Part shown: positions 1 to 64,000 of the stretch, one piece after another
How the letters are laid out: every line of letters starts with the position of its first letter
How positions within the stretch are numbered: position 1 is the stretch's first letter
Assembly (NCBI GenBank): GCA_963699695.1
Contig: CAVOUU010000004.1
Span: 437,762 to 501,761, forward strand
Source: an uncultured Acidobacteriota bacterium
GTDB lineage: Bacteria; Acidobacteriota; Terriglobia; Terriglobales; Acidobacteriaceae
Direction: 5' to 3'
Length of the DNA stretch: 64,000 nucleotides
The notes under the pieces: generated by a model
The model's input: the letters and a program-made list of their open reading frames with translations, nothing else
Databases searched by the model: none
What the model was told of the DNA's origin: nothing
Translations under genes and position numbers: made by a program

Positions 1-117
1 GATCAAGTGGCGCACCCGCGCTACGTGCTGATTGGCGGCTCGCAGGCGCAGCTCCTGCTGATGCTCCAGGCTCTGTCGCAAATGCAAGACTGCGTGCAGT
101 GAAAATGTGAAGGCCAT
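1..117 (-). CDS. fliJ: Flagellar export protein FliJ, 5' part only (continues past the window start)
   Basis: Absent from the ORF track because it has no stop in the window. Reverse-strand ATG at 115-117 is preceded by GGAG. Translation MAFTFSLHAVLHLRQSLEHQQELRLRAANQHVARVRHLI is coiled-coil-like and lies 27 nt after the fliI stop, the usual fliH-fliI-fliJ order. Confidence 0.55.
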   Translation of the reverse strand, partial: MAFTFSLHAVLHLRQSLEHQQELRLRAANQHVARVRHLI

Positions 118-144
118 GCGCTCACTCCGGCAAATCGTTATCTT

Positions 145-1458
145 CTATCCCGGCAAAGCCAACAACCTGGCGATGGTTTCTGGCAGAGGCGCGGCGTCGC
201 CGGGTTTCTGCATTAGAAATTGATCAAGCTCCGGGATCAGCGTCAGCGCCTTGTCGAGCGTGGAGTCGCTGCCCTTCTGGTATGCCCCAATTCGCACCAG
301 GTCTTCCGACGCCGAATAAGCGGCTAGGAGGCGGCGCAGCGTCTGCGCCTTTTGCTGATGCGCGGGCGATGCCACCGCCGACATCAACCGGCTTACGCTG
401 TCGAGCACGCTGATTGGCGGATAGTGGCTGCGCACGGCCAGCCGACGGTCGAGCATGACGTGGCCGTCGAGCAGCGCACGCGCTCCGTCGACCAGCGGAT
501 CCTGCTCGTCGTCGCCTTCCATCAGCACGCTATAAAACGCCGTAATGCTGCCCGCGCCAAAGCGGCCTGCGCGCTCGATCAGGCGGGCGAGCATGGTAAA
601 GCACGAGGGCGTATAACCTTTTGCCGTGGGAGGCTCGCCCGCAGCAAGTCCAATCTCGCGTTGCGCCATGGCCAGGCGCGTCAGCGAATCGACAACTAAT
701 AGGACCTGTTTGCCCCGGGCGCAGAAATATTCCGCGATGGTGGTCGCCGCCAGCGCGGCGCGAATGCGCAGCAGCGGAGACTGGTCCGAGGTCGAAACCA
801 CCACGCACGCGCGCTTACATCCCTCTTCGCCCAATGCGTTTTCGAGAAAGTCACGCACCTCGCGGCCGCGTTCACCTACCAGCCCGAGGACTGTCAGATC
901 GGCGCTCGTGTTGCGCGCCATCATGCCGATTAACGTACTTTTGCCCACCCCGCTGCCGCCGAAAATTCCCACGCGTTGGCCGCGTCCGCAGCTGAGAAAG
1001 CCGTCGATGGCGCGAATGCCGCAGCCCAGCGCTTCGCTGATCGAAGTGCGGTCGAGTGGCAACGGAGCTGCCGAATCGAGAGCGCGATACTCTCCTCCAC
1101 GGTGCGGCCCCAGCCGGTCAATCGGCTCGCCGCTTCCGTCAATTACCCGGCCGAGCAGCCCTTCGCCGACGCGAATCGTGGGCCGCTCGCCCCGCGTGGT
1201 CACGCGATCGCCATAGCGGATGCCGCGCGGCAACTCCAGCGGCATCGACAGTACGGTTTTGTCGCGAAAGCCGACAATCTCTCCGGGCAGCGAATTGCCC
1301 CGAGAGTCGATGATCTCGCAACGTTCGCCCACCGAGCAGAATGGACCATCCGATTCGACCAGCGGACCAATCACCTGCGTCACCCGCCCCTGCCAGCGCA
1401 ATCCGGAGAGCGATTCCAGCCGCGCGAAATAGGGAGCCAAACCCGCGTCCCAACTCAC
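145..1458 (-). CDS. fliI: Flagellum-specific type III export ATPase FliI
   Basis: ORF 145..1650. Walker A GGSGVGKST and Walker B VLLVVDSLTR are present, with F1/T3SS ATPase-like sequence throughout. Start placed at GTG 1458 (GTGA overlap with the fliH stop) because the upstream 64 tracked codons are Arg/Gly-rich and lie inside fliH. Confidence 0.9.
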   Translation of the reverse strand: MSWDAGLAPYFARLESLSGLRWQGRVTQVIGPLVESDGPFCSVGERCEIIDSRGNSLPGEIVGFRDKTVLSMPLELPRGIRYGDRVTTRGERPTIRVGEGLLGRVIDGSGEPIDRLGPHRGGEYRALDSAAPLPLDRTSISEALGCGIRAIDGFLSCGRGQRVGIFGGSGVGKSTLIGMMARNTSADLTVLGLVGERGREVRDFLENALGEEGCKRACVVVSTSDQSPLLRIRAALAATTIAEYFCARGKQVLLVVDSLTRLAMAQREIGLAAGEPPTAKGYTPSCFTMLARLIERAGRFGAGSITAFYSVLMEGDDEQDPLVDGARALLDGHVMLDRRLAVRSHYPPISVLDSVSRLMSAVASPAHQQKAQTLRRLLAAYSASEDLVRIGAYQKGSDSTLDKALTLIPELDQFLMQKPGDAAPLPETIARLLALPG

Positions 1459-2165
1459 GGCTTCTCCTGCGGACGCGCCGCCAGCAGGTCCATCAGTCCC
1501 TGTTCGATCTCTTTGAGTTGCACCTCGACGCCTATACGTGCCGTTCCCATCGACGTGCGCAATTCGCACAGCTCCGGCGCCATGGCAGGGTCTTCGATAA
1601 TTTGCGGCCAAACGGCCGCGTCCACGTGCGCCTCGAGATACCGCCTCCACTCCTCGGCGCGCAGCGGATTCACCGCCAGCGTCACCCCGGTAGCGCCTTC
1701 GATTTTTTCCAGAGCCACGCGCACAATGCCCATCAGCAGCAGCGGATCCACCTGGGCCTCGCGGTGCAGAACTTTGCGGGCAATACTCAGCGCCAGCTGT
1801 ACGGCTTCAGTTTCGATCTTCTGGTAGTAAACGGCACGCTCGCGGGCAAAACCGGCCAATGCTTCCGCCAGCCCGGCGCGCTCGCGGGCGAGCAATTCAT
1901 CAAACTTGACGCGCGCGTCGAACTCTCCCTGCTGGCGCGCTTGCGCCCGCGACTGAGCTTCACGCTCCGCCATCTGCGCCGCCACAGTCCGGGGATCCGC
2001 TTCGCCGCCGGCCGTAGCTGCAGCGGAACTCGGAGGCGAAAATTCCCGGCCGGCCACGGGCGGCGCGACTTCCGAATAGGGGAACGGGATCGCTTCGGGG
2101 GGCGCAGGAGCTCCACGGGAAGAGACGGAATTTGAGGCCGGTCCGGTTCTAGGCGACGAACTCAT
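1455..2165 (-). CDS. fliH: Flagellar assembly protein FliH
   Basis: 236-aa ORF between fliG and fliI. Disordered Pro/Ala-rich N-terminus, a coiled-coil stretch (AEREAQSRAQARQQGEFDARV) and a FliH-type C-terminal domain. Overlaps both neighbours. Confidence 0.8.
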   Translation of the reverse strand: MSSSPRTGPASNSVSSRGAPAPPEAIPFPYSEVAPPVAGREFSPPSSAAATAGGEADPRTVAAQMAEREAQSRAQARQQGEFDARVKFDELLARERAGLAEALAGFARERAVYYQKIETEAVQLALSIARKVLHREAQVDPLLLMGIVRVALEKIEGATGVTLAVNPLRAEEWRRYLEAHVDAAVWPQIIEDPAMAPELCELRTSMGTARIGVEVQLKEIEQGLMDLLAARPQEKP

Positions 2166-3165
2166 CTTCCCCCTCCGGAGTCAGCGTCAACTTGCCTTCC
2201 GCCTCCAGCTTGCGCGCCACCGCGACCGCCTCGAGTTGCGCCCTGTTGATCTCCCGCGACCTCACCGGGCCCAACACTTCCATATCTTCTTTCAGCATCT
2301 CGACCGCGCGCGACGACATCGACTTGAAGATGTAGTTCTTCAACTCCTCCGAGGCCCCGCGCAGCGCGGTGGCCAGCGTCTTTTTATCCATCTGTCCCAA
2401 CAGTTCGCGGATGCCCGACTCGGGAATCGTCATCATGTCCTCAAAGGTGAACATCAGGTTGCGAATCGAAAGCGCCAGCTTCGGGTCTTCGCCCTCAATC
2501 GACTCCAGAATAGTTTTTCCTACCGCAACGTCGAGGCGGTTCATCAGGTCGGCCACGCCTTTTAATCCCGCATAGGCGCGCCGGCTCTGCTCCCCTAGCG
2601 CTTCCAGCCGCTTGTGCAAGACCACGGCGACGCGCTGCGCCATCTCCGGAGAAAACTGGCGCAATTGTGCCAGCCGCTTGATGGGCTCGGCGCGCAGCTC
2701 GGGTGGCAGCTTCATCAGCACGCTCGAGGCCTGCTTCGATTCCAGGTGCGCCAGAATCAGAGCTATCGTCTGGGGATGCTCGCCTTCAATGAACTTCGCC
2801 AGCTGCTGCGGATCGGCTTTGCGCAGCGAGTCGAGCTTGGTGCCGCGCGCCTCAGCTGAGCGCGTGACCTGGCGCAGCAGTTCGTCCGCACCCTCTTTAC
2901 CGAAGGCCTTCACCAGCAGCTTGTTGGCGTATTCGGTTCCACCCGCGCTGATGTAATCCCCGGTCAAGGCCAGGCGTTGAAACTCCTCAAGCACCTGCAA
3001 CCCGGCCCGGGGGGCAATGTAGTCGATCGCCGTAATCTCCTGCGTGATCAGCTCCACTTCCGCCTGCGGCAGATGGCGGTAGACCAGGCTGGCCGCCTCC
3101 TCGCCCAGCAGCACCATCAGAATGGCTGCTTTGCGCAATCCGGGAATGGCCGCTGCCTCGCTCAT
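2149..3165 (-). CDS. fliG: Flagellar motor switch protein FliG
   Basis: 338 aa. Typical FliG sequence (LRKAAILMVLLGEEAAS; C-terminal MSSRAVEMLKEDME). ATGA overlap with the fliF stop. Confidence 0.92.
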   Translation of the reverse strand: MSEAAAIPGLRKAAILMVLLGEEAASLVYRHLPQAEVELITQEITAIDYIAPRAGLQVLEEFQRLALTGDYISAGGTEYANKLLVKAFGKEGADELLRQVTRSAEARGTKLDSLRKADPQQLAKFIEGEHPQTIALILAHLESKQASSVLMKLPPELRAEPIKRLAQLRQFSPEMAQRVAVVLHKRLEALGEQSRRAYAGLKGVADLMNRLDVAVGKTILESIEGEDPKLALSIRNLMFTFEDMMTIPESGIRELLGQMDKKTLATALRGASEELKNYIFKSMSSRAVEMLKEDMEVLGPVRSREINRAQLEAVAVARKLEAEGKLTLTPEGEDEFVA

Positions 3166-4883
3166 GCCTGACTATCCTCCCGTACCCAGGACTCGACCAG
3201 CCGGCTGGCCGCTTCCGGCTCGGATTTCACCTTGTCGGTCAGCAACTTCTTCAATTGGATTGCGCGCTGTCCCTCGCCCGGAGCTCCCGCCTCCAGCGGA
3301 TTCGCCGAACCGCCGGCGGCTATCGGCTGCGGCACGTTGGCGGCTAGAATTTTCTTGGGCAGCTCGCGGAAGGCAGTCAGGGCCTGCTTCTTCACCGGCC
3401 GCAAAATCAGCAGATAGACCACGGCGAAGAGCGCCGCTAAACCCACATAGCGCAAAACCCATGCCCAGGGCTCGATCAGCCGGCGCCAGTGCTCGGACCT
3501 GGTTGGCGGAGGAGGCGTGTCGAGTGGAATCTCCTGAAACGACAAATTCTCGACCGCCAGCACGTCGCCGCGCTGCGCGTCCACGCCGATGGCGGCGCGG
3601 GCCAGCTCCTCGATCTGCTTCATCTCGTCGGCGGTGCGCTTGCGCCGCGTGGCGGTGCGCTTGCCCGCTTGCTCGGTGACATCGACCGCGTCATCCACCA
3701 GCACCGCTGCGGCAATCCGCCGCACCCTGCCCGCGGGCTCGACGCTGCGGTGCAGGCTCTTGCTCACGGCGTAGGTCGTCGAATCGGTTTTTGAGGACGA
3801 TTGTTCGGCCCCTGCCGCCGCCATTGCCGCCGCAGTTGCACCCTGAGTGAATGGGGTTGAGGGAAGGGTCGGCGGAGGGGTAGCGGGGTTCGTGGCCGGA
3901 GGGGTGGCGGCTGGCGTCGTCGCAGCATTGGCCGGAGCCGCTGCCGTTGCCGCCGGAACATTGCTCGCGGTGCCCGGAATGCCGGCCGGCGCCATGCCCG
4001 TCGAATTTTCCTCCGAGTGCTCCTGCGTCAAGGTCGCTGTAGTTTTCGGATCGTACACTTCCTGCGTATCTTCGCTGGTGCCGAGGTCATACTCCACATG
4101 CACGCTGGCCCGCACGTGGTCGGCGCCCACCACCGGCTCGAGGGTGCGCACCAGCGTCTTGGCCAACTCTTCGTCTGGAGCATAGCTGCGCCCGCCGCCG
4201 TCGCGCGCGTGCAGCAGCGGGCTGTTGCTGTCGGCGTCGATCACAGTCACATTCTCCGGACGCAGCCGATCGACCGCGCTTGCCACCAGCTGCGGAATCG
4301 CCAACTGCGCTTGCTCGGAAAGGTGGCCGCTGCGGGTCTTCAAAATCACCGCCGCTTTGGCCGCGTGCTCCTGCTCGCTGAACAACGACTCCTGCGGCAG
4401 CACCAGATGCACCCGCACGCCTTCAACTTCGCTGAGCGTGCCGAGCGTACGCTCGAGTTCGCCTTCGAGCGCGCGCTGGTAGTTGACCTTCTCGGTGAAA
4501 TCCGAGCCCGCCCAGTTGGGCGTATCGAACAATTCAAAGCCCATGCGCGCGCTGCGCGGCAGGCCTGCCGCCGCGGTCTCCAGCCGTGCGGCATCGAGTT
4601 TGTCCTCTGACACCAGCAGGCTGCCGCCGTCGGGAGAGATTTGGTGCGGAATGTTTTTCGCCGCCAAGCGGCCGCCAAGGGCTTGCGCTTCCTCCGGTCG
4701 AAGCCCGGAGTAGAGCGTCACCAATTTCGGCGTGCCCAGCAGCGTGACGAATACCCACAACGTTCCGCCCACCAGCGCCACGCCCGCGAGCAAGAGAAGG
4801 CGCTGCTGCAGGCTGAGGCCTTTGAAAAATTCTCCCAGGCGATGGATGACGTCGTCGAAGGTTTGGGCTTTGGCATCCGCCAT
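3162..4883 (-). CDS. fliF: Flagellar MS-ring protein FliF
   Basis: 573 aa. N-terminal TM segment (LLLLAGVALVGGTLWVFVTLL), YscJ/FliF-like periplasmic domains, an Ala/Pro/Thr-rich variable linker and a C-terminal TM segment. Confidence 0.9.
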   Translation of the reverse strand: MADAKAQTFDDVIHRLGEFFKGLSLQQRLLLLAGVALVGGTLWVFVTLLGTPKLVTLYSGLRPEEAQALGGRLAAKNIPHQISPDGGSLLVSEDKLDAARLETAAAGLPRSARMGFELFDTPNWAGSDFTEKVNYQRALEGELERTLGTLSEVEGVRVHLVLPQESLFSEQEHAAKAAVILKTRSGHLSEQAQLAIPQLVASAVDRLRPENVTVIDADSNSPLLHARDGGGRSYAPDEELAKTLVRTLEPVVGADHVRASVHVEYDLGTSEDTQEVYDPKTTATLTQEHSEENSTGMAPAGIPGTASNVPAATAAAPANAATTPAATPPATNPATPPPTLPSTPFTQGATAAAMAAAGAEQSSSKTDSTTYAVSKSLHRSVEPAGRVRRIAAAVLVDDAVDVTEQAGKRTATRRKRTADEMKQIEELARAAIGVDAQRGDVLAVENLSFQEIPLDTPPPPTRSEHWRRLIEPWAWVLRYVGLAALFAVVYLLILRPVKKQALTAFRELPKKILAANVPQPIAAGGSANPLEAGAPGEGQRAIQLKKLLTDKVKSEPEAASRLVESWVREDSQA

Positions 4884-4900
4884 CGTGATTCAACCCGCGC

Positions 4901-5203
4901 TTAGAACTGCATGCGTGAAATTTCCTGATAGGCGCTGACGATCTTATTGCGTACCTGCATCATGAGCTGGAACGACAGGTCGGCCTTCTCCACCGCGATC
5001 AGTGCGCTGTGCACGTCGCCGCCTGTGCCTTCGAGCACGCTCGCAACCTTGGTGCTCGATTGCGATTCAAGCCCCCCCATCTCCGACATGGCGTCGCGCA
5101 AAGTTTCGGCAAAGCCGCCGCCTTCGGCCGCAGCAGGGAAACCCGAGCCGGCGCTTTCCACATCGGCGGGAAGAATTCGCAAGGAAGAAACCGGGCTGCT
5201 CAT
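4901..5203 (-). CDS. fliE: Flagellar hook-basal body complex protein FliE
   Basis: 100 aa ending MMQVRNKIVSAYQEISRMQF, the conserved FliE C-terminus. Confidence 0.85.
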   Translation of the reverse strand: MSSPVSSLRILPADVESAGSGFPAAAEGGGFAETLRDAMSEMGGLESQSSTKVASVLEGTGGDVHSALIAVEKADLSFQLMMQVRNKIVSAYQEISRMQF

Positions 5204-5226
5204 AGTGGTAAGCCTAGAGGCAAATT

Positions 5227-5335
5227 GTTGATCGTTGATTTCTGATCTTTTGATTTCCGATTGCTGATTTCTGATGGTTGATTAAAAAAAACGATGCGTG
5301 CGCGAAGCTCTTAATCAACAATCAACAATCAGCAA
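5227..5335. repeat. AT-rich heptad repeat array forming a long imperfect palindrome between flgC and fliE
   Basis: TGAT (once CGAT) recurs 8 times with a 7-8 nt period at 5229, 5236, 5243, 5251, 5258, 5265, 5272 and 5279. Three inverted ATCA heptads follow at 5314, 5321 and 5328. Arms 5261-5285 (TTGCTGATTTCTGATGGTTGATTAA) and 5311-5335 (TTAATCAACAATCAACAATCAGCAA) are reverse complements with 3 mismatches around a 25-nt loop. Confidence 0.8.
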
Positions 5336-5338
5336 TTT

Positions 5339-5776
5339 CTACGTTAATATTTGCAGCGTCTGCTGGATCATGCTCTTCGCTGCCTGCACTGCCGCCGCGT
5401 TTAATTGATAGGACCGCACCGCGCCTAACAGATCCGCCATCTCCATCACCGGGTTCACATTTGGATAGGTCACGTACCCCGCCGCATCCGCATCGGGGTG
5501 TCCCGGCTCATATCTGACTGGCATAGGCGAGGGATCTCCCACCACGCGCTCCACGCGGACCCCGCCATCGGGAGTTCCTCTCCTCATCCGAGCTAGCAAT
5601 AGCGGAAAGCGCGGCATGGGTTGTGCGCGAAAGACCAGCAACTGCCGCCGGTAGGCTCCGCCCTCGGTGGTGTGCGTAGTCTCGGCATTCGCCATGTTGG
5701 CGGCCACCACTTCGGCCCGCCAACGCTCCGCCCCCAGCGCCGATCCGCTCATCTCAAGCATGCCAAACAGGTTCAT
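5339..5776 (-). CDS. flgC: Flagellar basal-body rod protein FlgC
   Basis: 145 aa. N-terminal rod motif (AANMANAETT) and C-terminal YPNVNPVMEMADLLGAVRSYQLN. Confidence 0.92.
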   Translation of the reverse strand: MNLFGMLEMSGSALGAERWRAEVVAANMANAETTHTTEGGAYRRQLLVFRAQPMPRFPLLLARMRRGTPDGGVRVERVVGDPSPMPVRYEPGHPDADAAGYVTYPNVNPVMEMADLLGAVRSYQLNAAAVQAAKSMIQQTLQILT

Positions 5777-6159
5777 GACGACGTCCCTCCTCCCGAATTA
5801 ATTGCCTGCGAAATGGTGTGAAATTCGTCCTTCAACAGCTGGACTCCCAGGTTGTAGGTCATCTGCGCCTCGGCCAACAGCAGGCTTTCCCGCTCCAGGC
5901 TTACATTGTTTCCATCGGGACGCTCCAGGAGCCCGCGCACCCGCTTTGCCACCGGAGTGTAAGAGGCATAGACAAAGCCAGATTCTCCAGCGCCATGTGC
6001 CGCCGCCCGCTTCAGCTCGGCGTGGAAGTCGAGATCGCGCGCCCGGTATCCGGGCGTATCGATGTTCGCCATATTCGCTGCGATTAGCTTGTAGCGGGCC
6101 ACATCCACGTCGAGAAACTGGCTCAACGTCTCCATCGTCGCGGTTTCAATCATGGACAT
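5773..6159 (-). CDS. flgB: Flagellar basal-body rod protein FlgB
   Basis: 128 aa with IAANMANIDTPGYRARDLDF. ATGA overlap with flgC, and the start (6159 or 6153) overlaps the stop of the upstream regulator. Confidence 0.9.
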   Translation of the reverse strand: MSMIETATMETLSQFLDVDVARYKLIAANMANIDTPGYRARDLDFHAELKRAAAHGAGESGFVYASYTPVAKRVRGLLERPDGNNVSLERESLLLAEAQMTYNLGVQLLKDEFHTISQAINSGGGTSS

Positions 6160-7570
6160 AACTGCTCCAGCTCGGCAGCCCGTAGCTGCGGATCTTATTT
6201 CGCACCGTGCGCAGGCTCACCCCCAGCAACGCTGCTGCCCGTGAGCGGTTTCCCCCCGTCGACTCCAGCGTCATTTCGAAGAGCCGGCGCTCCATGTCAC
6301 CTAGCGAAACGCCAGGGCGCAGAACCTTGAGTTCGCGAGCTTCTTCTTTTTTATTAGGAGCTTGATCGTTCGGATTGTTATTTTTTTCTTTTTCTATCTC
6401 CGCGCTTGCTTCTTCCCGCTCCCACCCCGAGCCCTCGAGCGCTTCTGCACCAATTTCATTTCCCGGAGCCAGAGCGACCACGCGGCGCAAACAATTTCCC
6501 AGCTCGCGGACATTGCCCGGCCAGTTGTGAGCTTCGAGGCGCTCGATAAATTCCTCAGTCAAGCGCAAACTTTTTCCCGGCGGTGCGTACAGCCGCAGAA
6601 AGTGATCGGCAAGTTCGGCGATGTCCTGGTGGCGCTCGCGCAGCGGAGGCAGACTTAACGGAATGACATTTAAGCGGTAGAACAAATCGGCGCGAAACTT
6701 TCCCTCGCGCACCATCTCTCGCAAAGCTCGATTGGTGGTCGCAATCACGCGCACATCCACGCGCACGCTGCGGGTATCGCCCAGGCGGTCGAACTCGCGC
6801 TCCTGCAGCACGCGCAATAATTTCGGCTGCAAGCCGAGCGGCATCTCACCCACCTCGTCGAGCAGCAGTGTTCCGCCGTTCGCCAGTTCGAAGCGCCCCG
6901 GCTTCGCCGCTACCGCGCCGGTAAATGCCCCACGGGCGTAGCCGAACAATTCGCTTTCGAGCAGGGTCTCGGGAAATGCCGAGCAATTAATCGCCACAAA
7001 CGCCCGGTCGCGGCGCGGGCTGAGCCGGTGGATCAGCCTTGCCACCAGCTCCTTGCCGGTGCCACTCTCGGCTTCGATCAACACATCCGCCCCGCTCGCC
7101 GCCGCCTGGCGCGCCCGGTCGAGCGCCCGCATCCATGGCGGCGCGTGTCCCGCCAAACCCTCCTGAGCTTGGGCCTGGGTTTGCGCCTGGGCCAGAATCC
7201 GCTCCGCAGCCTGCTCCAGTTGCTCAAACGCGACCGGTTTCACCAGGTAATCGCAGGCGCCGCCCTTGATCGCATTCACCGCATCCGGCACGCTCGCGAA
7301 TGCGGTCAGCAAAATCACCGCCGTGTGCGGAGCCAGCGCCCGCGCCTGCCGCATCACGCTAAAGCCATCTTCACTTGGCGAGCCGGGCATTCCCGCAGGC
7401 CCTGGCATGCGAATGTCTGTTACCACCAGCGGATGCAGACCGCGGCGAAATTTTTCGATCGCCTCACCCGCGTTTGCCGCCGTTTCCACATGCCACTGCC
7501 GCCGCAGGAAGTGGGCCTCCAATGCCGCCCGCATCCCGGCTTCGTCGTCTACTACCAGGACTCGATTCAT
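6146..7570 (-). CDS. Sigma54-dependent response regulator (REC + AAA+ + Fis-type HTH), FleR/FlrC/FlgR-like
   Basis: 474 aa. REC domain (VLVVDDE, TDIRMPG), Walker A ESGTGKE, the GAFTGA sigma54-contact motif, and a C-terminal HTH (GGNRSRAAALLGVSLRTVRNKI). Co-oriented with, and overlapping, both the kinase gene and flgB. Confidence 0.9.
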   Translation of the reverse strand: MNRVLVVDDEAGMRAALEAHFLRRQWHVETAANAGEAIEKFRRGLHPLVVTDIRMPGPAGMPGSPSEDGFSVMRQARALAPHTAVILLTAFASVPDAVNAIKGGACDYLVKPVAFEQLEQAAERILAQAQTQAQAQEGLAGHAPPWMRALDRARQAAASGADVLIEAESGTGKELVARLIHRLSPRRDRAFVAINCSAFPETLLESELFGYARGAFTGAVAAKPGRFELANGGTLLLDEVGEMPLGLQPKLLRVLQEREFDRLGDTRSVRVDVRVIATTNRALREMVREGKFRADLFYRLNVIPLSLPPLRERHQDIAELADHFLRLYAPPGKSLRLTEEFIERLEAHNWPGNVRELGNCLRRVVALAPGNEIGAEALEGSGWEREEASAEIEKEKNNNPNDQAPNKKEEARELKVLRPGVSLGDMERRLFEMTLESTGGNRSRAAALLGVSLRTVRNKIRSYGLPSWSSYVHD

Positions 7571-9036
7571 TCCTGCACGCCCCTTTGCGGAATTTCCAGT
7601 TTCGTTTCCGTCTGTGCAACCCCGAACGACAGAGCTCCGGCCAAGGGAAGCTTCATGGTGAAATTCGCTCCTCCACCGGCGCAGTTATGGCCCGTCAATG
7701 TTCCTCCATGCTGCTCCACGATCTTGCGGGACACCGCTAATCCCAAGCCCGGACTGCCTGCGCGGGTAGTGAATCCGGCGTCGAATATCTTGCCCAATCC
7801 TTCCGCCGTGATTCCCGGCCCGGTGTCATTCACCGAAATATTCGCCATCGGCTGGCCTGCCTCGTGCACGATACGTCCTGAGATTTCCACCCAACCTCCG
7901 CCTGGCATGGCGCGCAACGCATTGAGCACCAGATTCAGCAAAACCTGTTCGAGGCAATGGCGGTCGGCGGCGACCGAGACGCCCGAGAGGCAGTTGCGCA
8001 GGCACAATTCCACCCGGGCCCGGCGTGCCATCGGCAGCAGAAACCCTCCGGCCCACTCGAGTAGCTGTCCCAAGTCTGTTGGCATGCGCTGGGGTGCGGG
8101 CAGGCTGTGAAAATGCAACACATTATTCACCGTCGCCGCCAGGGTGCGGAGTCCGGCCTGCACGTGCTGCACCCACTCGCGACACTCCGGTGGAAGTTCA
8201 GCGCCCGCCAATAGTCCGGCGAACAATTCCAAACTTGCCAGCGGGTTACGGATCTCGTGCGCCAGAACCGCCGCCATCTCCGCCAGCGCCTGTTCCCGCC
8301 GCATGCGGTCACGCTCCCGCACCAGGCGCTTCGACTCGCTGACATCGCGCAAACTAAAAATCGAAACGCACTCCGCGGCGTCAGAACCCGCAGTTTCGGC
8401 ATCCTGCACGCCCGCGTGCCGCACCGCCAGCCAGCGCTCGTCCTCGCTGATATTGTCTTTATTCTTTCCCTGGCTGCCGCAGAAACTTTGTTCCTGCTCG
8501 TCTCCTGCGGCACGGGCGCGCAGCAAAAGCTCGCGTAGCTCGGAGGGCAGCCCAGCCAGCGACTCGAACTTTTCTGGCAGCTCGGCGGGATCATAACCAA
8601 GCAAGCGCTTGGCTTCGGGATTAATCAACGAAATCTTGCCGTCAGCCTTCGCCACCAGCACGCCGCAGGGAAGTCCCTCGAGAATGCGGTCCAAATGAAC
8701 GCGCATGCGCCGGTTTTCTTCGAGACTGCGCTCCAAGCCCGCGTGGCTTTCCTGCAGCTCGCTATTCAGCCGCGCCACCTCGGAGCGCAATAGACCGTAA
8801 GAGCGTTCCAGCGATGCCGCGGCTCCGGCGAAGCTGCGAAAGGCCTGCAGCAGAAATTCTTCGCCCGCCTCCCGCGCCGGTTCCCCGCCTTCGGCGAACG
8901 GAATCGCCGCGATGCCGGATGGAAGCGAAGGCATGGGCAAGGATGTCATGGCTGCAGGCAACATTTGCACGGTTAGGGCCAACGTGCCGGAGGAGTAGCT
9001 GAGATTTTTCTTAGTTGAGCGCTGATTGGCTGGCAT
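7567..9036 (-). CDS. Cytoplasmic PAS sensor histidine kinase (FleS/FlrB/FlgS-like)
   Basis: 489 aa with no obvious TM segment. PAS-like region (GVLVAKADGKISLINPEAKRLLGY), H-box HEIRNPLASL, N-box LNLVLNALRAM, G1 DTGPGI and G2 GLGLAVSRKIVEQHGG. Confidence 0.88.
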   Translation of the reverse strand: MPANQRSTKKNLSYSSGTLALTVQMLPAAMTSLPMPSLPSGIAAIPFAEGGEPAREAGEEFLLQAFRSFAGAAASLERSYGLLRSEVARLNSELQESHAGLERSLEENRRMRVHLDRILEGLPCGVLVAKADGKISLINPEAKRLLGYDPAELPEKFESLAGLPSELRELLLRARAAGDEQEQSFCGSQGKNKDNISEDERWLAVRHAGVQDAETAGSDAAECVSIFSLRDVSESKRLVRERDRMRREQALAEMAAVLAHEIRNPLASLELFAGLLAGAELPPECREWVQHVQAGLRTLAATVNNVLHFHSLPAPQRMPTDLGQLLEWAGGFLLPMARRARVELCLRNCLSGVSVAADRHCLEQVLLNLVLNALRAMPGGGWVEISGRIVHEAGQPMANISVNDTGPGITAEGLGKIFDAGFTTRAGSPGLGLAVSRKIVEQHGGTLTGHNCAGGGANFTMKLPLAGALSFGVAQTETKLEIPQRGVQE

Positions 9037-9115
9037 GCCGCACGAAGGGTCTGGCGCGCAACCACGATCTTGCCTGTGCTGAAAGAGAAATTATGCGAAG
9101 TGAAAATTCGTTCCG

Positions 9116-10399
9116 CTATGCGATCCCTGCCGATTTCGTCCGCGCCCGCCGCCGCGCCGCGCCCGCGGGTTCAATTCGATTGCGGCCATTTTCCTTCGCG
9201 CGATACAGAGCCTCATCGGCCGCCTTGATTACATCCTTCGCCACGGAATCGATTCCCCCCGACGTTGCCACTCCCATGCTCGCCGTGACCGACAATGAAT
9301 CCGGCGCAGGGGTGCGAGCCAGTTGCCGGATCGCCAGTCCGGTCCGCCCTCGTCCTCTCATGCCCTGACTGCGGCGGTCCGGCCCCCGAGGTTCCTGCCT
9401 TCTGTCCGGTCCGCGTAAGCGAAGCGAGCTGCCTTCAATCGCGGAACGCAGCGTCTCCAGATGTTCCAGGACGTCTGCCGTCACTTTCCCGGGAAATAAG
9501 ATCGCGAACTCCTCCCCGCCACAACGGTACGCTTGCCCCCCGCCCGAAACTCGTCCCAGCTGCGACGCGACCATGCGCAGCACCTGATCCCCCACGTCGT
9601 GACCGTGCGTGTCATTGCAGCGTTTGAAGTGGTCGATGTCAACCATCGCAATCGAATACGGATGCTCCAGCCGCAGCAGCGCATCCTGGAATGCCCGGCG
9701 CGAAGGCAGAGTAGTGAGTTCGTCGTGATAAGCCAGCAGGTACGAAGTTTCGACAATCGCCCCCGCCAGCACGAACGCAGCGGCGGCGAAGTATGCGGTG
9801 GGGAATTTTCCGATCCCGCCAAAACGCAGCGCTAAGAAAGAAGCAGCCAAAGCCCAGAGCAGGCCGCTTTCTGCCGGCTTGCGAAACAGAAAAAAACGGA
9901 TCAGCAGAAACAAGGCTCCAGCCGCAAACGCCCACTGCGTGGGAAATGGCAGTGGCGACGCCTGAGCGGAGCTATGTGCGGCCCGCGAAGCGGCAGCTGT
10001 TTCGGGACGGCAAAGCACCGCCACTACGACCGACTCGACAAATAGCGCCAACGCCGCGGGCGCAAGCGCCGAGAAGCTGAATCCTTTCTCTTTTTGAATG
10101 GAGAGCGCAACAAAATTCAACGGTAGCAGCAGGCCCGCGGCGGCAATCGCCATGGCGCCTGGGCCGCCGGTAGCGACATGCCCAGCCGAAAAATAATCGA
10201 CCGCGCGCTGCGCGAGAAGCAGAACCAGCAACGCCGAAAAAACGCGGCTGGAGTGAAACCGCCATGCCAGCATCAGCCCCGCGATCCCCACTCCATAAAG
10301 CGCCGAGCTCAGGAACGCCGGACTTGGCGACAGCACTCCCGTGTGCAGCAGCAGGGCAAACGCGAGCAAACCAACGCCGGGGATGAGCAGAGTTTTCAT
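9116..10399 (-). CDS. Multi-TM diguanylate cyclase (GGDEF domain)
   Basis: ORF 9116..10405; the ATG at 10399 is preferred over the TTG. About 7-8 predicted TM helices, then a GGDEF domain (DIDHFKRCNDTHGHDVGD, active site GGEEF, EALYRAKENGRN). Confidence 0.88.
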   Translation of the reverse strand: MKTLLIPGVGLLAFALLLHTGVLSPSPAFLSSALYGVGIAGLMLAWRFHSSRVFSALLVLLLAQRAVDYFSAGHVATGGPGAMAIAAAGLLLPLNFVALSIQKEKGFSFSALAPAALALFVESVVVAVLCRPETAAASRAAHSSAQASPLPFPTQWAFAAGALFLLIRFFLFRKPAESGLLWALAASFLALRFGGIGKFPTAYFAAAAFVLAGAIVETSYLLAYHDELTTLPSRRAFQDALLRLEHPYSIAMVDIDHFKRCNDTHGHDVGDQVLRMVASQLGRVSGGGQAYRCGGEEFAILFPGKVTADVLEHLETLRSAIEGSSLRLRGPDRRQEPRGPDRRSQGMRGRGRTGLAIRQLARTPAPDSLSVTASMGVATSGGIDSVAKDVIKAADEALYRAKENGRNRIEPAGAARRRARTKSAGIA

Positions 10400-10562
10400 C
10401 GACAAATGGACTCGGCATCGCCCGTAAAAAACACACTCCCGCGAGCCGCAGAGCTCCTCCGCCGATTATCGCTCGCAAAACCCGGACGAGTAATTGACCG
10501 ATTGGGTTCTGGGACAACGACAATTCATTCGGTCGGTCAAACCTCCCGACCTTCAAACAGTG

Positions 10563-11219
10563 CTACACCGCGTAACGGAGCGGGCGTTCGCCGTGGCTTT
10601 TCCAGAAGTAGGCGAGAATGATCACGCTGGCGACGGCCGCGTAAGCGCACCACAGCGAAGTGAAGGCGTAGCGCTTGTAAGCCATCACCGCCAGCAGAAT
10701 CACCAGATTTGCCGCTCCGAACAGAACCATCGCCCTCACTTTGGAGAAGAATAACGACCCGCAGGTTGCGATCACATAAAACACCGCGACGGTGGTGTTG
10801 TTGGTGGCCTGATTGATGTAGATAATGCTGTTTCCCTTGATGCCAAGTTGCAGGGGATAGGCAGTAAGCGCCCACAGGATATAGAGCGTGGTTCCTGTGC
10901 CTAACGCGAGGAAAGGCAGCATGCGCCTGCGGCTCGGTCCGTTGGGCTCGAACAGCAAAACGCTTAGTGGCAGTAGAAAAGGAAGCAACCCCTGGGCATA
11001 AAGCATAAAGGCTGCGCCCATGTTATGAGCGACGGTAGGCGAAAGAATTCCATCCAGGCCAAGCCACACAAACCCTTCAATGAACTGATGAATCGCGAAT
11101 AGCAACGGCAGCGCCGCAAACAGAAGCTCGCGCCGGTGCTTTACCCGGGTGAGCGTGAGCGCTCCGATGGCACCGAGCGCGCCGCTGCCAACAAAGTTCG
11201 CCGTTGCTGAGAAGCACAT
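10563..11219 (-). CDS. Polytopic membrane protein of unknown function
   Basis: ORF 10563..11297. The hydrophobic protein most plausibly starts at MCFSATANFVGSG (ATG 11219). About 6-7 TM helices, no recognisable catalytic motif. Confidence 0.7.
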   Translation of the reverse strand: MCFSATANFVGSGALGAIGALTLTRVKHRRELLFAALPLLFAIHQFIEGFVWLGLDGILSPTVAHNMGAAFMLYAQGLLPFLLPLSVLLFEPNGPSRRRMLPFLALGTGTTLYILWALTAYPLQLGIKGNSIIYINQATNNTTVAVFYVIATCGSLFFSKVRAMVLFGAANLVILLAVMAYKRYAFTSLWCAYAAVASVIILAYFWKSHGERPLRYAV

Positions 11220-11370
11220 AAGGCTTGTTCTCCGTTGAGAGGATACACCGAGTTTTCGCCTGTTTTGAAACCCCGCACCATTCCCGGAAACATGCACCTT
11301 CGTGCGACGACAGTTTCGGCTGCAACTGAGCTTTCTCTAACTAGAATCAGCTTGTAATTAAGGCCCACTT

Positions 11371-12057
11371 ATGAGGATTCTGATAGCGGAAGATGACACC
11401 GCTCTGGCCGGGTTCGTGCGCCAGGGCCTGCAAGGGGAACACTACGCGGTTGACGTGGTCGAGGATGGCGAGCAGGCCCGCGCCATGGGCAGCGAGTTTG
11501 ACTACGATCTTGTAATCCTCGATCTGAACCTGCCCAAGCTCGATGGCGTCAGCGTGCTGCGCCATCTGCGGCTGAAGCGCCCCAGCTTGCCGGTACTGGT
11601 GCTCACGCAAAGAGTTAAGGTGGAAGACCGAGTGCAGTGCCTCGACACCGGCGCTGACGATTACCTGCCGAAGCCCTTTTCGTTTAGCGAACTCTCGGCG
11701 CGCATCCGGGCGCTGTTGCGGCGCAGCCACCTGCCATCCGAGTCGGTGCTGGTGGTCGACGACCTCAAGCTCGACCGCGTCGAGCACCGCGCGGAGCGCG
11801 CCGGCCGCCGCATCGAACTCACTTCGAAAGAGTTTTCCCTGCTCGAATACCTGATGCGCAATGCCGGCCGCCAGGTTTCACGCGCCATGATCATCGAGCA
11901 TGTCTGGAACCTCACGTACGATACTTCGACGAACGTGGTGGATGTTTATATCAACTACCTGCGGCGAAAGGTGGACGACGGGCATCCCCGGAAGCTGATT
12001 CACACCGTGCGCGGCGTAGGCTATGAGCTCAGCGGGGAAGCGGCGGTGCTGGCATGA
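11371..12057 (+). CDS. OmpR/PhoB-family response regulator
   Basis: 228 aa. REC domain (MRILIAEDD, DLVILDLNLPKLDG, PVLVLT, KPF) plus a winged-helix domain (LTSKEFSLLEYLMRN, TVRGVGYEL). Confidence 0.92.
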   Translation: MRILIAEDDTALAGFVRQGLQGEHYAVDVVEDGEQARAMGSEFDYDLVILDLNLPKLDGVSVLRHLRLKRPSLPVLVLTQRVKVEDRVQCLDTGADDYLPKPFSFSELSARIRALLRRSHLPSESVLVVDDLKLDRVEHRAERAGRRIELTSKEFSLLEYLMRNAGRQVSRAMIIEHVWNLTYDTSTNVVDVYINYLRRKVDDGHPRKLIHTVRGVGYELSGEAAVLA

Positions 12058-12803
12058 GTGCGAACGCAGCTACGCGCGCCCCATCATTTCCGCCACAGCA
12101 AGCGACAGCAGAGCCCGTTGCTCCACAAAAGGCGAAGGGGCGAAGTCCGCTGCAGCAGTTGCTGCACACTCTGAACCAGCCGCTCACCGGGCTGCAATGC
12201 TCAATGGAGGTCGCGCTGGCTGCTCCGCGCACGGTCGAGCAGTATGTCCGCGGGCTCCGCGAAGGGTTGGAATTGACCGAGCGCATGCGTGCCCTGGTGG
12301 GAGCGATCCGCGAAGTTACGGATATGGAGGAGACGAATGCCGACCGAAACCTCGAGGACTATTCGGTCACCGAATTGGGCGAGGTGTTGCAGCGAACTAT
12401 TGACGACTTTGCGCCCGTGAGCGAAGTAAAAAGTGTCCGAGTGGAATTTGCGCGCAATGCCGCTGGAATTAGTGCGCCCCTCTCAGACACAGCAAATCGG
12501 CGAATGCTCGAAACTGCCGTATTCCGGTTATTTGAATCGGCGTTGGGATCGGCAGCCTTAGGTAGCGCGCTTTGTATTGAGGTGGGTGGCCAAGTGGGCG
12601 AATCCAAAACGGCTGTTTGGATGCGGGCTCGCTGGCATGCGGGATCGCCGCCCTCGGTAGCGTGGCGCTCCGAGATCGGCTTGGTCGTGTCGCAAGCCGG
12701 CTTCGACAACTTGGGAGCTTCATGGGAACGGCTTCGCGACGGCGAAATGGAGACGGTAACCATCCGCCTGAAAGGCACTCCCTCGGAACTCAATCGGCCA
12801 TAA
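12054..12803 (+). CDS. Soluble histidine-kinase-like protein with an H-box but a degenerate ATP-binding domain
   Basis: 249 aa with an ATGA overlap with the regulator gene. DHp-like helix LLHTLNQPLTGL. The C-terminal domain has HATPase_c-like spacing but no N-box Asn (FRLFESALGS) and no DxGxG or GxGLG boxes. No TM or sensor domain. Confidence 0.75.
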   Translation: MSANAATRAPSFPPQQATAEPVAPQKAKGRSPLQQLLHTLNQPLTGLQCSMEVALAAPRTVEQYVRGLREGLELTERMRALVGAIREVTDMEETNADRNLEDYSVTELGEVLQRTIDDFAPVSEVKSVRVEFARNAAGISAPLSDTANRRMLETAVFRLFESALGSAALGSALCIEVGGQVGESKTAVWMRARWHAGSPPSVAWRSEIGLVVSQAGFDNLGASWERLRDGEMETVTIRLKGTPSELNRP

Positions 12804-12886
12804 TCTTTCCACGGTTGGAGTTATCAGTTTTCATCAATTCATTTTCAGTTACCCGGATGTCCCATCCGGATCCACTAGGAGTCGAA

Positions 12887-14110
12887 ATGAGTGCAATCAC
12901 ATCTTTTCCCGTTCCCTCCCGTATCTCCGGTGGGGCGTTAATTGCCAGTCCCTCAAGTGCGCTCCGTGAACAAGTGGCATATCGCCTGAACGGGCGCTGG
13001 CTGCCCGTTCATCACGCCCTGGGTGGCGCCGATGCGCTGGTAAAACTGGAGCAAGGCGAGTGGCAGGTATTGTTCCTCGACAGGCGGTTGCCGGACCTGG
13101 ATAGCGATGAGCTGATCGCGATCATCCAGCGTCGCTTTCCAGGCACGCAGGTAGTCCTGCTCGATTCCGACGGAGGCTTCCCCGCCAGAGATGAGGAAAA
13201 GATCGCGCGTCCATTCGTTGCGGAGCCGGTCCAGCAAGTTGCGGAAGAACCGTCAATGCAGCCCGGCGAGCATCCCGCTGAAGAACGTTATTATGAGCCG
13301 CTGCCCGGCATGATCGGAAATAGTCCGGCGATGCAGCGCGTGTATCGTCTTGCCCACTTAGTCGCTCCGCGCACAACGACAGTCCTGATTGTAGGGCAGA
13401 CCGGCAGCGGCAAAGAGCTAGTGGCGCGGGCGCTGCACGCTCTGAGTCCGCGGGCGATGAAGCCGTTTGTGGCCGTGAACTGCGCCGCGATTCCCGAAGC
13501 GCTGCTCGAATCGGAATTGTTTGGCCACGCCCGCGGGGCCTTCACCGGCGCGGTGCAGGCGCAGGTAGGCAGAATTCCCGCAGCGCACGGGGGCACACTG
13601 TTTCTCGACGAAGTCAGCGAGTTGCCTCTCGGCATGCAGGCGAAATTGTTGCGATTTCTGGAGCAGAAAGAGGTGCAGCGTCTTGGCACCTCCGATGTCA
13701 CGCATGTGGATGTGAGAGTGATTGCGGCGAGCAACGTGGATTTGGCAGGGCGCGCAGGGCGGGGCGATTTTCGAGAAGATCTGTTTTATCGCCTTGCGGC
13801 CTTCCCTCTCGAACTTCCGCCTCTGGCCGAGCGTCGCGCCGATATCATTCTACTGGCCGAGCATTTCCTGGCCTGCATGGCCTCTGGTATGGGCCGGCCG
13901 TGCCCGCAATTGAGTGTGGAAACGGTAAGGATTCTCGAAGAGCACCCGTGGAAGGGCAACGTCCGCGAGTTACAGCACGTGATGGAGCGCGCGTCGATTC
14001 TGGTAGAGGATGCCGACACCATCTTGTCCGATCATCTTTATTTCCCCTTCCAGCAAATAGTACAGCCGACGAGTTCCCGCCCACTTTCGTGCGCGGTGCG
14101 GGCCAGTTAA
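12887..14110 (+). CDS. Sigma54 activator (atypical REC + AAA+) lacking a C-terminal HTH
   Basis: Tracked as 12617..14110. I choose ATG 12887 because AGGAG lies 6 nt upstream and the start does not overlap the previous gene. Walker A GQTGSGKE, GAFTGA and the GNVREL region are present. Only about 45 residues follow NVRELQ and none form a Fis-type HTH. Confidence 0.85.
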   Translation: MSAITSFPVPSRISGGALIASPSSALREQVAYRLNGRWLPVHHALGGADALVKLEQGEWQVLFLDRRLPDLDSDELIAIIQRRFPGTQVVLLDSDGGFPARDEEKIARPFVAEPVQQVAEEPSMQPGEHPAEERYYEPLPGMIGNSPAMQRVYRLAHLVAPRTTTVLIVGQTGSGKELVARALHALSPRAMKPFVAVNCAAIPEALLESELFGHARGAFTGAVQAQVGRIPAAHGGTLFLDEVSELPLGMQAKLLRFLEQKEVQRLGTSDVTHVDVRVIAASNVDLAGRAGRGDFREDLFYRLAAFPLELPPLAERRADIILLAEHFLACMASGMGRPCPQLSVETVRILEEHPWKGNVRELQHVMERASILVEDADTILSDHLYFPFQQIVQPTSSRPLSCAVRAS

Positions 14111-14141
14111 GTTGAGGCTGAGACGGAACGAGAGGAACGCA

Positions 14142-14195
14142 GAGCCCGGTCGCCACTTCACGGCGGGAGCGTGGCGCCCCGGGCTCGTACGTTTT
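14142..14195. terminator. Strong GC-rich hairpin between convergent genes (candidate bidirectional terminator)
   Basis: GAGCCCGGTCGCCAC (14142-14156) pairs with GTGGCGCCCCGGGCTC (14171-14186) around a 14-nt loop. GTACGTTTT follows on the plus strand. It lies 32 nt after the stop of the 12887..14110 gene and 33 nt after the stop of the small minus-strand ORF. Confidence 0.5.
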
Positions 14196-14218
14196 CGCAA
14201 GTACCACAGGCCGTGCGG

Positions 14219-14380
14219 TCAGCCCGCGGTCGAAGGAGTCGCAGGGTCCGTCCTTCCAGTACCTGCGCAGGCCGGACACTTCAATCGGATAAATGCAATG
14301 CCTTCGGACTTGCCGCTGATGTCCACAGGCTTGGCAACGTATCCGGTACCGCCGCAGCGCGGGCAGGCGTTCGGATCCAC
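14219..14380 (-). CDS. Candidate 53-aa zinc-finger protein with two DnaJ-type CxxCxGxG motifs
   Basis: Below the ORF-track size cut-off. GTG at 14380 is preceded by GGGGGA. Translation: VDPNACPRCGGTGYVAKPVDISGKSEGIAFIRLKCPACAGTGRTDPATPSTAG. GC3 is about 66%, similar to neighbouring genes. Same strand as, and 130 nt downstream of, the M13 peptidase gene. Confidence 0.4.
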   Translation of the reverse strand: MDPNACPRCGGTGYVAKPVDISGKSEGIAFIRLKCPACAGTGRTDPATPSTAG

Positions 14381-14509
14381 GCGTCCCCCTCAATTTGAGG
14401 AGAAGTTTTTCATCAAATCGGGTGCGGGCGAACGGAAAATGCTTTTTGTTACGAAACCCGAACAAGTTGTCGAATTCCGGCCTTTTCCGAAGTTATGCCG
14501 CCCAAAAAA

Positions 14510-16594
14510 TTACCAGACGCGGCACACTTCGTCCGGTTTCTTCACCATGGGCTGTCCAACTTTGCAGGAAAATGCCTTAGCGAAGTCCGGCATGTTGACT
14601 ACGACTCCGTTGATGCGGAAGCGCGCGGGAGAATGTGGGTCGGTAAGCGCGCGTACTCGCATATCTTCGGGACGTTCGTTCGCGCAATCCCACTGCGCGA
14701 ATCCAATAAAGAATCGCTGCTCGGGCGTGAGGCCGTCGACGGGCTGAAGATTTTGTTTTTTATCTTTTTCTTGCCAAGCCATGTAAGCGAGAATTTCGCC
14801 GCCCAGATCGGCTACATTTTCGCCGAGCGTTAGTTTGCCATTGATGTGAACATCCTCGACGGACACGTACGATGAATATTGGTTGTCAACACACTGCGTG
14901 CGCGCGTCGAATTTTTCGCGGTCTTCCTTCGTCCACCAATCCTTCAAATTTCCTTTGGCGTCAAACTGGCTGCCCTCATCGTCGAAGCCGTGAGTGAGTT
15001 CGTGGCCGATGGTGCCGCCAGTGTCGCCGTAGTTCGGAGCATCGTCCATTTTGGGATCGTAAAGCGGAGGTTGCAGCACTCCGGCCGGGAAGTTGATGTC
15101 GTTCATTTGCGGATTGTAGTAGGCGTCGACGGTTGTGGCGGAAATATCCCACTCGCCGTGGTCGACGGGCTTGCCGATCTTGTTGATGTCGCGGCGCGTC
15201 TCGAACTGGTGGGCGCGCTCGACATTACCGGCAAAATCGTCACGCACAATTTTTACCGAGCTGTAGTCACGCCACTTGTCGGGATAGCCAATCTTATTCC
15301 GGATGCCGGCGAGCTTGGCAAGCGCCTGCAGTTTGGTTTCCGGACTCATCCAGTCGAGTGCGCGAATGCGCTGCCCCATGGCGTCTTCAATGCGCTGCAC
15401 CATATCGAGCGTACTGGCTTTGAGTTCAGGAGAGAAAACCTTAGCCACATAAAGCTGCCCGAGCGCTTCGCCCAGATCGTAGTCGACGTACTGCACGCAA
15501 CGCTTCCAGCGCGGCTGCTGTTCTTTTGCGCCCCGCAAGTATTGACGATAGAAGGCGAAATTCTCATCCACGAACTTCGAAGAAAGAAATGGAGAAGAAG
15601 TGTCAGCCACGTGGAAGCGCAAATACGTTTTCCAGTTGTCGACAGGCTCGGAAGAGAGAAGAGAGTTGAGTTCTTTGATGAATTCGGGAGCGTCCACGTT
15701 GAGAATGGCGAATTCGGGGTACTGCATCTCGCGGTAATAGACGGCCCAGTCAAAGTTGGGCGCGAGCTGGCGGAGATCGGCGAGCTTCATCTTGTGCACG
15801 AGCTTGTGCGGATCGCGGCGATCGACGCGGGACAAAGACGCCTTGGCCATCGCCGTTTCGAGGCGCATGACAGTCTCGGCATTCTTTTTGGCCGTCGCGG
15901 GGCTGTCGCCGATTAGTTCAAAAACTTTTCGCACGTGTTGCAGATAGCGCTCGCGGGTCTCTTTCGCTTTAGCGTCATCCTTTAAGTAGTAGTCGCGATC
16001 TGGCATGCCCAGGCCGCCCTGATCGACGTCAGCAATGACGTGCTCAGAGTCGTCGGGATCCTGCGCGGACCCTGCGGAGAACATCATCGAGCTGGAATAA
16101 GAGTAACGGGAATAAGTGAGCTGAAGACGCGCCACTACCGGCGTCAGATCCTTCGCCGACCTCACTTGTGCAATCGCATCAAGCTCGGCCTGGATTGGCA
16201 ACATGCCGCGCTTTTCGACGGCACTTTCATCGACGCAGGCGGAGTAGAAATCGCCAATCTTTTGCGCGACTGCGTTACGCTGCTGGTTCGGCTGCGCAGC
16301 TTCTTCCAGCATTCCGCGAAGGAAGGTCAGGTTGTCCTGATAGAGCTTGGCGTAAACCGACCACGAAGTTTGATCGGGCGGAATAGGATTCTTCTTCTGC
16401 CAGCCACCGCAGGAATATTTATAAAGATCGACACAGGGGTCGATTGTCTTATCCATGGCAGTGAGGTCGAGGCTGGGAATGTAGGGGAGCGCCGGTTCGG
16501 AGGACGGCTGCGACTTGCTTTGTGCAGAAGCAAGGGATACGGCCGCGAACAGCAACGACGATAAAACTACAAATTGTTTGCGCATTCTCTCCAC
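14510..16594 (-). CDS. M13 family zinc metallopeptidase (PepO/neprilysin-like), secreted
   Basis: 694 aa. Signal peptide (VVLSSLLFAAVSLASAQS), HExxH motif GHELTHGFDDEG, ENVADLGG and a C-terminal CRVW. Confidence 0.92.
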   Translation of the reverse strand: MERMRKQFVVLSSLLFAAVSLASAQSKSQPSSEPALPYIPSLDLTAMDKTIDPCVDLYKYSCGGWQKKNPIPPDQTSWSVYAKLYQDNLTFLRGMLEEAAQPNQQRNAVAQKIGDFYSACVDESAVEKRGMLPIQAELDAIAQVRSAKDLTPVVARLQLTYSRYSYSSSMMFSAGSAQDPDDSEHVIADVDQGGLGMPDRDYYLKDDAKAKETRERYLQHVRKVFELIGDSPATAKKNAETVMRLETAMAKASLSRVDRRDPHKLVHKMKLADLRQLAPNFDWAVYYREMQYPEFAILNVDAPEFIKELNSLLSSEPVDNWKTYLRFHVADTSSPFLSSKFVDENFAFYRQYLRGAKEQQPRWKRCVQYVDYDLGEALGQLYVAKVFSPELKASTLDMVQRIEDAMGQRIRALDWMSPETKLQALAKLAGIRNKIGYPDKWRDYSSVKIVRDDFAGNVERAHQFETRRDINKIGKPVDHGEWDISATTVDAYYNPQMNDINFPAGVLQPPLYDPKMDDAPNYGDTGGTIGHELTHGFDDEGSQFDAKGNLKDWWTKEDREKFDARTQCVDNQYSSYVSVEDVHINGKLTLGENVADLGGEILAYMAWQEKDKKQNLQPVDGLTPEQRFFIGFAQWDCANERPEDMRVRALTDPHSPARFRINGVVVNMPDFAKAFSCKVGQPMVKKPDEVCRVW

Positions 16595-16634
16595 CTTGGA
16601 CGGAAGTAGTTGAATCCGGTTCGTAGTGCGAACT

Positions 16635-19304
16635 TTACTTATCGCTCACAGGGAATGCATCGGTCAAAGACATGATTTTCAAAGCGCCCTTGATCTCTTC
16701 GAGTGATGCCGAGGATTTTACCTTCAATTCGACCGGCTCGTCCGGAAGCAGATCGAAATAGTTATCGGAGGTTTCGACGTCCAGATCTCCAAACGATACA
16801 TACACGCTTCGGGCTAATTGCGAAGACTGCAAAGAAAGAGTGTAACCTTCACCGCTTTTGCCCAGCGTGGGCTCGATCTTCGGCGCGACGGGCAACGCAA
16901 GATCGTGAGTGACTCCGAAGAATTGCAGATTGCGTGAGATTCGTTTTCCGCCGGCTTCCAGGTCGAGAACCAGAAAACTGCGGCGAAGATCGCCCTTTGC
17001 CGAAATCGCTGCCTTATCGAGCGTGAGATAGATCGCGCTGGATTGCGCGGGGATCTGAATGTTCGTGGTTTGATCGAGCAAAACTTTGCCAGAGAAATCG
17101 AGAAGCCGAGTGTGAATCGTTCCCGAGAACGGCTGTAGGAGGTCGGAAACAACGTACGCATCGACTTTATCGTCGTGCAAGAAGGGCGAAATTAATACGT
17201 CGTCGTAAAAGCGGCGTGCGTAGTAGTGCAGCGCCTTCCATCGTCCGAAATAATCGATGCTGGCCCACGAAGCTACTGGCCAGCAATCGTTCAACTGCCA
17301 ATATAAGGAGCCCATGGTGCGCGGACGCTGGCGGCGGAAATGCTCGGTGCCGATCTTGATGATCTCCGCCTGTTGCACCTGGCTGAGATAGACGAACGAG
17401 TCGAAATCCTTGGGCTGGTTGTACTCGCGCAACATGTAAGTAAGGATGCGTTCATTTCCACGTTTATTTTTCTGGTGAGCGCGCATAACAGTGGAACGGA
17501 TATCGAAGTCTTCCGGTTGATGAGCAAAGCTGCGAATGGTGCGCATCTCGGGGAATGACTGAAAGCCGAATTCGCTCATGAAGCGGGGAAACTGGAGGGT
17601 ATAGTCCGAAGCCGGCGCCTGCTGGTGCCAAACCGCCCAGTAGTGCATGTCGCCATTGTTCGGATTGTCAGGAACCTCCTCGAAGTTTGCGCTCGGCGAA
17701 CTCGGAGAGTAAGGAACCGGATCGGCATACTGCGCCACCGCGCTCTTAAGAATGTCGGCAAAAAGAATGATGTAATCCTGCCAGACGCGATCACGGCTTT
17801 GTTCGGGGATGGATTCTTTGAATTCCTGGCGGTCGCCCCAGTGATACCAACTGGTTTCGACTTCGTTATTGCCACACCACAGAACGACGCTGGGATGGTC
17901 GCGCAGCCGCTCGATCTGCTGGATGGCTTCTTGCCGCACATTTTCCTGGAACGAGATATCGCCGGGAACCATGTCCCCGCCAAACATGAACTCTTGCCAC
18001 ACCATGATTCCGAGCTCGTCGCAAATGTCGAAAAAATCGTCGGATTCGTAATACCCGCCGCCCCACTCGCGGACCATATTCATGTGCGCGTCGCGGGCCG
18101 CTTCAAGAATTCGACGGTGCGCTTGGGCCGTTACGCGATTCGGGAAGCTGTCGAACGGAATGACATTGGCGCCTTTTGCAAAAATCAGAATTCCATTGAC
18201 CACAAATTCAAAACTTTTCCCCCACGCATCCGGTGCGCGGCGCAACTCGATCGAACGCAGCCCGGTTTTGACCTCGGAGTGCGCTGCCATATCGTGGCCG
18301 ATGCGGAGCGATGCGGAAAAGCGATAACGGTTCTGCGCTCCATATCCAACCGGAAACCACAATTTGGGATTTGCGATACGGATGGGAACGGAAATGTGAT
18401 TCGTTCCGGCATCGAGCTGCAACATCTGGGTGCCGTCGGCGGTCGGCTGCCTAGATAACTCATTGTGAGCGAGCGCAAGAGAGGCCGTCGTGGATCGAGT
18501 GGACTCGATCTCAAGTTCGGCGGTCACTTCGGCAATATCTCCCGTGATTTTCTCTTGATGGATGTGAAAGTTTGCAACGCGTAGCGAGTCCCAGGTTTCG
18601 AGACGAACCGGCTGCCAAATTCCTTCGGTGACGAAGCGCGGACCCCAGTCCCAACCGTACTGGTAGGGCGCTTTACGCGTATACGGTGCGGTGGCCAGAT
18701 TTTCTTCATTCCCAAAATTCTGGGTTGAGATTGCGGGCAGAACATAAGGCAGCGACTTCACATAGGGAAGCATTTTTTCGATGGCCGAGTGGAATACGAT
18801 AAGCAGCGTATTGCCGCCCGGTTTCAGCAATGCTTTGGCCGGAATGCGCCAGTGGCGGAACATGTTCTCCGCTTTCAGAATCGATTCGCCGTTCAGATAG
18901 ACGTCGGCAAATGTATCCAGACCGTCGAAGATGAGATCGACGTGTTCGTGATTGAGCGCGGATGAATCGAGCTCGAAAGTCGTTTGATATTCCCAGTCGG
19001 TTAGGCCGATCCACTGTAGATGAAATTCGTTATCGCGATCGAAAGGATCTGCGATGAGTCCATCGCGCAGCAGATCGGTATGAACTACCCCGGGAACCTG
19101 CGCGGCATGCCAGTCTGCGATTCCGGGATGGTCGGCCGTATTCGCCGCATTTCCTACTGCTCGAAATTGCCATCCAGAGTTGAGATCGCGGGAAGAGGGC
19201 TCGGCGGCTTTGAGGCAATACGGAATAAAAATGAAGATGATCAGCAAATGTGCGGAGAAGAATTTGGCTTTTGCCAAACGTCGCCAGGGCAAAGAAGAAT
19301 TCAT
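16635..19304 (-). CDS. GH2 beta-mannosidase, secreted
   Basis: Tracked as 16635..19415. Start moved to ATG 19304 (MNSSLPWRRLAK plus a signal-like helix), which avoids overlap with the ROK gene. Length and motifs fit a GH2 beta-mannosidase (WQFRAV, NMVREWGGGYYE, NNEVE). Confidence 0.85.
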   Translation of the reverse strand: MNSSLPWRRLAKAKFFSAHLLIIFIFIPYCLKAAEPSSRDLNSGWQFRAVGNAANTADHPGIADWHAAQVPGVVHTDLLRDGLIADPFDRDNEFHLQWIGLTDWEYQTTFELDSSALNHEHVDLIFDGLDTFADVYLNGESILKAENMFRHWRIPAKALLKPGGNTLLIVFHSAIEKMLPYVKSLPYVLPAISTQNFGNEENLATAPYTRKAPYQYGWDWGPRFVTEGIWQPVRLETWDSLRVANFHIHQEKITGDIAEVTAELEIESTRSTTASLALAHNELSRQPTADGTQMLQLDAGTNHISVPIRIANPKLWFPVGYGAQNRYRFSASLRIGHDMAAHSEVKTGLRSIELRRAPDAWGKSFEFVVNGILIFAKGANVIPFDSFPNRVTAQAHRRILEAARDAHMNMVREWGGGYYESDDFFDICDELGIMVWQEFMFGGDMVPGDISFQENVRQEAIQQIERLRDHPSVVLWCGNNEVETSWYHWGDRQEFKESIPEQSRDRVWQDYIILFADILKSAVAQYADPVPYSPSSPSANFEEVPDNPNNGDMHYWAVWHQQAPASDYTLQFPRFMSEFGFQSFPEMRTIRSFAHQPEDFDIRSTVMRAHQKNKRGNERILTYMLREYNQPKDFDSFVYLSQVQQAEIIKIGTEHFRRQRPRTMGSLYWQLNDCWPVASWASIDYFGRWKALHYYARRFYDDVLISPFLHDDKVDAYVVSDLLQPFSGTIHTRLLDFSGKVLLDQTTNIQIPAQSSAIYLTLDKAAISAKGDLRRSFLVLDLEAGGKRISRNLQFFGVTHDLALPVAPKIEPTLGKSGEGYTLSLQSSQLARSVYVSFGDLDVETSDNYFDLLPDEPVELKVKSSASLEEIKGALKIMSLTDAFPVSDK

Positions 19305-19338
19305 CAAGGTCTCCCGAACCAGTAACCCATGACCACTT

Positions 19339-20340
19339 TCATTGTAAGGACTCCGACGTCTGAAGCTCAGATTCCACGCACAGTGCGGCGCCACCGGCGA
19401 TGCCGGCATCTTCACCGTAGCGGGCTTTCAGTAGTGGAATCTCCCGGCAGCGTGAGTTGATGCAATATTTCGCGATTCCGTTTTCGATCTCGTCGAACAA
19501 CGTAGCAAACAAGACCGCGGCACCACCCCCGATGAGGATCGCATCAGGCTCTAAAAGATCGATAATATTGCTCAGCCACAGCGAAAGCAGATTGGCGGTT
19601 TCGAGCAACACCTCTTTGGCCAGCGGATCGCCAGCGGCATAGGCTTGTCCGACAATCTCGCTGGTAACCTCGCCGGCAAGGCCCTTGGCGAGGTCGAGCA
19701 TAATGGACCGCGGATTCTCAGTCAGTTTAGTGCGCGCCCTCCGCGCAATCGCCGGCCCCGCGGCCAGAATTTCAATGCAGCCAGGTTTGCCGCATCCGCA
19801 GAGAGGGCCGCGACAGTCAATGCTCATGTGTCCGCCTTCGGCGGCGGCGCCGGTTCGGCCGTTGTAGATTTTCCCATCGAACACGATGCCGGTACCGATT
19901 CCAGTTCCCAATGAAACGTAGAAAATGTTGCGATAGCCGCGTCCAGCCCCCCAGTTCGATTCCGCGAGGGCCGCGGCATTCGCGTCGTTCTCGATCTTCA
20001 CCGGGACGCGATAGGCTTTCTCGATTTCCGCTGCCAGGGGAAAATTGCGCCAGCATGGAAGATTTGGAGGGTTAATCACGATGCCCGCTCTCGGATCGAG
20101 TGGGCCGGGCGCGCAGATTCCAATTCCAGCAATCGCATCCGGAGATTCCGCGGCTTGCGCCTCCGCCAACAGCGTATGAATGGCAGATAAAACCGCAGCG
20201 AGCGCATCGTCGGGGCCGCGATTTGCCACCATCGGCGTCCGAATTCGAGCACTGATTTCGCCTTTGCGATCGGCAATACCGGCGGCAATCTTGGTGCCGC
20301 CAATATCCACGCCCACAATGCGATTGGAAGCTTGCATCAT
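19339..20340 (-). CDS. ROK-family sugar kinase (glucokinase-like)
   Basis: 333 aa. N-terminal ATP motif VGVDIGGTKIAAG and the ROK zinc motif GHMSIDCRGPLCGCGKPGCIE. Confidence 0.88.
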   Translation of the reverse strand: MMQASNRIVGVDIGGTKIAAGIADRKGEISARIRTPMVANRGPDDALAAVLSAIHTLLAEAQAAESPDAIAGIGICAPGPLDPRAGIVINPPNLPCWRNFPLAAEIEKAYRVPVKIENDANAAALAESNWGAGRGYRNIFYVSLGTGIGTGIVFDGKIYNGRTGAAAEGGHMSIDCRGPLCGCGKPGCIEILAAGPAIARRARTKLTENPRSIMLDLAKGLAGEVTSEIVGQAYAAGDPLAKEVLLETANLLSLWLSNIIDLLEPDAILIGGGAAVLFATLFDEIENGIAKYCINSRCREIPLLKARYGEDAGIAGGAALCVESELQTSESLQ

Positions 20341-20583
20341 TATTATTTAGTTGCCGCGCCGCTTCCGCAGGCGCTCGCCGCCTCGGGCGGACGCTCCGAA
20401 AAATCGCAGCCGAAGCTGGCACAGTATAACGCCGCACGTTCGAGGGTTCGCGGGACAACGCTGGTCATCGGGCTCCGCATTTAAGCCAGAAGATTTACCA
20501 CATCGTTATTCTAAGGCGGATTATCATCTCAGGGAATAAAATACTGCAGGCAAGCCCTTAGACAAACCAGTCCGGAGATCTCA

Positions 20584-23082
20584 ATGATGCGTAGAGCCCT
20601 GCCGATTTTCTTGTTGGTCATTTCGGTGGTGCCGGTCATGTGTCAGGCACCCACTGTTTCGCAGGCCGAAGTGGAAGCGCGTATCGATTCCATGCTGAAG
20701 AAACTTACGCTGGAAGAAAAGATCGATCTAATTGGAGGGGTCGATAGTTTTTATATCCGCGCCGAAGAGCGAATCGGGCTGCCACGGTTGAAGATGGCAG
20801 ATGGCCCGGTGGGCGTTCGAAATTACGGACCGTCCACGGTATTCGGCGGCATTGGTCTTGCGGCTACGTGGGACCCGGAGCTGGCGCGGAGAATTGGGGC
20901 CGCAATCGGTGACGATGCGCGCGCACGCGGAGTGCACTTTATGCTGGGGCCGGGCGTGAATACTTATCGCGCCCCCATGAGCGGCAGAAACTTCGAATAC
21001 TTCGGGGAGGATCCTTTCCTGGCTTCGAGAACCGTTGTCGCCTATATCGAAGGCATGCAAAGCCGCGGAGTGAGTGCCACCATCAAGCATTTCATGGGCA
21101 ATAACCAGGAGTTTGACCGGCACAACATGGATTCGGTAATCGACGAGCGCACCATGCGCGAAATTTATTTGCCGGTGTTTGAAGCCGCGGTGAAAGAGGC
21201 GCACGTCGGGGCGATCATGGATTCCTACAATCTGACCAACGGCGTGCATATGTCACAAAACGGCCACCTCAACACGGACTTGGTCAAGAAAGAATGGGGA
21301 TTTTCGGGTCTGATCATGTCGGACTGGACTTCGACCTACGACGCGGTCGGCGCGGCGAACGGGGGCCTTGACCTGGAGATGCCCTCGGGCGAGTTCATGA
21401 ACCGCGCGAAGTTGCTGCCGGCAATCCGAGCGGGCAAAGTTAGCGAGGCGACGATCGACGATAAAGTACGCCGCATCCTGCGAACTGCGATCCGCTTCGG
21501 CTGGCTCGACCGCGACCAGACCGATCTGTCGATTCCGAGATTCAATCGCGAGGGCGATGAAGTAACGCTGGATGCAGCTCGCGCCAGCATTGTTCTTTTG
21601 AAGAATACCGGCAACCTGCTGCCGCTCGACAAAAGCAAGATTCATTCGATTGCGGTGATCGGACCTGACGCGAGTCCGGCGGTTCCGGACGGCGGGGGGA
21701 GTGCGGAAGCGAAGCCATTTTTCCCTGTAAGTTATTTGAGCGGCATCACGAGTTATCTGGGCAGCCGCGCCAAAGTTTTCTACGCGGAAGGAATTCCGTC
21801 GCTGGAAGAAATGGCGGAGCACACCGAATTCACCACTGAAGCGACCGGCGGAAAACGGGGACTGAAGACGGAACTTTTTACGAATGGGGATTTGCGCGGT
21901 GCTGCCAGCGTGATTCGAACCGATGCACACGTCGATTACCAGCCGGCGCGTGGCGGAGACGGCGCCTCCACCGATATGTCAGTACGTTGGACCGGCTACT
22001 TCACTCCGAGCTCTCCCGGCAAGTACCTGGTTTTTGTGAAAGGCCCGGGTGAAAACGGCGGTTACAGGCTCTATATCGATAAGAAACTGGTCTTCGACAA
22101 TTGGAAGCGATGGTATGCGTTCGTCAACGAAACCTCGATCGATCTCGCCACCGGACCGCATCAAGTCGAAATGGATTACTACGCGCACGGCGGCTGGGGC
22201 AAAACCGTTGCCAACCTTGGCATTGTGCGGCCTGAAACTTTGGTTAGTGCCGATGCCAAGAAATTAGCGGCGCAGGCGGACGCCGTAGTTTTAGCGGCTG
22301 GCTTTAATGCAGAGAGCGAGGGTGAAAGCAGCGACCGGACTTTTCAGCTTCCCCCGGCGCAAGATGAACTGATTCGTCAGATCGCCTCGGTAAATAAGAA
22401 CACAATCGTGGTGTTGACCTCCGGCGGCGGCGTGGACATGACGGCTTGGATCGATCGAGTGCCCGCGCTTATGCAGGCCTGGTATGCGGGGCAGGAGGGG
22501 GGCACCGCGCTGGCACAGATTCTTTTCGGGGACGCGAATCCCTCAGGGAGGCTGCCGATTTCGATGGAGCGCCGATGGGAAGATAATGCGGTGCATGACA
22601 CTTACTACCCGATGGGCGCCGAGAAACGGGTGACTTACAGCGAAGGAGTATTTGTCGGTTATCGCCACTTCGACAAGTCCGAAATAAAACCGCTGTTCCC
22701 GTTTGGCTTTGGTCTCTCCTACACCAGTTTTGCCTACAAGAATTTGACGGTCTCAGCACAATCCACCGCCGGGGATGCCTCAATTAATGTCGGGTTCGAC
22801 CTTACCAATACCGGAGCTCGCGCGGGAGCCGAGGTTGCGCAGGTATACGTTGGCGACCATCATGCGCCCGTGCCGCGCCCGGTGAAGGAGCTGAAGGGAT
22901 TTGAAAAAGTAAGATTAAATCCTGGCGAGACCAAACATGTGCAGATGATGCTCGATCGTCGCGCATTCTCGTATTACGACGTCAAGAACCATCGCTGGAC
23001 GATTGCGCCCGGCGAGTTCGACATCTTTGTAGCTCGCTCGGCAGGGCAAATCGAACTGACCGGCAAGGTAACGTTGCAGTAG
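20584..23082 (+). CDS. GH3 beta-glucosidase with an inserted PA14 domain, secreted
   Basis: 832 aa. Signal peptide, GH3 N-domain (KHFMGNNQE, nucleophile context GLIMSDW), a PA14-like insert (VRWTGYFTPSSPGKYLVFVKGPGENGGYRLYIDKKLVFDNW) and a Fn3-like C-terminus. Confidence 0.9.
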   Translation: MMRRALPIFLLVISVVPVMCQAPTVSQAEVEARIDSMLKKLTLEEKIDLIGGVDSFYIRAEERIGLPRLKMADGPVGVRNYGPSTVFGGIGLAATWDPELARRIGAAIGDDARARGVHFMLGPGVNTYRAPMSGRNFEYFGEDPFLASRTVVAYIEGMQSRGVSATIKHFMGNNQEFDRHNMDSVIDERTMREIYLPVFEAAVKEAHVGAIMDSYNLTNGVHMSQNGHLNTDLVKKEWGFSGLIMSDWTSTYDAVGAANGGLDLEMPSGEFMNRAKLLPAIRAGKVSEATIDDKVRRILRTAIRFGWLDRDQTDLSIPRFNREGDEVTLDAARASIVLLKNTGNLLPLDKSKIHSIAVIGPDASPAVPDGGGSAEAKPFFPVSYLSGITSYLGSRAKVFYAEGIPSLEEMAEHTEFTTEATGGKRGLKTELFTNGDLRGAASVIRTDAHVDYQPARGGDGASTDMSVRWTGYFTPSSPGKYLVFVKGPGENGGYRLYIDKKLVFDNWKRWYAFVNETSIDLATGPHQVEMDYYAHGGWGKTVANLGIVRPETLVSADAKKLAAQADAVVLAAGFNAESEGESSDRTFQLPPAQDELIRQIASVNKNTIVVLTSGGGVDMTAWIDRVPALMQAWYAGQEGGTALAQILFGDANPSGRLPISMERRWEDNAVHDTYYPMGAEKRVTYSEGVFVGYRHFDKSEIKPLFPFGFGLSYTSFAYKNLTVSAQSTAGDASINVGFDLTNTGARAGAEVAQVYVGDHHAPVPRPVKELKGFEKVRLNPGETKHVQMMLDRRAFSYYDVKNHRWTIAPGEFDIFVARSAGQIELTGKVTLQ

Positions 23083-23092
23083 GACTGCCGCA

Positions 23093-24829
23093 TCATTTTG
23101 ACAGCTCGCCGATATAAACGGAAAAAGGTTCTAAACGTATTTGTGATGCCGAACTTATCTTGACCTGACTGCGCTGCGTAGTCAGGAGGGTGCGGGCAGA
23201 TTTGCTGCTCAATCCCATGGGAGCGAGATCGAACTTCACGACCTGGACTTTATCAGACATATTCAGCGCCACCAGCACAGCTTGATTCTTGTACTTTCTC
23301 AAATACGAGAGAACGCCCGGATCATCTTCGTTCAGCGCAACGTATTCTCCCGCACGCAATGCGGCATTCTCGCGTCTCAGCAGAAGCAGTCGCCGGTAGA
23401 CATTAAGAATCGAGGACGGGTCCTTAAGTTCGGCCGCCGCGTTGTGAATCCGATAGCTGGGCGGGATTGGCAACCAGGGCGCGCTTGAACTGAATCCAGC
23501 GTTCGCGGTCGCATCCCACTGCATTGGTGTGCGCTCGCCGTCACGCCCTTTTTCTTGTGGCCATCCGGTGCGGCCAATGGGATCCTTCACATCCTCCTTG
23601 CGCAGAGGATCATTATTTTCCATCCCGATTTCTTCGCCGTAATACATGATGGGCGTGCCGCGCAGGGTCAGATAAAGCGCGGCCATCAGTTTGGCGATTG
23701 CATCGTTGTGTACTCCGTCGCCGTAGCGCACATAGGAGCGAACGATGTCGTGATTGCTGATCACATAAACGGGCCAGCCTCCAGCGGCGTCGACCGACGC
23801 GATCTGCCTGCGAAATTCCGCCGGCGATAGCTTGTTGATGGTGGTGAACATCAGGTCCATCGGCATTTGCAGTTCGTTACTGTGGTCGCCGTAGTATTGC
23901 TTTAATCCACCGATGTCCTTCGTCCAGGTTTCGCCAATCAGCACGGCTCCGTATTCATCGGCTACCGCCCGCAGTCCGCGCAACACGCCGTGTACTTCGG
24001 CAAGGTCGGAGTTGTAATGGTTCTCTTCGTTCGGGTCGCCAAACTTGTTCAGGCCGGGTAGCACGGGATTGTCGTGCAGCTTCGGGTCCTCGAAGAGCGC
24101 GTTGACCGCATCCAGGCGGAATCCGGCTACGCCTCTCTGATACCACCAACGCGTGATGTCGAACATGGCGTCGCGGACCGCGGCGTTGCGCCAGTTCAAG
24201 TCCGGTTGCTGAGGGTAAAAAAAATGGTAATAGTACTGGCCCGTCGTTGGGTCGAGCGTCCATGCGGGCCCGCCAAAAGTAGAATTCCAATTGTTCGGAG
24301 GCGATCCGGGAGCTTTGCCGTCGCGCCAGATGTACCAATCACGCTTCGCTGAATGTCGCGAAGCCCTGGAATCGATGAACCAGGGATGTTGATCGGAAGT
24401 GTGGTTGACGACGAAATCCAGAATGATGCGAATGCCGCGAGTCTTGGCTGCCGTCGCCAAATGCTCGAAATCCGCCAGGGTTCCGTACATGGGGTCGATA
24501 TTCTCGTAATCGGAAACGTCGTAGCCGAAATCGACCTGCGGCGAGGGGAAGAAGGGCGTAATCCAGATTGCGTTGACGCCAAGGTTTTTCAGATAATCCA
24601 GTTTGGAAGTAATGCCGTTGAGATCGCCGACGCCATCGTGATTGCTGTCGGCGAAGCTGCGCGGATAAATCTCATAAAAAACCGCATGCTTCCACCAGGG
24701 ATCGCCTTCCGCATCGATTGCGGATATTTGGGAAAAACCCCAGCCCGAGAAGGCGTACAAAAATATTAGTAAAAAGAACCCTCCCAAAAAGCCAAAACCA
24801 CGCTTCGGCATAATTCTGAAGACCGCCAC
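23093..24829 (-). CDS. GH13 alpha-glucosidase / oligo-1,6-glucosidase-like enzyme
   Basis: 578 aa. GH13 regions I DFVVNHTS, II GFRLDAVN, III IGETW and IV ISNHD, with an N-terminal hydrophobic anchor or signal. Confidence 0.9.
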   Translation of the reverse strand: MAVFRIMPKRGFGFLGGFFLLIFLYAFSGWGFSQISAIDAEGDPWWKHAVFYEIYPRSFADSNHDGVGDLNGITSKLDYLKNLGVNAIWITPFFPSPQVDFGYDVSDYENIDPMYGTLADFEHLATAAKTRGIRIILDFVVNHTSDQHPWFIDSRASRHSAKRDWYIWRDGKAPGSPPNNWNSTFGGPAWTLDPTTGQYYYHFFYPQQPDLNWRNAAVRDAMFDITRWWYQRGVAGFRLDAVNALFEDPKLHDNPVLPGLNKFGDPNEENHYNSDLAEVHGVLRGLRAVADEYGAVLIGETWTKDIGGLKQYYGDHSNELQMPMDLMFTTINKLSPAEFRRQIASVDAAGGWPVYVISNHDIVRSYVRYGDGVHNDAIAKLMAALYLTLRGTPIMYYGEEIGMENNDPLRKEDVKDPIGRTGWPQEKGRDGERTPMQWDATANAGFSSSAPWLPIPPSYRIHNAAAELKDPSSILNVYRRLLLLRRENAALRAGEYVALNEDDPGVLSYLRKYKNQAVLVALNMSDKVQVVKFDLAPMGLSSKSARTLLTTQRSQVKISSASQIRLEPFSVYIGELSK

Positions 24830-24985
24830 AAGCGAATTTTAGCTCTGCGCGGGCGATCCGTGAAACTGAAGAGCAATAGCACAGAAGGCGCGCTTGATCG
24901 CGGCACGGAATAACGGCGAAGAAACGGTTTCGGCAGTTCATTAAGCAGCGAAGCCGGACATGATAAAATGAAGCTCCGCAACGAC

Positions 24986-25079
<94 letters not shown>

Positions 25080-25499
25080 CGCAGTCTGGACTGCGAAGAA
25101 ATCCCGCATTCGTTTTCCCCGAAATACGCGAAAGATGCCCGTATTCTGCGATTCCTCTTCGACGAACCGGACTGGAGAGAGCGGACTACTCCGCATGAAG
25201 AGCGTCACTGTCCGGGCTTTTCTCTGGAGGGCACACGCGCAGTCCGGTTTCAAGCAGGGCATAAGGCGAATGCAATGCGATTACAGGCCTTGGATTCTTC
25301 CATCGCGAGTTGACTTTGACGGTAGGTTGGCAATTGCATTCGAAGCTTAGGTCGTGGACCAGATTATCTCTGGGGATCATGTCAACAGTTGGCTTTCGCC
25401 ACCGGTTCTTACCATCAGTGTCTAGCTCAGTGTCGGCAGTCTAGCCACATCGCGCACGAGTTCAACCTAACTACGTACTACGTGCGCAAAAGGAACTCG

Positions 25500-25619
25500 C
25501 AGCAAGGCCGCCGTTACCTGCAATGGATCGCGCTGGAGCAGGGGCGGCGGTACGGGTATCGTCGAGTGACGGCTGAACTGCGACGCCGCGGGATGCTGGT
25601 CAAGACTTCTGCGGTATGA
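25500..25619 (+). mobile_element. Truncated IS3-family transposase (OrfB N-terminal fragment), non-functional remnant
   Basis: Part of tracked ORF 25389..25619. LQWIALEQGRRYGYRRVTAELRRRGMLV matches the conserved YGYRR(I/V)TAELRRxG block near the start of IS3 OrfB. No DDE domain follows. Confidence 0.5.
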
Positions 25620-25678
25620 TGGTCTTCGCAAAGTCGGTAGCGGAACCCACTCCTGCTTCGATCCAAGGGAGGCGAGAC

Positions 25679-28600
25679 ATGGCCATCGACTCCTCCTCGT
25701 TTCACGCGTCCCGGACCTTGCTCCAGGTCTTCCTGCTTGTGCTGTGCGCTCTGCCGATACATGGCCAGACAGCCAATACCGGAGCCATCGCTGGCATCGT
25801 CAGCGACCCGAGTGGGGCGCTGGTCGCGCGTGCCGCAATAGTCGTCAAGAGTCAGGCCGCACAGGAAGAGCGCGATCTCGCTACGGATGCCGAGGGGAGT
25901 TTCTCGGTCCCGTTCCTGACACCCGACCGCTATGACCTAACGATTCTGGCCCCCGGATTTGAATCACTCATCCTGAAAGGTGTTCAGGTTCGAATTACCG
26001 AAGTAAGCCGACTCAAGATTCAGCTCACGATCGGCGGCGAAAAAAAACAAATTTCGGTTAGCGCCAAGCCTCCTCTCCTTCAAACGGAGAATGCCACTCT
26101 GGGACGTGTCATCGATCAGGAAACGGTCGTGGCATTGCCCCTTGTCGATCGCAACTTTACCGAGATCCTCGGCCTGACCGCCGGAACGAACACGGATGTC
26201 GTGGACGCGACCCAGCTGGGGGCAGGAAGCCAGGAGATCCGCGCCAATGGGGCGAGAAGCGGCGACAATAACTTCATGCTGAACGGCGTGGATGCGAACA
26301 GTTATAGCTCCAATATCACCGAGGTCACTCCTTTCGGCGGAGCAGGAATTGCGATCCCGGCTCCGGATGCCATTCAGGAGTTCAAGGTCCAGACTTCGCT
26401 CTACGACGCGCAGTATGGGCGAGGAGCGGGTGCAAACGTAGACGTCGAAACCAAGTCGGGCACGGCCGATATTCATGGGAATGTCTATTATTTTGGCCGC
26501 AATGAAGCACTGGACGCGAACAATTTCTTTGCGAACGCAACCGGCGTGCCAAGGGGAGAATTTCGGCGCTCACAACCCGGGGCGACTTTGGGTGGACCAC
26601 TGCCTTGGTCAAAGAAACGCGCCCTTTTCTTCGTTTCCTATCAGGCCACACGCGACGTGAATGCGGCGTCCTTGAGCAGTAGCGTTCGATCTTTGAGCCT
26701 TCCACCTATACCGCTGGTGCGCACACCAGCCTCCATCGGAGCGGTATTCGGCGGCCAAACTGGTGCATTGGGAGGCGTGGGTGTGGCCTTGGATGGCTCG
26801 AATATCAGCCCGGTCGCACTCAACTTCTTGAACGCCAAGAACCCAGACGGAACCTTTGTCATCCCGAGTCCGCAGACTTCGGGGAGGGCCGTGAACTACA
26901 CGGCAGTTCTGCCGGGGCACTACAACGAAGATCAGTTCAATACGAACTTTGACTTCAAGTTGCGTATGGCGGACAGCCTGGCGATGAAATTCTTTTTCTC
27001 AGACTCGACTCAAGACGTTCCTTTCTTCGGCTCCAGCGTGCCTGGTTTCCCGGTGCTTCGCGCCTTTCAGAATCGGAATTTGGCGATCAACGAGACTCAC
27101 ATTTTCTCGCCGCGAGCGATCAACCAATTCCGCTTTGGATTCTCTCGTCTTGCAGGTCAAAGCTCCGACGGAGGTACGCTCACCGACGAGGATGTGGGGA
27201 TGAACCGCTTCAGCGATCCGCAAGAGGCGATCATTCCACAAATTGAGATTCTGGGAGCCTTTGAATTAGGCAACTCGGCCCAAGACCACGGCAAAACCGC
27301 CGGTAATAACTTTTACGTCTCAGACGTCATATTCAAGTCCCGTGGCAAACATGACTTTCGCGTCGGCGCGGAAATCTTCCGCAATCAGTTCAATCATGTA
27401 ATCGATTACACGGACGGTGCCATAACAATCCTGTCGTTCCCTGATTTCCTGCTCGGATTGCCCGCCGGGCCTGCCAGCGCAGGAGGGAACGGCACATCGT
27501 TCTCCAACGTTTTCTTCTCAAGCGTGGCTGCTGGAATTCCCGATGCGGGGCAGCGCGCAAGCGCTACGGATTTCTTTGCATTGGATAATTGGCAAGTTGC
27601 GCGAACACTCTCCATGAACCTCGGAGTTCGAGTCGAGGTAGATGGCCAAGCAAGCGAAGTCAACGGTCGTATATCGAATTTCTTCCCGCGATTCTACGTC
27701 CCTCCTCCGGCGGGTGGTTTCACGGCTCCAGTCACCTCTGGATTTGTTCTGCCCGACAACTTTGACGGCGATACGCCCACAGGGTTTCCACGGGAGAATT
27801 CAACCCTGCTGAATCACCCAGTGCAAACGCACCTGGAGCCCCGCGTCGCCTTAGCGTGGCAGCCCCTTTCTCCGAGGGACCTGGTTCTTCGCGGAGGATA
27901 TGGCATCTACGCGAACCGCACCAGCTTCGAGGGGAACGGCGTATTAATGGCTCTTAACCCGCCGTTCGCGGTGAATGCCGTGCTAGTTGGCGCCGCTAAC
28001 GCGACCGCTAGCCTGATGGGCCCCTTCCCAAATTTGCCGCCGAGCTCTTCATTTCCAAATTTCGTAGGCAACATGCTACCGAGTCCACCGTTTACGGGAA
28101 ACAGATTCCTCCGAAGCCCTATCATTACCGATCCTAATTTCGAGGAGTCTACCGTCCAACAATATGACTTCGACCTGCAGTATCAACACAGGAGCTACGT
28201 TTTTTCCGTCGCATATGCCGGCGCGAAGGGCTGCCACCTGGCCGTGGGTCGGAGCAATAATCAGCCTCTTCTATCCAGTCCTTCCGCCCCTGTGAACGGA
28301 CTCACGAACAACTCCACGGCCAACGCAGCTGAGCGGGTTCCTTTCGTCGGTTTGTCTCCGTTGCTCTACCGTCTCGAAAGCGGTGGGAACTCAATCTACA
28401 ACTCGCTACAGGCCACGCTGAAGAAAGACATGAGTCATGGGTTTCAATTTCTCGCAGCCTACACCTTTTCCAAATCGATTGACGATGCTGGGGATAGTCT
28501 CGGTGCCGCTATCGCTGGCACATTCGGATTACCGATCACCGGGCAAGTGGTTTACAACGATCAAAACAATGTCGCCGCTCAGCGCGGCATCTCCGACTTC

Positions 28601-29209
28601 GATCGTACTCACCGATTGGTTATCAGCGGTACGTGGAACGTGCCCGGCCCCAAGCGCGCGACAGCCGCGACTCTTCGAAAACTCGGAAATGGCTGGAGCA
28701 TCTCAGGTGTGGCAACTCTGCAGTCCGGGCGCCCATTCAGCATCCTGGACAGCGCAGCCGGTACGCTGTTTGGTCCCGCAACCATATACACCACAGGAAG
28801 CCTGGCACCCGGTGCGACGCTTGCCGACGCTAGTCGGAGTGGAAGCGTCAGCAGCCGTGTGAGCGAATTCTTCAACAGGAGTGCATTCGTTCCTGCTCCG
28901 TTTGTGCCAGACGGCGGCCTAATTGATGGGAGATATCCCGTGTCCGGCGGTGGGACGATATTTGGCAGCCTTGGAAGGAATATCCTGAGGGGGCCAGATC
29001 AACAGGATTTCGATGTTGTTGCAATTAAGACCACTCCTCTCACGGAGCGCTTAAAGCTGATCTTTCGGTGGGAAGTTTTCAATGTGCTGAACAGGCCGAA
29101 TTTTGCAAATCCGTCTAATGATGTTTCGACACCCAGCACCTTCGGCATCATCAGCGCCTTAACAGTAAATCCCCGAATTATGCAATATGCACTGAAGCTG
29201 GAGTTCTAG
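25679..29209 (+). CDS. TonB-dependent outer-membrane receptor with a CarboxypepD_reg-like N-domain
   Basis: Tracked from 25616. ATG 25679 is preferred (GGGAGG upstream, signal peptide LLVLCALPIHGQT). N-domain GAIAGIVSDPSGALVARAAI, plug region, about 1,000-aa barrel, C-terminal YALKLEF. Confidence 0.88.
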   Translation: MAIDSSSFHASRTLLQVFLLVLCALPIHGQTANTGAIAGIVSDPSGALVARAAIVVKSQAAQEERDLATDAEGSFSVPFLTPDRYDLTILAPGFESLILKGVQVRITEVSRLKIQLTIGGEKKQISVSAKPPLLQTENATLGRVIDQETVVALPLVDRNFTEILGLTAGTNTDVVDATQLGAGSQEIRANGARSGDNNFMLNGVDANSYSSNITEVTPFGGAGIAIPAPDAIQEFKVQTSLYDAQYGRGAGANVDVETKSGTADIHGNVYYFGRNEALDANNFFANATGVPRGEFRRSQPGATLGGPLPWSKKRALFFVSYQATRDVNAASLSSSVRSLSLPPIPLVRTPASIGAVFGGQTGALGGVGVALDGSNISPVALNFLNAKNPDGTFVIPSPQTSGRAVNYTAVLPGHYNEDQFNTNFDFKLRMADSLAMKFFFSDSTQDVPFFGSSVPGFPVLRAFQNRNLAINETHIFSPRAINQFRFGFSRLAGQSSDGGTLTDEDVGMNRFSDPQEAIIPQIEILGAFELGNSAQDHGKTAGNNFYVSDVIFKSRGKHDFRVGAEIFRNQFNHVIDYTDGAITILSFPDFLLGLPAGPASAGGNGTSFSNVFFSSVAAGIPDAGQRASATDFFALDNWQVARTLSMNLGVRVEVDGQASEVNGRISNFFPRFYVPPPAGGFTAPVTSGFVLPDNFDGDTPTGFPRENSTLLNHPVQTHLEPRVALAWQPLSPRDLVLRGGYGIYANRTSFEGNGVLMALNPPFAVNAVLVGAANATASLMGPFPNLPPSSSFPNFVGNMLPSPPFTGNRFLRSPIITDPNFEESTVQQYDFDLQYQHRSYVFSVAYAGAKGCHLAVGRSNNQPLLSSPSAPVNGLTNNSTANAAERVPFVGLSPLLYRLESGGNSIYNSLQATLKKDMSHGFQFLAAYTFSKSIDDAGDSLGAAIAGTFGLPITGQVVYNDQNNVAAQRGISDFDRTHRLVISGTWNVPGPKRATAATLRKLGNGWSISGVATLQSGRPFSILDSAAGTLFGPATIYTTGSLAPGATLADASRSGSVSSRVSEFFNRSAFVPAPFVPDGGLIDGRYPVSGGGTIFGSLGRNILRGPDQQDFDVVAIKTTPLTERLKLIFRWEVFNVLNRPNFANPSNDVSTPSTFGIISALTVNPRIMQYALKLEF

Positions 29210-29233
29210 CGTACAGTGCCAAATTCCCCAGGG

Positions 29234-29262
29234 TTGACGTTCTTCTGGCTTCTCGTCACAAT
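29234..29262 (+). promoter_or_regulatory. Candidate sigma70-type promoter (TTGACG-17-CACAAT)
   Basis: Hexamer match only, 25 nt upstream of the GTG start at 29287. Confidence 0.25.
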
Positions 29263-29286
29263 GAGCATCCTGGGGGTCGTGCGGCC

Positions 29287-32200
29287 GTGGCGAAGGGGGT
29301 GTCCTCCATCTCGGGTCTTTCCGGGTACGTGCTGGTGCCCCTCCGAGAAGGCGCGGACTTCACGCTTTACCGGGGTCGACAGCACGGCAACCCATCGTCG
29401 ATCCTGGCGATCGCACTCACGGCCGAACATCCGTCAGCGCAGAGTTTTCGGCGGATCGAGCATGAACTCTCGCTCGCAGCCGAACTCGATCCCGCGTGGG
29501 CAGCCAAGCCTCTGGAACTCACTCGCCACGAAGGGCGGGCAATCCTTGTACTCAAAGATCCTGGAGGCGAGCCACTGGATCTGGTTCTTGAACGGGACCC
29601 GGGACGATTGCTCGATCTGACCCGCGTCTTGCGCATCTCTGTCGGCTTGGCGGTAGCACTCGGCCAAGTCCACCGTCGTGGTCTTATTCATAAGGACATT
29701 AAGCCGGCGAACCTGCTCGTCGACGGCGCCGGCAACGCGTGGCTCACCGGATTCGGAATTGCATCTCGACTGCCGCACGAGCGCCAGTCGCCGGTACCGA
29801 TCGAGATTATTGCTGGCACCCTCGCCTACATGGCGCCGGAACAGACCGGCCGCATGAATCGTTCGATTGATACCCGCAGCGATCTCTACTCGTTGGGCGT
29901 CACTTTGTACGAGCTGCTCACGGGTTCGCTGCCGTTTGCCGCTAACGATCCTCTCGAGTGGATCCACTGCCACATAGCGCGCCAGCCGGCACCGCTTGGC
30001 GATCGCGCCGCAGTCCCCGAGTCGCTGTCAGACATCGTCATGAAGCTCCTCGCCAAAAACGCCGAGGAACGCTATCAGACCGCCTCTGGCCTGGAAGCCG
30101 ACCTCCGGCGGTGCCTGAGCGAGTGGGAATCGCATGCTCGGATCGATCCATTCCCGCTAGCTGCGCGCGACTCATCCGACCAGTTGCTGATTCCCGAGAA
30201 GCTCTACGGGCGGGAGCGCGAGGTCGACGCTCTGCTTGCGGCGTTCGATCGGGTCGTGAACAAGGGTACCCCCGAGCTCGTACTCGTATCTGGTTATGCC
30301 GGCGTCGGAAAATCCTCCCTGGTGAACGAGCTGCACAAAGCGATTGTCTCCAAGCGCGGGCTTTTCGTCTCCGGCAAGTTCGATCAGTACAAGCGCGACG
30401 TCCCATACGCGACTCTTGCACAGGCTTGCCAGAGCTTAGTCCGTCAGATTCTCATTAGAAGTGAAGCGGAGGTCGGCCATTGGCGAAAGGCTCTTCAGGA
30501 CGCTCTGGGGCCGAATGGCCAGCTCATCGTCAACCTCATCCCGGAGGTGGAATTCATTATCGAGAAACAGCAGGCGGTTCCAGACCTGCCGCTGCAAGAT
30601 GCGCAGAACCGCTTTCGGTTGGTGTTTCGGCGGTTCCTCGGGGCGTTCGCGCGGAAGGAGCACCCGCTGGCGCTGTTCCTCGACGATCTGCAATGGATGG
30701 ACGCGGCCAGCCTTGAGCTTCTTGAGTACCTGGTCACGCACTCTGAACTGCAGTATCTGCTGCTGGTGGGCGCCTTTCGGGACAACGAAGCGGGTGCTGC
30801 GCATTCGCTCAAACGGACGCTCGAGTCGATCCGCAAAGCTGGAGCGCGGGTCGAGGAGATCGTGCTTCCGCCTCTCGGACTCGACGACGTTGGCGCGCTC
30901 GTCTCAGACGCGCTGCACTGCACGCCGCAACACGCGTACTCCTTGGTGCAACTGGTGCATGAAAAGACTGCCGGCAATCCATTCTTCGCGATCCACTTTC
31001 TCAGGGCGTTGACCGAGCAAGGGCTGCTCCAGCGCGACCCCGATGCGGGAGCCTGGGTGTGGGACTTGAGTCGGATTCGAGCCCACGGCTACACCGAGAA
31101 CGTCGTGGATCTCATGGTCGAGAAGCTAAAGCGATTGCCAGGCAGCGCGCAGAGGGCCCTACAACAATTCGCTTGTCTTGGAAACGTGTCCGAGATTGCC
31201 AGTCTGAGTCTGGTTTTTGGGAAATCAGAAGAGGCGATCCACGCGTCGTTCTTGGAGGCTGTACGCGCCGGGCTCGTTCTTCCTCTTGATCGCTCCTACG
31301 CTTTTCTCCACGACCGCATTCAGGAGGCGGCGTACGCTCTTATACCAGAAGATAATCGCGCGGGGGAACACCTTCGAATTGGCCGTGTGCTGCTGGCAGG
31401 CATGACCGCGGACCAGTTAGATGAAAATCTGTTCGACGCCGCGAGCCAGCTCAATCGGGGCTCCGCGCTACTCGCCGATCGGAATGAGAAGGCGGACATT
31501 GCGACGATTAACCTGCGTGCTGGCAGAAAGGCGAAGGCGTCAGCTGCTTATGCGTCGGCGCGTGCGTATTTTGCGTCAGGCATAGCTCTGTTAGATGAGC
31601 GGGACTGGACCGAGCAGCACGAGTTGAAATTCAGCCTATCCCTCGAATGTGCGGAGTGTGAGCTTCTCAGCGGTAGCCTGGAAAAGGGTGAGCAAATGAT
31701 TGTGGAGCTGCTGCAACGCGCGGCTTCAGAGATCGAGTTCGCCGATGCCTCCCGCCTCAAGATCAATCTGCATGTATTGACCGGCCAACACTCGCTAGCC
31801 ATCGAGAGCGCGCTCGGATGCCTGCGCCGGTTGGGTATTGACCTGCCGCCGCACCCTGCCTTCGAGCAGGTCCAGGCGGAATACGAGACGGTCTGGCAGG
31901 CCCTTAAGGGGCGTCCGATTGAGAGCCTGATCGACCTGCCGCTGATGACCGATCCAAAACTACACGCAGCCATGCAGGTGCTCTCAGCCCTTGCCGGCCC
32001 TGCCACATTTACCGACTTTCAGTTGTTCTGCCTGCTGGCGTGCCGCATGGTGAGCATCAGCATACAGCACGGGATGAGCGGCGCTTCCGCCTATGCCTAT
32101 GCTTGCCTCGGGTCTGTGCTGGGGCCGAACTTTCACCGTTACCGCGAAGGCTACCGACTGGCCAGGCTTGCCTGCGACCTGGTCGAGAAGCACGCCTACA

Positions 32201-34812
32201 CCGTGTACGACACGAAGGTCTACCATGCCATGGGACTGGCCGCCTTCTGGACGGAGCCGCTCACCAGCGTGATCGAACTCCGTCGAGCGGCCACTCGCAC
32301 CGCCGCTGAGAGAGGCGATCTGACTTTCGCTTGCTACGGCATGCACCAATCCATCACATATTTGCTGATGCGGAACGATCCGCTCGATGCGGTGTGGTTC
32401 GAGTCGGAGATGGCATTGGATTTCGCACGGGCAGCCAAGTTCCGCGATGTCGTGGATCTCCTCCTGAGCCAGCAACGCTTCATTGCGAGCATGCAGGGTC
32501 GTGATGCAACCTCCTCTACCATTAGCGATAAGCAATTAGACGAGGAGGCGTTCGAAGCACAAGTGACGGCCGCGCGGACACCGACCGTGATTTGCTTGTA
32601 CTGGATTCGCAAACTCAAGGCGCGGTACCTCTCAGGCGACTACGTGGAGGCCCAGGCGGCAGCCGACAAGGCGAAGGCGTTGCTTCGGATCTCAACCGTA
32701 CAGTTGCAGCTCTTCGACTACTTTTACTACGCTGCGCTGACGGTGGCGGCGCTCTATGAGGAAGCGTCTGCCGACGAGCAGAGAAACTGGCGCGGAATAC
32801 TCACGGCGCATCAAGAACAACTCCGCGAGTGGGCCGAAAACTATGCGCCCACGTTCTTCGATAAGCACGCTCTGGTGTCAGCGGAGCTCGCGCGCATCGA
32901 AGGGCGGGATGCCGATGCCATGCGTCTGTACGAGGACGCCATTCGATCCGCTCGCGAAAACGGCTTCGTTCAGAATGAGGGCGTCGCCTATGAGGTGGCG
33001 GCACGATTCTACGCAGCGCGCGGCGTCGAGAGCATTGCCCATAAATATCGGCGAGAAGCGCGGGAATGCTACAACCAGTGGGGCGCATTCGGTAAAGTCA
33101 AGCAACTCGAGGAGCGCGACCCGCGCATACGCGAAGCACGCCTTCCCACGTCGCCTGCCTCCACAATCGGCACGCCGGTCCGGGAGTTGGATGCCGAGAC
33201 GGTAGTCAAGGCCTCACAGGCGCTTTCGAGCGAGATTGTCTTGCCTAAGCTGATCGAGACGCTTATGAGAATCGCGGTTGAGCATGCAGGAGCCGAGCGG
33301 GGGCTACTCATCCTTCTGCACGGGGATGAGCCGCGGATCGAGGCGGAGGCCGCCATCGGGTATGGCAAGGTCGAAGTCGCCGCTCGACTGACAGTCATTA
33401 CGCCACTTGATCTCCCCCAATCCGTGCTCCACTACGTCATTCGAACAAGGGAGCGTGTGGTCCTCGACGACGCCTCTGCCGGAAGCTTGTATTCAGAGGA
33501 TGAGTATGTGCGGACTAAGCACTCCAGATCCGTCCTGTGCCTGCCAATCGTCAATCAAGCAAAGATTGCCGGCGTACTGTATCTGGAGAATAATCTGACT
33601 CCGCGCGCTTTCACGTCAGAACGAGTCGCAGTGCTGGAGATGCTGGCTGCGCAAGCCGCAATTTCGCTGGAGAACGCAAAGCTCTATGCTGACCTTCACC
33701 GCAGCGAGGCTTTCCTGGCTCAAGGACAGAACATAAGCCACACGGGCAGCTTCGGCTGGTGCATTTCGAATGGAGAAATCCACTGGTCGGAGGAGACCTA
33801 CACGATCTTTGGGTATGACCGAACGCTGAAACCCACATTGGAATTAATATTCCAGCGAATTCATCCCGACGACAGAGATCCCGTGCAGCACACCATTGGC
33901 CGCGCGATCGAGGCATCGGCGAATCTTGATTTTGAGCATCGTTTGCTGATGCCGGACGGTTCGATCAAGTACCTCCATGTTTTAGCTCGCGCAGGGGAGA
34001 CTTCCTCGGGCTCTCTCGAATATGTGGGTACCGTGATGGATGTCACCGAACGCAAGCGGGCGGAGAAAGAGCGCGAGCGACTGCTCCAGGTACAAGCCGA
34101 TCTTGCGCACTTAAGTCGCGTGTCTACGATGGGCGAGTTGACGGCCTCTCTAGCACACGAAATCAAACAGCCCATTTCCGCAGCAGCAATGAACGCTAAG
34201 ACCTGCTTGCGATGGCTTGGCCGTGAGGAACCCGACCTGCCAGAGGCGTGCGAAGCGGCGTCAAGAATCGTCAAAGACGTAAGGCGCGCGGCCGACATCA
34301 TTGACAGAATCAGCTCGCTGGTCAAGAAGGTGACTTTGCAGAGGGAATTGGTTGATGTAAATGAACTGGTTCGAGAAATGATTTCGCTGCTGAGCAGCGA
34401 AACGAATCTTTACTCCATCTCAATCAGTACCGAGCTTGCTGAGAACCTTCCCCAGGTGACGGCGGACCGTGTACAACTGCAACAGGTTTTCATGAACCTG
34501 ATGCTTAACGCGATCGATGCCATGAAGGAAATGAGTGGCGGAAGTGAACTCACTATCAAGTCGGAAGTCGAAGATGGTCAACTGCTGATCTCGGTCAGCG
34601 ATACCGGTGTGGGACTGCCCGAGGAGCATGGAGAAAAGATTTTCAAGGCATTCTATACCACCAAGCCTCACGGCACCGGAATGGGACTTCGCATCAGTCA
34701 GTCAATCATCGAGTCACATGGCGGCCGGCTGTGGGCGGCCAGCAACTCTCCGCGCGGCGCCAGTTTCTATTTCACCCTGCCCTTTGCCGGCGCGGCGCAG
34801 CAGATCGCGTAG
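29287..34812 (+). CDS. 1,841-aa fusion: Hanks-kinase-like domain + AAA_16/STAND NTPase + helical repeats + GAF + PAS + HisKA/HATPase histidine kinase
   Basis: Kinase-like N-terminus (HKDIKPANLL, GTLAYMAPEQ). Walker A GYAGVGKSS and Walker B LALFLDDLQWMD. GAF region (LLILLHGDEP, LCLPIVNQAKIAGVLYLEN). PAS region (GSFGWCISNGEIHWSEETYTIFGY). H-box HEIKQPISA, N-box MNLMLNAIDAM, G1 DTGVGL and G2 GTGMGLRISQSIIESHGG. Confidence 0.9.
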   Translation: MAKGVSSISGLSGYVLVPLREGADFTLYRGRQHGNPSSILAIALTAEHPSAQSFRRIEHELSLAAELDPAWAAKPLELTRHEGRAILVLKDPGGEPLDLVLERDPGRLLDLTRVLRISVGLAVALGQVHRRGLIHKDIKPANLLVDGAGNAWLTGFGIASRLPHERQSPVPIEIIAGTLAYMAPEQTGRMNRSIDTRSDLYSLGVTLYELLTGSLPFAANDPLEWIHCHIARQPAPLGDRAAVPESLSDIVMKLLAKNAEERYQTASGLEADLRRCLSEWESHARIDPFPLAARDSSDQLLIPEKLYGREREVDALLAAFDRVVNKGTPELVLVSGYAGVGKSSLVNELHKAIVSKRGLFVSGKFDQYKRDVPYATLAQACQSLVRQILIRSEAEVGHWRKALQDALGPNGQLIVNLIPEVEFIIEKQQAVPDLPLQDAQNRFRLVFRRFLGAFARKEHPLALFLDDLQWMDAASLELLEYLVTHSELQYLLLVGAFRDNEAGAAHSLKRTLESIRKAGARVEEIVLPPLGLDDVGALVSDALHCTPQHAYSLVQLVHEKTAGNPFFAIHFLRALTEQGLLQRDPDAGAWVWDLSRIRAHGYTENVVDLMVEKLKRLPGSAQRALQQFACLGNVSEIASLSLVFGKSEEAIHASFLEAVRAGLVLPLDRSYAFLHDRIQEAAYALIPEDNRAGEHLRIGRVLLAGMTADQLDENLFDAASQLNRGSALLADRNEKADIATINLRAGRKAKASAAYASARAYFASGIALLDERDWTEQHELKFSLSLECAECELLSGSLEKGEQMIVELLQRAASEIEFADASRLKINLHVLTGQHSLAIESALGCLRRLGIDLPPHPAFEQVQAEYETVWQALKGRPIESLIDLPLMTDPKLHAAMQVLSALAGPATFTDFQLFCLLACRMVSISIQHGMSGASAYAYACLGSVLGPNFHRYREGYRLARLACDLVEKHAYTVYDTKVYHAMGLAAFWTEPLTSVIELRRAATRTAAERGDLTFACYGMHQSITYLLMRNDPLDAVWFESEMALDFARAAKFRDVVDLLLSQQRFIASMQGRDATSSTISDKQLDEEAFEAQVTAARTPTVICLYWIRKLKARYLSGDYVEAQAAADKAKALLRISTVQLQLFDYFYYAALTVAALYEEASADEQRNWRGILTAHQEQLREWAENYAPTFFDKHALVSAELARIEGRDADAMRLYEDAIRSARENGFVQNEGVAYEVAARFYAARGVESIAHKYRREARECYNQWGAFGKVKQLEERDPRIREARLPTSPASTIGTPVRELDAETVVKASQALSSEIVLPKLIETLMRIAVEHAGAERGLLILLHGDEPRIEAEAAIGYGKVEVAARLTVITPLDLPQSVLHYVIRTRERVVLDDASAGSLYSEDEYVRTKHSRSVLCLPIVNQAKIAGVLYLENNLTPRAFTSERVAVLEMLAAQAAISLENAKLYADLHRSEAFLAQGQNISHTGSFGWCISNGEIHWSEETYTIFGYDRTLKPTLELIFQRIHPDDRDPVQHTIGRAIEASANLDFEHRLLMPDGSIKYLHVLARAGETSSGSLEYVGTVMDVTERKRAEKERERLLQVQADLAHLSRVSTMGELTASLAHEIKQPISAAAMNAKTCLRWLGREEPDLPEACEAASRIVKDVRRAADIIDRISSLVKKVTLQRELVDVNELVREMISLLSSETNLYSISISTELAENLPQVTADRVQLQQVFMNLMLNAIDAMKEMSGGSELTIKSEVEDGQLLISVSDTGVGLPEEHGEKIFKAFYTTKPHGTGMGLRISQSIIESHGGRLWAASNSPRGASFYFTLPFAGAAQQIA

Positions 34813-35060
34813 CGCTGATTGACCAACAGAATCAACTGGTCAAGGCGTCGGCGGATTGGTTTTGGCTGTGGATTCGATCTGTCAACCGTGTGTTTGCTCT
34901 GACACCTACGTCAGACGCCCGAATCGATATCTTGCTCAACGATGCCGCGACTGCGGACGCGGCTAACGTTACGAGTGGTGCCAAGTGAGTCATGCGCTTT
35001 CGATGGGGTGCTAAACTTACGGTCGATTTGCATCGCCTTTCAGAGAGAGAAGCGTGAGCG

Positions 35061-37478
35061 ATGACATCCAACTCAACTCCGCACAGCGTGGGCGCGAGCG
35101 ACAGTTCGGACCCTAAGGCCGCCTTCGACGCAAGCGCTACTCCCAGGGAATCTATTGCGCCCAATCTAGGTTCGATTGGGCCCTATCGCCTGATCAGGAA
35201 ATTGGGAGAGGGCGGGATGGGAGAGGTGTGGCTGGCGGAACAGTCTGCTCCCGTCAAACGGCAGGTTGGGCTGAAGATCATCAAAGCAGCCCGCTCCGAC
35301 AAGTCCGCATTGATACGCTTTGATCTGGAGCGGCAGGCGCTGGCCTTGATGGATCACCCTGCCATCGCCAAGGTTTTCGACGCCGGTTCCACGGCCGACG
35401 GCCAGCCGTACTTTGCCATGGAGTACGTGCAGGGCCTGCCCATCACCGAATACTGCGACGAGAAGCGTCTTTCTCCTAGCGAGCGCCTGCTTATTTTCAC
35501 AAAAGTATGTGAAGGCGTGCAGCACGCGCATCAGAAAGCAATTATTCATCGCGACCTGAAACCCACGAACATTCTGGTGGTTGAAGTGGATGGCAAGCCC
35601 GTGCCGCGCATTATCGACTTCGGACTGGCCAAAGCGATCTCCGAGCAAACGCAACGCGGGACGCTGGTGACGCGCGCCGGGGGGTTGGTGGGCACGCCCG
35701 GGTATATGAGCCCGGAGCAGATGGATCCCATTGCGGCCGATGTAGATACCCGAAGCGACGTCTATTCGCTCGGCGTCGTGCTCTACGAACTGCTTACGGG
35801 AGTGTTGGCCCTGGATGCCCAGCAGTGGGAGAGCAAACCTTTTCATGAAGTTCTGCGGCGGGTGCACGAAGAGGAGCCGACGAGTCCGAGCACAAGACTC
35901 ATCACAGACCCGGCCGCGGCGGCCATTGCGGAAAAAAGGAGCACGGACCCTCGGCAACTGGCAAACATGCTGCGCGGCGATCTGGACTGGATCACCTTGA
36001 AAGCTCTGGAGAGAGACCGCGCCCGCAGGTATGGCACGCCTGCGGAACTGGCGGACGATCTCGGACGCTATCTGCGCAACGAACCTGTGATTGCGCGGCC
36101 TGCAAGCCTGGTTTACCGGACCAAGAAATACGTTCAACGCCACAAGTTCGGAGTGGCGGCGGCCACCGCTGTGGCAATGCTGCTGATCGCGTTCGGAGTG
36201 ATGCAGGCGATCGAGTTGCGGAGGATTACGCGGGAGCGTGACCGCGCCGACCGCGTTACAAAGTTTATGACCGGCATGTTCAAAGTATCGAACCCCAGCG
36301 AGGCGCGCGGCAACGCAATCACAGCGCGCGAGATTCTTGAGAAGTCCTCGAAAGATATCGACACTGGTTTGCGCAAGGACCCGGAGCTGCAGGCCCAATT
36401 GATGGGAACCATGGCGCAGACGTATGCCGGACTGGGCTTGTATGGCCGCTCGCAAGATTTGGTAGAACGCGCGCGCGCAATTCAAAGCTCAATGTTCGGA
36501 GAACGAAGCAGGGAAACACTGGCAAGCGAAAGTTATCTGGCCCAGCTCCTCCGCGCCCAAGGGCATTTGCCAGAGGCGGAAAAGTTGTTGCAAAGCACGC
36601 TCGAGGCCCAGCGCCAGGTTCTCGGTCCTAATGATCCAGACACTCTGGCGTCTATGGATCGCCTCGGCTATGTTTATGCTAATGAAGCGCGTCACACCGA
36701 CGCTGAAAGCATGTTTCGCCAAACACTGAACGCGGAGCGCAAAGTACTTGGCCCGGACGATCCTCAAACCCTGAGCACTTTGAACGAGCTGGCAGAAATT
36801 CTGACCCCGCAGGGGCGGTATGCGGAAGCAGATCAGATTTATGGCGAACTGGTCGCGGCACAGGAGCGAACTCTCGGGCCGGACCATCCCGCGACCCTGC
36901 TTTCGATGTCACACGCGGCTGAAAATCTTGAGGAGGAGGGCCGCTTCCCAGACGCTGAAAAGCTATATTCCAACGTGATTGCCGCTCAGCGTCGCGTACT
37001 TGGGCCGGAACATCCCCAAACCCTTAGGGCGATGACGATGCTTGCTCTCACCATGGCGAAGGAAGGCCGTTATTCCGAAGCGGACAAACTCCAGAGTCAA
37101 GTGATCGAGATCAAGACCCGCGTGCTGGGGCCAACCCACACTTCCACATTGCAGAGCATGGAAATGGAAGCGCTGGGCCTCAGCCGCGAGGGCCGTTATG
37201 CCGACGCGGAGAAAATGTTTCGCGATGTAATCGAGACAGCAGGAAAGACGAATCAGCCGGCAACAGTGGCCGAAGCTTGGTACAACTTTGCCTGCGCTGA
37301 GGCGGCGAGAGGTCGGCCGGACGAAGCCTTCGCGGACCTGAACCACGCCATCGAGAACGGTCTCATCTCGCCGGGAGAACTTTCAGCGGATCCTGAATTG
37401 AAATCTCTCCACGGCGATCTGCGATTCGACGCCTTGGTCGCCAAGGCACGCGAAACGATCAGCGCGAGAAAAAAGTAG
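35061..37478 (+). CDS. Membrane Ser/Thr protein kinase (canonical Hanks type) with C-terminal TPR repeats
   Basis: 805 aa. GEGGMGEV, VGLKIIK, HRDLKPTNIL, DFGLAK and GTPGYMSPEQ. One TM helix (VAAATAVAMLLIAFGVMQAI), then about 8 TPR_10/12-like repeats (LGPNDPDTLASM, LGPDHPATLLSM, LGPEHPQTLRAM). Confidence 0.92.
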   Translation: MTSNSTPHSVGASDSSDPKAAFDASATPRESIAPNLGSIGPYRLIRKLGEGGMGEVWLAEQSAPVKRQVGLKIIKAARSDKSALIRFDLERQALALMDHPAIAKVFDAGSTADGQPYFAMEYVQGLPITEYCDEKRLSPSERLLIFTKVCEGVQHAHQKAIIHRDLKPTNILVVEVDGKPVPRIIDFGLAKAISEQTQRGTLVTRAGGLVGTPGYMSPEQMDPIAADVDTRSDVYSLGVVLYELLTGVLALDAQQWESKPFHEVLRRVHEEEPTSPSTRLITDPAAAAIAEKRSTDPRQLANMLRGDLDWITLKALERDRARRYGTPAELADDLGRYLRNEPVIARPASLVYRTKKYVQRHKFGVAAATAVAMLLIAFGVMQAIELRRITRERDRADRVTKFMTGMFKVSNPSEARGNAITAREILEKSSKDIDTGLRKDPELQAQLMGTMAQTYAGLGLYGRSQDLVERARAIQSSMFGERSRETLASESYLAQLLRAQGHLPEAEKLLQSTLEAQRQVLGPNDPDTLASMDRLGYVYANEARHTDAESMFRQTLNAERKVLGPDDPQTLSTLNELAEILTPQGRYAEADQIYGELVAAQERTLGPDHPATLLSMSHAAENLEEEGRFPDAEKLYSNVIAAQRRVLGPEHPQTLRAMTMLALTMAKEGRYSEADKLQSQVIEIKTRVLGPTHTSTLQSMEMEALGLSREGRYADAEKMFRDVIETAGKTNQPATVAEAWYNFACAEAARGRPDEAFADLNHAIENGLISPGELSADPELKSLHGDLRFDALVAKARETISARKK

Positions 37479-37659
37479 GGAGCAAGAGACGCTCCGTTTC
37501 ATAGTCCCGACTGACCAGGGCGCTGGTTTCGCTTCCGGGGAATACCATGAGGCGCTTCCAGATCGCATTCAGTAGGGCCGGGTCAGGCTGGTAGAGTTCG
37601 GAGCCGCGGCGGTTCGATTCGGAGATGTCCATCGTCTTCAACTAAGCGAATCAGTTGGC

Positions 37660-38535
37660 TCACAACCTATAACGGCCAGCGAGAACCTCTGCCCGGGTCG
37701 GGAAAGAAATAGTGCATCCGGTTTGCCCCCACTGATTGCCGCAATTGAGGCAGCGAAACTGCGGGCCAATGTCTGTGACTGATTTGCCCTGGCATGCGGG
37801 ACATGGAGGAAGAGCACGGTAGCGCCGAAGGTTCCTTTCTTGGCCTTGTCGGATTCCAATTCCAGCCATTTAAAGAACCCGTCGTACTTGGAACCGCTTT
37901 TGATCCAGTCCAAGGCTTGCGATGTCGAGTCGCACTGATCGTCGAATTTGCCCTTCGGAAAGCTGGTCATTTCATGCAGGTATTCGGCCAGCCATTCTGC
38001 TTTGTCAGGAAGGTGAACAAAGCCGTTCTCGATCGTGCTGGTAACCGAGTGCAGGCGCATTGATCTTCTCGAGCTTCGGCTCGTAGCGAGTTACGGCATG
38101 CAGCCCCTCGTGGCGCAATTCCTGAATCAGCTGGGCACCTGAGCTTTTGTCTTCGATCAAGATGGTTGTGGCCTTGAACCGGTTCGCCTGCTCTCGCACA
38201 GCACGTTTCAATTCCGGATACTCCATCCGGCGACGTAGAACATGCAACAAATAGAGATTGTTCTCTTTCTTTCCCCACGTCGTGCAGACGCTATAGTCAC
38301 TGAGTTCCGTCGCCTTGACAGCCGTGTCCCAGCTTTGGAAAACGAGGTCGAACTTTGAGGATTCGTCGCCGACTTTGTACGTTTTGAACCATGCCAGTTT
38401 GACCATGCCGCCACCGAGAGGAGCCGGCTCCTGTTGATATTGCCCCGAGAAGTTGTATTCGCCCTGTATGGCACGAATGTTCGCGAGAACATCGAGCGAC
38501 TCGCGCCCCGGATGTAGAGCCTCTACGCCGTGCCT
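37660..38535 (-). pseudogene. Phage terminase large-subunit remnant (C-terminal nuclease half, 5'-truncated, at least two frameshifts)
   Basis: Reading starts directly after the hisA stop: RHGVEALHPGRESLDVLANIRAIQGEYNFSGQYQQEPAPLGGGMVKLAWFKTY. It continues in ORF 38005..38406 and shifts frame near 38050 into ORF 37638..38060 (IENGFVHLPDKAEWLAEYLHEMTSFPKGKFDDQCDSTSQALDW). A third frame, 37660..37869, carries a CPAC...CLNC zinc ribbon. No ATPase domain is present. Confidence 0.7.
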
Positions 38536-39216
38536 TTACGCCGAAATCCTACCGGAATACAGGGCCATTCCGACAACGGCGTCCATCCGAAGCGCGTCGA
38601 GGCTGTCGATCTCCTGCTGTGTCCTGATGCCGCCGGCGACCGCCAGCCGCCGCGAAGTGGCCTGTCGGATCGTACTCACAGCCCGCAGCGGAATTCCATT
38701 CATCAAGCCTTCAGTATCGATGTGAGTGTAGAGAAAGGTAGCGCAGAAGGGTTCCAGCGCCCGAATCATGTCGAACGCGGTGACGGAAGTCTCTTTGCGC
38801 CAGCCGTCGATCGCAACCCGGCCGCCTCGCGAATCCAGAGCAAAGACGAGCGCCGCGGCGCCAAGTGCACCTTCCAGCGTAGCAGCGAGTTGCGTGTTGA
38901 TCGTGCCGCTCTGCAACAATGCCGAACCAAAGATGACTCTGCGCGCGCCCGCTTCTAAAAGCTCTCGCGCGGTCGCGAGGCTGCGAATTCCGCCACCCAC
39001 CTGGCAGTTGAGCTGTCTTACAATCTGGTTTACCAAGAGCCGGTTGCTCCCACTACCCCGCGCCGCGTCAAGGTCAATCACCTGGACCAGCGGGTACTTT
39101 GAGAAGCGCTCGATCCAATAGCTGAAGTTGTCGAACTCCAGCGCTTTCCTCTCACCCTGAACCAACTGCACAATCTTGCCGCCCATCAGGTCGATCGACG
39201 GAATTAGCATGGCCAC
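38536..39216 (-). CDS. hisA: ProFAR isomerase HisA
   Basis: 226 aa with the N-terminal [15 protein letters not shown] motif and (beta/alpha)8 HisA/HisF-like sequence. Last gene of the operon. The C-terminus ([13 protein letters not shown]) looks short. Confidence 0.8.
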
Positions 39217-39965
39217 CTCACCGGTATGCTGGCATGGTGCAGTTCGAGCTTCAGTTGTGCGATATTCTCGATGCCGAAGTGAAAAATGGAGGCGGCCAGA
39301 GCTGCGTCCGCGCGGCCTTCGCGAAACACCTGGATGAAGTCCAGCGGAGATCCAGCACCTCCGGAGGCAATGACCGGAATCGAGACTGCTTCGGCCACGG
39401 CGCGTACTAATTGGCAGTCAAACCCGGATTGAGTTCCGTCCCGGTCCATCGAAGTCAGCAGAATCTCGCCCGCTCCGCAAGCCGCCGCTTCCCGCGCCCA
39501 TCGAATCGCATCACGGCCTGTGGGCGTGCGTCCACCTGCGGTGAACACTTCAAACCCTCCATTGACCTTTCTGGCATCGATGGACACTACAACGGCCTGC
39601 GACCCAAAGCGGGCTGCGATCGCGCCAATCAGCGCAGGGTCGCGAACTGCGGCAGAGTTGATCGCGATCTTGTCTGCACCCGCGTTGAAGATCGCGGCCG
39701 CATCCTCGATTTGTCGAACTCCACCCCCCACGGTGAAGGGAACAAATAGCGAGCGCGCGGTACCACGGACGACGTCCAGCAAAGTGCGCCGGTTCCCGCT
39801 GGTCGCGGTAATATCCAGCAGCACGATTTCGTCCGCGCCATTGCGGGCGTGGGCGGCGGCACACTCCGCCGGATCGCCGGCGTCGCGCAAATTCTTGAAC
39901 TGCACGCCCTTCACGACGCGGCCACCATCGACATCGAGGCAGGCGATGATGCGTTTGGTCAACAC
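39204..39965 (-). CDS. hisF: Imidazole glycerol phosphate synthase cyclase subunit HisF
   Basis: 253 aa with [17 protein letters not shown] and [15 protein letters not shown]. Confidence 0.93.
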
Positions 39966-39966
39966 G

Positions 39967-40557
39967 TCAAACCTCGCAAAAGTTTTTCAGGATCGCAAGC
40001 CCCACGTCTCCTGATTTCTCCGGATGGAACTGAACTCCGAAAATGTTGTGTCGCTCGACGGCGGCGGAAAAAGGCTGTCCGTATTCACTCATCGCACTCA
40101 TTGCGGGAAGCACGGGCGCATGAAAAGAGTGGGTGTAGTAGACAAATGAATCTTGCGCGACGCCTCGCAGCAGTCGCGAGCCTTCCTGAATGCGCAAAGA
40201 ATTCCAGCCAACATGCGGCGACTTCACCGAACTCGGAAAGCGCTGGCATTTACCGGAGAAAATACCTGCCCCGGCAACTTCAAGGCACTCCTCGCTCCCG
40301 TCGAAAAGCCACTGCATTCCAAGGCAGATGCCAAGAAGAGGTTTTCCCGCGGACGCGGCTTGCACCAAGGCCTGGCGCAAGCCCGTGCGGTCCAGGGACT
40401 GCAGAGAAGAAAAATGCCCCACTCCGGGCAATACGATTTTGTCCGCCGCGCTCACAGTCTGGGGTCGGTCTGTCACCACAACGTCGGTTCCGAGGCAGGC
40501 AAATGCCTTCTTCACCGAATTCAAATTGCCTGCGCCATAATCCACGACGACGATCAT
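39967..40557 (-). CDS. hisH: Imidazole glycerol phosphate synthase glutaminase subunit HisH
   Basis: 196 aa with [12 protein letters not shown], catalytic GICLGMQ, and [10 protein letters not shown]. Confidence 0.93.
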
Positions 40558-41141
40558 AGAAGTCCCTTGGTGCTGGGGAGCATCCTGCCGAGGCGGCGGT
40601 CACGGGAGCAGGCCACGCGCAGGGCTCGCGCGAATGCCTTGAAGAGCGCTTCGATTTTGTGATGGCTGGCGCGTCCGTATAGCACCCGGGCATGAACATT
40701 GGCGCGAGCACCACGCGCAAAGCCCTCGAAGAAGTCGCAAACTAGTTCCACTTGCAGATCTCCGACTCGCGCCGCACGGACCTTGGTATCGACCACTGCA
40801 GCTGCCCGTCCACCGAAATCGACGGCTGCCAAGCCGAGAGTCTCGTCCATGGGCATGACAAAGTATCCGGCCCGCAAAATGCCACGGCGATCTCCTAACG
40901 CGCGGTCGAAGGCCTCACCGAGGGCAATGCCGACGTCTTCCACGGTATGGTGCTGATCCACGTCCAGGTCGCCGACTGCCTTGATTTTCAAATCGAATCC
41001 GCCGTGCCGTGCGAACAGCTCCAGCATATGGTCCAGAAAGCGGATTCCAGTAGAGACCTCGTACTTGCCGCGTCCCTCAATGGTGAGCGCGATCTTAATC
41101 TCAGTTTCCGCGGTCTTGCGATTCAGCCTGGCTTTCCTCAA
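40554..41141 (-). CDS. hisB: Imidazoleglycerol-phosphate dehydratase HisB (monofunctional)
   Basis: 195 aa with [26 protein letters not shown] and [11 protein letters not shown]. Confidence 0.93.
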
Positions 41142-42220
41142 GCGGTCGCCTCACGATGGAGCCTGAATTCCCCAAGTACCTCGCGCAAGGCGGAGATCAG
41201 AGTCTGCGTATGTTCGAGAGAGCCGACCGTCAGGCGCACGCAACCATCGCACGCTGGATCGGCGTGCCGGTCGCGGACCAGTATCCCGCGGGTGCGCAAA
41301 GCTTGAATGAATTCCGCGTAGGCGGGACCGACACGCACCAGCACAAAGTTGGCGCGGCTCGGCCAGCAGTGCAGGCCAAGAGCTTTCAGCTCCTGCTGCA
41401 ATAGTTCGCGGCCGCGCCGCACCGCGCTGACATAATGCTTGACATACTCGTGATCGCGAAGCGCCTCGGGCAACACTGCAAGCGCAACCGCATTCACGTT
41501 GTAAGGCGAAGCAACGCGGCGCACCATTGCCATCTGTGCCGCATCTCCGGCGAGGATGCCGATTCGAAGACCTGCCAGCCCGTAAGCTTTCGAGAATGTT
41601 CTTGCCGTGAAGAGATTGGCCGGCTGTGCAGCGTGGTGAAGGAGGGTCTCTCCGTGAAACTCAAAGTAGGCTTCGTCCACCAGAATCGCCGCATGCGGCG
41701 CTACATGAGCGATTCGCAGCAGGATGTCGCATGCGACCGCCGTCCCGGTTGGATTATTAGGATTGGCCACCGCGATCAACCGTGTGCGTGGGCTGATCCG
41801 CGAGAGCAGATCGTCCAGAGGAAAGACGAAGTTCTCGCCGGAAGCAACCTGGACCACGCGAGCGCCCTCGGCTTGGGCGAAGATCGCATACATGGCGAAG
41901 GTGGGCACCACGATGATCGCCTCGTCACCGGGATCGAGATAGGTCGAGCACAGCAGGTGAATCGCTTCATCCACGCCATTCGTGAGCAGCACCTGCGACG
42001 CATCGAGTCCGAGAAAGCCAGCGACCTCGGCCTCGACCGGTTCGCGCTCCGGATAACGAGCCAGCGCTTCGGCATCCATCGCCCGCAGCCTTGCCAGTAC
42101 ACGCGGCGAACAACCGATGGTGCTCTCGTTGAAATCGAGACGCAGCCCTTGGCGGCCTGCCAGGGGTGGCCGATAGGCATGCAAATCCCTTACTGCAGCG
42201 CGCGCCTCAAGCATTCGCAC
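41138..42220 (-). CDS. hisC: Histidinol-phosphate aminotransferase HisC
   Basis: 360 aa with VANPNNPTG and the PLP-lysine context [14 protein letters not shown]. Confidence 0.9.
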
Positions 42221-43469
42221 ACCTCACCCGCAACGATTCAGCGTGTCCGCGCAAGCCCTCGGCTTCGGCAAGCACAATGGCCGCAGGGGCGATTCGGCGA
42301 ATGCCTTCGCGGGAGACTTCCTGGCAAGAAATGATGCGAACGTAATCCAGCACGCTCAGGCCACCTCGCACGCGCGCCATCGCTCCGGTCGGCAATACGT
42401 GATTCGGCCCCGAGATGTAATCACCCGCCGACTGGGGGGTGAACTCGTTCAGAAAAATCGAGCCGGCGTTTTGAACCGATGGTGCCAAGGCTGCCGGCAG
42501 CGTGAGATGCTCGGGCGCGATGCGGTTCGCAATCTCGACCGCTTGACCGAGAGATTCAACCAACAGGATGGCGCCGCGACGAGAAAGTGATTCCGCAGCA
42601 ATCGGATTGGCCCGCGTGCGCCGATGCACTTCGCTCCGCACAGCTTTCGCCAATCCCCGCGAACTTGTGATCAAGACACACAGCGCGTCAGGATCGTGCT
42701 CCGACTGCGCCACCAGGTCACATGCGACGAGCGCCGGATCGCCCACCTCGCTGATGAACACAGCTTCGGTAGGACCAGCCAGGAACTCAATCGCGCAATC
42801 GAACGCAACCAGCTTCTTCGCTGCGGTGACATACCGGTTGCCCGGACCGACGATCTTATTTACGCGCGGAATGCTCTCGGTTCCATAGGCGAGGGCAGCA
42901 ATGGCCTGTGCTCCACCCACGCGATAGAACTCACGCACGCCGAGAAATTTCGCAGCGGCCAAAGTCGCCTGGGCCGGGCGCGGCGACACCACGCGGATCT
43001 GCGATACGCCTGCAACCTGCGCCGGAATCACGGTCATCAGCAATGTGGAAGGCAAGGGATAACGTCCGCCGGGAACGTAGCAACCTACCGATTCCAGCGG
43101 CCGCACCAACTGGCCTACACAAACTCCGGGATGAATTTCGTGCCGCCATTCCTGCGGTTTCTGCCACTCGCAATAGCGCCGAATGTTAGCCGCGGCCTGG
43201 GTGATGGCCTGTTGTAGTTCCAGAGGGGTTCGATCCCAGGCATCATGCAGGTCGGCCTCGGGCACGCGCACAGTTTCGCTGCTGGCTAAGCCATCCCAGC
43301 GCTCCCCATAACGGCGCAAGGCACGCTCGCGATTGCGGCGGACATTGCTCACGATGCGCCGCACCGCCGGCTCAACCTCAGCGAGATCGCTTGCGCCGCG
43401 CTGCTCCAGTGCTCGCACGAAGCGGTCTTTTCTGGTCCCCTCAAGAATGCGCATCACATCGCCCATCAC
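42207..43469 (-). CDS. hisD: Histidinol dehydrogenase HisD
   Basis: About 420 aa with QSEHDPDA and [15 protein letters not shown]. The start (GTG 43469 or ATG 43466) overlaps the hisG stop. Confidence 0.92.
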
Positions 43470-44335
43470 ATCACCACCTTATTCAGCGGATACTCCACGA
43501 TTCCCTGCGCATTCGCTTCCTTCAGCTTCGGAATCAGAGTCCAGGCGGCCTGCTCATCGATGATGGTATTGACCGCAACCCATTCGCCGTCCGCCAAGGG
43601 TGCGACGGTTGGATTCTTCAACGCGGGCAGCAGGCCGAGAACCCTAGCCACGTCCGGCTTGCGGACGTTGAGCATCAGGCCCACGCGGCCCTGCGCCGCC
43701 ATGGCCCCGGAGAGCATTACCGCCAGGTTTTCGATCTTGCGCCGCCGCGCAGAATCGGCCAAGGCTGTTTTGTTCGCGATCAGTTGGGTATTCGACTCCA
43801 GCACGGTTTCGATAATTCTGAGGTGGTTGGCGCGCAGCGAACTCCCCGTCTCCGTGACTTCGACGATGGCGTCCGCCAACAACGGCGGTTTCACTTCGGT
43901 CGCGCCCCAGGAGAATTCAACCCGCACAGACACGTTCCGACCAGCAAAGTAGTTGCGCGTAAAATTCACCAGTTCGGTGGCTACGATCCGGCCCTCAAGG
44001 TCTTGAGGTTTCTGAAAGTCTGAATCCTCCGGCACAGCCAGCACCCATCTCACTTTGCCCATACTCTGTTTGGCATAGATCAGGTCAGTGACGCGGACCA
44101 CCTCAAGGCCGCTCTCCGCCACCCAGTCGAGACCGGTCAGGCCGGCATCGAGCGCACCATGTTCGACATAGCGCGCCATTTCCTGCGCACGAATGAGCAG
44201 GCATTCGATTTCTGGATCATCGGTGGCGGCGAAATAGGAGCGCGCGCTGGTGTAGACACGCAGTCCGGCACGGCTGAACAGGCCGAGCGTTGCTTCCTGC
44301 AAGCTTCCCTTGGGGATGCCCAAACGAAGTTTCAT
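43466..44335 (-). CDS. hisG: ATP phosphoribosyltransferase HisG (long form with C-terminal regulatory domain)
   Basis: Tracked ORF extends to 44530. The real start is taken as [12 protein letters not shown] at ATG 44335, which forms an ATGA overlap with the hisI stop. Contains [13 protein letters not shown] and a C-terminal ACT-like domain. Confidence 0.9.
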
Positions 44336-44691
44336 CGCCGCGTCTCCTCCGCCACATCTATGGCCTCCGCACCAAGTTGCAGTTGCTGCGTGAAGCAGGA
44401 TTTCGATCCGGTATGGCAAACCTTGCCCTCGCCCAACACGCGGACGCGGAACAGCACCGTGTCGCGGTCGCAGTCGGTCCATGCCGCCATGACCTGCAGC
44501 CGATTGCCGGAAGTTTCTCCTTTGGTCCACAGCCTTTTTCGCGTGCGGCTATAAAACGTGACGAAGCCCGTGCGCAACGTTGTCTCCAGCGCTTTGCAGT
44601 TCATGAAGCCCACCATTAGCAGCTCTCCGGTGCGTGCATCCTGAATCACTGCGGCTACCAGGCCTTGCATTTTGTCGAAGTCGATTTCCAT
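44332..44691 (-). CDS. hisI: Phosphoribosyl-AMP cyclohydrolase HisI (no fused HisE domain)
   Basis: Start taken at [11 protein letters not shown] (ATG 44691, GGAG 9 nt upstream). Contains [31 protein letters not shown] and CDRDTVL...GEGKVCHTG. Confidence 0.88.
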
Positions 44692-44736
44692 TAGATCGCT
44701 CCGTCCCTGCATCCCGCTGCTCGAAGCCCGCGGCAG

Positions 44737-44775
44737 AAACAAAAAGCCCGCTGCGCGGTTCGCGTCAGCGGGCTT
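44737..44775 (-). terminator. Intrinsic terminator of the his attenuator
   Basis: Minus-strand RNA reads AAGCCCGCUG-ACGCGAACCGCG-CAGCGGGCUU followed by UUUUGUUU. A perfect 10-bp stem extends through CGCG/CGCG. It lies between the leader stop (44803) and the hisI start (44691). Confidence 0.8.
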
Positions 44776-44802
44776 GGATTTCCTATCAGTGCTTTTAGGC
44801 TG

Positions 44803-44880
44803 TTATCCGTAGTCCTCCGCCGACGCGCTCATCGCGTGATGGTGATGATGATGGTGACGGTGGTAGTTCGACGAGATCAT
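44803..44880 (-). CDS. hisL: his operon leader peptide (25 aa, 8 His in 9 codons)
   Basis: Reverse strand: ATG ATC TCG TCG AAC TAC CAC CGT CAC CAT CAT CAT CAC CAT CAC GCG ATG AGC GCG TCG GCG GAG GAC TAC GGA TAA = MISSNYHRHHHHHHHAMSASAEDYG. An in-frame TAA lies 12 nt upstream of the ATG. Too short for the ORF track. Confidence 0.8.
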   Translation of the reverse strand: MISSNYHRHHHHHHHAMSASAEDYG

Positions 44881-44889
44881 AACTGCTTG

Positions 44890-44919
44890 ATGTTAGGACG
44901 GTGGGCATTTCTCCGTCAA
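44890..44919 (-). promoter_or_regulatory. Candidate his promoter (TTGACG-18-TAACAT on the minus strand)
   Basis: Hexamer match only. The -10 element ends 9 nt before the leader ATG, and no Shine-Dalgarno sequence is visible. Confidence 0.3.
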
Positions 44920-45190
44920 TCGAATTTCACATACTTACAGTCGCAAAAAGCCGGAACTCCGCGACTCGCCAATTTGCGGCGGATTGACACGCCATCCCTT
45001 AGAGCGCCAACTCCTATTAGAAAAAGGCACTTGGCCGCTCTCGCTGTTTACCCGTCGAGGGGGCGCATCGCAAACTTGCATTGGTCCCATCATTTCTTTG
45101 CGTGCTCATCAGGGTGGGCCGAAAGGAAATTTGGAGAGGTCAACAGGATGGTATGCAGGAGGTCGAAAAGCTCCATCGGCTGTTGGGACC

Positions 45191-47314
45191 TTAATCGCGG
45201 TTTCGCGGCTGGCGAATTGTTACGTTCCGCTCCGGCAGAGCCTCAAGGGTCACGACCTCGAATGGTCCCAGCGTGAAGGTATGTTGCTGTCCAGCTGCGA
45301 GCGCCAGTGGAGTAGCTGTTCTGTCTTGCGTCCAACGGTTACGCGCCATAAATCGGCCGGGCACCCCTGAAGGTAGCTCAAAAGCCTGCCCGACGTCGAT
45401 CACGATGCTCTGACCCTTGTCGCTCGGATTTCGCAGCGTGAGTATGGCTTTCGCTGGCGACCAGGCGGCCCACCCGTAAATTTTCAACTTGCCTGGGTCG
45501 CCGCCTACCCAATGTGTGTCTCTTAGAACCTCTGCGTTTTGTCGTGACCAATTCGCCGCTTCCGCAAGCACATCCCAATCCTTCTTTAAGAGGAGCGAGT
45601 GCGAAATATATAACTCCTGAAGTTGAGTTCCGCTACCGAAGTACGAATGGACTTCATTTTCGAAGTCGCTTCCCTGGTCGCTATCCAGATGTTCTGCCTG
45701 CCTGGCGTAAATCAGCCCGTGCAACATGAGCGAATTCAAGGGAAAGAGCGGACCGGCTTGCACAACGTTCTGATAGGTCTGCGCGTCCCTGTAAGTGATC
45801 CATTTCTCGCGCCAGGTTCCGACTCCGGTAAAGCTGTGGTCGTCTCCTCCTCGCCAGATCGAGTCGGCGTAGCGCAACCAGAACGGTGAAGGATAGGTTC
45901 CAGTGGTGAGGTTGACGAAGAGGTCTGGCTTTTCTGCGCGCCACTCCTCGATCAAACGGATGGCCGCTGCAAAGTCACTATCGAAACTACTGCCGGGGAA
46001 AACGCTGTCGACATTGCCGGTGCCGTCAATTTTGAACTGGTTGATTCCGTCCTTGATGAAATCGAGGGAAACCTCCCGGAACCGGGAGTAGTACTTTGGG
46101 CCGGAGAGAGCAAACCCTCCTGCATTGGTTTCGAAACCGTGACTTTGGCCGAAGTCGATGCGCCGCTGCTTTGCTTCTTCATAGCCTCCCCATGGGGAGA
46201 GCCATATTCCCATCGCCGCACCATATTTTTGCGCGGCCTGATTTAAAGGACGAATGCCTTCTGGGAACCCCGCATTCATCTGCCACGTCGAACTTGGATT
46301 GTCCCAGCCATCATCGAGAAGAAAGGAATCCAACTTCACGTTGCGCCGGCGAACCAGTTCGGTTCCGAAAGCGTGGATGACATCGAGCACCGCGGCCGCA
46401 TCGTACGGCTTGCCGTAGCCAATGTCGTACCACGAGTTGTAGTGGAGAAATGTTCGGTAGGGATGAGCTCGCTCGCGCTCAATGTAGTTGAGAAATCCGC
46501 GGCGCATTTGGCCGGCAGGTGACACTCCGATAACTAGGGAATATTCGACGGTTTGGCCCTTCGTCAGGGGTAGTTCCCGCTTGATAGTGCAAGTTACAGT
46601 GTTTGTCGCCTGGCACACGGCCAAGGGATTTTCGAATCCGAGAAATAAGTTTCCGGCGGTGACGGGAGAGCCTTTGACTTTCCCAATCACTCTCGCTCGT
46701 GGCAGGCTCCCATCGAATAAACTCACTTCGACAATTGGCTCATCGCTATCCGGCGCCGAGAGCGAGATCTCTTCCCGAATATAGTTCGAATCGTCGCGGA
46801 GCACGACGCGCCAGACGATGGAAACGCTTCTCTTCGTCTCTTGCTCTGTTTTTTGCTTCTCTTCAGATTCTCTGCCGAGGTATTGCAGGCGGAGAGAAAT
46901 AGCTTTGCCCGCAAAATGATCGCCTGCGCGCGATGCTCTGGGGTTCGATGGCAGATCCTCAATCTGTGGACCGCCGGTGATGACCATGTCGGAGGCGTGG
47001 ACTGTCGTCCCATCTTTGAAGGTGAAGCTGAAGGCATCGCGCGGAAGAGAGACCAGCGTCCTGGTGCTTTGGGCTGCCAGCGTGACAGCGGTCAGCTTAC
47101 CTTCGGCGACCGACCATTGCGCCTGGATCTTCTGGTTCGCTAACGAGAGAACTCCGACTCGTATCTGCGCATTTGCTTTTCCCGCAGAAATTCCGTAGAG
47201 CACGGGAGTCTGTCCCGCTGCGAGGGAACAAACATAGAGGAGGAACACGACGAGCCCTGCTCTCAGTTTCCATGCAATTGCAGAGGCGGAAATCGGCATT
47301 CTGCTTGTCAGCAT
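45191..47314 (-). CDS. Secreted clan GH-D-like glycosidase (alpha-galactosidase / alpha-N-acetylgalactosaminidase-like)
   Basis: Tracked to 47911. The start is set at ATG 47314 (MLTSRMPISASAIAWKLRAGLVVFLLYVCSLAAGQ signal), which shares its A with the agaS TGA. Catalytic-domain hallmarks are FLLDDGWDN and KIDGTGN. Confidence 0.75.
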   Translation of the reverse strand: MLTSRMPISASAIAWKLRAGLVVFLLYVCSLAAGQTPVLYGISAGKANAQIRVGVLSLANQKIQAQWSVAEGKLTAVTLAAQSTRTLVSLPRDAFSFTFKDGTTVHASDMVITGGPQIEDLPSNPRASRAGDHFAGKAISLRLQYLGRESEEKQKTEQETKRSVSIVWRVVLRDDSNYIREEISLSAPDSDEPIVEVSLFDGSLPRARVIGKVKGSPVTAGNLFLGFENPLAVCQATNTVTCTIKRELPLTKGQTVEYSLVIGVSPAGQMRRGFLNYIERERAHPYRTFLHYNSWYDIGYGKPYDAAAVLDVIHAFGTELVRRRNVKLDSFLLDDGWDNPSSTWQMNAGFPEGIRPLNQAAQKYGAAMGIWLSPWGGYEEAKQRRIDFGQSHGFETNAGGFALSGPKYYSRFREVSLDFIKDGINQFKIDGTGNVDSVFPGSSFDSDFAAAIRLIEEWRAEKPDLFVNLTTGTYPSPFWLRYADSIWRGGDDHSFTGVGTWREKWITYRDAQTYQNVVQAGPLFPLNSLMLHGLIYARQAEHLDSDQGSDFENEVHSYFGSGTQLQELYISHSLLLKKDWDVLAEAANWSRQNAEVLRDTHWVGGDPGKLKIYGWAAWSPAKAILTLRNPSDKGQSIVIDVGQAFELPSGVPGRFMARNRWTQDRTATPLALAAGQQHTFTLGPFEVVTLEALPERNVTIRQPRNRD

Positions 47315-48516
47315 CAGTAAATGTTTACGTGAGACACAACCCGGCTGATGGCGCCATTCGGGCTGGGACAATCTGGCTGAAGACCCAGCCGCAAAGAACT
47401 GAACAGCCCCAATAGCTGGGCCAGCATCACGTCCAAGGGCGCGCGGTATGCGTCGGCAAGGTCGGGCGTATTCAAACAAAGCACATGATCTGCCAGCCCC
47501 CCGATCTGGTTTGTCGACTCCGGGGTTACCACCACCAAGAGCTTTACCAGCCGCTTTCTGTGTACTTCTTCGATCAGGTCCAGTTCGTACTTCCTGCGGC
47601 GCTGATCGCCAGAAAGAAAACTTACCAATACGGTGTTCTCGTCCAACACCGACATGGGGCCGTGGCGGAGGCCAAGTGAAGACTCCGACAAGGTAGTGAT
47701 TTTGCCGGCGGTCAGTTCCAGCAGCTTCAGGGCAGACTCGCGTGCCACGGCTTGCAGCACTCCGGAACCCACAAAAACGGCCCTGGAGAAATCCTCCTGC
47801 GCAATCGCAGCGGCAACTTCCTGGGCGCGCTCGAGAAAACGCTCTCCCGCTTGCTGCAGCACAGAAAAGGTATCGACGTAATCGCCGGGAGAATTTACAT
47901 GTGCAACGCAATGGCCGGCAATCACCATGTTCGTGAAAGAGCTGGTCATTGCCAGCCCGCGGTCGTTCGCCGTGTCGTCCAAGGCGAGCACAAAGGCCCG
48001 CTGGGGCGTCTTCTCACAAACGGCTGCCATCCGGCCTTGTCTGTTGCAGGTCACAATCAGGTGCCGCACTTTGGGATATCTTTCGATCGCGGCCTCGAGG
48101 ACGGCCAATCCTTCCGAACTTTCGCCGGAGCGCGAAAACGAGATCCACAAGTACGGCCGATCGGCAAAGACCAAGTCGTCAAGGTTTGTCAGAAGATCGG
48201 TACTGGGAACTGCCGACACCTCACATCCCCAGAGCTTTCGCAGCAAAGGTATCAGAGCCCGACCGACGTAATCGGATGTGCCGGCGCCCACGAGGTAGAC
48301 GTTAGGCCGAAGCGAGGGTTCTTCTCCGACTCCCGCTCCCTTGAGGAACTGAACTAGGTCCGGCCGTCGCTGGTGGCAAATCTCGTAGGTTTTCCGCCAA
48401 GTCTCGGGCTGACGCAGAATCTCGAGCGGAGTGTACCTGATGCCGCGGTCTTCCTTCTCCTTCTCGCTTGCCTCGACTAATGTTCGGAGCCCGTCCATGA
48501 CGTTTCGTTGAATCAA
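47314..48516 (-). CDS. agaS: Galactosamine-6-phosphate deaminase/isomerase AgaS (double SIS domain)
   Basis: 400 aa, collinear with E. coli AgaS as I recall it: LVGAGTSDYVG, SAVPSTDLLTN, ISFSRSGESSE, DRGLAMTSSFT, ARESALKLLELTAGK, GLRHGPMS and a C-terminal ISRVV. TTG start with AGGAGGG upstream. Confidence 0.85.
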   Translation of the reverse strand: MIQRNVMDGLRTLVEASEKEKEDRGIRYTPLEILRQPETWRKTYEICHQRRPDLVQFLKGAGVGEEPSLRPNVYLVGAGTSDYVGRALIPLLRKLWGCEVSAVPSTDLLTNLDDLVFADRPYLWISFSRSGESSEGLAVLEAAIERYPKVRHLIVTCNRQGRMAAVCEKTPQRAFVLALDDTANDRGLAMTSSFTNMVIAGHCVAHVNSPGDYVDTFSVLQQAGERFLERAQEVAAAIAQEDFSRAVFVGSGVLQAVARESALKLLELTAGKITTLSESSLGLRHGPMSVLDENTVLVSFLSGDQRRRKYELDLIEEVHRKRLVKLLVVVTPESTNQIGGLADHVLCLNTPDLADAYRAPLDVMLAQLLGLFSSLRLGLQPDCPSPNGAISRVVSHVNIY

Positions 48517-48546
48517 GCTCCCTCCTTCCGAACCGGATGCAAGCGC

Positions 48547-48605
48547 ATTATACTAGCACCAGTTATCGCAATATCTAGAAACGTTTAGAAACCATTATAG
48601 CAATA
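48547..48605 (-). promoter_or_regulatory. AT-rich agaS upstream region with nested direct repeats and two perfect TATAAT boxes (candidate operator/promoter)
   Basis: TTATCGCAATA (48563-48573), TAGAAAC (48576-48582), TAGAAAC (48586-48592) and TTATAGCAATA (48595-48605). On the gene strand, TATAAT occurs at 48552-48547 and 48599-48594. Confidence 0.4.
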
Positions 48606-48637
48606 GAACGAAATATCGCGGATTTCATCCCTGAAAA

Positions 48638-48748
48638 GTGGAAGCTCTTAAGGAGTGGGATCTCCCTGATGAAGTTTTGCGTCGTATGTATCCCGAGAAC
48701 GCAATGCGGCTGATGAAGACGACTACCGGAGCGGACTTTGCGGAGTAG
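48638..48748 (+). pseudogene. C-terminal fragment of an amidohydrolase-like gene (remnant)
   Basis: A 36-codon frame ending at TAG 48746-48748: VEALKEWDLPDEVLRRMYPENAMRLMKTTTGADFAE. It resembles the conserved C-terminal helix of amidohydrolase_2 proteins. An in-frame TGA sits immediately upstream. Confidence 0.35.
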
Positions 48749-48751
48749 GCA

Positions 48752-49513
48752 CTAGACGACGGTGACTTCGACGCCAGATTTCTTCAGCGCGTTCAGGTCG
48801 CCCTTGAGAATACCGGAGTCGGTGAGGACGTGTTGAAGGGCAGAGGGCGGAGCAATCAGCGAGAGGCTTCTTTTGCCGAATTTGCTCGAGTCGCAGACCG
48901 CCACGACTACCTTGGAGATCTCGATCATGGCCCGGTTTACTCTCGACTCCAAAAGATTCGGCGTGCTGATTCCATGCTGAACATCGAATCCGTCGACGCC
49001 GAGAAAAAGGATGTCCGCGTGCAATTTGTGGAGCGTCTCTTCTGCGATAGGCCCGACCAGGGAAAACGAGTTCTTCCGTAGATTACCCCCGCTCAAAATT
49101 ACTTCCACCGCCGATCCGGAGAGTTCGGCTGCAATATTCACCGCGTTGGTAATGATTGTCAGGTTCTGGAAGTTACGCAGGGCGCGCGCGATGGCGGTAG
49201 TGGTAGTGCCGGAATCGAGGATGACCACTTGTCCTTCGGACACCATGCGCGCGGCGGCCGCGGCAATCTGCAACTTCTCTTTGCGATGCAGCTTCTCTTT
49301 TTCTCTTAACGTCGGATCTTCGAGTGCGCCATCGGTCGCGGAAAGTGCGCCGCCGTGAGTGCGATGAATCAGGCCTTTCAGATGGAGGATGTCCAAGTCC
49401 TTGCGGATGGTGACCTGGGAAGTGTGAAACTGTTTGGCCAAGTCCACGACCAAGACTCGCCCATCCCGACGCAGCAACCCAAGGATTGCTCTTTGCCGCT
49501 CTTCGTTTAGCAT
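48752..49513 (-). CDS. DeoR-family transcriptional regulator (AgaR-like)
   Basis: 253 aa. N-terminal HTH (ERQRAILGLLRRDGRVLVVDLAKQFHTSQVTIRKDL) and a DeoR C-terminal sugar-phosphate sensor domain. Confidence 0.88.
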   Translation of the reverse strand: MLNEERQRAILGLLRRDGRVLVVDLAKQFHTSQVTIRKDLDILHLKGLIHRTHGGALSATDGALEDPTLREKEKLHRKEKLQIAAAAARMVSEGQVVILDSGTTTTAIARALRNFQNLTIITNAVNIAAELSGSAVEVILSGGNLRKNSFSLVGPIAEETLHKLHADILFLGVDGFDVQHGISTPNLLESRVNRAMIEISKVVVAVCDSSKFGKRSLSLIAPPSALQHVLTDSGILKGDLNALKKSGVEVTVV

Positions 49514-49706
49514 TCAGAATGTGTAGCGCCGCTCCGCGGCAGACCCGCCAATAGAAGATACTCTTAGCACTTCTCTTTTATCCCGCGTGGCATTCAGTTG
49601 TCTAGGAGAAAAGTGTCGGTTTGTTTCGTCCGAACTCCTTCTCGAATGCATAACTCAGTAGCCGCCCTCTGCCTGTAAAACGCAATGCCGATCAGCCAAC
49701 GTGCCG

Positions 49707-51854
49707 TTACTCGGGCCGAGCCTCGAGCAGCAAGTGCTGACTGAAGTCAGCGGAAAGTGTGGCCTTGGGCCCCTGCACCGTTCCCAAATCTTTATTGTTC
49801 ACATAATCGAACACGTGATAGGTACGGTCCTCCAGGCCGCGCAGTTCTAGCCTTCCGCTCCAGTGGCGGGCGTAGAACGCATAGTAAAGTTCCTGATCTT
49901 TACGGATCACGTGAGTCTCGGGAAGATCGAAGCCAATGTCGTAGAGATCCCCAAGATATTCGCCTCGCGACAGCATTTTGTCGTTGTAGATTTGAAGCCA
50001 CTTCTCGAAGATCTTTTGCCGCTGCGGTGTGAGATCCGACGTGCTGTGTTTAGTAACGAGATTAGGAAGCACAAACTGTGTACCTACGACCCCTCCCACG
50101 CCGACCGTCGAGGCGAAATCGATCGCGCCATCGCTCAACTCGACATGGTCGCCAAAATAGGGAATGTTGTCTCCCATGAGCGCTTTCAAAGTCTTTCCCT
50201 TGGAGCGGATCTGAAACGAACTCTCCGGATCAGATGCAACTGACATGTTGAAATGCGGCATGGTAAAAAACGAGTACGCGGTACCGCAGGGACAAAATTC
50301 CACCAAGGCGTCCGGCTTTACGCTGCGGGCGGTTTCGTAAATCTCCCGAAAGAAATCGGGCAACGCTTCAACCGAGTCCTCCGGACTCTTGTGGTGGTGC
50401 GCCGGGTTGTAACAAGGAGGGACCGCATTCATGTGCTGCCCATCAAGCTTGAGGCCGTCGAATCCCCACTCGCCGAGAATCTTGCGAACCAGCGCTTTGT
50501 GATATTCGATGACCCCGCGCTCGGACGGACATAAGTAATATGAATTCCACCATGAGATCTTCCGCTTCGATCCATCGCGATTCAGCAGAAGAAAGTCGGG
50601 ATGCTCTTTTAGCAATGTTGAATCGGGTACGGCGCTCAACGGCGACCACCACAGCTGCGCTTTGAAACCTTCGGCGTGAATCCGATCCACCAGAGCTTTC
50701 ATGTCAGCGTCGCCGTTGGGAAATTTCTTGGGATCGAGTTCCCAATCGCCATAGTTATTCTGCCAACCATCGTCGAGCGTCACCCAGCTGAAGCCCATTT
50801 TCTTGACCGTCGGCAGCGTATCGTAAACCTGCTTCAGTTTTACCGAGCGGCCGTAACCCCATGCACACCAAATCGGGCCAAAGGCGCTGTCAGGCGCCGA
50901 GGCCATTTGAAATCCCTGCTGCACCATGAGCCGGCGATACTCGGCGAGGGTGCGAAAGTAGTCTCCTTGATGCACGGAGACAAACGTGCGCAGGGTGTGA
51001 AAACTCTCTCCGGGTTCGAGAGTCCGGTCGTGGTTGGCGCGGACGGCAACTGTAGCGTGGCTCGCATCGGGCATGGAGACAGGAAGCGATACCAGGCGCG
51101 GACCTGGTTCTACGTCGCCGACAGCAAGTCCTACGTCTCTGCGCCATACATCGATAATCGGAGTTCCTCCGCCGTAGTCGCTGGCATTCATGCCGAGAAA
51201 ATTTTCCTGCTTAAATCCGGCGTGCAGTGGAAGCACCCAATTGGGGCGCTTCTCATACGACCCACTTTGATAGGACCAAAATGCCGGGCTGGGTGCCGCG
51301 ATAGTCGCGTGCAGAGAATATCGATTGTTGGCCCAACTGCGAATTGAGAGTCTAGCGGCGCCTTCGTTCGTGTAGCAAACGTCGAAGATTGCGAAGCCGG
51401 GGAAGTCAGAGTAAATCGTGACCGAGACATCCTTGCGCAGATCGCCAGCCTTGCCCGTTAGCGAGAGCCGCTCGCCGGAACCGAACGCATCCGAAACACG
51501 CTCACGGCGGCTCGCGCTCAGCGGGAAATCACGCCACGTGCGAATGCCAGTAACCGTTTCCGACGCGGAAAACGGAGTCAGGAATTGCGGGCTGGGACCT
51601 ACCAGTGCGACGACCCGGCTGCGCAGGTTTTGGTCGAATTCGATACGCAAGACAGAGCTTTGGATCTGGAGGTTGGTGGAGGTTTCCAGTAGGGCCGCGG
51701 ATGGAGATTTCTGAGCGGAATCGTTCTGGCCCGCGTTCCAGACGGGCAGGGCAAGGGCAAGCAAAACCGAGGCAACAGTGCGCCCGGCTCTCGAAAGCGA
51801 CCATCGGTGGTTCTCGGGGCGATGGCTTACGCGCTGATTAGATTGCTTTTTCAT
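49707..51854 (-). CDS. Secreted GH36-like alpha-galactosidase family protein
   Basis: 715 aa. Signal or anchor sequence, N-terminal beta-sandwich, catalytic region FSWVTLDDGWQNNYGDW, FKAQLWWSP and FDGLKLDG. Confidence 0.8.
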   Translation of the reverse strand: MKKQSNQRVSHRPENHRWSLSRAGRTVASVLLALALPVWNAGQNDSAQKSPSAALLETSTNLQIQSSVLRIEFDQNLRSRVVALVGPSPQFLTPFSASETVTGIRTWRDFPLSASRRERVSDAFGSGERLSLTGKAGDLRKDVSVTIYSDFPGFAIFDVCYTNEGAARLSIRSWANNRYSLHATIAAPSPAFWSYQSGSYEKRPNWVLPLHAGFKQENFLGMNASDYGGGTPIIDVWRRDVGLAVGDVEPGPRLVSLPVSMPDASHATVAVRANHDRTLEPGESFHTLRTFVSVHQGDYFRTLAEYRRLMVQQGFQMASAPDSAFGPIWCAWGYGRSVKLKQVYDTLPTVKKMGFSWVTLDDGWQNNYGDWELDPKKFPNGDADMKALVDRIHAEGFKAQLWWSPLSAVPDSTLLKEHPDFLLLNRDGSKRKISWWNSYYLCPSERGVIEYHKALVRKILGEWGFDGLKLDGQHMNAVPPCYNPAHHHKSPEDSVEALPDFFREIYETARSVKPDALVEFCPCGTAYSFFTMPHFNMSVASDPESSFQIRSKGKTLKALMGDNIPYFGDHVELSDGAIDFASTVGVGGVVGTQFVLPNLVTKHSTSDLTPQRQKIFEKWLQIYNDKMLSRGEYLGDLYDIGFDLPETHVIRKDQELYYAFYARHWSGRLELRGLEDRTYHVFDYVNNKDLGTVQGPKATLSADFSQHLLLEARPE

Positions 51855-52109
51855 GTTGCCCGGCCAGTCTTATTGAAATCATCTTCGCTCAAGGCGTGAA
51901 TATTTACGATGTGTTGCGAATGAATTCCTTTTACGTTTTAGGCTCCGCATTGTCAAGAACCGATCGCCGGTCGCGGGATGGCCATGAGTCCCTCCCAATG
52001 GAGGAAGCAGAGTCTCCGGCATGGGGGGTTGGAATCTTGTTGACTGCAGCTTTCCCCGGATATCCGAATCCTAGCGCGGGAGTTGATGGCTCAGATTTGC
52101 CTTTTACGC

Positions 52110-52139
52110 TTGACAAAGCGGGGGGATCGCACGGATAGT
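52110..52139 (+). promoter_or_regulatory. Candidate sigma70-type promoter (TTGACA-18-GATAGT)
   Basis: Perfect -35 hexamer at 52110-52115, followed by AAACG-rich repeats (GTAAACGCTATAAAACGCAACAAAACGA) before the receptor gene. Confidence 0.3.
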
Positions 52140-52209
52140 GTGAGCGAAAGTAAACGCTATAAAACGCAACAAAACGAATACACCTGCTTGATCTTGGTGT
52201 GAGGCGTCC

Positions 52210-55200
52210 ATGCGAGTTCGAAGAGCAGAGTGCTTGGCGGGCGGTCGTCGTGTCGGCGCCACCGTGCTGTTTTCCGTTGTCGCAATCCTCGCTTCAGCCA
52301 TTTCCCTTTGGAGCCAGGGTTCCTACCGGGCGCAGTTGCGCGGAGTCGTTTCCGATGCGTCGGGTGCGGTCGTCGCACATGCCAAAGTGACTATCCGGGA
52401 CGTCGGCACGAACATTGCCAGTTCCGCAGTTACTGACGACAAAGGCTCCTATCACTTTACCGATTTGCGTCCTTCCACCTATGTCGTGAAGGTCGTGGCG
52501 GCAGGCTTTCGCCCGGCAGAACAAACCGGCGTGGTTCTGGCGGTCGATCAAGAATCGTCGCTGAATTTTAAACTGAATATTGCCGGCGCATCGACCTCTG
52601 TCAGCGTTACCGCTGCGGCACCTCTGCTCGACACCGATAATGCGACGCTAGGCACGGATATCACCAGCGAATACATAAAGGAACTCCCTCTCATCAACCG
52701 CAGCTTCTTCGGCCTGATGTTTTTATCGGCAGGCGTGACAGAAGTCGCCGGGTCGGGCACGCAAGATAACTATCCTTCGGGTACCAACTTCGTTTCCAAC
52801 GGACAGCGCAACGCGACCGCGGAGGTTCGATTGGATGGCGCGCTGCTTAGCGCGCCCGAACAAGGCGAAGGCGGAAACTCCAATGTTTATTACGAGCCGC
52901 TGGTCGAGAGCATGCAGGAAGTCAAAGTCGAAAACAACAGCTTCTCGGCGGAGTTCGGCAACAACGGCGGGACCGTCGTGAACATGGCCATGAAGAGCGG
53001 GACGAACTCCTTCCATGGCAGCGGCTGGTATTTCTTGCAGCGTCCGCAAATGGATGCCCGCGATTTCTTCAACCCCGAGCCCAATCCCAAACCGGACTCC
53101 CGGCGAGACCAAGGAGGGTTTTCGCTTGGCGGACCGATAAAAAAGGATCGCACGTTTTTCTTCGTGGATTTTGAGAAAGTCCGCAGTATATCCGCGTCCA
53201 GCTACGTGGCGACTGTGCCAACTGCGGGAGAGCGGACCGGCGACTTTTCCGCGACCGCAAATCCCATTTACGATCCGCTGCAACCGCTGGTGAATTGCAC
53301 TGCACCCGCGACCGGTCTATGCAGGCCGCAGGTTCCGAACAATAAAATTCCTTCGACCGAAATTGATCCCATCGGGCTTGGCGTGCTTAACCTCTACCCG
53401 CAACCTAACCTCCCCGGAGAATTCAACAACTACAATTTCACCACCGCCGCAAATTCACCGGATTACCAGTTCGATATCAAAGTTGATCATCAGATCAACG
53501 ACAAGCAGCGCATTAACGGCCGCTACAGCCGGAGTTGGAACAATTTCACCACTGCGGAGACTTTAGGCGACGGTTTTGATAATGACGGAATCGCGAACGG
53601 CCCCACCACGGCGCAAAACGGCTCGTTCGAGTATTCCTGGACGATCAACCCGCGCACGGTCTGGACAAACCATGCCGCCGTCGATCGCGTGCATGAAAAA
53701 GCCACGTCCGGTATCCCGTCGATCTCCAGCTTCAACGCTTCCTTGCCGAGCGGCGTTCCGGGATTACCGGCGTTGTTGGTGCAGGCGAACGGAATCGATC
53801 AGATGCCAACGTTCTCGATGACGGGTGCGTCGCCGTGGACCGATCTTTTCGACCAGTGCTGCATAGCGACAACCTTTGCCCATACTTTGTACAGCTATTC
53901 GTCGCAGGTAGTGATTTCCAAAGGTCCGCACCTGATCAAGTTCGGAGGTGAGCAGAGGCTGTTCTATAACAATTTTTTTCAGCCGCCAAATCCGACTGGC
54001 GTATTCAATTTTTCGGATTACGTAACCTCGCGGACCCCGAACAGCGATACAGATGCGCTGGGGAACGCGACCGGCAATCCGTTTGCCAGCCTTCTTTTTG
54101 GTTACGCCGACAATGTAAACCCTCCCAGTTACGTTCCTCCTTCACTGAATATCTATCCCGCGGTCGCGAATAAATCGGCTGAGACAGGCTTTTATATTCA
54201 GGATGACTGGAAGGTAACCTCAAGACTTACGGTCAATCTTGGCCTGCGTTACCAGTGGAGCACGCCCTACAACGAGCGCTACAACCGGCTCCAATTCAGC
54301 AATTTCACCGCGGATAGCGGCGTAAACATTAACCTTGCCAGCGTTCCCGGCAGCGCGCCTGCAGGCACCTTGAGCGCGCAGGCAATGATGCTGGGGATCG
54401 CGAACCTTCCGACGACTGAAGAGTTGAATGGCACTACAGAGTTCGCCACATCCAGTCGCAGGAGCGTTCCAACGTATCGCAAAGATGTTGGACCAAGGCT
54501 CGGTTTTGCGTTTCAGGTCGATTCGAAGACGGTGGTGCGCGGCGGGGCCGGCATATATTTCGGAATGAGTCCGGCCACAAACTTCCAGTATCCGGGCACC
54601 GCCTTCCGCAAGACCGCCACCATGTTCTTCACCAACAATAATTTTGCAACTCAATCCGCGACGCTGGAGAATCCGTTTCCGGGTGGACTCACAGGGCCGC
54701 AGGGCATGCAGTACGGCGCGCTGGCTAATTGGGGATACGGCAACAACAACGATCTGGGCACAACGGCCGCGCGAGACGCCGAGATTTATCAGTGGAACAT
54801 CGGGATCCAACGGGCGTTGCCCAGCGAAATTGTGCTCGGATTGGATTACTCCGCAAACCGGAGCACCCATCTGCCGTGGTCCGGCACCAACAACCGGGAT
54901 TACATTCCGTCGACTCTGCTGGCGAAGATTTCAGCTGCGGTCACTCCCACCGATTCCACCTGCCAGACCGACAGTTGCGTAAGCAACTTTCTCCAAACCC
55001 AGGTGGGCAACCCGTTCGCGTCGATGTTCAGCCCGGGTTGCGCTCCTTCACCCGCGAACCCGTGCTTCAACGAACCCGATTCGAACTACGGCCAGCCGAC
55101 TCTTCCGCTGGGAAATCTGCTCAACTCCTACCCTCAATTCGCCGGAGACTTTGAAGGCTTGATGCTGGAGGAGGCCAGTTCCTGGTACAACGCGATGCAG

Positions 55201-55959
55201 ATTCGTTTTCAGAAGCGCACTACGCATCACGTCAGCTTCGATGGCAGCTACACGGTTTCGAAAGCGACTGACGATTCCTCCGCGGGCAGAAACAACTTTA
55301 TTGGTTCTCTGTCGTACGGCTTGCCGCAGCAACTGGATCGCCTGAATTTAGAGCACAGCATTGGCGCCAACGACACGCCGCAACGTCTAGCCGCGGCAGT
55401 CGTCATTGATTTGCCGGTCGGCCGAAAACAATGGATTGGCGGCGATATGAACCGCGCGCTCGACGCCGTCGTCGGAGGCTGGTCGATTGCAACTTTGATC
55501 ACCGAACAATCAGGTCAACCGATGGCGATCTCCATGGCTACTCCTCGGCTGGCGAATGGCAGCCAGCGGCCGAGCGTCGTGTGCTCGCAACTTAAGTCTG
55601 GGCTGAGCATGAATGACGTTGCCATGAGCTGGCAAAATGCTACGCCACTCTCTTTCTTTAACTCGAACTGCTTCGCCGATCCGGGAGATCAGAATCCGGG
55701 CAATGCCCCGCGCTACTTTCCCGGCTTGCGCGTGGCCGGCATCCACAACGCGGATCTGAATCTCTATAAGTCGTTTGTGCCGAGGGAAGGCTGGAAGTTG
55801 GATGTGCGGGCGGAAATCTTCAACCTCACCAATCATCCTCGCTTCGGCTTCCAGCAGTCGAACTTGGCGTTTGGAAATTCTCAGTTCGGGGGAATTAGCA
55901 GTGATGCGCCGGGTTACTTGCCTCGATACTTCCAGTTCGGAGTCAGGCTCGAGTTCTGA
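52210..55959 (+). CDS. TonB-dependent outer-membrane receptor with a CarboxypepD_reg-like N-domain
   Basis: 1,249 aa. Signal peptide, LRGVVSDASGAVVAHAKVTIRD, plug and large barrel, C-terminal FGVRLEF. Paralogous to 25679..29209 and 59618..63268. Confidence 0.9.
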   Translation: MRVRRAECLAGGRRVGATVLFSVVAILASAISLWSQGSYRAQLRGVVSDASGAVVAHAKVTIRDVGTNIASSAVTDDKGSYHFTDLRPSTYVVKVVAAGFRPAEQTGVVLAVDQESSLNFKLNIAGASTSVSVTAAAPLLDTDNATLGTDITSEYIKELPLINRSFFGLMFLSAGVTEVAGSGTQDNYPSGTNFVSNGQRNATAEVRLDGALLSAPEQGEGGNSNVYYEPLVESMQEVKVENNSFSAEFGNNGGTVVNMAMKSGTNSFHGSGWYFLQRPQMDARDFFNPEPNPKPDSRRDQGGFSLGGPIKKDRTFFFVDFEKVRSISASSYVATVPTAGERTGDFSATANPIYDPLQPLVNCTAPATGLCRPQVPNNKIPSTEIDPIGLGVLNLYPQPNLPGEFNNYNFTTAANSPDYQFDIKVDHQINDKQRINGRYSRSWNNFTTAETLGDGFDNDGIANGPTTAQNGSFEYSWTINPRTVWTNHAAVDRVHEKATSGIPSISSFNASLPSGVPGLPALLVQANGIDQMPTFSMTGASPWTDLFDQCCIATTFAHTLYSYSSQVVISKGPHLIKFGGEQRLFYNNFFQPPNPTGVFNFSDYVTSRTPNSDTDALGNATGNPFASLLFGYADNVNPPSYVPPSLNIYPAVANKSAETGFYIQDDWKVTSRLTVNLGLRYQWSTPYNERYNRLQFSNFTADSGVNINLASVPGSAPAGTLSAQAMMLGIANLPTTEELNGTTEFATSSRRSVPTYRKDVGPRLGFAFQVDSKTVVRGGAGIYFGMSPATNFQYPGTAFRKTATMFFTNNNFATQSATLENPFPGGLTGPQGMQYGALANWGYGNNNDLGTTAARDAEIYQWNIGIQRALPSEIVLGLDYSANRSTHLPWSGTNNRDYIPSTLLAKISAAVTPTDSTCQTDSCVSNFLQTQVGNPFASMFSPGCAPSPANPCFNEPDSNYGQPTLPLGNLLNSYPQFAGDFEGLMLEEASSWYNAMQIRFQKRTTHHVSFDGSYTVSKATDDSSAGRNNFIGSLSYGLPQQLDRLNLEHSIGANDTPQRLAAAVVIDLPVGRKQWIGGDMNRALDAVVGGWSIATLITEQSGQPMAISMATPRLANGSQRPSVVCSQLKSGLSMNDVAMSWQNATPLSFFNSNCFADPGDQNPGNAPRYFPGLRVAGIHNADLNLYKSFVPREGWKLDVRAEIFNLTNHPRFGFQQSNLAFGNSQFGGISSDAPGYLPRYFQFGVRLEF

Positions 55960-56070
55960 GCGCCGTCGGGTTCAAATATCGAATGAAGGTTTAACCATAA
56001 CAAGTGTGTGGTCCGGGCTGAGATTCGCTGGATGGCGCGTTGTTGTCGCGATGTAATTCGGAAGGCACCC

Positions 56071-58008
56071 ATGAAAAAGTATGCAGCCTCGATCATAGCC
56101 GCGGTTTTGGTTTCCCTGAGCGTATTCCTTCTTGGTCAGGATGCCTCTCGCGATCAGGCGAACTCAAACCCGCGGCGGCAAGACTGGACGAACTATACGC
56201 GCATTGCAGCGTGGTCGCTGAAACCGGACAATGCAGAAAAAATTGTCCGCGAGGCTGAGCAGAGCCATGTCGCCGGCATTGAAGTCGACAACGATATCCC
56301 TGGGCGCTACGAAAGCTTTCTCAACCCTGAAGAGAAGCTCGCCGCGATTCGCGCGGTGGCGGAGCGCGCGCACAAAGTTGGCAATCACGCCTTCGTTTAC
56401 ATTGCGGGGCTGGAGTGCATTACGGCAAACGCTGACCGGTCACCCCATTCGGTCGTCAAAGATCATCCGGATTGGTTGCAACGCAAGATCACGGGTGAGC
56501 CCGCAGTCTTTGGCGGCGGCGATGCTTTCTGGATCGCAAAAGGCGACGAGGATGTGTGGATCAGTCCCTACGCGGCAGAGTGGCGCAAGACTTATATGGA
56601 GCGAGTGCGCCAGATTGCCGCGACGGGCATCGACGGCATCTACGTGGACATTCCGTATTGGATGACGCACTTCGACGGTTGGGAAGATACATGGGCCAGC
56701 TTTGATGACGCTACAGTCGCGGCTTTTCGCAAGCAGACTGGCCTGGATGCACGCCACGACCTGAAGCTGGGAGATTTCTCCGATTCGAATTTTCGACAAT
56801 GGGTCGATTTTCGGATTCAATCGCTGACCGACTTTATGCGGGAGATTGATCAGACCGCGAAATCGGTAAATCCCGAGATCAAAACCATTCCAGAAATATA
56901 TCCAGGCATCGAGGAAGAAGCCGTCCGTGTGGGCGCCGACGTATACAGTCTGTACGCCGTGAACGACGCCGTTGCGCATGAATATGAATTTGGCGGCGGG
57001 GACCACATGGCATCCTCGCGAACGCCGTTCGATTGGTTCCGTTACCAGATCGGCATGCAAACCTTCCGAGCGTTCGCCCAAGGCAAAGCGACCTGGATAT
57101 TGAATTATTCGTGGGATGGCGATCCCAAGGTCAGCGCCCCGGAGCCGATGAAGAATCTTTTCATGTCGGAAATTATGGCGGGAGCGAATGTGTGGGATGC
57201 TGCGACCCACGTTATGTCCGGCTCAAACGATCTGGACACGCGGAAGCAGGTGTTCGCATGGATTGCGGCTCACGAAAAGATCTTCTATCGTCCGCGGACA
57301 GCGCTTGATCCAGTTGGCGTCTATTTTTCTCCGGCAACGCGCAACTACTTTACAAAAGAGTTCCTTCGTTCTTATCAAGGGACGTTGTTGCTACTGATGC
57401 AGAGTCATCGCGAATATCAGATCGTGACGCCGAGGACGCTGGCTTCGTTCCACGGGAAAACTTTGATATTGCCGGATGTGCGCATTCTTTCAAAGGATGA
57501 GACGCTTGCCTTGCAAAAGTATGCCGGGAGCGGTGGAAAGATCGTCGCGACCGGCTCCATGAACCAGGAGTTATTGCAATTAACGAACGTGACTCACCTC
57601 GCCGATTCACCCGGGGCGCGCTACATGGCGCTGGCGGAAAGCCGCTTCGATGATTGCTCGCCTGATAGCGAAAAGAATTTTCTAGATAGCCTGAGTGCGG
57701 GTGAAATTCAGGTGAAGACGTCGCCTAGGGTTGCGGCGCAAATTGCGTCCGTCGAGGGCGAAATGCACGTATTCCTTGCCAACTTCCAGGGGCTGCGATC
57801 CAAAGAGAATGCTGTGCAGACTCCTGAGAAGCACGCCGAAATAAGTGTGCCGGGCAAGATGCAGGGACACTTCTTGACATTTCTCGGCGAGGAAGCCGGA
57901 ATCGCTGGCCACTTCGAAAATGGGCGTACTCATTTCGATTTGCCGGAGATCGACAAAGGCGCGGTAGTCTGGTTCACGCCCGCTGGCGCTTCTGAAGCTG
58001 CGTTCTAG
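56071..58008 (+). CDS. Secreted TIM-barrel glycoside-hydrolase-like protein of uncertain family (GH42-like layout)
   Basis: Start set at ATG 56071 (MKKYAASIIAAVLVSLSVFLLGQ signal). The barrel-like region has GIDGIYVDIPYW and a Glu-rich EIYPGIEEE. The C-terminal part (GKTLILPDVRILSKDETLALQKYAGSGGKIVATG) resembles the GH42 trimerisation/GATase-like domain. Confidence 0.7.
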   Translation: MKKYAASIIAAVLVSLSVFLLGQDASRDQANSNPRRQDWTNYTRIAAWSLKPDNAEKIVREAEQSHVAGIEVDNDIPGRYESFLNPEEKLAAIRAVAERAHKVGNHAFVYIAGLECITANADRSPHSVVKDHPDWLQRKITGEPAVFGGGDAFWIAKGDEDVWISPYAAEWRKTYMERVRQIAATGIDGIYVDIPYWMTHFDGWEDTWASFDDATVAAFRKQTGLDARHDLKLGDFSDSNFRQWVDFRIQSLTDFMREIDQTAKSVNPEIKTIPEIYPGIEEEAVRVGADVYSLYAVNDAVAHEYEFGGGDHMASSRTPFDWFRYQIGMQTFRAFAQGKATWILNYSWDGDPKVSAPEPMKNLFMSEIMAGANVWDAATHVMSGSNDLDTRKQVFAWIAAHEKIFYRPRTALDPVGVYFSPATRNYFTKEFLRSYQGTLLLLMQSHREYQIVTPRTLASFHGKTLILPDVRILSKDETLALQKYAGSGGKIVATGSMNQELLQLTNVTHLADSPGARYMALAESRFDDCSPDSEKNFLDSLSAGEIQVKTSPRVAAQIASVEGEMHVFLANFQGLRSKENAVQTPEKHAEISVPGKMQGHFLTFLGEEAGIAGHFENGRTHFDLPEIDKGAVVWFTPAGASEAAF

Positions 58009-58050
58009 CCTCCTGCAAACCTTGGCTGCGCCAGCGGTACTCCTTTTTAG

Positions 58051-58090
58051 CATTCGATGCATATTGAAGTAATTCGTAAGCATTCGTAAG
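58051..58090 (+). promoter_or_regulatory. 10-bp-phased direct repeats upstream of agaZ (candidate DeoR-type operator)
   Basis: CATTCGATGC (58051), ATATTGAAGT (58061), AATTCGTAAG (58071) and CATTCGTAAG (58081). The last two are a near-perfect tandem ending 26 nt before the TTG start at 58117. Confidence 0.4.
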
Positions 58091-58116
58091 ATAAACATCG
58101 GAATTGAGGAACCGGC

Positions 58117-59457
58117 TTGAACCCCGAAATTCGGAAGCGCAGAGATAATCCAAGCGCCAGCCTTCAGGATGTACTGGCTCGTAATCGCGTCTCAGCAAAG
58201 GGCGGCGTTTATGCCGTGTGCTCGGCACATCCGTGGGTGATCGATGCGGCGATACAACAGTCGATAGAAGACGGTTCTGTCCTCCACGTAGAATCCACTT
58301 CCAGCCAGGTTAATCAGTACGGGGGCTACAGCGGGCAGACGCCGAGTCAGTTTGCAGGGTTTGTCCACGCAGCCGCCCGGCGCAGGGGACTTCCCGAAGA
58401 TCGAATCCTGTTGGGCGGGGACCATCTAGGGCCATTTCCGTGGAAATGCGAGGCCGCGAACAGCGCGCTGAATAAGGCTTGCCAACTTGCCCGCGATTGT
58501 GTCCTCGCTGGCTATCGGAAGATTCATCTAGACGCGAGCATGGCTTGTGGCGAGGACGGTGAGGCGCTTAGCGAACAGATCGTCGCGCAGCGGGCTGCTG
58601 TTCTTTGCGAAGCCGCGGAACGCGCTCTGAAAGACGCACTCCAAAGCATCGATCCTCCCCTCTATGTTATCGGTACTGAAGTTCCCGTTCCTGGGGGCGA
58701 GTCGGCTTTAGGACTACCCCCTGCGGTCACCACAATCGAGAGCCTGCATGAGACTTTGCGAGTTTTGCAGCGAGCCTTTGAAGAGAGAGGTTTGGCCGCA
58801 GCGTGGCAAAGAGTAATCGGGGTCGTCGTTCAGCCCGGGGTCGAATTTGGGGACGAAGTTGTTTTTGAGTACGACAAAGCGAAGGCTCGTTCACTTTCTG
58901 AAGGATTGCCTCGCAGCACTTCCTTGGTATATGAGGCGCACTCCACGGACTATCAACCTCCCGCGGCATTGGCGCAAATGGTCGAAGACCACTTCGCAAT
59001 TCAGAAAGTCGGTCCCTGGTTGACCTTCGCCTTCCGGGAAGCCGTATTTGCTCTGCGCCTAATAGAAAAAGAATTGTTCGCCAGTGAAAAAAGCCGGCGA
59101 CCGTCGCAACTTCGGGAAGCGCTCGATGCTGCCATGCTGCGCGAACCCGCGTATTGGCGCTCCTACTATAAGGGCGATGAGAGCCAACTGCGCATCTCCC
59201 GCGCTTATAGTTACAGCGATCGCTGCCGATATTACTGGCACCAGGCTCCGGTCCAAGCGGAACTTGAACGCCTACTCGAGAATCTAAGCGAGCGGCCAAT
59301 CCCATTAACGCTCCTCAGCCAGTACCTGCCGCAGGAGTATAAAGCGATCAGGACGAAGCTCATCCAGAACCAGCCGGGGACAATTATTCGATATCACATT
59401 CAAGCGGTGTTGCGTTTGTACGCGACCGCGTGTGGAATGCGCGGGGAGGCTAATTAG
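58117..59457 (+). CDS. agaZ: GatZ/KbaZ/AgaZ-family tagatose-phosphate enzyme
   Basis: 446 aa, collinear with E. coli AgaZ as I recall it: GVYAVCSAHPWVIDAAI, VESTSSQVNQYGGYSG, LGGDHLGP, KIHLDASM, VIGTEVPVPGG, VVQPGVEF, EAHSTDYQ, FAIQKVGPWLTFA, YSYSDRCRYYW. TTG start. Confidence 0.85.
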   Translation: MNPEIRKRRDNPSASLQDVLARNRVSAKGGVYAVCSAHPWVIDAAIQQSIEDGSVLHVESTSSQVNQYGGYSGQTPSQFAGFVHAAARRRGLPEDRILLGGDHLGPFPWKCEAANSALNKACQLARDCVLAGYRKIHLDASMACGEDGEALSEQIVAQRAAVLCEAAERALKDALQSIDPPLYVIGTEVPVPGGESALGLPPAVTTIESLHETLRVLQRAFEERGLAAAWQRVIGVVVQPGVEFGDEVVFEYDKAKARSLSEGLPRSTSLVYEAHSTDYQPPAALAQMVEDHFAIQKVGPWLTFAFREAVFALRLIEKELFASEKSRRPSQLREALDAAMLREPAYWRSYYKGDESQLRISRAYSYSDRCRYYWHQAPVQAELERLLENLSERPIPLTLLSQYLPQEYKAIRTKLIQNQPGTIIRYHIQAVLRLYATACGMRGEAN

Positions 59458-59501
59458 GAGGGCGGGGCTTTCCTGAGAGTGTGGCAGTGTGAAGATTCCC
59501 G

Positions 59502-59561
59502 TTGACAATCCGATCAAACGGAAGTAAAAGTAACACTTCGTAAAGTTACACAATATATTGT
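59502..59561 (+). promoter_or_regulatory. Candidate promoter (TTGACA-17-TAAAAG) followed by inverted repeats
   Basis: Perfect -35 at 59502-59507. GTAAC-N10-GTTAC at 59530-59549 contains TTCGTAAAG. A perfect 12-bp palindrome, ACAATATATTGT, lies at 59550-59561. Confidence 0.35.
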
Positions 59562-59617
59562 CCACCTGGAAGCGAGAGCGGAGGGGGACTTCCCCGATGC
59601 GACTCAGGAGGCTTGCC

Positions 59618-62600
59618 ATGCCCTTGCATTTCCACATCCGTCAAATACACGTTCGCCAGATTTCCGGCGCTCTCTTTTTTCTAATCGCCATTAGCTTTGC
59701 CACCCCGCTATGGGCGCAAAAGGATGCCGGAACGATTGTGGGAACCGTGCGCGACAGTAGTGGCGCGGTGGTCCAGGGCGCGAAGGTCTCGGTGGAGGAC
59801 GTAGATCGAGGCGTGCAGATGACTCTCTCCACTAACCCGGAGGGAGAATATGTAGCCAGTCCGCTGCACATCGGGCGCTATCGGGTCACGGTGGAGAAGA
59901 CGGGTTTCAAGAAGGCTGTGTCTGAAGTTGTCCAACTGGATGTGCAGGGGCGCGTTGCTATCAACGTTCCCCTGCAGGTCGGATTGATATCCGAAGAGAT
60001 GGTGGTTACAGGCGCTGCGCCGCTGCTCGAGACTGAAACTTCGGAGTTAGGGCAGGTCGTTGACCAAAAGCGGGTGAGCAACCTGCCGCTTAATGGGAGA
60101 AACTTCGCTCAGTTAGCGCTGCTAAGCGCAGGCACTGCGCCAAGTGAACCGGGCGCGCGCGATGAGGGTGGATATGGCTTCAGCTCGAATGGGGCAAGGT
60201 CACTGCAGAACAATTTCCTGCTGGACGGCGTGGACAATAATTCGAACCTGCCTGATCTTCTCAACGAAACGAATTTCGTAATTCAGCCTCCAGTCGAAGC
60301 TCTGCAAGAATTCAAGGTCCAGACCAACGCGTATAGTGCCGAGTTCGGGCGCGGCAATGGAGCGATCATCAACGCGGTCATCAAGTCTGGAACGAACCAG
60401 CTTCACGGCTCGGCTTGGGAGTTTCTTCGCAACAATGTAGTGGACGCGAGGAATTATTTCGATCCCGTGGGACCGGTTCCACCCTACAAGCAAAATCAGT
60501 TTGGCGCGACATTCGGCGGGCCGGTCTTGATCCCGCACCTGTATGACGGCCGGGGGCGAACCTTCTTTTTTGTAGACTACGAGGGGTATCGCGTGCGGCA
60601 GGCGCAAACCCAGGTTGGGTTTGTTCCACCCACGGCGTGGCGGACCGGAGATTTTTCCAGCCTGATCGACTACACGACGGTCACCGGCACGGATTGCAAT
60701 AACATACCGACGTACGCGGGAGAAATTTTCGACGCCAAGCTGGCGCAGCCAACTTGCGGCGTGCCTTTCCAATACGACTCAACCGGCAAGCCTTTGAACA
60801 TTATTCCTGCGGCGCCAGTGGTTGCGGGCGGCGGTTCGTTGGATCCGTTAGCGCTGCGTCTGGCGGCGCTGTATCCGGCGGCGGGGCCGATCAATTCAAG
60901 CGGGAATAACTTCGTCGCCAATCCAGTGCGTCAGGAAACGCGTAACAATTTCGACGCGCGAGTCGATCAAAAATTCTCCGACATTGACAATGCTTTCTTT
61001 CGATTCAGCTTTGAGAACCAACCCAGTTCCATTCCCGGCACTTTCGGCGGCTTGGCCGATGGTGGAGGGTTTTTCAGCGGGCAAGAAGATTTTTCGTACC
61101 GCAGCTTTGCCACCAGCTGGACTCACGTTTTCAAGCCGGAGTTAATCAACGAATTTCGCCTGGGCTACAACCGGGTGAATGCTCACCGCCTGGAACTCAA
61201 TGCAGATACCAATGTATCGGCCGAACCCAATATCGATTTCCCCGGCGTCCCGTATTCCCCAGGCATTGGCGGCCTGCCGCAATTGGTCTTCAGCGATGTT
61301 TCAACGCTGGGCAGTCCCACCTTTTTGCCCTCGATTGAACTGCAGAATTCCTACACGCTTTCGGAGAACCTCACCTGGGTTCGCGGCCGCCACACTTGGA
61401 AGTTCGGCACTGAGATCCGGCGCGAAGAGTTCACAATCTTTCAACCTGCCGCGGCACGCGGAACGCTCTCCTTCACTCCAACTCTGACTGACAATCCCGC
61501 AGCCATCGGAACCGGCGGCACCGGGTTCGCTTCCTTCATGGCAGGGCTTACCAGCGGCGGCAGCATCAATAATCTGCACAACGTGGATTATTTCCGCAAC
61601 ACCTATGCGTTTTATGCGCAGGATGATTGGAAGGTTACGCCGACGGTGGTATTGAATTTCGGATTGCGTTACGAACTTTTTGGCACAGTTTCAGATCGAC
61701 AAAATGACGTGGGGAACTTCGACCTCAGTGATCCCACCGATCCCACAATCTTCGTGCCCAAAGGACAGACTGCACAACTCACGCCCTATATCGCGCAGTA
61801 TGTCAAGATCAGCCCTACGGCGAGCCGCGGGTTACTCAACTCCGATCTGAATAACTTGGCGCCTCGCGTCGGATTAGCCTGGCAGTTTACTCCGAGGACG
61901 GTGTTGCGAATGGGGTATGGAATTTTCTACGGCGGCCAGGAGAATGGTCCGTACTCGAATCCAAGTCCGGGATTCAACCCTCCGTTCTTCACCAACCAAT
62001 CGTTCATCTCCCCTTGTGGCGCGCCGACGGCCAATGCCCTCGCCGGAGATTGCCGCGTCACTCAGATTCCCTCGCTAGCGAATGGGTTCCCCGCCAACTC
62101 GCTCGTAGATCCCAACACGCCCATCTTCTTCTCTGTCGATAAAAACCTGCGCACGCCCTATATGCAGCAGTGGCATCTGAGCTTTGAACGCCAACTTCCT
62201 GCGAATAGCGTTTTGACCGTGACCTATGCGGGTTCCAAAGGGACGAAGTTGTATACGTTCTTCAATGGCAACCAGGCGGCGCCCGATCCGAATCCGAATG
62301 ATGCAACCGCGCCAAGGCGGCCCGTGTCTGCGACCCTGATCGGCTCACCGGCCCCGTGTTCTCTGGCAAATTCTCAATACTGTAGTCCGGTATTCGATAC
62401 CGGCATCGATTGGTTCCGCTCGACTGGTTCGTCCAACTACAACTCGCTTCAGGCAAGTTTGGAAAAGCGCTTCGCCAAGGGACTTCAGTTCCAGGGATCG
62501 TATACCTACGCCCACTCGCTGGATATCGCTTCGAATGCGAATCTTGGTCCTACGCAGAACAACAGCGACTTCCGCTACTTCCGCGACCCGCAGGCCGAAT

Positions 62601-63268
62601 ACGGCAATTCCGATTTCGATGTGCGCCAACGCTTCGTCTTCAATTCAATCTACGAACTGCCCTTCGGCCACGGCAAACATTTCATGGGGAGCGCCACCGG
62701 GGTTGCGAACCAGATAGCTGGAGGCTGGCAGATTGCGAATATCCTCTCGATCTCTACTGGAAACTGGTACACGGTGCTCGACGCAAACGGCAACTTCGCT
62801 AATTCCGACGGCGGCGCCGGCGGCGTTTCTCAGCGTCCAGACCTTGTCGGAGACCCAAACCGCGCGGGCGTTGTGCCGGGAAATCCCAATCCGCAATGCC
62901 AGGTCCTGATGTCGCAAGGCGGTCTGGCCCCAAACAAGATTCACACGCCAACGCAATGGTTCAATACATGCGCCTTCGCTGACCCTGCGTTGGGATCATT
63001 CGGCGACGTGGGACGAAACACGATCGAAGCTCCGGGATACAAAGAGTGGGACTTCTCGGTATTCAAGTTCTTCCACACCTCAGAGAAGACAGATCTGGAA
63101 TTTCGCGCGGAGTTCTTCAATCTTCTCAATCACACGAACTTTCTGTTCGCGGAAAGCGGCCCGCAGAATGGAAACAACGCAACCATTCTTGGAACCCCGC
63201 AGTTCGGCAATTTAACCGCTGCCCGGCCGCCCCGGCAGATACAGTTTGCGCTCAAGTTTTCTTTCTAA
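59618..63268 (+). CDS. TonB-dependent outer-membrane receptor with a CarboxypepD_reg-like N-domain
   Basis: Tracked from TTG 59558. ATG 59618 is preferred (AGGAGG 6 nt upstream, signal ending PLWAQ). Contains GTIVGTVRDSSGAVVQGAKVSV and a C-terminal FALKFSF. Confidence 0.9.
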   Translation: MPLHFHIRQIHVRQISGALFFLIAISFATPLWAQKDAGTIVGTVRDSSGAVVQGAKVSVEDVDRGVQMTLSTNPEGEYVASPLHIGRYRVTVEKTGFKKAVSEVVQLDVQGRVAINVPLQVGLISEEMVVTGAAPLLETETSELGQVVDQKRVSNLPLNGRNFAQLALLSAGTAPSEPGARDEGGYGFSSNGARSLQNNFLLDGVDNNSNLPDLLNETNFVIQPPVEALQEFKVQTNAYSAEFGRGNGAIINAVIKSGTNQLHGSAWEFLRNNVVDARNYFDPVGPVPPYKQNQFGATFGGPVLIPHLYDGRGRTFFFVDYEGYRVRQAQTQVGFVPPTAWRTGDFSSLIDYTTVTGTDCNNIPTYAGEIFDAKLAQPTCGVPFQYDSTGKPLNIIPAAPVVAGGGSLDPLALRLAALYPAAGPINSSGNNFVANPVRQETRNNFDARVDQKFSDIDNAFFRFSFENQPSSIPGTFGGLADGGGFFSGQEDFSYRSFATSWTHVFKPELINEFRLGYNRVNAHRLELNADTNVSAEPNIDFPGVPYSPGIGGLPQLVFSDVSTLGSPTFLPSIELQNSYTLSENLTWVRGRHTWKFGTEIRREEFTIFQPAAARGTLSFTPTLTDNPAAIGTGGTGFASFMAGLTSGGSINNLHNVDYFRNTYAFYAQDDWKVTPTVVLNFGLRYELFGTVSDRQNDVGNFDLSDPTDPTIFVPKGQTAQLTPYIAQYVKISPTASRGLLNSDLNNLAPRVGLAWQFTPRTVLRMGYGIFYGGQENGPYSNPSPGFNPPFFTNQSFISPCGAPTANALAGDCRVTQIPSLANGFPANSLVDPNTPIFFSVDKNLRTPYMQQWHLSFERQLPANSVLTVTYAGSKGTKLYTFFNGNQAAPDPNPNDATAPRRPVSATLIGSPAPCSLANSQYCSPVFDTGIDWFRSTGSSNYNSLQASLEKRFAKGLQFQGSYTYAHSLDIASNANLGPTQNNSDFRYFRDPQAEYGNSDFDVRQRFVFNSIYELPFGHGKHFMGSATGVANQIAGGWQIANILSISTGNWYTVLDANGNFANSDGGAGGVSQRPDLVGDPNRAGVVPGNPNPQCQVLMSQGGLAPNKIHTPTQWFNTCAFADPALGSFGDVGRNTIEAPGYKEWDFSVFKFFHTSEKTDLEFRAEFFNLLNHTNFLFAESGPQNGNNATILGTPQFGNLTAARPPRQIQFALKFSF

Positions 63269-63316
63269 AGTCGACGCTCGCGTTTCTCGCAGCCTTTCTG
63301 AATAGGGGGTCAACCC

Positions 63317-64000
63317 ATGAGCCATGCACAAGGTCTGTTTGAAAGATTGGCGATCGCTGGGCGCGCGTTCAAAACTTCGCTCAAGCCCTCTCCAGTTTTG
63401 AGATCCTGTATCGCGTGCGCGAGTTTCGTTGCTACAACTCTGTACGCTGCGCCGTGTCCCGCCCAGCAACTGACGAACCGCGATCTTTCCGTGACGGTTA
63501 ATCCGCAGGATGGATCGTATCGGTTCGGACCTGTCGGCAGTCCGCCCGTAGTTGAAGCAGGCATCGGTGCGTTGGTCGATCACCGGTGGCAGCGTTCCAG
63601 CGAATACGCATCGCACTCGCTTTCCGAATCGACATTCAGCGACGCGCTTGGCGCCGGTAAAGAGTTAACGGTCACTTTCACCGCGGCAAGCGGAAGTCCC
63701 GATCTTATTTATGTGCTGCAGCTTTACACAGAAAAGCCTTTCGGCTCCATTCAAGTGCGGGTCAGGAACGGAACCAGTAAAGCCATGTCGGTGCAGGCGA
63801 TTCGCAGTGTTGATGCGACAGGAGACTCGATCGTCAACCTGGGTGGGCCTCCATCGCAGGAGCGAGCTCTCTCCGATAGCTTCAGCGAAGATTGGCCCGA
63901 CCTGGTGATCTATGATCTCGGGGATGCTCCGGGCGGCATGCATCGCGGCGTCGGAAGCCAGCTGATCTACAACCGGCAGACGAAGCAGAGCTTATTTCTT
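63317..64000 (+). CDS. GH36-like alpha-galactosidase family protein, N-terminal part (runs off the window end)
   Basis: Open frame from ATG 63317 to the window end (228 codons), so it is absent from the track. Signal-like N-terminus. FSDALGAGKELTVTFTAASG parallels VSDAFGSGERLSLTGKAGD in the N-domain of 49707..51854. Confidence 0.65.
   Translation, partial: MSHAQGLFERLAIAGRAFKTSLKPSPVLRSCIACASFVATTLYAAPCPAQQLTNRDLSVTVNPQDGSYRFGPVGSPPVVEAGIGALVDHRWQRSSEYASHSLSESTFSDALGAGKELTVTFTAASGSPDLIYVLQLYTEKPFGSIQVRVRNGTSKAMSVQAIRSVDATGDSIVNLGGPPSQERALSDSFSEDWPDLVIYDLGDAPGGMHRGVGSQLIYNRQTKQSLFL

What the first reader, a model, noticed from the sequence alone, without database searches (positions are those of the whole stretch)
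29287..30150. N-terminal Hanks-kinase domain of the 1,841-aa fusion lacks three ATP/Mg-binding hallmarks (likely pseudokinase)
The catalytic-loop motif is retained as HKDIKPANLL (29689-29697 encodes HKD), and the APE motif is present (GTLAYMAPEQ). Three other elements are missing:
- The Gly-rich loop is absent (PLREGADFTLYRG in its place).
- The VAIK lysine position reads ILAIALT.
- The DFG motif reads GFG (29749-29757).

The neighbouring gene 35061..37478 keeps every canonical motif (GEGGMGEV, LKIIK, HRDLKP, DFG), so the divergence is specific to this protein. A degenerate kinase domain fused to a STAND NTPase and a GAF-PAS histidine kinase would act as a scaffold or sensor rather than a phosphotransferase. 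It might also use a non-canonical ATP-binding mode.
Basis: partly seen in the sequence, partly recalled or inferred. Interest (0 to 1): 0.6.

Follow-up and report, generated by a model that had tools for sequence, protein, structure and literature searches.

The report
Conserved pseudokinase head of STAND histidine kinase
The kinase-like head of this 1,841-residue sensor protein really lacks the residues needed to bind ATP and magnesium, but this is the conserved signature of a large, already catalogued family of soil-bacterial signalling proteins, not a peculiarity of this gene.

Summary
HKD is at 29689-29697 and GFG at 29749-29757. The beta3 lysine position is Ile42, only one glycine of GxGxxG is left, and APE is kept. 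The neighbouring gene 35061-37478 is a fully canonical kinase.

The trait is family-wide, not private:
- Gly replaces the DFG Asp in 120 of 121 close relatives and in 136 of 142 representatives of 50%-identity clusters.
- The beta3 Lys is absent in 121 of 121 close relatives and present in at most 11 of 142 representatives.
- The catalytic Asp, the catalytic-loop Asn, the APE Glu and the alphaC Glu are kept.
- Further family hallmarks are a proline at the adenine-binding hinge position and Leu replacing the VAIK Ala.

The domain is as conserved as the protein's enzymatic domains. AlphaFold2 gives a complete kinase fold (pLDDT 91.6, closest to PknB).

The architecture matches the published CP1 family: kinase-like head, AAA_16/COG3899 ATPase, helical arm, GAF, then a histidine-kinase or sigma54 output. 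NCBI names it a "trifunctional kinase". Its relatives are the cyanobacterial dual kinases and the fungal group X kinases.

Best reading: a non-phosphorylating regulatory or docking head. Non-canonical nucleotide binding is not excluded. This is a new member of a known kind, of modest interest.

The parts
29287..34812 (+). Whole gene, 1841 aa: pseudokinase, AAA_16 (STAND-type) NTPase, helical arm, GAF, PAS, HisKA, HATPase_c. Cytosolic, with no transmembrane-like segment.
   Evidence: ORF and translation. Pfam. Hydropathy maximum 1.51 over 19 residues.
29234..29262 (+). Promoter-like site TTGACG-17-CACAAT in the 77-nt gap after the TonB-receptor-like gene. Weak evidence.
   Evidence: Consensus scan, 9 of 12 matches.
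29326..30141 (+). Hanks-fold pseudokinase domain, residues 14-285.
   Evidence: Pfam Pkinase 88.5 bits against a cut-off of 31.7. AlphaFold2 pLDDT 91.6, pTM 0.91. Foldseek best match PknB, TM 0.84 normalised to the target.
29341..29370 (+). Remnant of the Gly-rich loop, LREGADFTLY. G1 is Arg20, G2 is kept as Gly22, G3 is Phe25, and the beta2 Val is Leu27. Arg29 follows and is invariant in the family.
   Evidence: Alignment and tallies.
29401..29418 (+). Strand beta3, ILAIAL. The VAIK Ala is Leu40 and the VAIK Lys is Ile42 (codon 29410-29412).
   Evidence: DNA. Tallies: Lys absent in 121/121 close relatives, Leu40 in 121/121. Predicted strand 38-44.
29464..29466 (+). alphaC Glu60, retained although its usual partner Lys is gone.
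   Evidence: E in 121/121 close relatives and 107/142 representatives.
29560..29562 (+). Hinge residue at gatekeeper+3, Pro92, within DPGGEPL. In canonical kinases this backbone NH binds adenine N1.
   Evidence: P in 120/121 close relatives and 105/142 representatives, against L, V or I in 14/14 kinases of the same genome. The role of this position comes from general kinase knowledge.
29689..29712 (+). Catalytic loop HKDIKPAN. Asp137, Lys139 and Asn142 are retained. It is a 'KD' loop, not an 'RD' loop.
   Evidence: DNA. D in 120/121 and 135/142, N in 121/121 and 112/142.
29749..29757 (+). GFG in place of DFG. The Mg-binding Asp is Gly155, and the regulatory-spine Phe156 is kept.
   Evidence: DNA. 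G in 120/121 and 136/142. PknB alignment.
29833..29862 (+). APE motif followed by the family-specific QTGRMNR, with Arg189, Asn191 and Arg192 nearly invariant.
29965..29982 (+). alphaG helix segment HCHIAR, with His227, Cys228, His229 and Arg232 nearly invariant. Together with Cys276 and Trp280 in the C-terminal helix, it is a candidate family-specific interface.
   Evidence: Conservation. Helices 222-231 and 266-283 in the model. The interface role is inferred.
30199..30768 (+). AAA_16 NTPase domain with Walker A GYAGVGKS (residue 336) and Walker B ALFLDD (residue 462).
   Evidence: Pfam 160.8 bits. Motif search. The model of residues 1-800 shows an alpha/beta domain followed by helical regions with short beta hairpins that I read as winged-helix-like.
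30769..33186 (+). Long helical arm with a weak TPR_CHK1 match at residues 1105-1229. It is the least conserved part of the protein.
   Evidence: Pfam 25.8 bits, below the cut-off of 27. Per-domain identity. No relative in the PDB by sequence.
33247..34032 (+). GAF (residues 1321-1461) and PAS_3 (1498-1582) sensor domains.
   Evidence: Pfam.
34129..34788 (+). Histidine-kinase core: HisKA with His1624, and HATPase_c with N box at 1737, G1 at 1772 and G2 at 1796. All are intact.
   Evidence: Pfam. Motifs.
35061..37478 (+). Neighbouring canonical membrane Ser/Thr kinase with a TPR array. It serves as the comparison and is not a conserved partner of the family.
   Evidence: Translation and Pfam. 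Transmembrane segment near residue 363. No kinase cluster recurs among the neighbours of 80 related loci.

Best explanation
The N-terminal domain is an evolutionarily fixed pseudokinase. It has a complete Hanks fold, but its canonical ATP/Mg site has been dismantled and probably filled in:
- The Gly loop is lost.
- The beta3 Lys is Ile.
- The DFG Asp is Gly.
- The hinge NH donor is Pro.
- The two adenine-sandwiching residues are enlarged, Val to Leu27 and Ala to Leu40.

It does not phosphorylate proteins in the canonical way. It serves as the regulatory or docking head of a STAND-type switch.

The conserved input cassette is pseudokinase, AAA_16 NTPase, helical arm and GAF. It is joined to a histidine-kinase output, as here, or to a sigma54-activator output. 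In the inferred model, signals read by GAF, PAS and the helical arm, together with the nucleotide state of the AAA_16 domain, change how the head packs or pairs, and this gates autophosphorylation at His1624. The kept regulatory-spine residues (His135, Phe156), the alphaC Glu, the catalytic loop and APE would hold the domain in one defined, active-like shape that is used as an interaction surface.

Shown here: the motif losses, their conservation, the fold, and the domain cassette. Inferred: the filled pocket, the absence of activity, and the coupling mechanism.
For: 1. Motif losses were verified on the DNA and by alignment to 14 kinases of the same genome.
2. The losses are fixed across the family. 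GFG is in 120/121 close relatives and 136/142 cluster representatives. The Lys is absent in 121/121 close relatives.
3. Pro92 at gatekeeper+3 is in 120/121, Leu40 for the VAIK Ala in 121/121, and Leu27 and Phe25 are conserved.
4. No conserved Lys exists in the N-lobe. Its only invariant basic residue is Arg29.
5. The fold is intact: pLDDT 91.6, pTM 0.91, best match PknB.
6. Purifying selection is strong. The domain shows median identity 0.81, against 0.77 for AAA_16 and 0.73 for the histidine-kinase core, in close full-length relatives. It stays among the best conserved parts in distant ones.
7. Close relatives of the same head (75-84% identical) carry either histidine-kinase or sigma54 outputs. 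All long members carry AAA_16 and GAF.
8. The published CP1 family has the same description (PMC12599244; bioRxiv 10.1101/2025.01.12.632604).
9. Deleting the kinase-like plus AAA_16 region of the fungal homologue Chk1 gives the full-deletion phenotype, so the head is functionally needed there (PMC9069115).
Against: - No activity or binding assay exists for any member of this clade.
- The catalytic Asp137, Lys139 and Asn142 are conserved more strongly than a pure scaffold would seem to need.
- Arg29 in beta2 is invariant. It resembles the beta2 arginines proposed to support metal-independent ATP binding in the sister DLHK family (PMC12599244).
- GFG alone does not abolish catalysis in CASK (my own knowledge).
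- I could not inspect model coordinates, so 'pocket filled' rests on alignment positions only.
- pTM of the 800-residue model is only 0.71, so the packing of head against NTPase is not established.
Confidence: 0.62

Rival explanations
1. The domain is a non-canonical enzyme or nucleotide binder. It still binds ATP or another nucleotide without the beta3 Lys, the Gly loop and the DFG Asp. Binding would use Arg29 (and Arg31) of beta2 with the kept Asp137, Lys139 and Asn142. It would either phosphorylate in a metal-independent way, as ULK4, CASK or WNK do, or carry out a different reaction.
For: - Asp137, Lys139, Asn142 and APE are strongly conserved.
- Arg29 is invariant in 121/121 close relatives and 115/122 aligned representatives.
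- The sister DLHK family has the same AVLT, HRD..N and GFG pattern, and an arginine-lined site has been modelled for it (PMC12599244).
Against: - Pro at the hinge NH-donor position and Leu for the VAIK Ala both argue against adenine binding in the normal pose.
- Arg31 is variable in the wider family.
- No biochemical precedent exists within this family.
Confidence: 0.2
2. The degenerate cleft has become a ligand pocket, so the head is itself a sensor of a small hydrophobic or redox-active molecule. It would feed the STAND switch in parallel with GAF and PAS.
For: - The cleft lining is hydrophobic and conserved: Leu19, Phe25, Leu27, Leu40, Leu89, Pro92 and Leu144.
- His227, Cys228, His229 and Cys276 are nearly invariant.
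- Fungal group X homologues are linked to peroxide adaptation (PMC6324907, PMC9069115).
Against: - The same residues are explained more simply as a self-filled pocket.
- The His and Cys residues lie on alphaG and the C-terminal helix, not in the cleft. In a helix they face different directions.
- No ligand is known.
Confidence: 0.1
3. The alignment is misleading, and the domain is an ordinary active Ser/Thr kinase, as the NCBI product name 'trifunctional serine/threonine-protein kinase...' implies.
For: - The Pfam Pkinase match is well above its threshold.
- The product name is used in RefSeq.
- A few distant relatives keep the beta3 Lys (VLIK or VLLK), and two keep both Lys and DFG.
Against: - Predicted strand beta3 (residues 38-44) has no basic residue.
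- GFG aligns unambiguously with the DFG of PknB.
- The Pfam match starts only at profile position 41, so the ATP-binding N-lobe motifs are not matched.
Confidence: 0.03
4. The domain is a decaying relic with no function of its own.
For: It has lost several catalytic hallmarks.
Against: - It is among the most conserved parts of the protein.
- It is 70-72% identical to the best Pseudomonadota loci (Bradyrhizobium, Steroidobacteraceae) and 54-79% to other phyla.
- Its predicted fold is intact and confident.
- Many family-specific residues are invariant.
Confidence: 0.02

Closest known systems
CP1 family of bacterial Ser/Thr kinases and pseudokinases (O'Boyle, Kannan and co-workers; bioRxiv 10.1101/2025.01.12.632604; review PMC12599244)
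   Same: It is cytosolic and always fused to a COG3899-type predicted ATPase, often with FhlA-like (GAF plus sigma54) or PAS modules. It has HK-type catalytic loops and VL(I/L)K-type beta3. A large fraction of members lack the VAIK Lys (34%) and the DFG Asp (17%).
   Different: The published description names cyanobacteria and proteobacteria. This clade also sits in Acidobacteriota, Verrucomicrobiota, Planctomycetota and others. Here the loss of Lys and of the DFG Asp is nearly universal, while the HxD Asp is kept. The hinge Pro and the Ala-to-Leu change are not mentioned in the texts I read. Formal assignment by their constraint model could not be run.
Cyanobacterial 'dual protein kinases' (cbSTKIII: HstK/Alr2258, Pkn40, Pkn41; PMC2176072)
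   Same: An N-terminal Hanks domain of the 'KD' (HKD) type, then GAF and sometimes PAS, then a HisKA/HATPase_c output.
   Different: The cyanobacterial members mostly keep the beta3 Lys and the DFG Asp. They read DFS, and the alphaC Glu is often Gln. They are treated as putative active kinases.
Fungal group X hybrid histidine kinases (Candida albicans Chk1, Schizosaccharomyces pombe Mak2 and Mak3; PMC9069115, PMC6324907)
   Same: The order is Ser/Thr-kinase-related domain, AAA_16, helical region (Pfam TPR_CHK1 is named after it), GAF, HisKA, HATPase_c. The N-terminal region is needed for function in Chk1.
   Different: The fungal proteins are hybrid kinases with a C-terminal receiver domain and long N-terminal extensions. 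They are linked to peroxide response and morphogenesis. The TPR_CHK1 match here is below threshold. I did not examine their kinase motifs.
DLHK bacterial pseudokinases (PMC12599244)
   Same: The motif pattern is nearly the same: no beta3 Lys (AVLT), the HxD Asp kept, GFG instead of DFG, and conserved arginines in beta2. It is described as the sister family of CP1.
   Different: DLHK members are fused to DEAD-like helicase and DNA2 domains, not to COG3899, GAF and a histidine kinase. They also have an extra catalytic-loop Arg, where this protein has the canonical Lys139.
Mycobacterium tuberculosis PknK and other STAND regulators with an N-terminal effector domain (general knowledge; PknK is named as a multi-domain family in the atlas preprint)
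   Same: A Hanks domain sits at the N-terminus of an AAA_16 NTPase with a helical C-terminal arm.
   Different: PknK is an active kinase with canonical motifs and has no GAF or histidine-kinase output.
Eukaryotic precedents: CASK (GFG, Mg-independent), ULK4 and WNK (displaced or absent beta3 Lys), and KSR/RAF Ala-to-Phe pocket-filling mutants (my own knowledge, not checked here)
   Same: They show what each single change can mean: activity without the DFG Asp, ATP binding without the beta3 Lys, and a filled adenine pocket that locks a scaffold-competent closed state.
   Different: None combines all the changes seen here, and none is fused to a STAND NTPase. The resemblance is a lead only.

Membership tests
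Hanks-type (ePK-like) protein kinase fold, Pfam PF00069 | Profile match above the curated threshold | tested here: met
   88.5 bits against a cut-off of 31.7. Only profile positions 41-257 are matched.
Hanks-type (ePK-like) protein kinase fold, Pfam PF00069 | Bilobal fold with beta1-beta5, alphaC and the C-lobe helices | tested here: met
   AlphaFold2 pLDDT 91.6, pTM 0.91. Foldseek best match PknB over about 278 columns, TM 0.84 normalised to the target.
Catalytically competent Hanks kinase | beta3 (VAIK) Lys | tested here: not met
   Ile42. No Lys or Arg in predicted strand 38-44.
Catalytically competent Hanks kinase | DFG Asp (Mg binding) | tested here: not met
   Gly155, codon GGA at 29749-29751.
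Catalytically competent Hanks kinase | Gly-rich loop GxGxxG | tested here: not met
   R20-E-G22-A-D-F25.
Catalytically competent Hanks kinase | HRD catalytic Asp and catalytic-loop Asn | tested here: met
   Asp137 and Asn142 are present and conserved.
Pseudokinase (sequence definition: lacks at least one of the VAIK Lys, HRD Asp and DFG Asp) | At least one of the three residues is missing, in a conserved way | tested here: met
   Two of three are missing, in 120-121 of 121 close relatives and most cluster representatives.
Pseudokinase (functional definition) | No phosphotransfer activity and/or no nucleotide binding | not testable with these tools
   This needs purified protein: thermal shift, 32P assay.
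CP1 bacterial STK family | Kinase-like domain fused to a COG3899-type ATPase | tested here: met
   AAA_16 at 305-494 plus a helical arm. AAA_16 is found in all long relatives.
CP1 bacterial STK family | No transmembrane region | tested here: met
   Maximum 19-residue hydropathy is 1.51. The neighbouring membrane kinase scores 2.28.
CP1 bacterial STK family | Frequent FhlA-like (GAF plus sigma54) or PAS partner domains | tested here: met
   GAF and PAS are present here. Sigma54 outputs occur in 60/109 close relatives.
CP1 bacterial STK family | Family-specific residue constraints of the authors' Bayesian classification | not testable with these tools
   The model and the representative WP_248060551.1 are not available here. 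Indirect support: HK-type catalytic loop and VL(I/L)K-type beta3 in distant relatives, as in the review's Leptospira CP1 examples.
STAND-type signalling NTPase | Walker A and Walker B in a P-loop domain, followed by helical and winged-helix modules and a repeat arm | tested here: inconclusive
   Walker A GYAGVGKS and Walker B ALFLDD are present. In the 800-residue model I read the secondary-structure order as NBD, helical, then winged-helix-like. The nSTAND Pfam matches are below threshold, and no PDB relative is found by sequence.
Two-component sensor histidine kinase | HisKA with phospho-acceptor His, and HATPase_c with N, G1 and G2 boxes | tested here: met
   His1624, N box 1737, G1 1772, G2 1796.
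Two-component sensor histidine kinase | Cognate response regulator encoded next to it | tested here: not met
   None found flanking the gene between the TonB-receptor-like gene and the his operon (25.6-44.5 kb). Only 6/48 related histidine-kinase-type loci have one directly downstream.
Fungal group X hybrid histidine kinase | C-terminal receiver domain (hybrid kinase) | tested here: not met
   The protein ends 7 residues after HATPase_c, and there is no Response_reg match.

The most novel reading that the evidence does not exclude
The head is not inert. One form of this reading is a naturally 'ATP-mimicking', permanently closed kinase fold, with Leu27, Leu40, Phe25 and Pro92 fusing the catalytic spine. 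Its catalytic loop and alphaG surface would recruit and present a partner when the STAND NTPase oligomerises. That would be a bacterial counterpart of KSR/RAF-type pseudokinase scaffolding, wired directly to His-Asp or sigma54 signalling. The other form is a metal-independent nucleotide-dependent activity through Arg29, Asp137, Lys139 and Asn142.
Probability: 0.15. Interest if true: 0.65.

Novelty: new member of a known kind. Interest (0 to 1): 0.3.

Why it matters
RefSeq names these proteins [quoted passage not shown]. For this clade the first function is very probably wrong, and the name spreads to thousands of soil-bacterial genes.

The family is very large. More than 580 genome loci were found across at least seven phyla, and 111 plasmids carry a member. 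Yet no bacterial member has been tested.

The pseudokinase head is as conserved as the enzymatic domains and is shared by histidine-kinase and sigma54 outputs. It must therefore do something important in how STAND-type switches drive bacterial signalling. A single thermal-shift and autophosphorylation experiment on one member would settle whether this clade binds nucleotide.

The finding adds an acidobacterial member and a sharper residue signature. It does not add a new kind of system.

Tried and rejected
1. Looked for a displaced Lys or Asp. No conserved Lys exists in the N-lobe, and the only invariant basic residue there is Arg29. This rejects a hidden canonical site.

2. Asked whether the adjacent canonical kinase (35061-37478) is a conserved partner. 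No kinase cluster recurs among the neighbours of 80 related loci. Rejected.

3. My first neighbour clustering suggested a response regulator in 41/80 loci. On checking, that was a loose single-linkage cluster of receiver-containing proteins. Only 6/48 histidine-kinase-type loci have one directly downstream. The claim is withdrawn, and orphan status is typical.

4. Tested for an 'empty site' between the amylase gene and hisA in genomes of the same genus, to show insertion of the tRNA-Ser block. Synteny is not conserved, and the species are too diverged, with HisA only 56-64% identical. Inconclusive.

5. Ran Foldseek with the 800-residue model to find a solved kinase-plus-NOD structure. Only kinase domains matched. 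A phmmer search of residues 301-1100 against the PDB gave nothing.

6. Considered His227-Cys228-His229 as a metal site. It is unlikely, because consecutive helix residues face different directions and Cys228 and His229 replace buried small or hydrophobic residues of ordinary kinases. Kept only as a possible interface.

8. Literature searches for the RefSeq product name and for COG3899 found no functional study of a bacterial member.

Full report
**Observation.** The ORF 29287..34812 (+) encodes 1841 residues from a GTG that is the first possible start after an in-frame stop. Its N-terminus matches that of homologues, several of which also begin V-A-T/K. On the DNA:
- HKD is CAT AAG GAC at 29689-29697.
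- GFG is GGA TTC GGA at 29749-29757.
- M-APE is at 29830-29841.
- ILAIAL is at 29401-29418.

Pfam finds Pkinase (88.5 bits), AAA_16, GAF, PAS_3, HisKA and HATPase_c. The Pkinase match begins only at profile position 41, so the ATP-binding start of the N-lobe is not matched. The next gene, 35061..37478, has every canonical motif.

**Placement of the missing residues.** I aligned the domain and 262 relatives with 14 ordinary Hanks kinases taken from the same genome.
- GxGxxG corresponds to R20-E-G22-A-D-F25.
- VAxK corresponds to I39-L40-A41-I42.
- The alphaC Glu is kept (Glu60).
- HRDxKxxN reads H135-K-D137-I-K139-P-A-N142.
- DFG reads G155-F-G.
- APE, the alphaF Asp199 and Arg262 are kept.

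PknB aligns VDFGIA with TGFGIA. An AlphaFold2 model of residues 1-300 is confident (pLDDT 91.6, pTM 0.91). It has the usual strands, beta1 at 14-21, beta2 at 25-32 and beta3 at 38-44, and alphaC at 51-62. Strand beta3 contains no basic residue. Foldseek places the model closest to PknB over about 278 columns (TM 0.84 normalised to the target). That condition is not met.

**The trait is fixed in the family.**

| Position | 121 closest proteins (75-84% identical over the first 300 residues; includes the query and its database copy) | 142 representatives of 50%-identity clusters |
|---|---|---|
| DFG Asp | Gly in 120 | Gly in 136 |
| beta3 Lys | absent in 121 | Lys in at most 11 |
| Catalytic Asp | present in 120 | present in 135 |
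| Catalytic-loop Asn | present in 121 | present in 112 |
| APE Glu | present in 121 | present in 141 |
| alphaC Glu | present in 121 | present in 107 |

- Pro92 at the gatekeeper+3 hinge position is in 120/121. The 14 own-genome kinases have Leu, Val or Ile there.
- Leu40 replaces the VAIK Ala in 121/121.
- Leu27 replaces the beta2 Val, and Phe25 sits at the third glycine position.
- Arg29 is invariant.

From general kinase knowledge, the hinge residue at that position donates its backbone NH to adenine N1, and proline cannot. The beta2 Val and the VAIK Ala sandwich the adenine ring. Enlarging both suggests a self-filled pocket. This is inference, because I could not open the model coordinates.

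A few distant representatives still read VLIK or VLLK with GFG, and two keep both Lys and DFG. The losses were therefore stepwise from an active ancestor.

**Selection.** In 76 full-length histidine-kinase-type relatives, the pseudokinase domain is at least as conserved as the enzymatic parts. The helical arm and PAS diverge much faster. In the distant sets the head stays at 0.51-0.58, against 0.30-0.52 for the arm.

| Region | Median identity in the close set |
|---|---|
| Pseudokinase domain | 0.81 |
| AAA_16 | 0.77 |
| Histidine-kinase core | 0.73 |
| Helical arm | 0.62-0.70 |

Family-specific near-invariant residues cluster in three places:
- After APE: T187, G188, R189, N191, R192.
- On helix alphaG: H227, C228, H229, R232.
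- In the helix that leads out of the domain: C276, W280.

A decaying relic is excluded.

**What the whole protein is.**
- Walker A (GYAGVGKS, residue 336) and Walker B (ALFLDD, residue 462) are intact.
- The histidine-kinase core has His1624 and the N, G1 and G2 boxes.
- There is no transmembrane-like segment.
- A model of residues 1-800 (pLDDT 85.4, pTM 0.71) shows an alpha/beta nucleotide-binding domain after the kinase fold. Helical regions with short beta hairpins follow, which I read as winged-helix-like, and then a helical arm. I read this as a STAND-type layout.
- No solved structure matches this part by sequence, and Foldseek finds only kinase domains.

Every long relative carries AAA_16 and GAF. 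The outputs differ.

| Sample | Histidine kinase | Sigma54 activator |
|---|---|---|
| Close relatives (109) | 40 | 60 |
| Cluster representatives (82) | 67 | 0 |
| Genome loci (63) | 50 | 8 |

The head, NTPase, arm and GAF thus form one conserved input cassette that is plugged onto different outputs.

**Distribution and context.**
- The window's genome (4.96 Mb, 6 contigs) has one copy plus 23 ordinary Hanks kinases at 28-40% identity.
- Only one of 18 genomes of the same genus has a copy, at 70% identity, and none of 12 in the order does.
- In a 301-genome sample of the phylum, 2 have one, including the window's own genome. That search scored at most 7 candidates per genome, so it is a lower bound.
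- More than 580 loci were found in species genomes. They span Acidobacteriaceae (Granulicella MAG 78%, Tunturiibacter 74%), Bradyrhizobium (72%), Steroidobacteraceae, Paraburkholderia, Rhizobium, Verrucomicrobiota, Planctomycetota and others.
- 111 plasmids carry a member, and 42 of them are conjugative.
- A maximum-likelihood tree places the window's protein in a well supported clade that is mostly Acidobacteriaceae. Elsewhere the phyla interleave. For example, an Acidobacteriota MAG pairs with Bradyrhizobium lablabi at 100/100 support. This points to horizontal spread, though MAG binning errors cannot be excluded.
- In the window, the gene lies in a block that starts after tRNA-Ser(GCU) at 24986-25079. 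I could not prove insertion.
- No response regulator is encoded next to the gene. This is typical, since only 6 of 48 histidine-kinase-type loci have one directly downstream. That result corrects my first, too generous neighbour count.
- The adjacent canonical kinase is not a recurrent neighbour.

**What is already known.**
- The atlas of bacterial Ser/Thr kinases (bioRxiv 10.1101/2025.01.12.632604) and its review (PMC12599244) define the CP1 family. It is cytosolic and always linked to a COG3899 predicted ATPase, often with FhlA-like or PAS modules. In CP1, 34% of members lack the VAIK Lys, 37% the HRD Asp and 17% the DFG Asp. No function is known.
- The sister DLHK family reads AVLT, HRD..N and GFG. 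An arginine-lined, metal-independent ATP site has been modelled for it.
- The cyanobacterial 'dual protein kinases' (cbSTKIII, HstK, Pkn40/41) are the Lys- and Asp-keeping 'KD' branch (PMC2176072).
- Fungal group X hybrid histidine kinases (Chk1, Mak2/3) share the kinase-related, AAA_16, GAF and histidine-kinase order. They need the N-terminal region for function (PMC9069115, PMC6324907).
- RefSeq names the bacterial proteins 'trifunctional serine/threonine-protein kinase/ATP-binding protein/sensor histidine kinase' or 'AAA family ATPase'.
- Other first-stage notes flagged the same signature in other genomes. These are not independent evidence, but they fit the tallies I made myself.

**Mechanism.** My best reading has confidence of about 0.6. 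The head is a non-phosphorylating, conformationally fixed kinase fold that acts as the regulatory or docking module of a STAND switch. The switch gates His1624 autophosphorylation here, or sigma54 activation in paralogous architectures.

Shown: the losses, their fixation, the intact fold, the strong constraint, and the shared cassette. Inferred: pocket occlusion, lack of activity, and the coupling.

The main rival, at about 0.2, is non-canonical nucleotide binding or catalysis through Arg29 and the kept Asp137, Lys139 and Asn142. The conservation of the catalytic loop keeps this alive. A ligand-sensing pocket (about 0.1), a misaligned active kinase (0.03) and a relic (0.02) are less likely.

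**Verdict.** The feature is the hallmark of a described family, and this gene is a new, acidobacterial member of it. The useful additions are:
- a sharper signature: GFG, no beta3 Lys, hinge Pro, Leu for the VAIK Ala, invariant Arg29;
- evidence of strong constraint;
- the wider phyletic range and mobility of the family;
- the point that the RefSeq product name overstates the first 'function'.

Interest is modest.

Noticed in passing
G000 contig C1, 521216-524698 (locus L021): A second, unrelated degenerate Hanks kinase in the same genome. It reads LSKSATGVVY for the Gly loop, keeps VALKV, and has FHYSLEP instead of HRD and LGYGVS instead of DFG. It is a pseudokinase candidate of a different type that keeps the Lys.
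   Followed up: no
window 24986-25079 and 38005-38406: tRNA-Ser(GCU) lies upstream, and a Terminase_6C fragment (PF17289, E = 5.8e-10) lies downstream. Together they bracket the block that holds the TonB-receptor-like gene, the 1841-aa sensor and the STK-TPR gene. This fits a decayed integrated element and the patchy distribution of the sensor gene within the genus.
   Followed up: partly
loci L028 and L029; L078 and L096: Pairs of very close family members sit in different phyla. An Acidobacteriota MAG pairs with Bradyrhizobium lablabi (branch lengths 0.03 and 0.07, support 100/100). A Bryobacterales MAG pairs with a Verrucomicrobiae MAG. This is either recent horizontal transfer or MAG binning error.
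   Followed up: no
loci L061, L088, L099, L025; proteins P0126 and P0241: Some genomes carry two family genes side by side. Some proteins carry an extra, weaker-scoring kinase domain in front of the family-type head.
   Followed up: no
plasmid records, e.g. NZ_CP082165.1 59931-65363 (locus L105): The family is present on 111 plasmids, mostly Rhizobium and Paraburkholderia megaplasmids, and 42 are predicted conjugative. In the Bradyrhizobium plasmid, the gene sits next to an integrase gene.
   Followed up: no
window 45191-47911 (-): A 906-aa ORF has no Pfam match at E <= 0.001.
   Followed up: no
window 12617-14110 (+): A sigma54 activator has only a weak, sub-threshold receiver match (21.5 bits against a cut-off of 30.2) and no HTH_8 match in Pfam.
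   Followed up: no

What the first reader, a model, noticed from the sequence alone, without database searches (positions are those of the whole stretch)
44737..44919. Untracked His-rich leader peptide with terminator/antiterminator: a ribosome-mediated attenuator ahead of the his operon
The minus strand from 44880 to 44803 encodes MISSNYHRHHHHHHHAMSASAEDYG, with 7 consecutive His codons and 8 His in 9 codons. It is too short for the ORF track, which shows only its antisense shadow (44836..45276 +, MMVMMMVTVVV).

A perfect 10-bp GC stem lies 27 nt after the leader stop: AAGCCCGCUG/CAGCGGGCUU, at plus coordinates 44766-44775 and 44744-44753. It can be extended through CGCG/CGCG. UUUUGUUU follows, and hisI starts at 44691.

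The leader's 3' end (CGCGUCGGCGG, 44817-44827, codons 18-22) can pair over 11 bp, with one G.U, with the 5' arm of the terminator (CCGCUGACGCG, 44761-44771). This is the competing antiterminator helix. A ribosome that reaches the stop codon would cover it, so the terminator forms. A ribosome stalled in the His run would leave it free, so transcription reads through.

This is the logic of the enterobacterial hisL attenuator. I know that mechanism mainly from Gammaproteobacteria, and I cannot verify whether it has been described in this lineage. The leader has no visible Shine-Dalgarno sequence and sits 9 nt after a TTGACG-18-TAACAT promoter-like element, so it may be translated from a near-leaderless transcript.
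Basis: partly seen in the sequence, partly recalled or inferred. Interest (0 to 1): 0.75.

Follow-up and report, generated by a model that had tools for sequence, protein, structure and literature searches.

The report
Histidine leader-peptide attenuator in Acidobacteria
A 25-codon mini-gene with seven histidine codons in a row, followed by two mutually exclusive RNA hairpins, sits in front of the histidine biosynthesis operon of this soil acidobacterium and of at least 75 related species, so it is almost certainly a classical ribosome-sensing "attenuator" switch that has not been catalogued for this phylum.

Summary
The minus strand carries a 25-codon ORF (44880-44803) with 7 consecutive His codons, then a GC hairpin with a U tract (44775-44737), then hisI-G-D-C-B-H-F-A.

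In 80 Terriglobia genomes fetched through HisG, all 75 loci with enough upstream DNA have the same layout:
- a 16-28 aa ORF with 5-10 His codons;
- a terminator hairpin (74 of 75 with a U tract);
- an antiterminator helix between the 3' part of the ORF and the terminator's 5' arm.

Both helices are kept across species (93.5% and 88.1% of cells paired) and show compensatory changes. His codons vary only at the synonymous third base. The antiterminator codons are frozen at the third base. Masked folding reproduces the switch.

A TTGACn-17/18-TAnnnT promoter ends 6-11 nt before the start codon in 67 of 75 loci. An SD-like motif is present in only 5 of 75. The leader ORF is therefore probably translated from a leaderless or near-leaderless mRNA.

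Rfam His_leader (RF00514) does not match it, and I found no paper describing it. Verdict: a real, well-supported new family of a known mechanism. Interest is moderate. No experiment exists.

The parts
44914..44919 (-). -35-like hexamer TTGACG of the his promoter
   Evidence: Found by the consensus scan. TTGACn is present at the equivalent place in 66 of 75 related loci.
44890..44895 (-). -10-like hexamer TAACAT, ending 9 nt before the leader ATG
   Evidence: In 67 of 75 loci a promoter match of at least 8/12 ends 6-11 nt before the leader start, against 0.57% of control ATGs.
44803..44880 (-). Leader ORF (25 codons plus TAA): MISSNYHRHHHHHHHAMSASAEDYG
   Evidence: Equivalent ORFs of 16-28 aa with 5-10 His are in all 75 loci with enough upstream DNA.
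44836..44856 (-). Seven consecutive His codons (codons 9-15), the regulatory codons. An eighth His codon lies at 44860-44862.
   Evidence: 1 match, 0 of 100 shuffles. Codon positions 1 and 2 are 88-100% conserved and position 3 only 58-69% (295 CAT, 226 CAC). This indicates selection on the encoded His.
44824..44836 (-). Small hairpin CGCG-AUGAG-CGCG directly after the His run. It may be a pause hairpin or a partial anti-antiterminator ('1:2').
   Evidence: Predicted by RNAalifold. 95.6% of cells are paired, 9 cells have a change on both sides, and the covariation score was reached by 0 of 500 shuffles.
44817..44827 (-). Segment 2: 5' strand of the antiterminator (CGCGUCGGCGG), inside codons 18-22 of the leader ORF
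   Evidence: Third codon positions here are 88-97% conserved, which points to an RNA-level constraint.
44761..44775 (-). Segment 3: 5' arm of the terminator (AAGCCCGCUG-A-CGCG). Bases 44761-44771 pair with segment 2 in the alternative structure.
44744..44757 (-). Segment 4: 3' arm of the terminator (CGCG-CAGCGGGCUU)
   Evidence: The outer stem is 93.5% paired across 74 sequences, with 28 cells changed on both sides.
44737..44743 (-). U tract (UUUGUUU), which continues the UU at the end of the stem
   Evidence: A U-rich tail follows the hairpin in 74 of 75 loci.
44332..44691 (-). hisI (monofunctional phosphoribosyl-AMP cyclohydrolase), first structural gene. A GGAG Shine-Dalgarno lies 9 nt before the ATG.
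   Evidence: NF000768, 136.8 bits, above the cut-off.
38536..44335 (-). Rest of the regulated operon: hisG, hisD, hisC, hisB, hisH, hisF, hisA
   Evidence: NCBIfam models for each gene.

Best explanation
This is a ribosome-mediated transcription attenuator of the hisIGDCBHFA operon.

Start of the transcript. Transcription starts at a sigma-70-type promoter. Its -10 box ends 9 nt before the leader ATG, so the RNA begins about 0-4 nt before the start codon. The 25-codon leader ORF is then translated without a Shine-Dalgarno sequence, as a leaderless or near-leaderless message.

His-tRNA plentiful. The ribosome runs through the 8 His codons to the UAA. There its footprint covers segment 2 (44827-44817), which lies 13-25 nt before the end of the stop codon. 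Segment 3 can then pair only with segment 4. The GC hairpin plus U tract forms and RNA polymerase terminates at about 44737-44743, before hisI.

His-tRNA scarce. The ribosome stalls within the His run and leaves segment 2 free. Segment 2 pairs with segment 3 as soon as segment 3 is transcribed (11 bp). The terminator cannot form and transcription continues into the operon.

What is shown: the sequence elements, their conservation, covariation and mutual exclusivity, and the geometry relative to a ribosome footprint.

What is inferred: the transcription start, actual termination, coupling of transcription and translation, and the histidine response.
For: Anatomy in the window.

Operon identity.

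Conservation. All 75 Terriglobales and Bryobacterales loci with enough upstream DNA carry a His-rich short ORF about 110 nt before hisI. 74 of 75 have a hairpin of -14 to -26 kcal/mol plus a U tract.

Antiterminator.
- In nearly every locus the best partner of the terminator's 5' arm lies 10-25 nt before the stop codon (median z = -2.6 against shuffles).
- On the 74-sequence alignment 88.1% of cells are paired, against 26-52% when the partner is slid by 1-3 columns. 15 cells have a change on both sides, and the covariation score was reached by 0 of 500 shuffles.
- In six loci, G to A in the terminator arm is matched by C to U in the leader, while that base is unpaired in the terminator.

Terminator: 93.5% of cells paired and 28 cells changed on both sides.

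Codon signature. His codons vary only at the synonymous position. The codons of segment 2 are frozen at the third position.

Masked folding. The stalled state gives the antiterminator in 96% of loci. The stop-codon state gives the terminator in 100%.

Window energies in kcal/mol.
- No ribosome: terminator conformer -47.5, antiterminator conformer -37.9.
- Ribosome stalled mid-run: -34.5 against -31.8.
- Ribosome at the stop codon: antiterminator impossible.

Leaderless start. A promoter match ends 6-11 nt before the start codon in 67 of 75 loci, against 0.57% of control ATGs. An SD-like motif is present in 5 of 75 leaders, against 56 of 74 hisI starts. About 13% of genes were predicted to be leaderless in 3 of 3 Acidobacteria genomes (PMC3160421).

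Linkage to the operon. The window's upstream gene has no homologue in any of the 80 related loci, so the element travels with the his operon.
Against: There are no experimental data of any kind: no TSS, 3' ends or histidine response.

The helices are so conserved that covariation rests on few independent events, probably 3-6 clade-level changes. The sequences are also related, so the shuffle control overstates significance.

In the full-length RNA the terminator conformer is always at least as stable as the antiterminator. Read-through therefore depends on co-transcriptional kinetics, which were not modelled.

A ribosome stalled on the last His codon would already cover the first bases of segment 2, so only stalls early or in the middle of the run would derepress.

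A positionally conserved long 1:2 helix was not found (median z = -0.8). Behaviour without translation is therefore uncertain.

Promoter recognition in Acidobacteria has not been characterised. Five Bryobacterales loci lack the -35 box.
Confidence: 0.85

Rival explanations
1. It is the same His-codon attenuator, but the leader ORF is translated from a conventional 5' UTR. The real promoter would lie further upstream, and initiation would use a non-SD mechanism (for example an A/U-rich, S1-dependent one) rather than a leaderless one.
For: No TSS data exist. With 9 nt between the -10 box and the ATG, the predicted transcript would keep 2-4 nt of 5' UTR rather than none. Five Bryobacterales loci lack a TTGACA -35 box.
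Against: The promoter-like element keeps a fixed distance of 6-11 nt to the start codon in 67 of 75 divergent loci, against 0.57% of control ATGs. SD-like motifs are almost absent (5 of 75), while hisI in the same loci has them (56 of 74).
Confidence: 0.2
2. The His-run ORF controls the operon by another route than intrinsic termination. One option is ribosome stalling that modulates Rho-dependent termination. Another is control of translation or stability of hisI. In either case the hairpin would be only a constitutive partial terminator or a stabiliser.
For: Function of the hairpin as a terminator is inferred from sequence only. Translational attenuators with leaderless short ORFs exist in mycobacteria (bioRxiv 10.1101/834739).
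Against: The hairpin has a conserved U tract in 74 of 75 loci. It ends about 46 nt before the hisI ATG and does not include the hisI Shine-Dalgarno. A conserved helix that specifically competes with its 5' arm has no role unless hairpin formation matters.
Confidence: 0.07
3. The short ORF encodes a functional His-rich micro-protein (for example a metal-binding peptide) that is merely co-transcribed with the his genes. The hairpin would be unrelated.
For: His-rich peptides can bind Ni, Zn or Cu. The ORF is conserved in frame in 75 loci.
Against: Outside the His run, conservation is at the nucleotide level and not the amino-acid level. Third codon positions are 88-97% conserved in codons 16 and 18-21. 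The N-terminal residues are not conserved. The ORF is always followed by a terminator and by hisI. No Pfam or NCBIfam family matches the peptide.
Confidence: 0.03
4. It is a chance His-codon run next to the terminator of an upstream gene.
For: None beyond the abstract possibility.
Against: (CAY)7 occurred in 0 of 100 shuffles. The element lies downstream of its own promoter. The window's upstream gene is absent from all 80 related loci, while the leader and terminator are always present.
Confidence: 0.01

Closest known systems
Enterobacterial his operon leader (hisL attenuator; Rfam RF00514 His_leader; Salmonella/E. coli model, PMC4046918)
   Same: A short ORF with 7 consecutive His codons lies upstream of the his operon, followed by a GC-rich intrinsic terminator and a competing antiterminator. 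The position of the ribosome selects the structure. The Terriglobia covariance model R1 aligns to the E. coli hisL region at 38.6 bits, through the ATG, the His run and the terminator.
   Different: RF00514 gives no match to the window or to L020, L060 and L061, even at lenient thresholds. It scores 131.6 bits on E. coli.

The ORF is 25 codons rather than 16. It runs 10 codons past the His run, so the antiterminator 5' strand lies inside the ORF, not downstream of the stop.

I found a two-helix switch plus a 4-bp hairpin, not the six-segment A-F scheme.

There is no SD sequence, and the promoter abuts the start codon.

The first gene is hisI, not hisG.
Predicted His-leader attenuators in Firmicutes (Bacillus cereus group, Peptostreptococcaceae, Erysipelotrichales; PMC9413887) and upstream of hisS/hisZ in Bacilli (PMC2965389)
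   Same: They are lineage-specific His-codon leader ORFs with terminator and antiterminator hairpins. RF00514 does not detect them, and they were found by comparative genomics only.
   Different: They come from a different phylum and have 3-5 consecutive His codons. I did not compare their sequences with this one directly. I did not read whether those leader ORFs have their own ribosome-binding sites.
Leaderless short-ORF attenuators of Actinobacteria (polycysteine leaderless ORFs in mycobacteria, bioRxiv 10.1101/834739; leader peptides of trp, leu, ilv and aroF in Corynebacterium glutamicum, PMC3890552)
   Same: [quoted passage not shown]
   Different: [quoted passage not shown] Here the output structure is an intrinsic terminator with a U tract. 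The phylum and the amino acid also differ.
E. coli thr and ilv leaders (thrL, ilvL), recalled from my own knowledge
   Same: The leader ORF continues past the regulatory codons, so part of the switching RNA is inside the ORF. Rfam Thr_leader gave the best leader-type hit, though far below threshold (17.8 bits against a gathering score of 55).
   Different: The hit is sub-threshold and reflects only the generic architecture. The regulatory codons are His.

Membership tests
Ribosome-mediated (leader-peptide) transcription attenuators | [quoted passage not shown] | tested here: met
   8 His in 25 codons, 7 of them consecutive, upstream of hisIGDCBHFA. Conserved in 75 of 75 loci, with synonymous variation only at the third base of the His codons.
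Ribosome-mediated (leader-peptide) transcription attenuators | An intrinsic terminator (GC hairpin plus U tract) between the leader ORF and the first structural gene | tested here: met
   The hairpin folds at -24.9 kcal/mol and is followed by UUUGUUU. Present in 74 of 75 loci. 93.5% of cells are paired, with compensatory changes. Actual termination was not tested.
Ribosome-mediated (leader-peptide) transcription attenuators | An antiterminator helix that shares a strand with the terminator | tested here: met
   The 11-bp helix 44827-44817 / 44771-44761. 88.1% of cells are paired across 74 sequences, against 26-52% in the slid controls. A clade-level compensatory change is specific to this helix.
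Ribosome-mediated (leader-peptide) transcription attenuators | Geometry: a ribosome at the stop codon blocks the antiterminator, and a ribosome stalled at the regulatory codons permits it | tested here: met
   Folding with footprints masked gives the terminator in 100% of loci for the stop-codon state and the antiterminator in 96% for the stalled state. This is in silico only.
Ribosome-mediated (leader-peptide) transcription attenuators | A 1:2 anti-antiterminator or pause hairpin that enforces termination without translation | tested here: inconclusive
   A 4-bp hairpin after the His run is conserved. Longer pairing of the C-rich His region with segment 2 appears in the MFE of 96% of loci. 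It is not better than shuffles, and its position varies.
Ribosome-mediated (leader-peptide) transcription attenuators | Read-through responds to histidine or charged tRNA-His | not testable with these tools
   Needs Term-seq, reporter or Northern experiments in a cultured carrier.
Rfam RF00514 His_leader | Covariance-model score at or above the gathering threshold (49 bits) | tested here: not met
   No RF00514 match was listed for window 44400-45300 at E up to 10, or for L020, L060 and L061 at E up to 1. Positive control: E. coli hisL scores 131.6 bits.
Curated leader-peptide protein families in Pfam-A and NCBIfam | A profile match of the peptide | tested here: not met
   The 25-aa peptide matched 0 families in NCBIfam (E up to 0.01) and 0 in Pfam-A (E up to 10). 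HMMER's filters drop most matches above E of about 0.1.
T-box (tRNA-His sensing) leader or other known riboswitch | A match to an Rfam T-box or riboswitch model | tested here: not met
   Only sub-threshold hits to unrelated sRNA or leader models were found in 44400-45300.
Leaderless or near-leaderless mRNAs | The transcription start lies within 0-5 nt of the start codon and there is no Shine-Dalgarno sequence | tested here: inconclusive
   Only proxies are met. The -10 box ends 6-11 nt before the start codon in 67 of 75 loci (control 0.57%). An SD-like motif is present in 5 of 75. The TSS itself has not been measured.

The most novel reading that the evidence does not exclude
Across the class Terriglobia (Terriglobales and Bryobacterales), the his operon would be controlled by a His-codon attenuator whose sensory ORF begins at the very 5' end of the transcript. 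Coupling of the first ribosome to RNA polymerase would then rely on 70S leaderless initiation rather than on an SD-led 5' UTR. It would be the first functionally assignable attenuator in Acidobacteriota and an independently evolved solution, or at least one unrecognisably diverged from enterobacterial hisL. It could serve as a native histidine-responsive switch for a phylum with few genetic tools.
Probability: 0.55. Interest if true: 0.5.

Novelty: new member of a known kind. Interest (0 to 1): 0.4.

Why it matters
Acidobacteriota are among the most abundant soil bacteria, yet almost nothing is known about their cis-regulatory RNA. Naville and Gautheret noted that almost none of the attenuators predicted in this phylum had an assigned function (PMC2965389).

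This element gives a clear, testable function to a conserved 5' leader in at least 75 species-level genomes. It shows that histidine biosynthesis in Terriglobia is probably tuned by charged tRNA-His through the classical mechanism.

It also adds a probable case of attenuation driven by a leaderless short ORF outside Actinobacteria.

In practice it is a candidate new Rfam family. It corrects annotation, because the ORF is too short for gene callers and only an antisense 'shadow' ORF is listed. It could also be used as a native amino-acid-responsive expression switch.

It does not change the understanding of attenuation itself.

Tried and rejected
- The simple terminator scanner found nothing in 44300-45400, presumably because the bulged A leaves only the 4-bp inner stem for a gapless stem search. 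Folding and a custom search recover the hairpin.
- Rfam at lenient thresholds gave only sub-threshold hits: Bp2_287, Thr_leader, Trp_leader and others. They reflect the terminator or the generic leader layout. Rejected as memberships.
- The spacer helix GGAU/AUCC plus CCUA/UAGG between the stop codon and the terminator appears in the window's stalled-state fold. It is only 54.8% paired alignment-wide, little above the slid controls. I treat it as clade-specific at most.
- An extended 1:2 helix between the His-codon region and segment 2 is not better than shuffles, and its position is not conserved. Only the 4-bp hairpin is kept as a part.
- Terminator of an upstream gene: rejected, because the upstream gene is not conserved.
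- Other amino-acid-run leader ORFs in the window: none has a terminator.
- Literature searches for a His attenuator or leader peptide in Acidobacteria or Terriglobia found nothing specific. Subscription-only papers, such as Vitreschak et al. 2004 in FEMS Microbiol Lett, could not be searched.
- Distribution outside Terriglobia could not be tested. The single genome-contig scan returned only the 80 closest HisG loci.
- My first automatic choice of ORF or start codon was wrong for L002, L017, L022, L052 and L065. I corrected these by hand from the alignment.

Full report
1. OBSERVATION

On the minus strand the window reads: TTGACG-18 nt-TAACAT (44919-44890), 9 nt, then ATG (44880). The ORF is MISSNYHRHHHHHHHAMSASAEDYG and ends with TAA at 44805-44803.

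After a 27-nt spacer comes the hairpin AAGCCCGCUG-A-CGCG-AAC-CGCG-CAGCGGGCUU (44775-44744), followed by UUUGUUU (to 44737). hisI starts at 44691.

The seven-codon His run is unique in the 64-kb window and never arose in 100 shuffles. The hairpin folds at -24.9 kcal/mol. It dominates both the MFE and the centroid of the 161-nt leader (z = -2.6).

2. CONTEXT

NCBIfam names the downstream genes as hisI (monofunctional), hisG, hisD, hisC, hisB, hisH, hisF and hisA. All are on the minus strand, from 44691 down to 38536.

The closest HisG relatives, at 85-92% identity, are MAGs labelled Candidatus Sulfotelmatobacter, Acidobacteriaceae or Terriglobales. The window therefore comes from class Terriglobia, phylum Acidobacteriota.

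3. COMPARATIVE TEST

I fetched 80 species-level loci around HisG homologues (68-92% identity). They cover Terriglobales and Bryobacterales and include the cultured Tunturiibacter lichenicola and Granulicella sp. L60. Five loci are truncated too close to hisG to contain the leader.

Leader ORF. All other 75 loci carry a short ORF of 16-28 aa with 5-10 His codons, about 110 nt before hisI. One truncated locus (L037) still shows the 3' half of the element at its very end.

Terminator. 74 of 75 loci have a hairpin of -14 to -26 kcal/mol followed by a U-rich tail. The remaining one (L070) has the hairpin with a weaker tail.

Linkage. The gene upstream of the promoter in the window has no homologue in any of the 80 loci. 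The element therefore belongs to the his operon and not to an upstream gene.

4. THE TWO COMPETING HELICES

Alignment-free test. For each locus I asked where the 5' arm of the terminator pairs best in the upstream RNA. In nearly every locus the partner lies inside the 3' part of the leader ORF, 10-25 nt before the end of the stop codon. The median z is -2.6 against shuffled upstream sequence.

Test on the 74-sequence MAFFT alignment A1:

| Helix | Cells paired | Slid controls | Cells changed on both sides | Shuffles reaching the covariation score |
|---|---|---|---|---|
| Terminator outer stem | 93.5% | 30-56% | 28 | 0 of 500 |
| Antiterminator (11 pairs) | 88.1% | 26-52% | 15 | 0 of 500 |

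The most telling change concerns six Acidobacteriaceae-type loci (L055, L065, L068, L075, L076, L080). The terminator-arm base equivalent to G44766 is A. That A is unpaired in the terminator (A opposite G). Its antiterminator partner has changed from C to U, giving U-A. Related loci show the U.G intermediate.

Elsewhere, a U to C change in the shared strand is compensated by A to G in the terminator. The same change turns G.U into G-C in the antiterminator.

Caveat. The helices are highly conserved and the sequences are related. The independent events are few, and the shuffle control is generous.

5. SIGNATURES OF TRANSLATION AND OF RNA STRUCTURE IN THE SAME ORF

In the His run, codon positions 1 and 2 are 88-100% conserved, while position 3 is only 58-69% conserved (295 CAT, 226 CAC). 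What is preserved is therefore 'His codon', which means the frame is read.

In codons 16 and 18-21 (segment 2) the third positions are 88-97% conserved, often more than the second positions. What is preserved there is the RNA.

The N-terminal codons are not conserved. This argues against a functional peptide.

6. DOES THE GEOMETRY WORK?

I folded each locus with a ribosome footprint made unpairable.
- Ribosome with a mid-run His codon in the A site, transcript ending before the terminator's 3' arm: the 5' arm pairs with segment 2 in 96% of loci.
- Ribosome with the stop codon in the A site: the terminator forms in 100% of loci.

Energies for the window, in kcal/mol:

| State | Terminator conformer | Antiterminator conformer |
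|---|---|---|
| No ribosome | -47.5 | -37.9 |
| Stalled mid-run | -34.5 | -31.8 |
| A site on the last His codon | -30.7 | impossible (footprint already covers segment 2) |
| At the stop codon | -34.4 | impossible |

The switch is therefore kinetic, as in the classical systems: 2:3 must form before segment 4 is made. Stalls early or in the middle of the run are the effective ones. In Salmonella, stalling at central His positions also gave the highest expression (PMC4046918).

7. SEGMENT 1

RNAalifold found a 4-bp hairpin CGCG-AUGAG-CGCG directly after the His run (44836-44824). It is 95.6% paired, with 9 cells changed on both sides.

Its 3' strand is the first four bases of segment 2. Its 5' strand lies within the footprint of a ribosome stalled on the last His codons. 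It may be a pause hairpin or a weak anti-antiterminator.

Longer pairing between the C-rich His-codon region and the G-rich segment 2 appears in the MFE of 96% of loci before segment 3 is made. It is no better than shuffles, and its position varies. I regard it as compositional and leave the no-translation default open. For the window the prediction is termination.

8. START OF THE TRANSCRIPT

A TTGACn-16..19-TAnnnT match of at least 8/12 ends 6-11 nt before the leader start codon in 67 of 75 loci. With L002, whose start I mis-set, the count is 68. The same is true of only 0.57% of 7,199 control ATGs in the same DNA.

GGAG, GAGG or AGGA occurs before 5 of 75 leader starts, against 56 of 74 hisI starts.

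With the usual spacing between the -10 box and the start site, the RNA would begin 0-4 nt before the start codon.

This is plausible for the phylum. About 13% of genes were predicted to be leaderless in all three Acidobacteria genomes analysed by Zheng et al. (PMC3160421). Five Bryobacterales loci keep the -10-like box but lack the -35 box. No TSS data exist.

9. COMPARISON WITH WHAT IS KNOWN

Mechanistically this is the enterobacterial hisL logic: a 16-aa leader with 7 consecutive His codons and an E:F terminator (PMC4046918).

It is not a member of Rfam His_leader. RF00514 is absent from the lenient hit lists for the window and for three diverse relatives, while it scores 131.6 bits on E. 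coli hisL. The peptide matches nothing in Pfam or NCBIfam. No T-box or riboswitch model matches.

In the reverse direction, my model R1 of the Terriglobia leader finds the E. coli leader at 38.6 bits. The match rests only on the ATG, the His run and the GC terminator. That is shared design, not demonstrable homology.

Differences from the enteric leader:
- the ORF is longer, and the antiterminator strand lies inside it;
- the helix scheme is simpler;
- there is no SD sequence;
- hisI is the first gene.

Lineage-specific His leaders that RF00514 misses have been predicted in some Firmicutes (PMC9413887) and upstream of hisS/hisZ in Bacilli (PMC2965389). Leaderless sensory ORFs are known in Actinobacteria (bioRxiv 10.1101/834739).

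I found no description for Acidobacteria. Papers in subscription journals could not be searched.

10. VERDICT

It is a new, unannotated, class-wide family of a well-known regulatory mechanism, probably with a leaderless sensory ORF.

Confidence that it is a His-responsive, ribosome-mediated transcription attenuator is 0.85. Confidence that it is leaderless or near-leaderless is about 0.6.

Interest is moderate (0.4). It is a solid and useful annotation and a good experimental entry point into gene regulation in Acidobacteriota, but it is not conceptually surprising.

Noticed in passing
window 37638-38406 (-): Two overlapping ORFs lie directly downstream of hisA. ORF 38005-38406 matches Pfam Terminase_6C (E = 5.8e-10), and the reading frame appears broken. 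It looks like a decayed phage terminase large-subunit gene next to the his operon.
   Followed up: partly
window 44332-44691 (-), and all loci L001-L080: hisI is monofunctional (119 aa, no HisE part). It is the first gene of the operon, ahead of hisG. No hisE is present in the operon, so it must be encoded elsewhere.
   Followed up: partly
L026 and L028 (both from MAG CAVXGY01, MFD05513.bin.1.16): One MAG carries two separate contigs, each with a complete leader-hisI-hisG locus (R1 scores 114 and 119 bits). This is either a duplicated his locus or a mixed bin.
   Followed up: no
L065:2458-2621: The leader ATG is out of frame with the His run because of a 1-2 nt indel near codon 10, although the RNA motif scores 110 bits. 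It is probably an assembly error in the MAG, or possibly a decaying leader.
   Followed up: no
L061, L063, L064, L069, L070 (Bryobacterales), 60 nt upstream of the leader ATG: These loci keep a -10-like TAnnnT box 7-11 nt before the start codon but have no TTGACA-like -35 box, unlike the Terriglobales loci. They may use a different promoter architecture.
   Followed up: no
leader ORFs of all loci; window codon 8 (CGT, 44857-44859): One non-His codon interrupts the His codons one or two codons before the main run. It is Arg CGN in most Terriglobales, Gly GGN in Acidobacteriaceae-type loci and Leu CUN in another clade. The reason is unknown. It may contribute C/G bases for pairing with segment 2.
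   Followed up: no
window 44700-44735 (-): Between the terminator and hisI, the sequence GCCGCGGGCUUCGAGCAGCGGGAUGC repeats the CAGCGGG motif of the terminator's 3' arm. Similar GCGCGGGC motifs occur in the closest relatives (L005, L009). It could be a second partner for the CCCGCUG strand in read-through transcripts.
   Followed up: no
window 44836-45276 (+) and 44795-44908 (-): Longer ORFs overlap the leader: an antisense 146-aa ORF beginning MMVMMMVTVVV, and a 37-aa ORF in another frame that starts upstream of the -10 box. Both are by-products of the His-codon run. Gene callers could mis-annotate them in place of the true 25-codon ORF.
   Followed up: partly
window 29287-37478 (+): Two very large Ser/Thr-kinase-like ORFs lie a few kb beyond the his operon. 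One is 1841 aa with a C-terminal histidine-kinase-like part, and the other is 805 aa with TPR-like repeats. This reading comes from the translations only.
   Followed up: no
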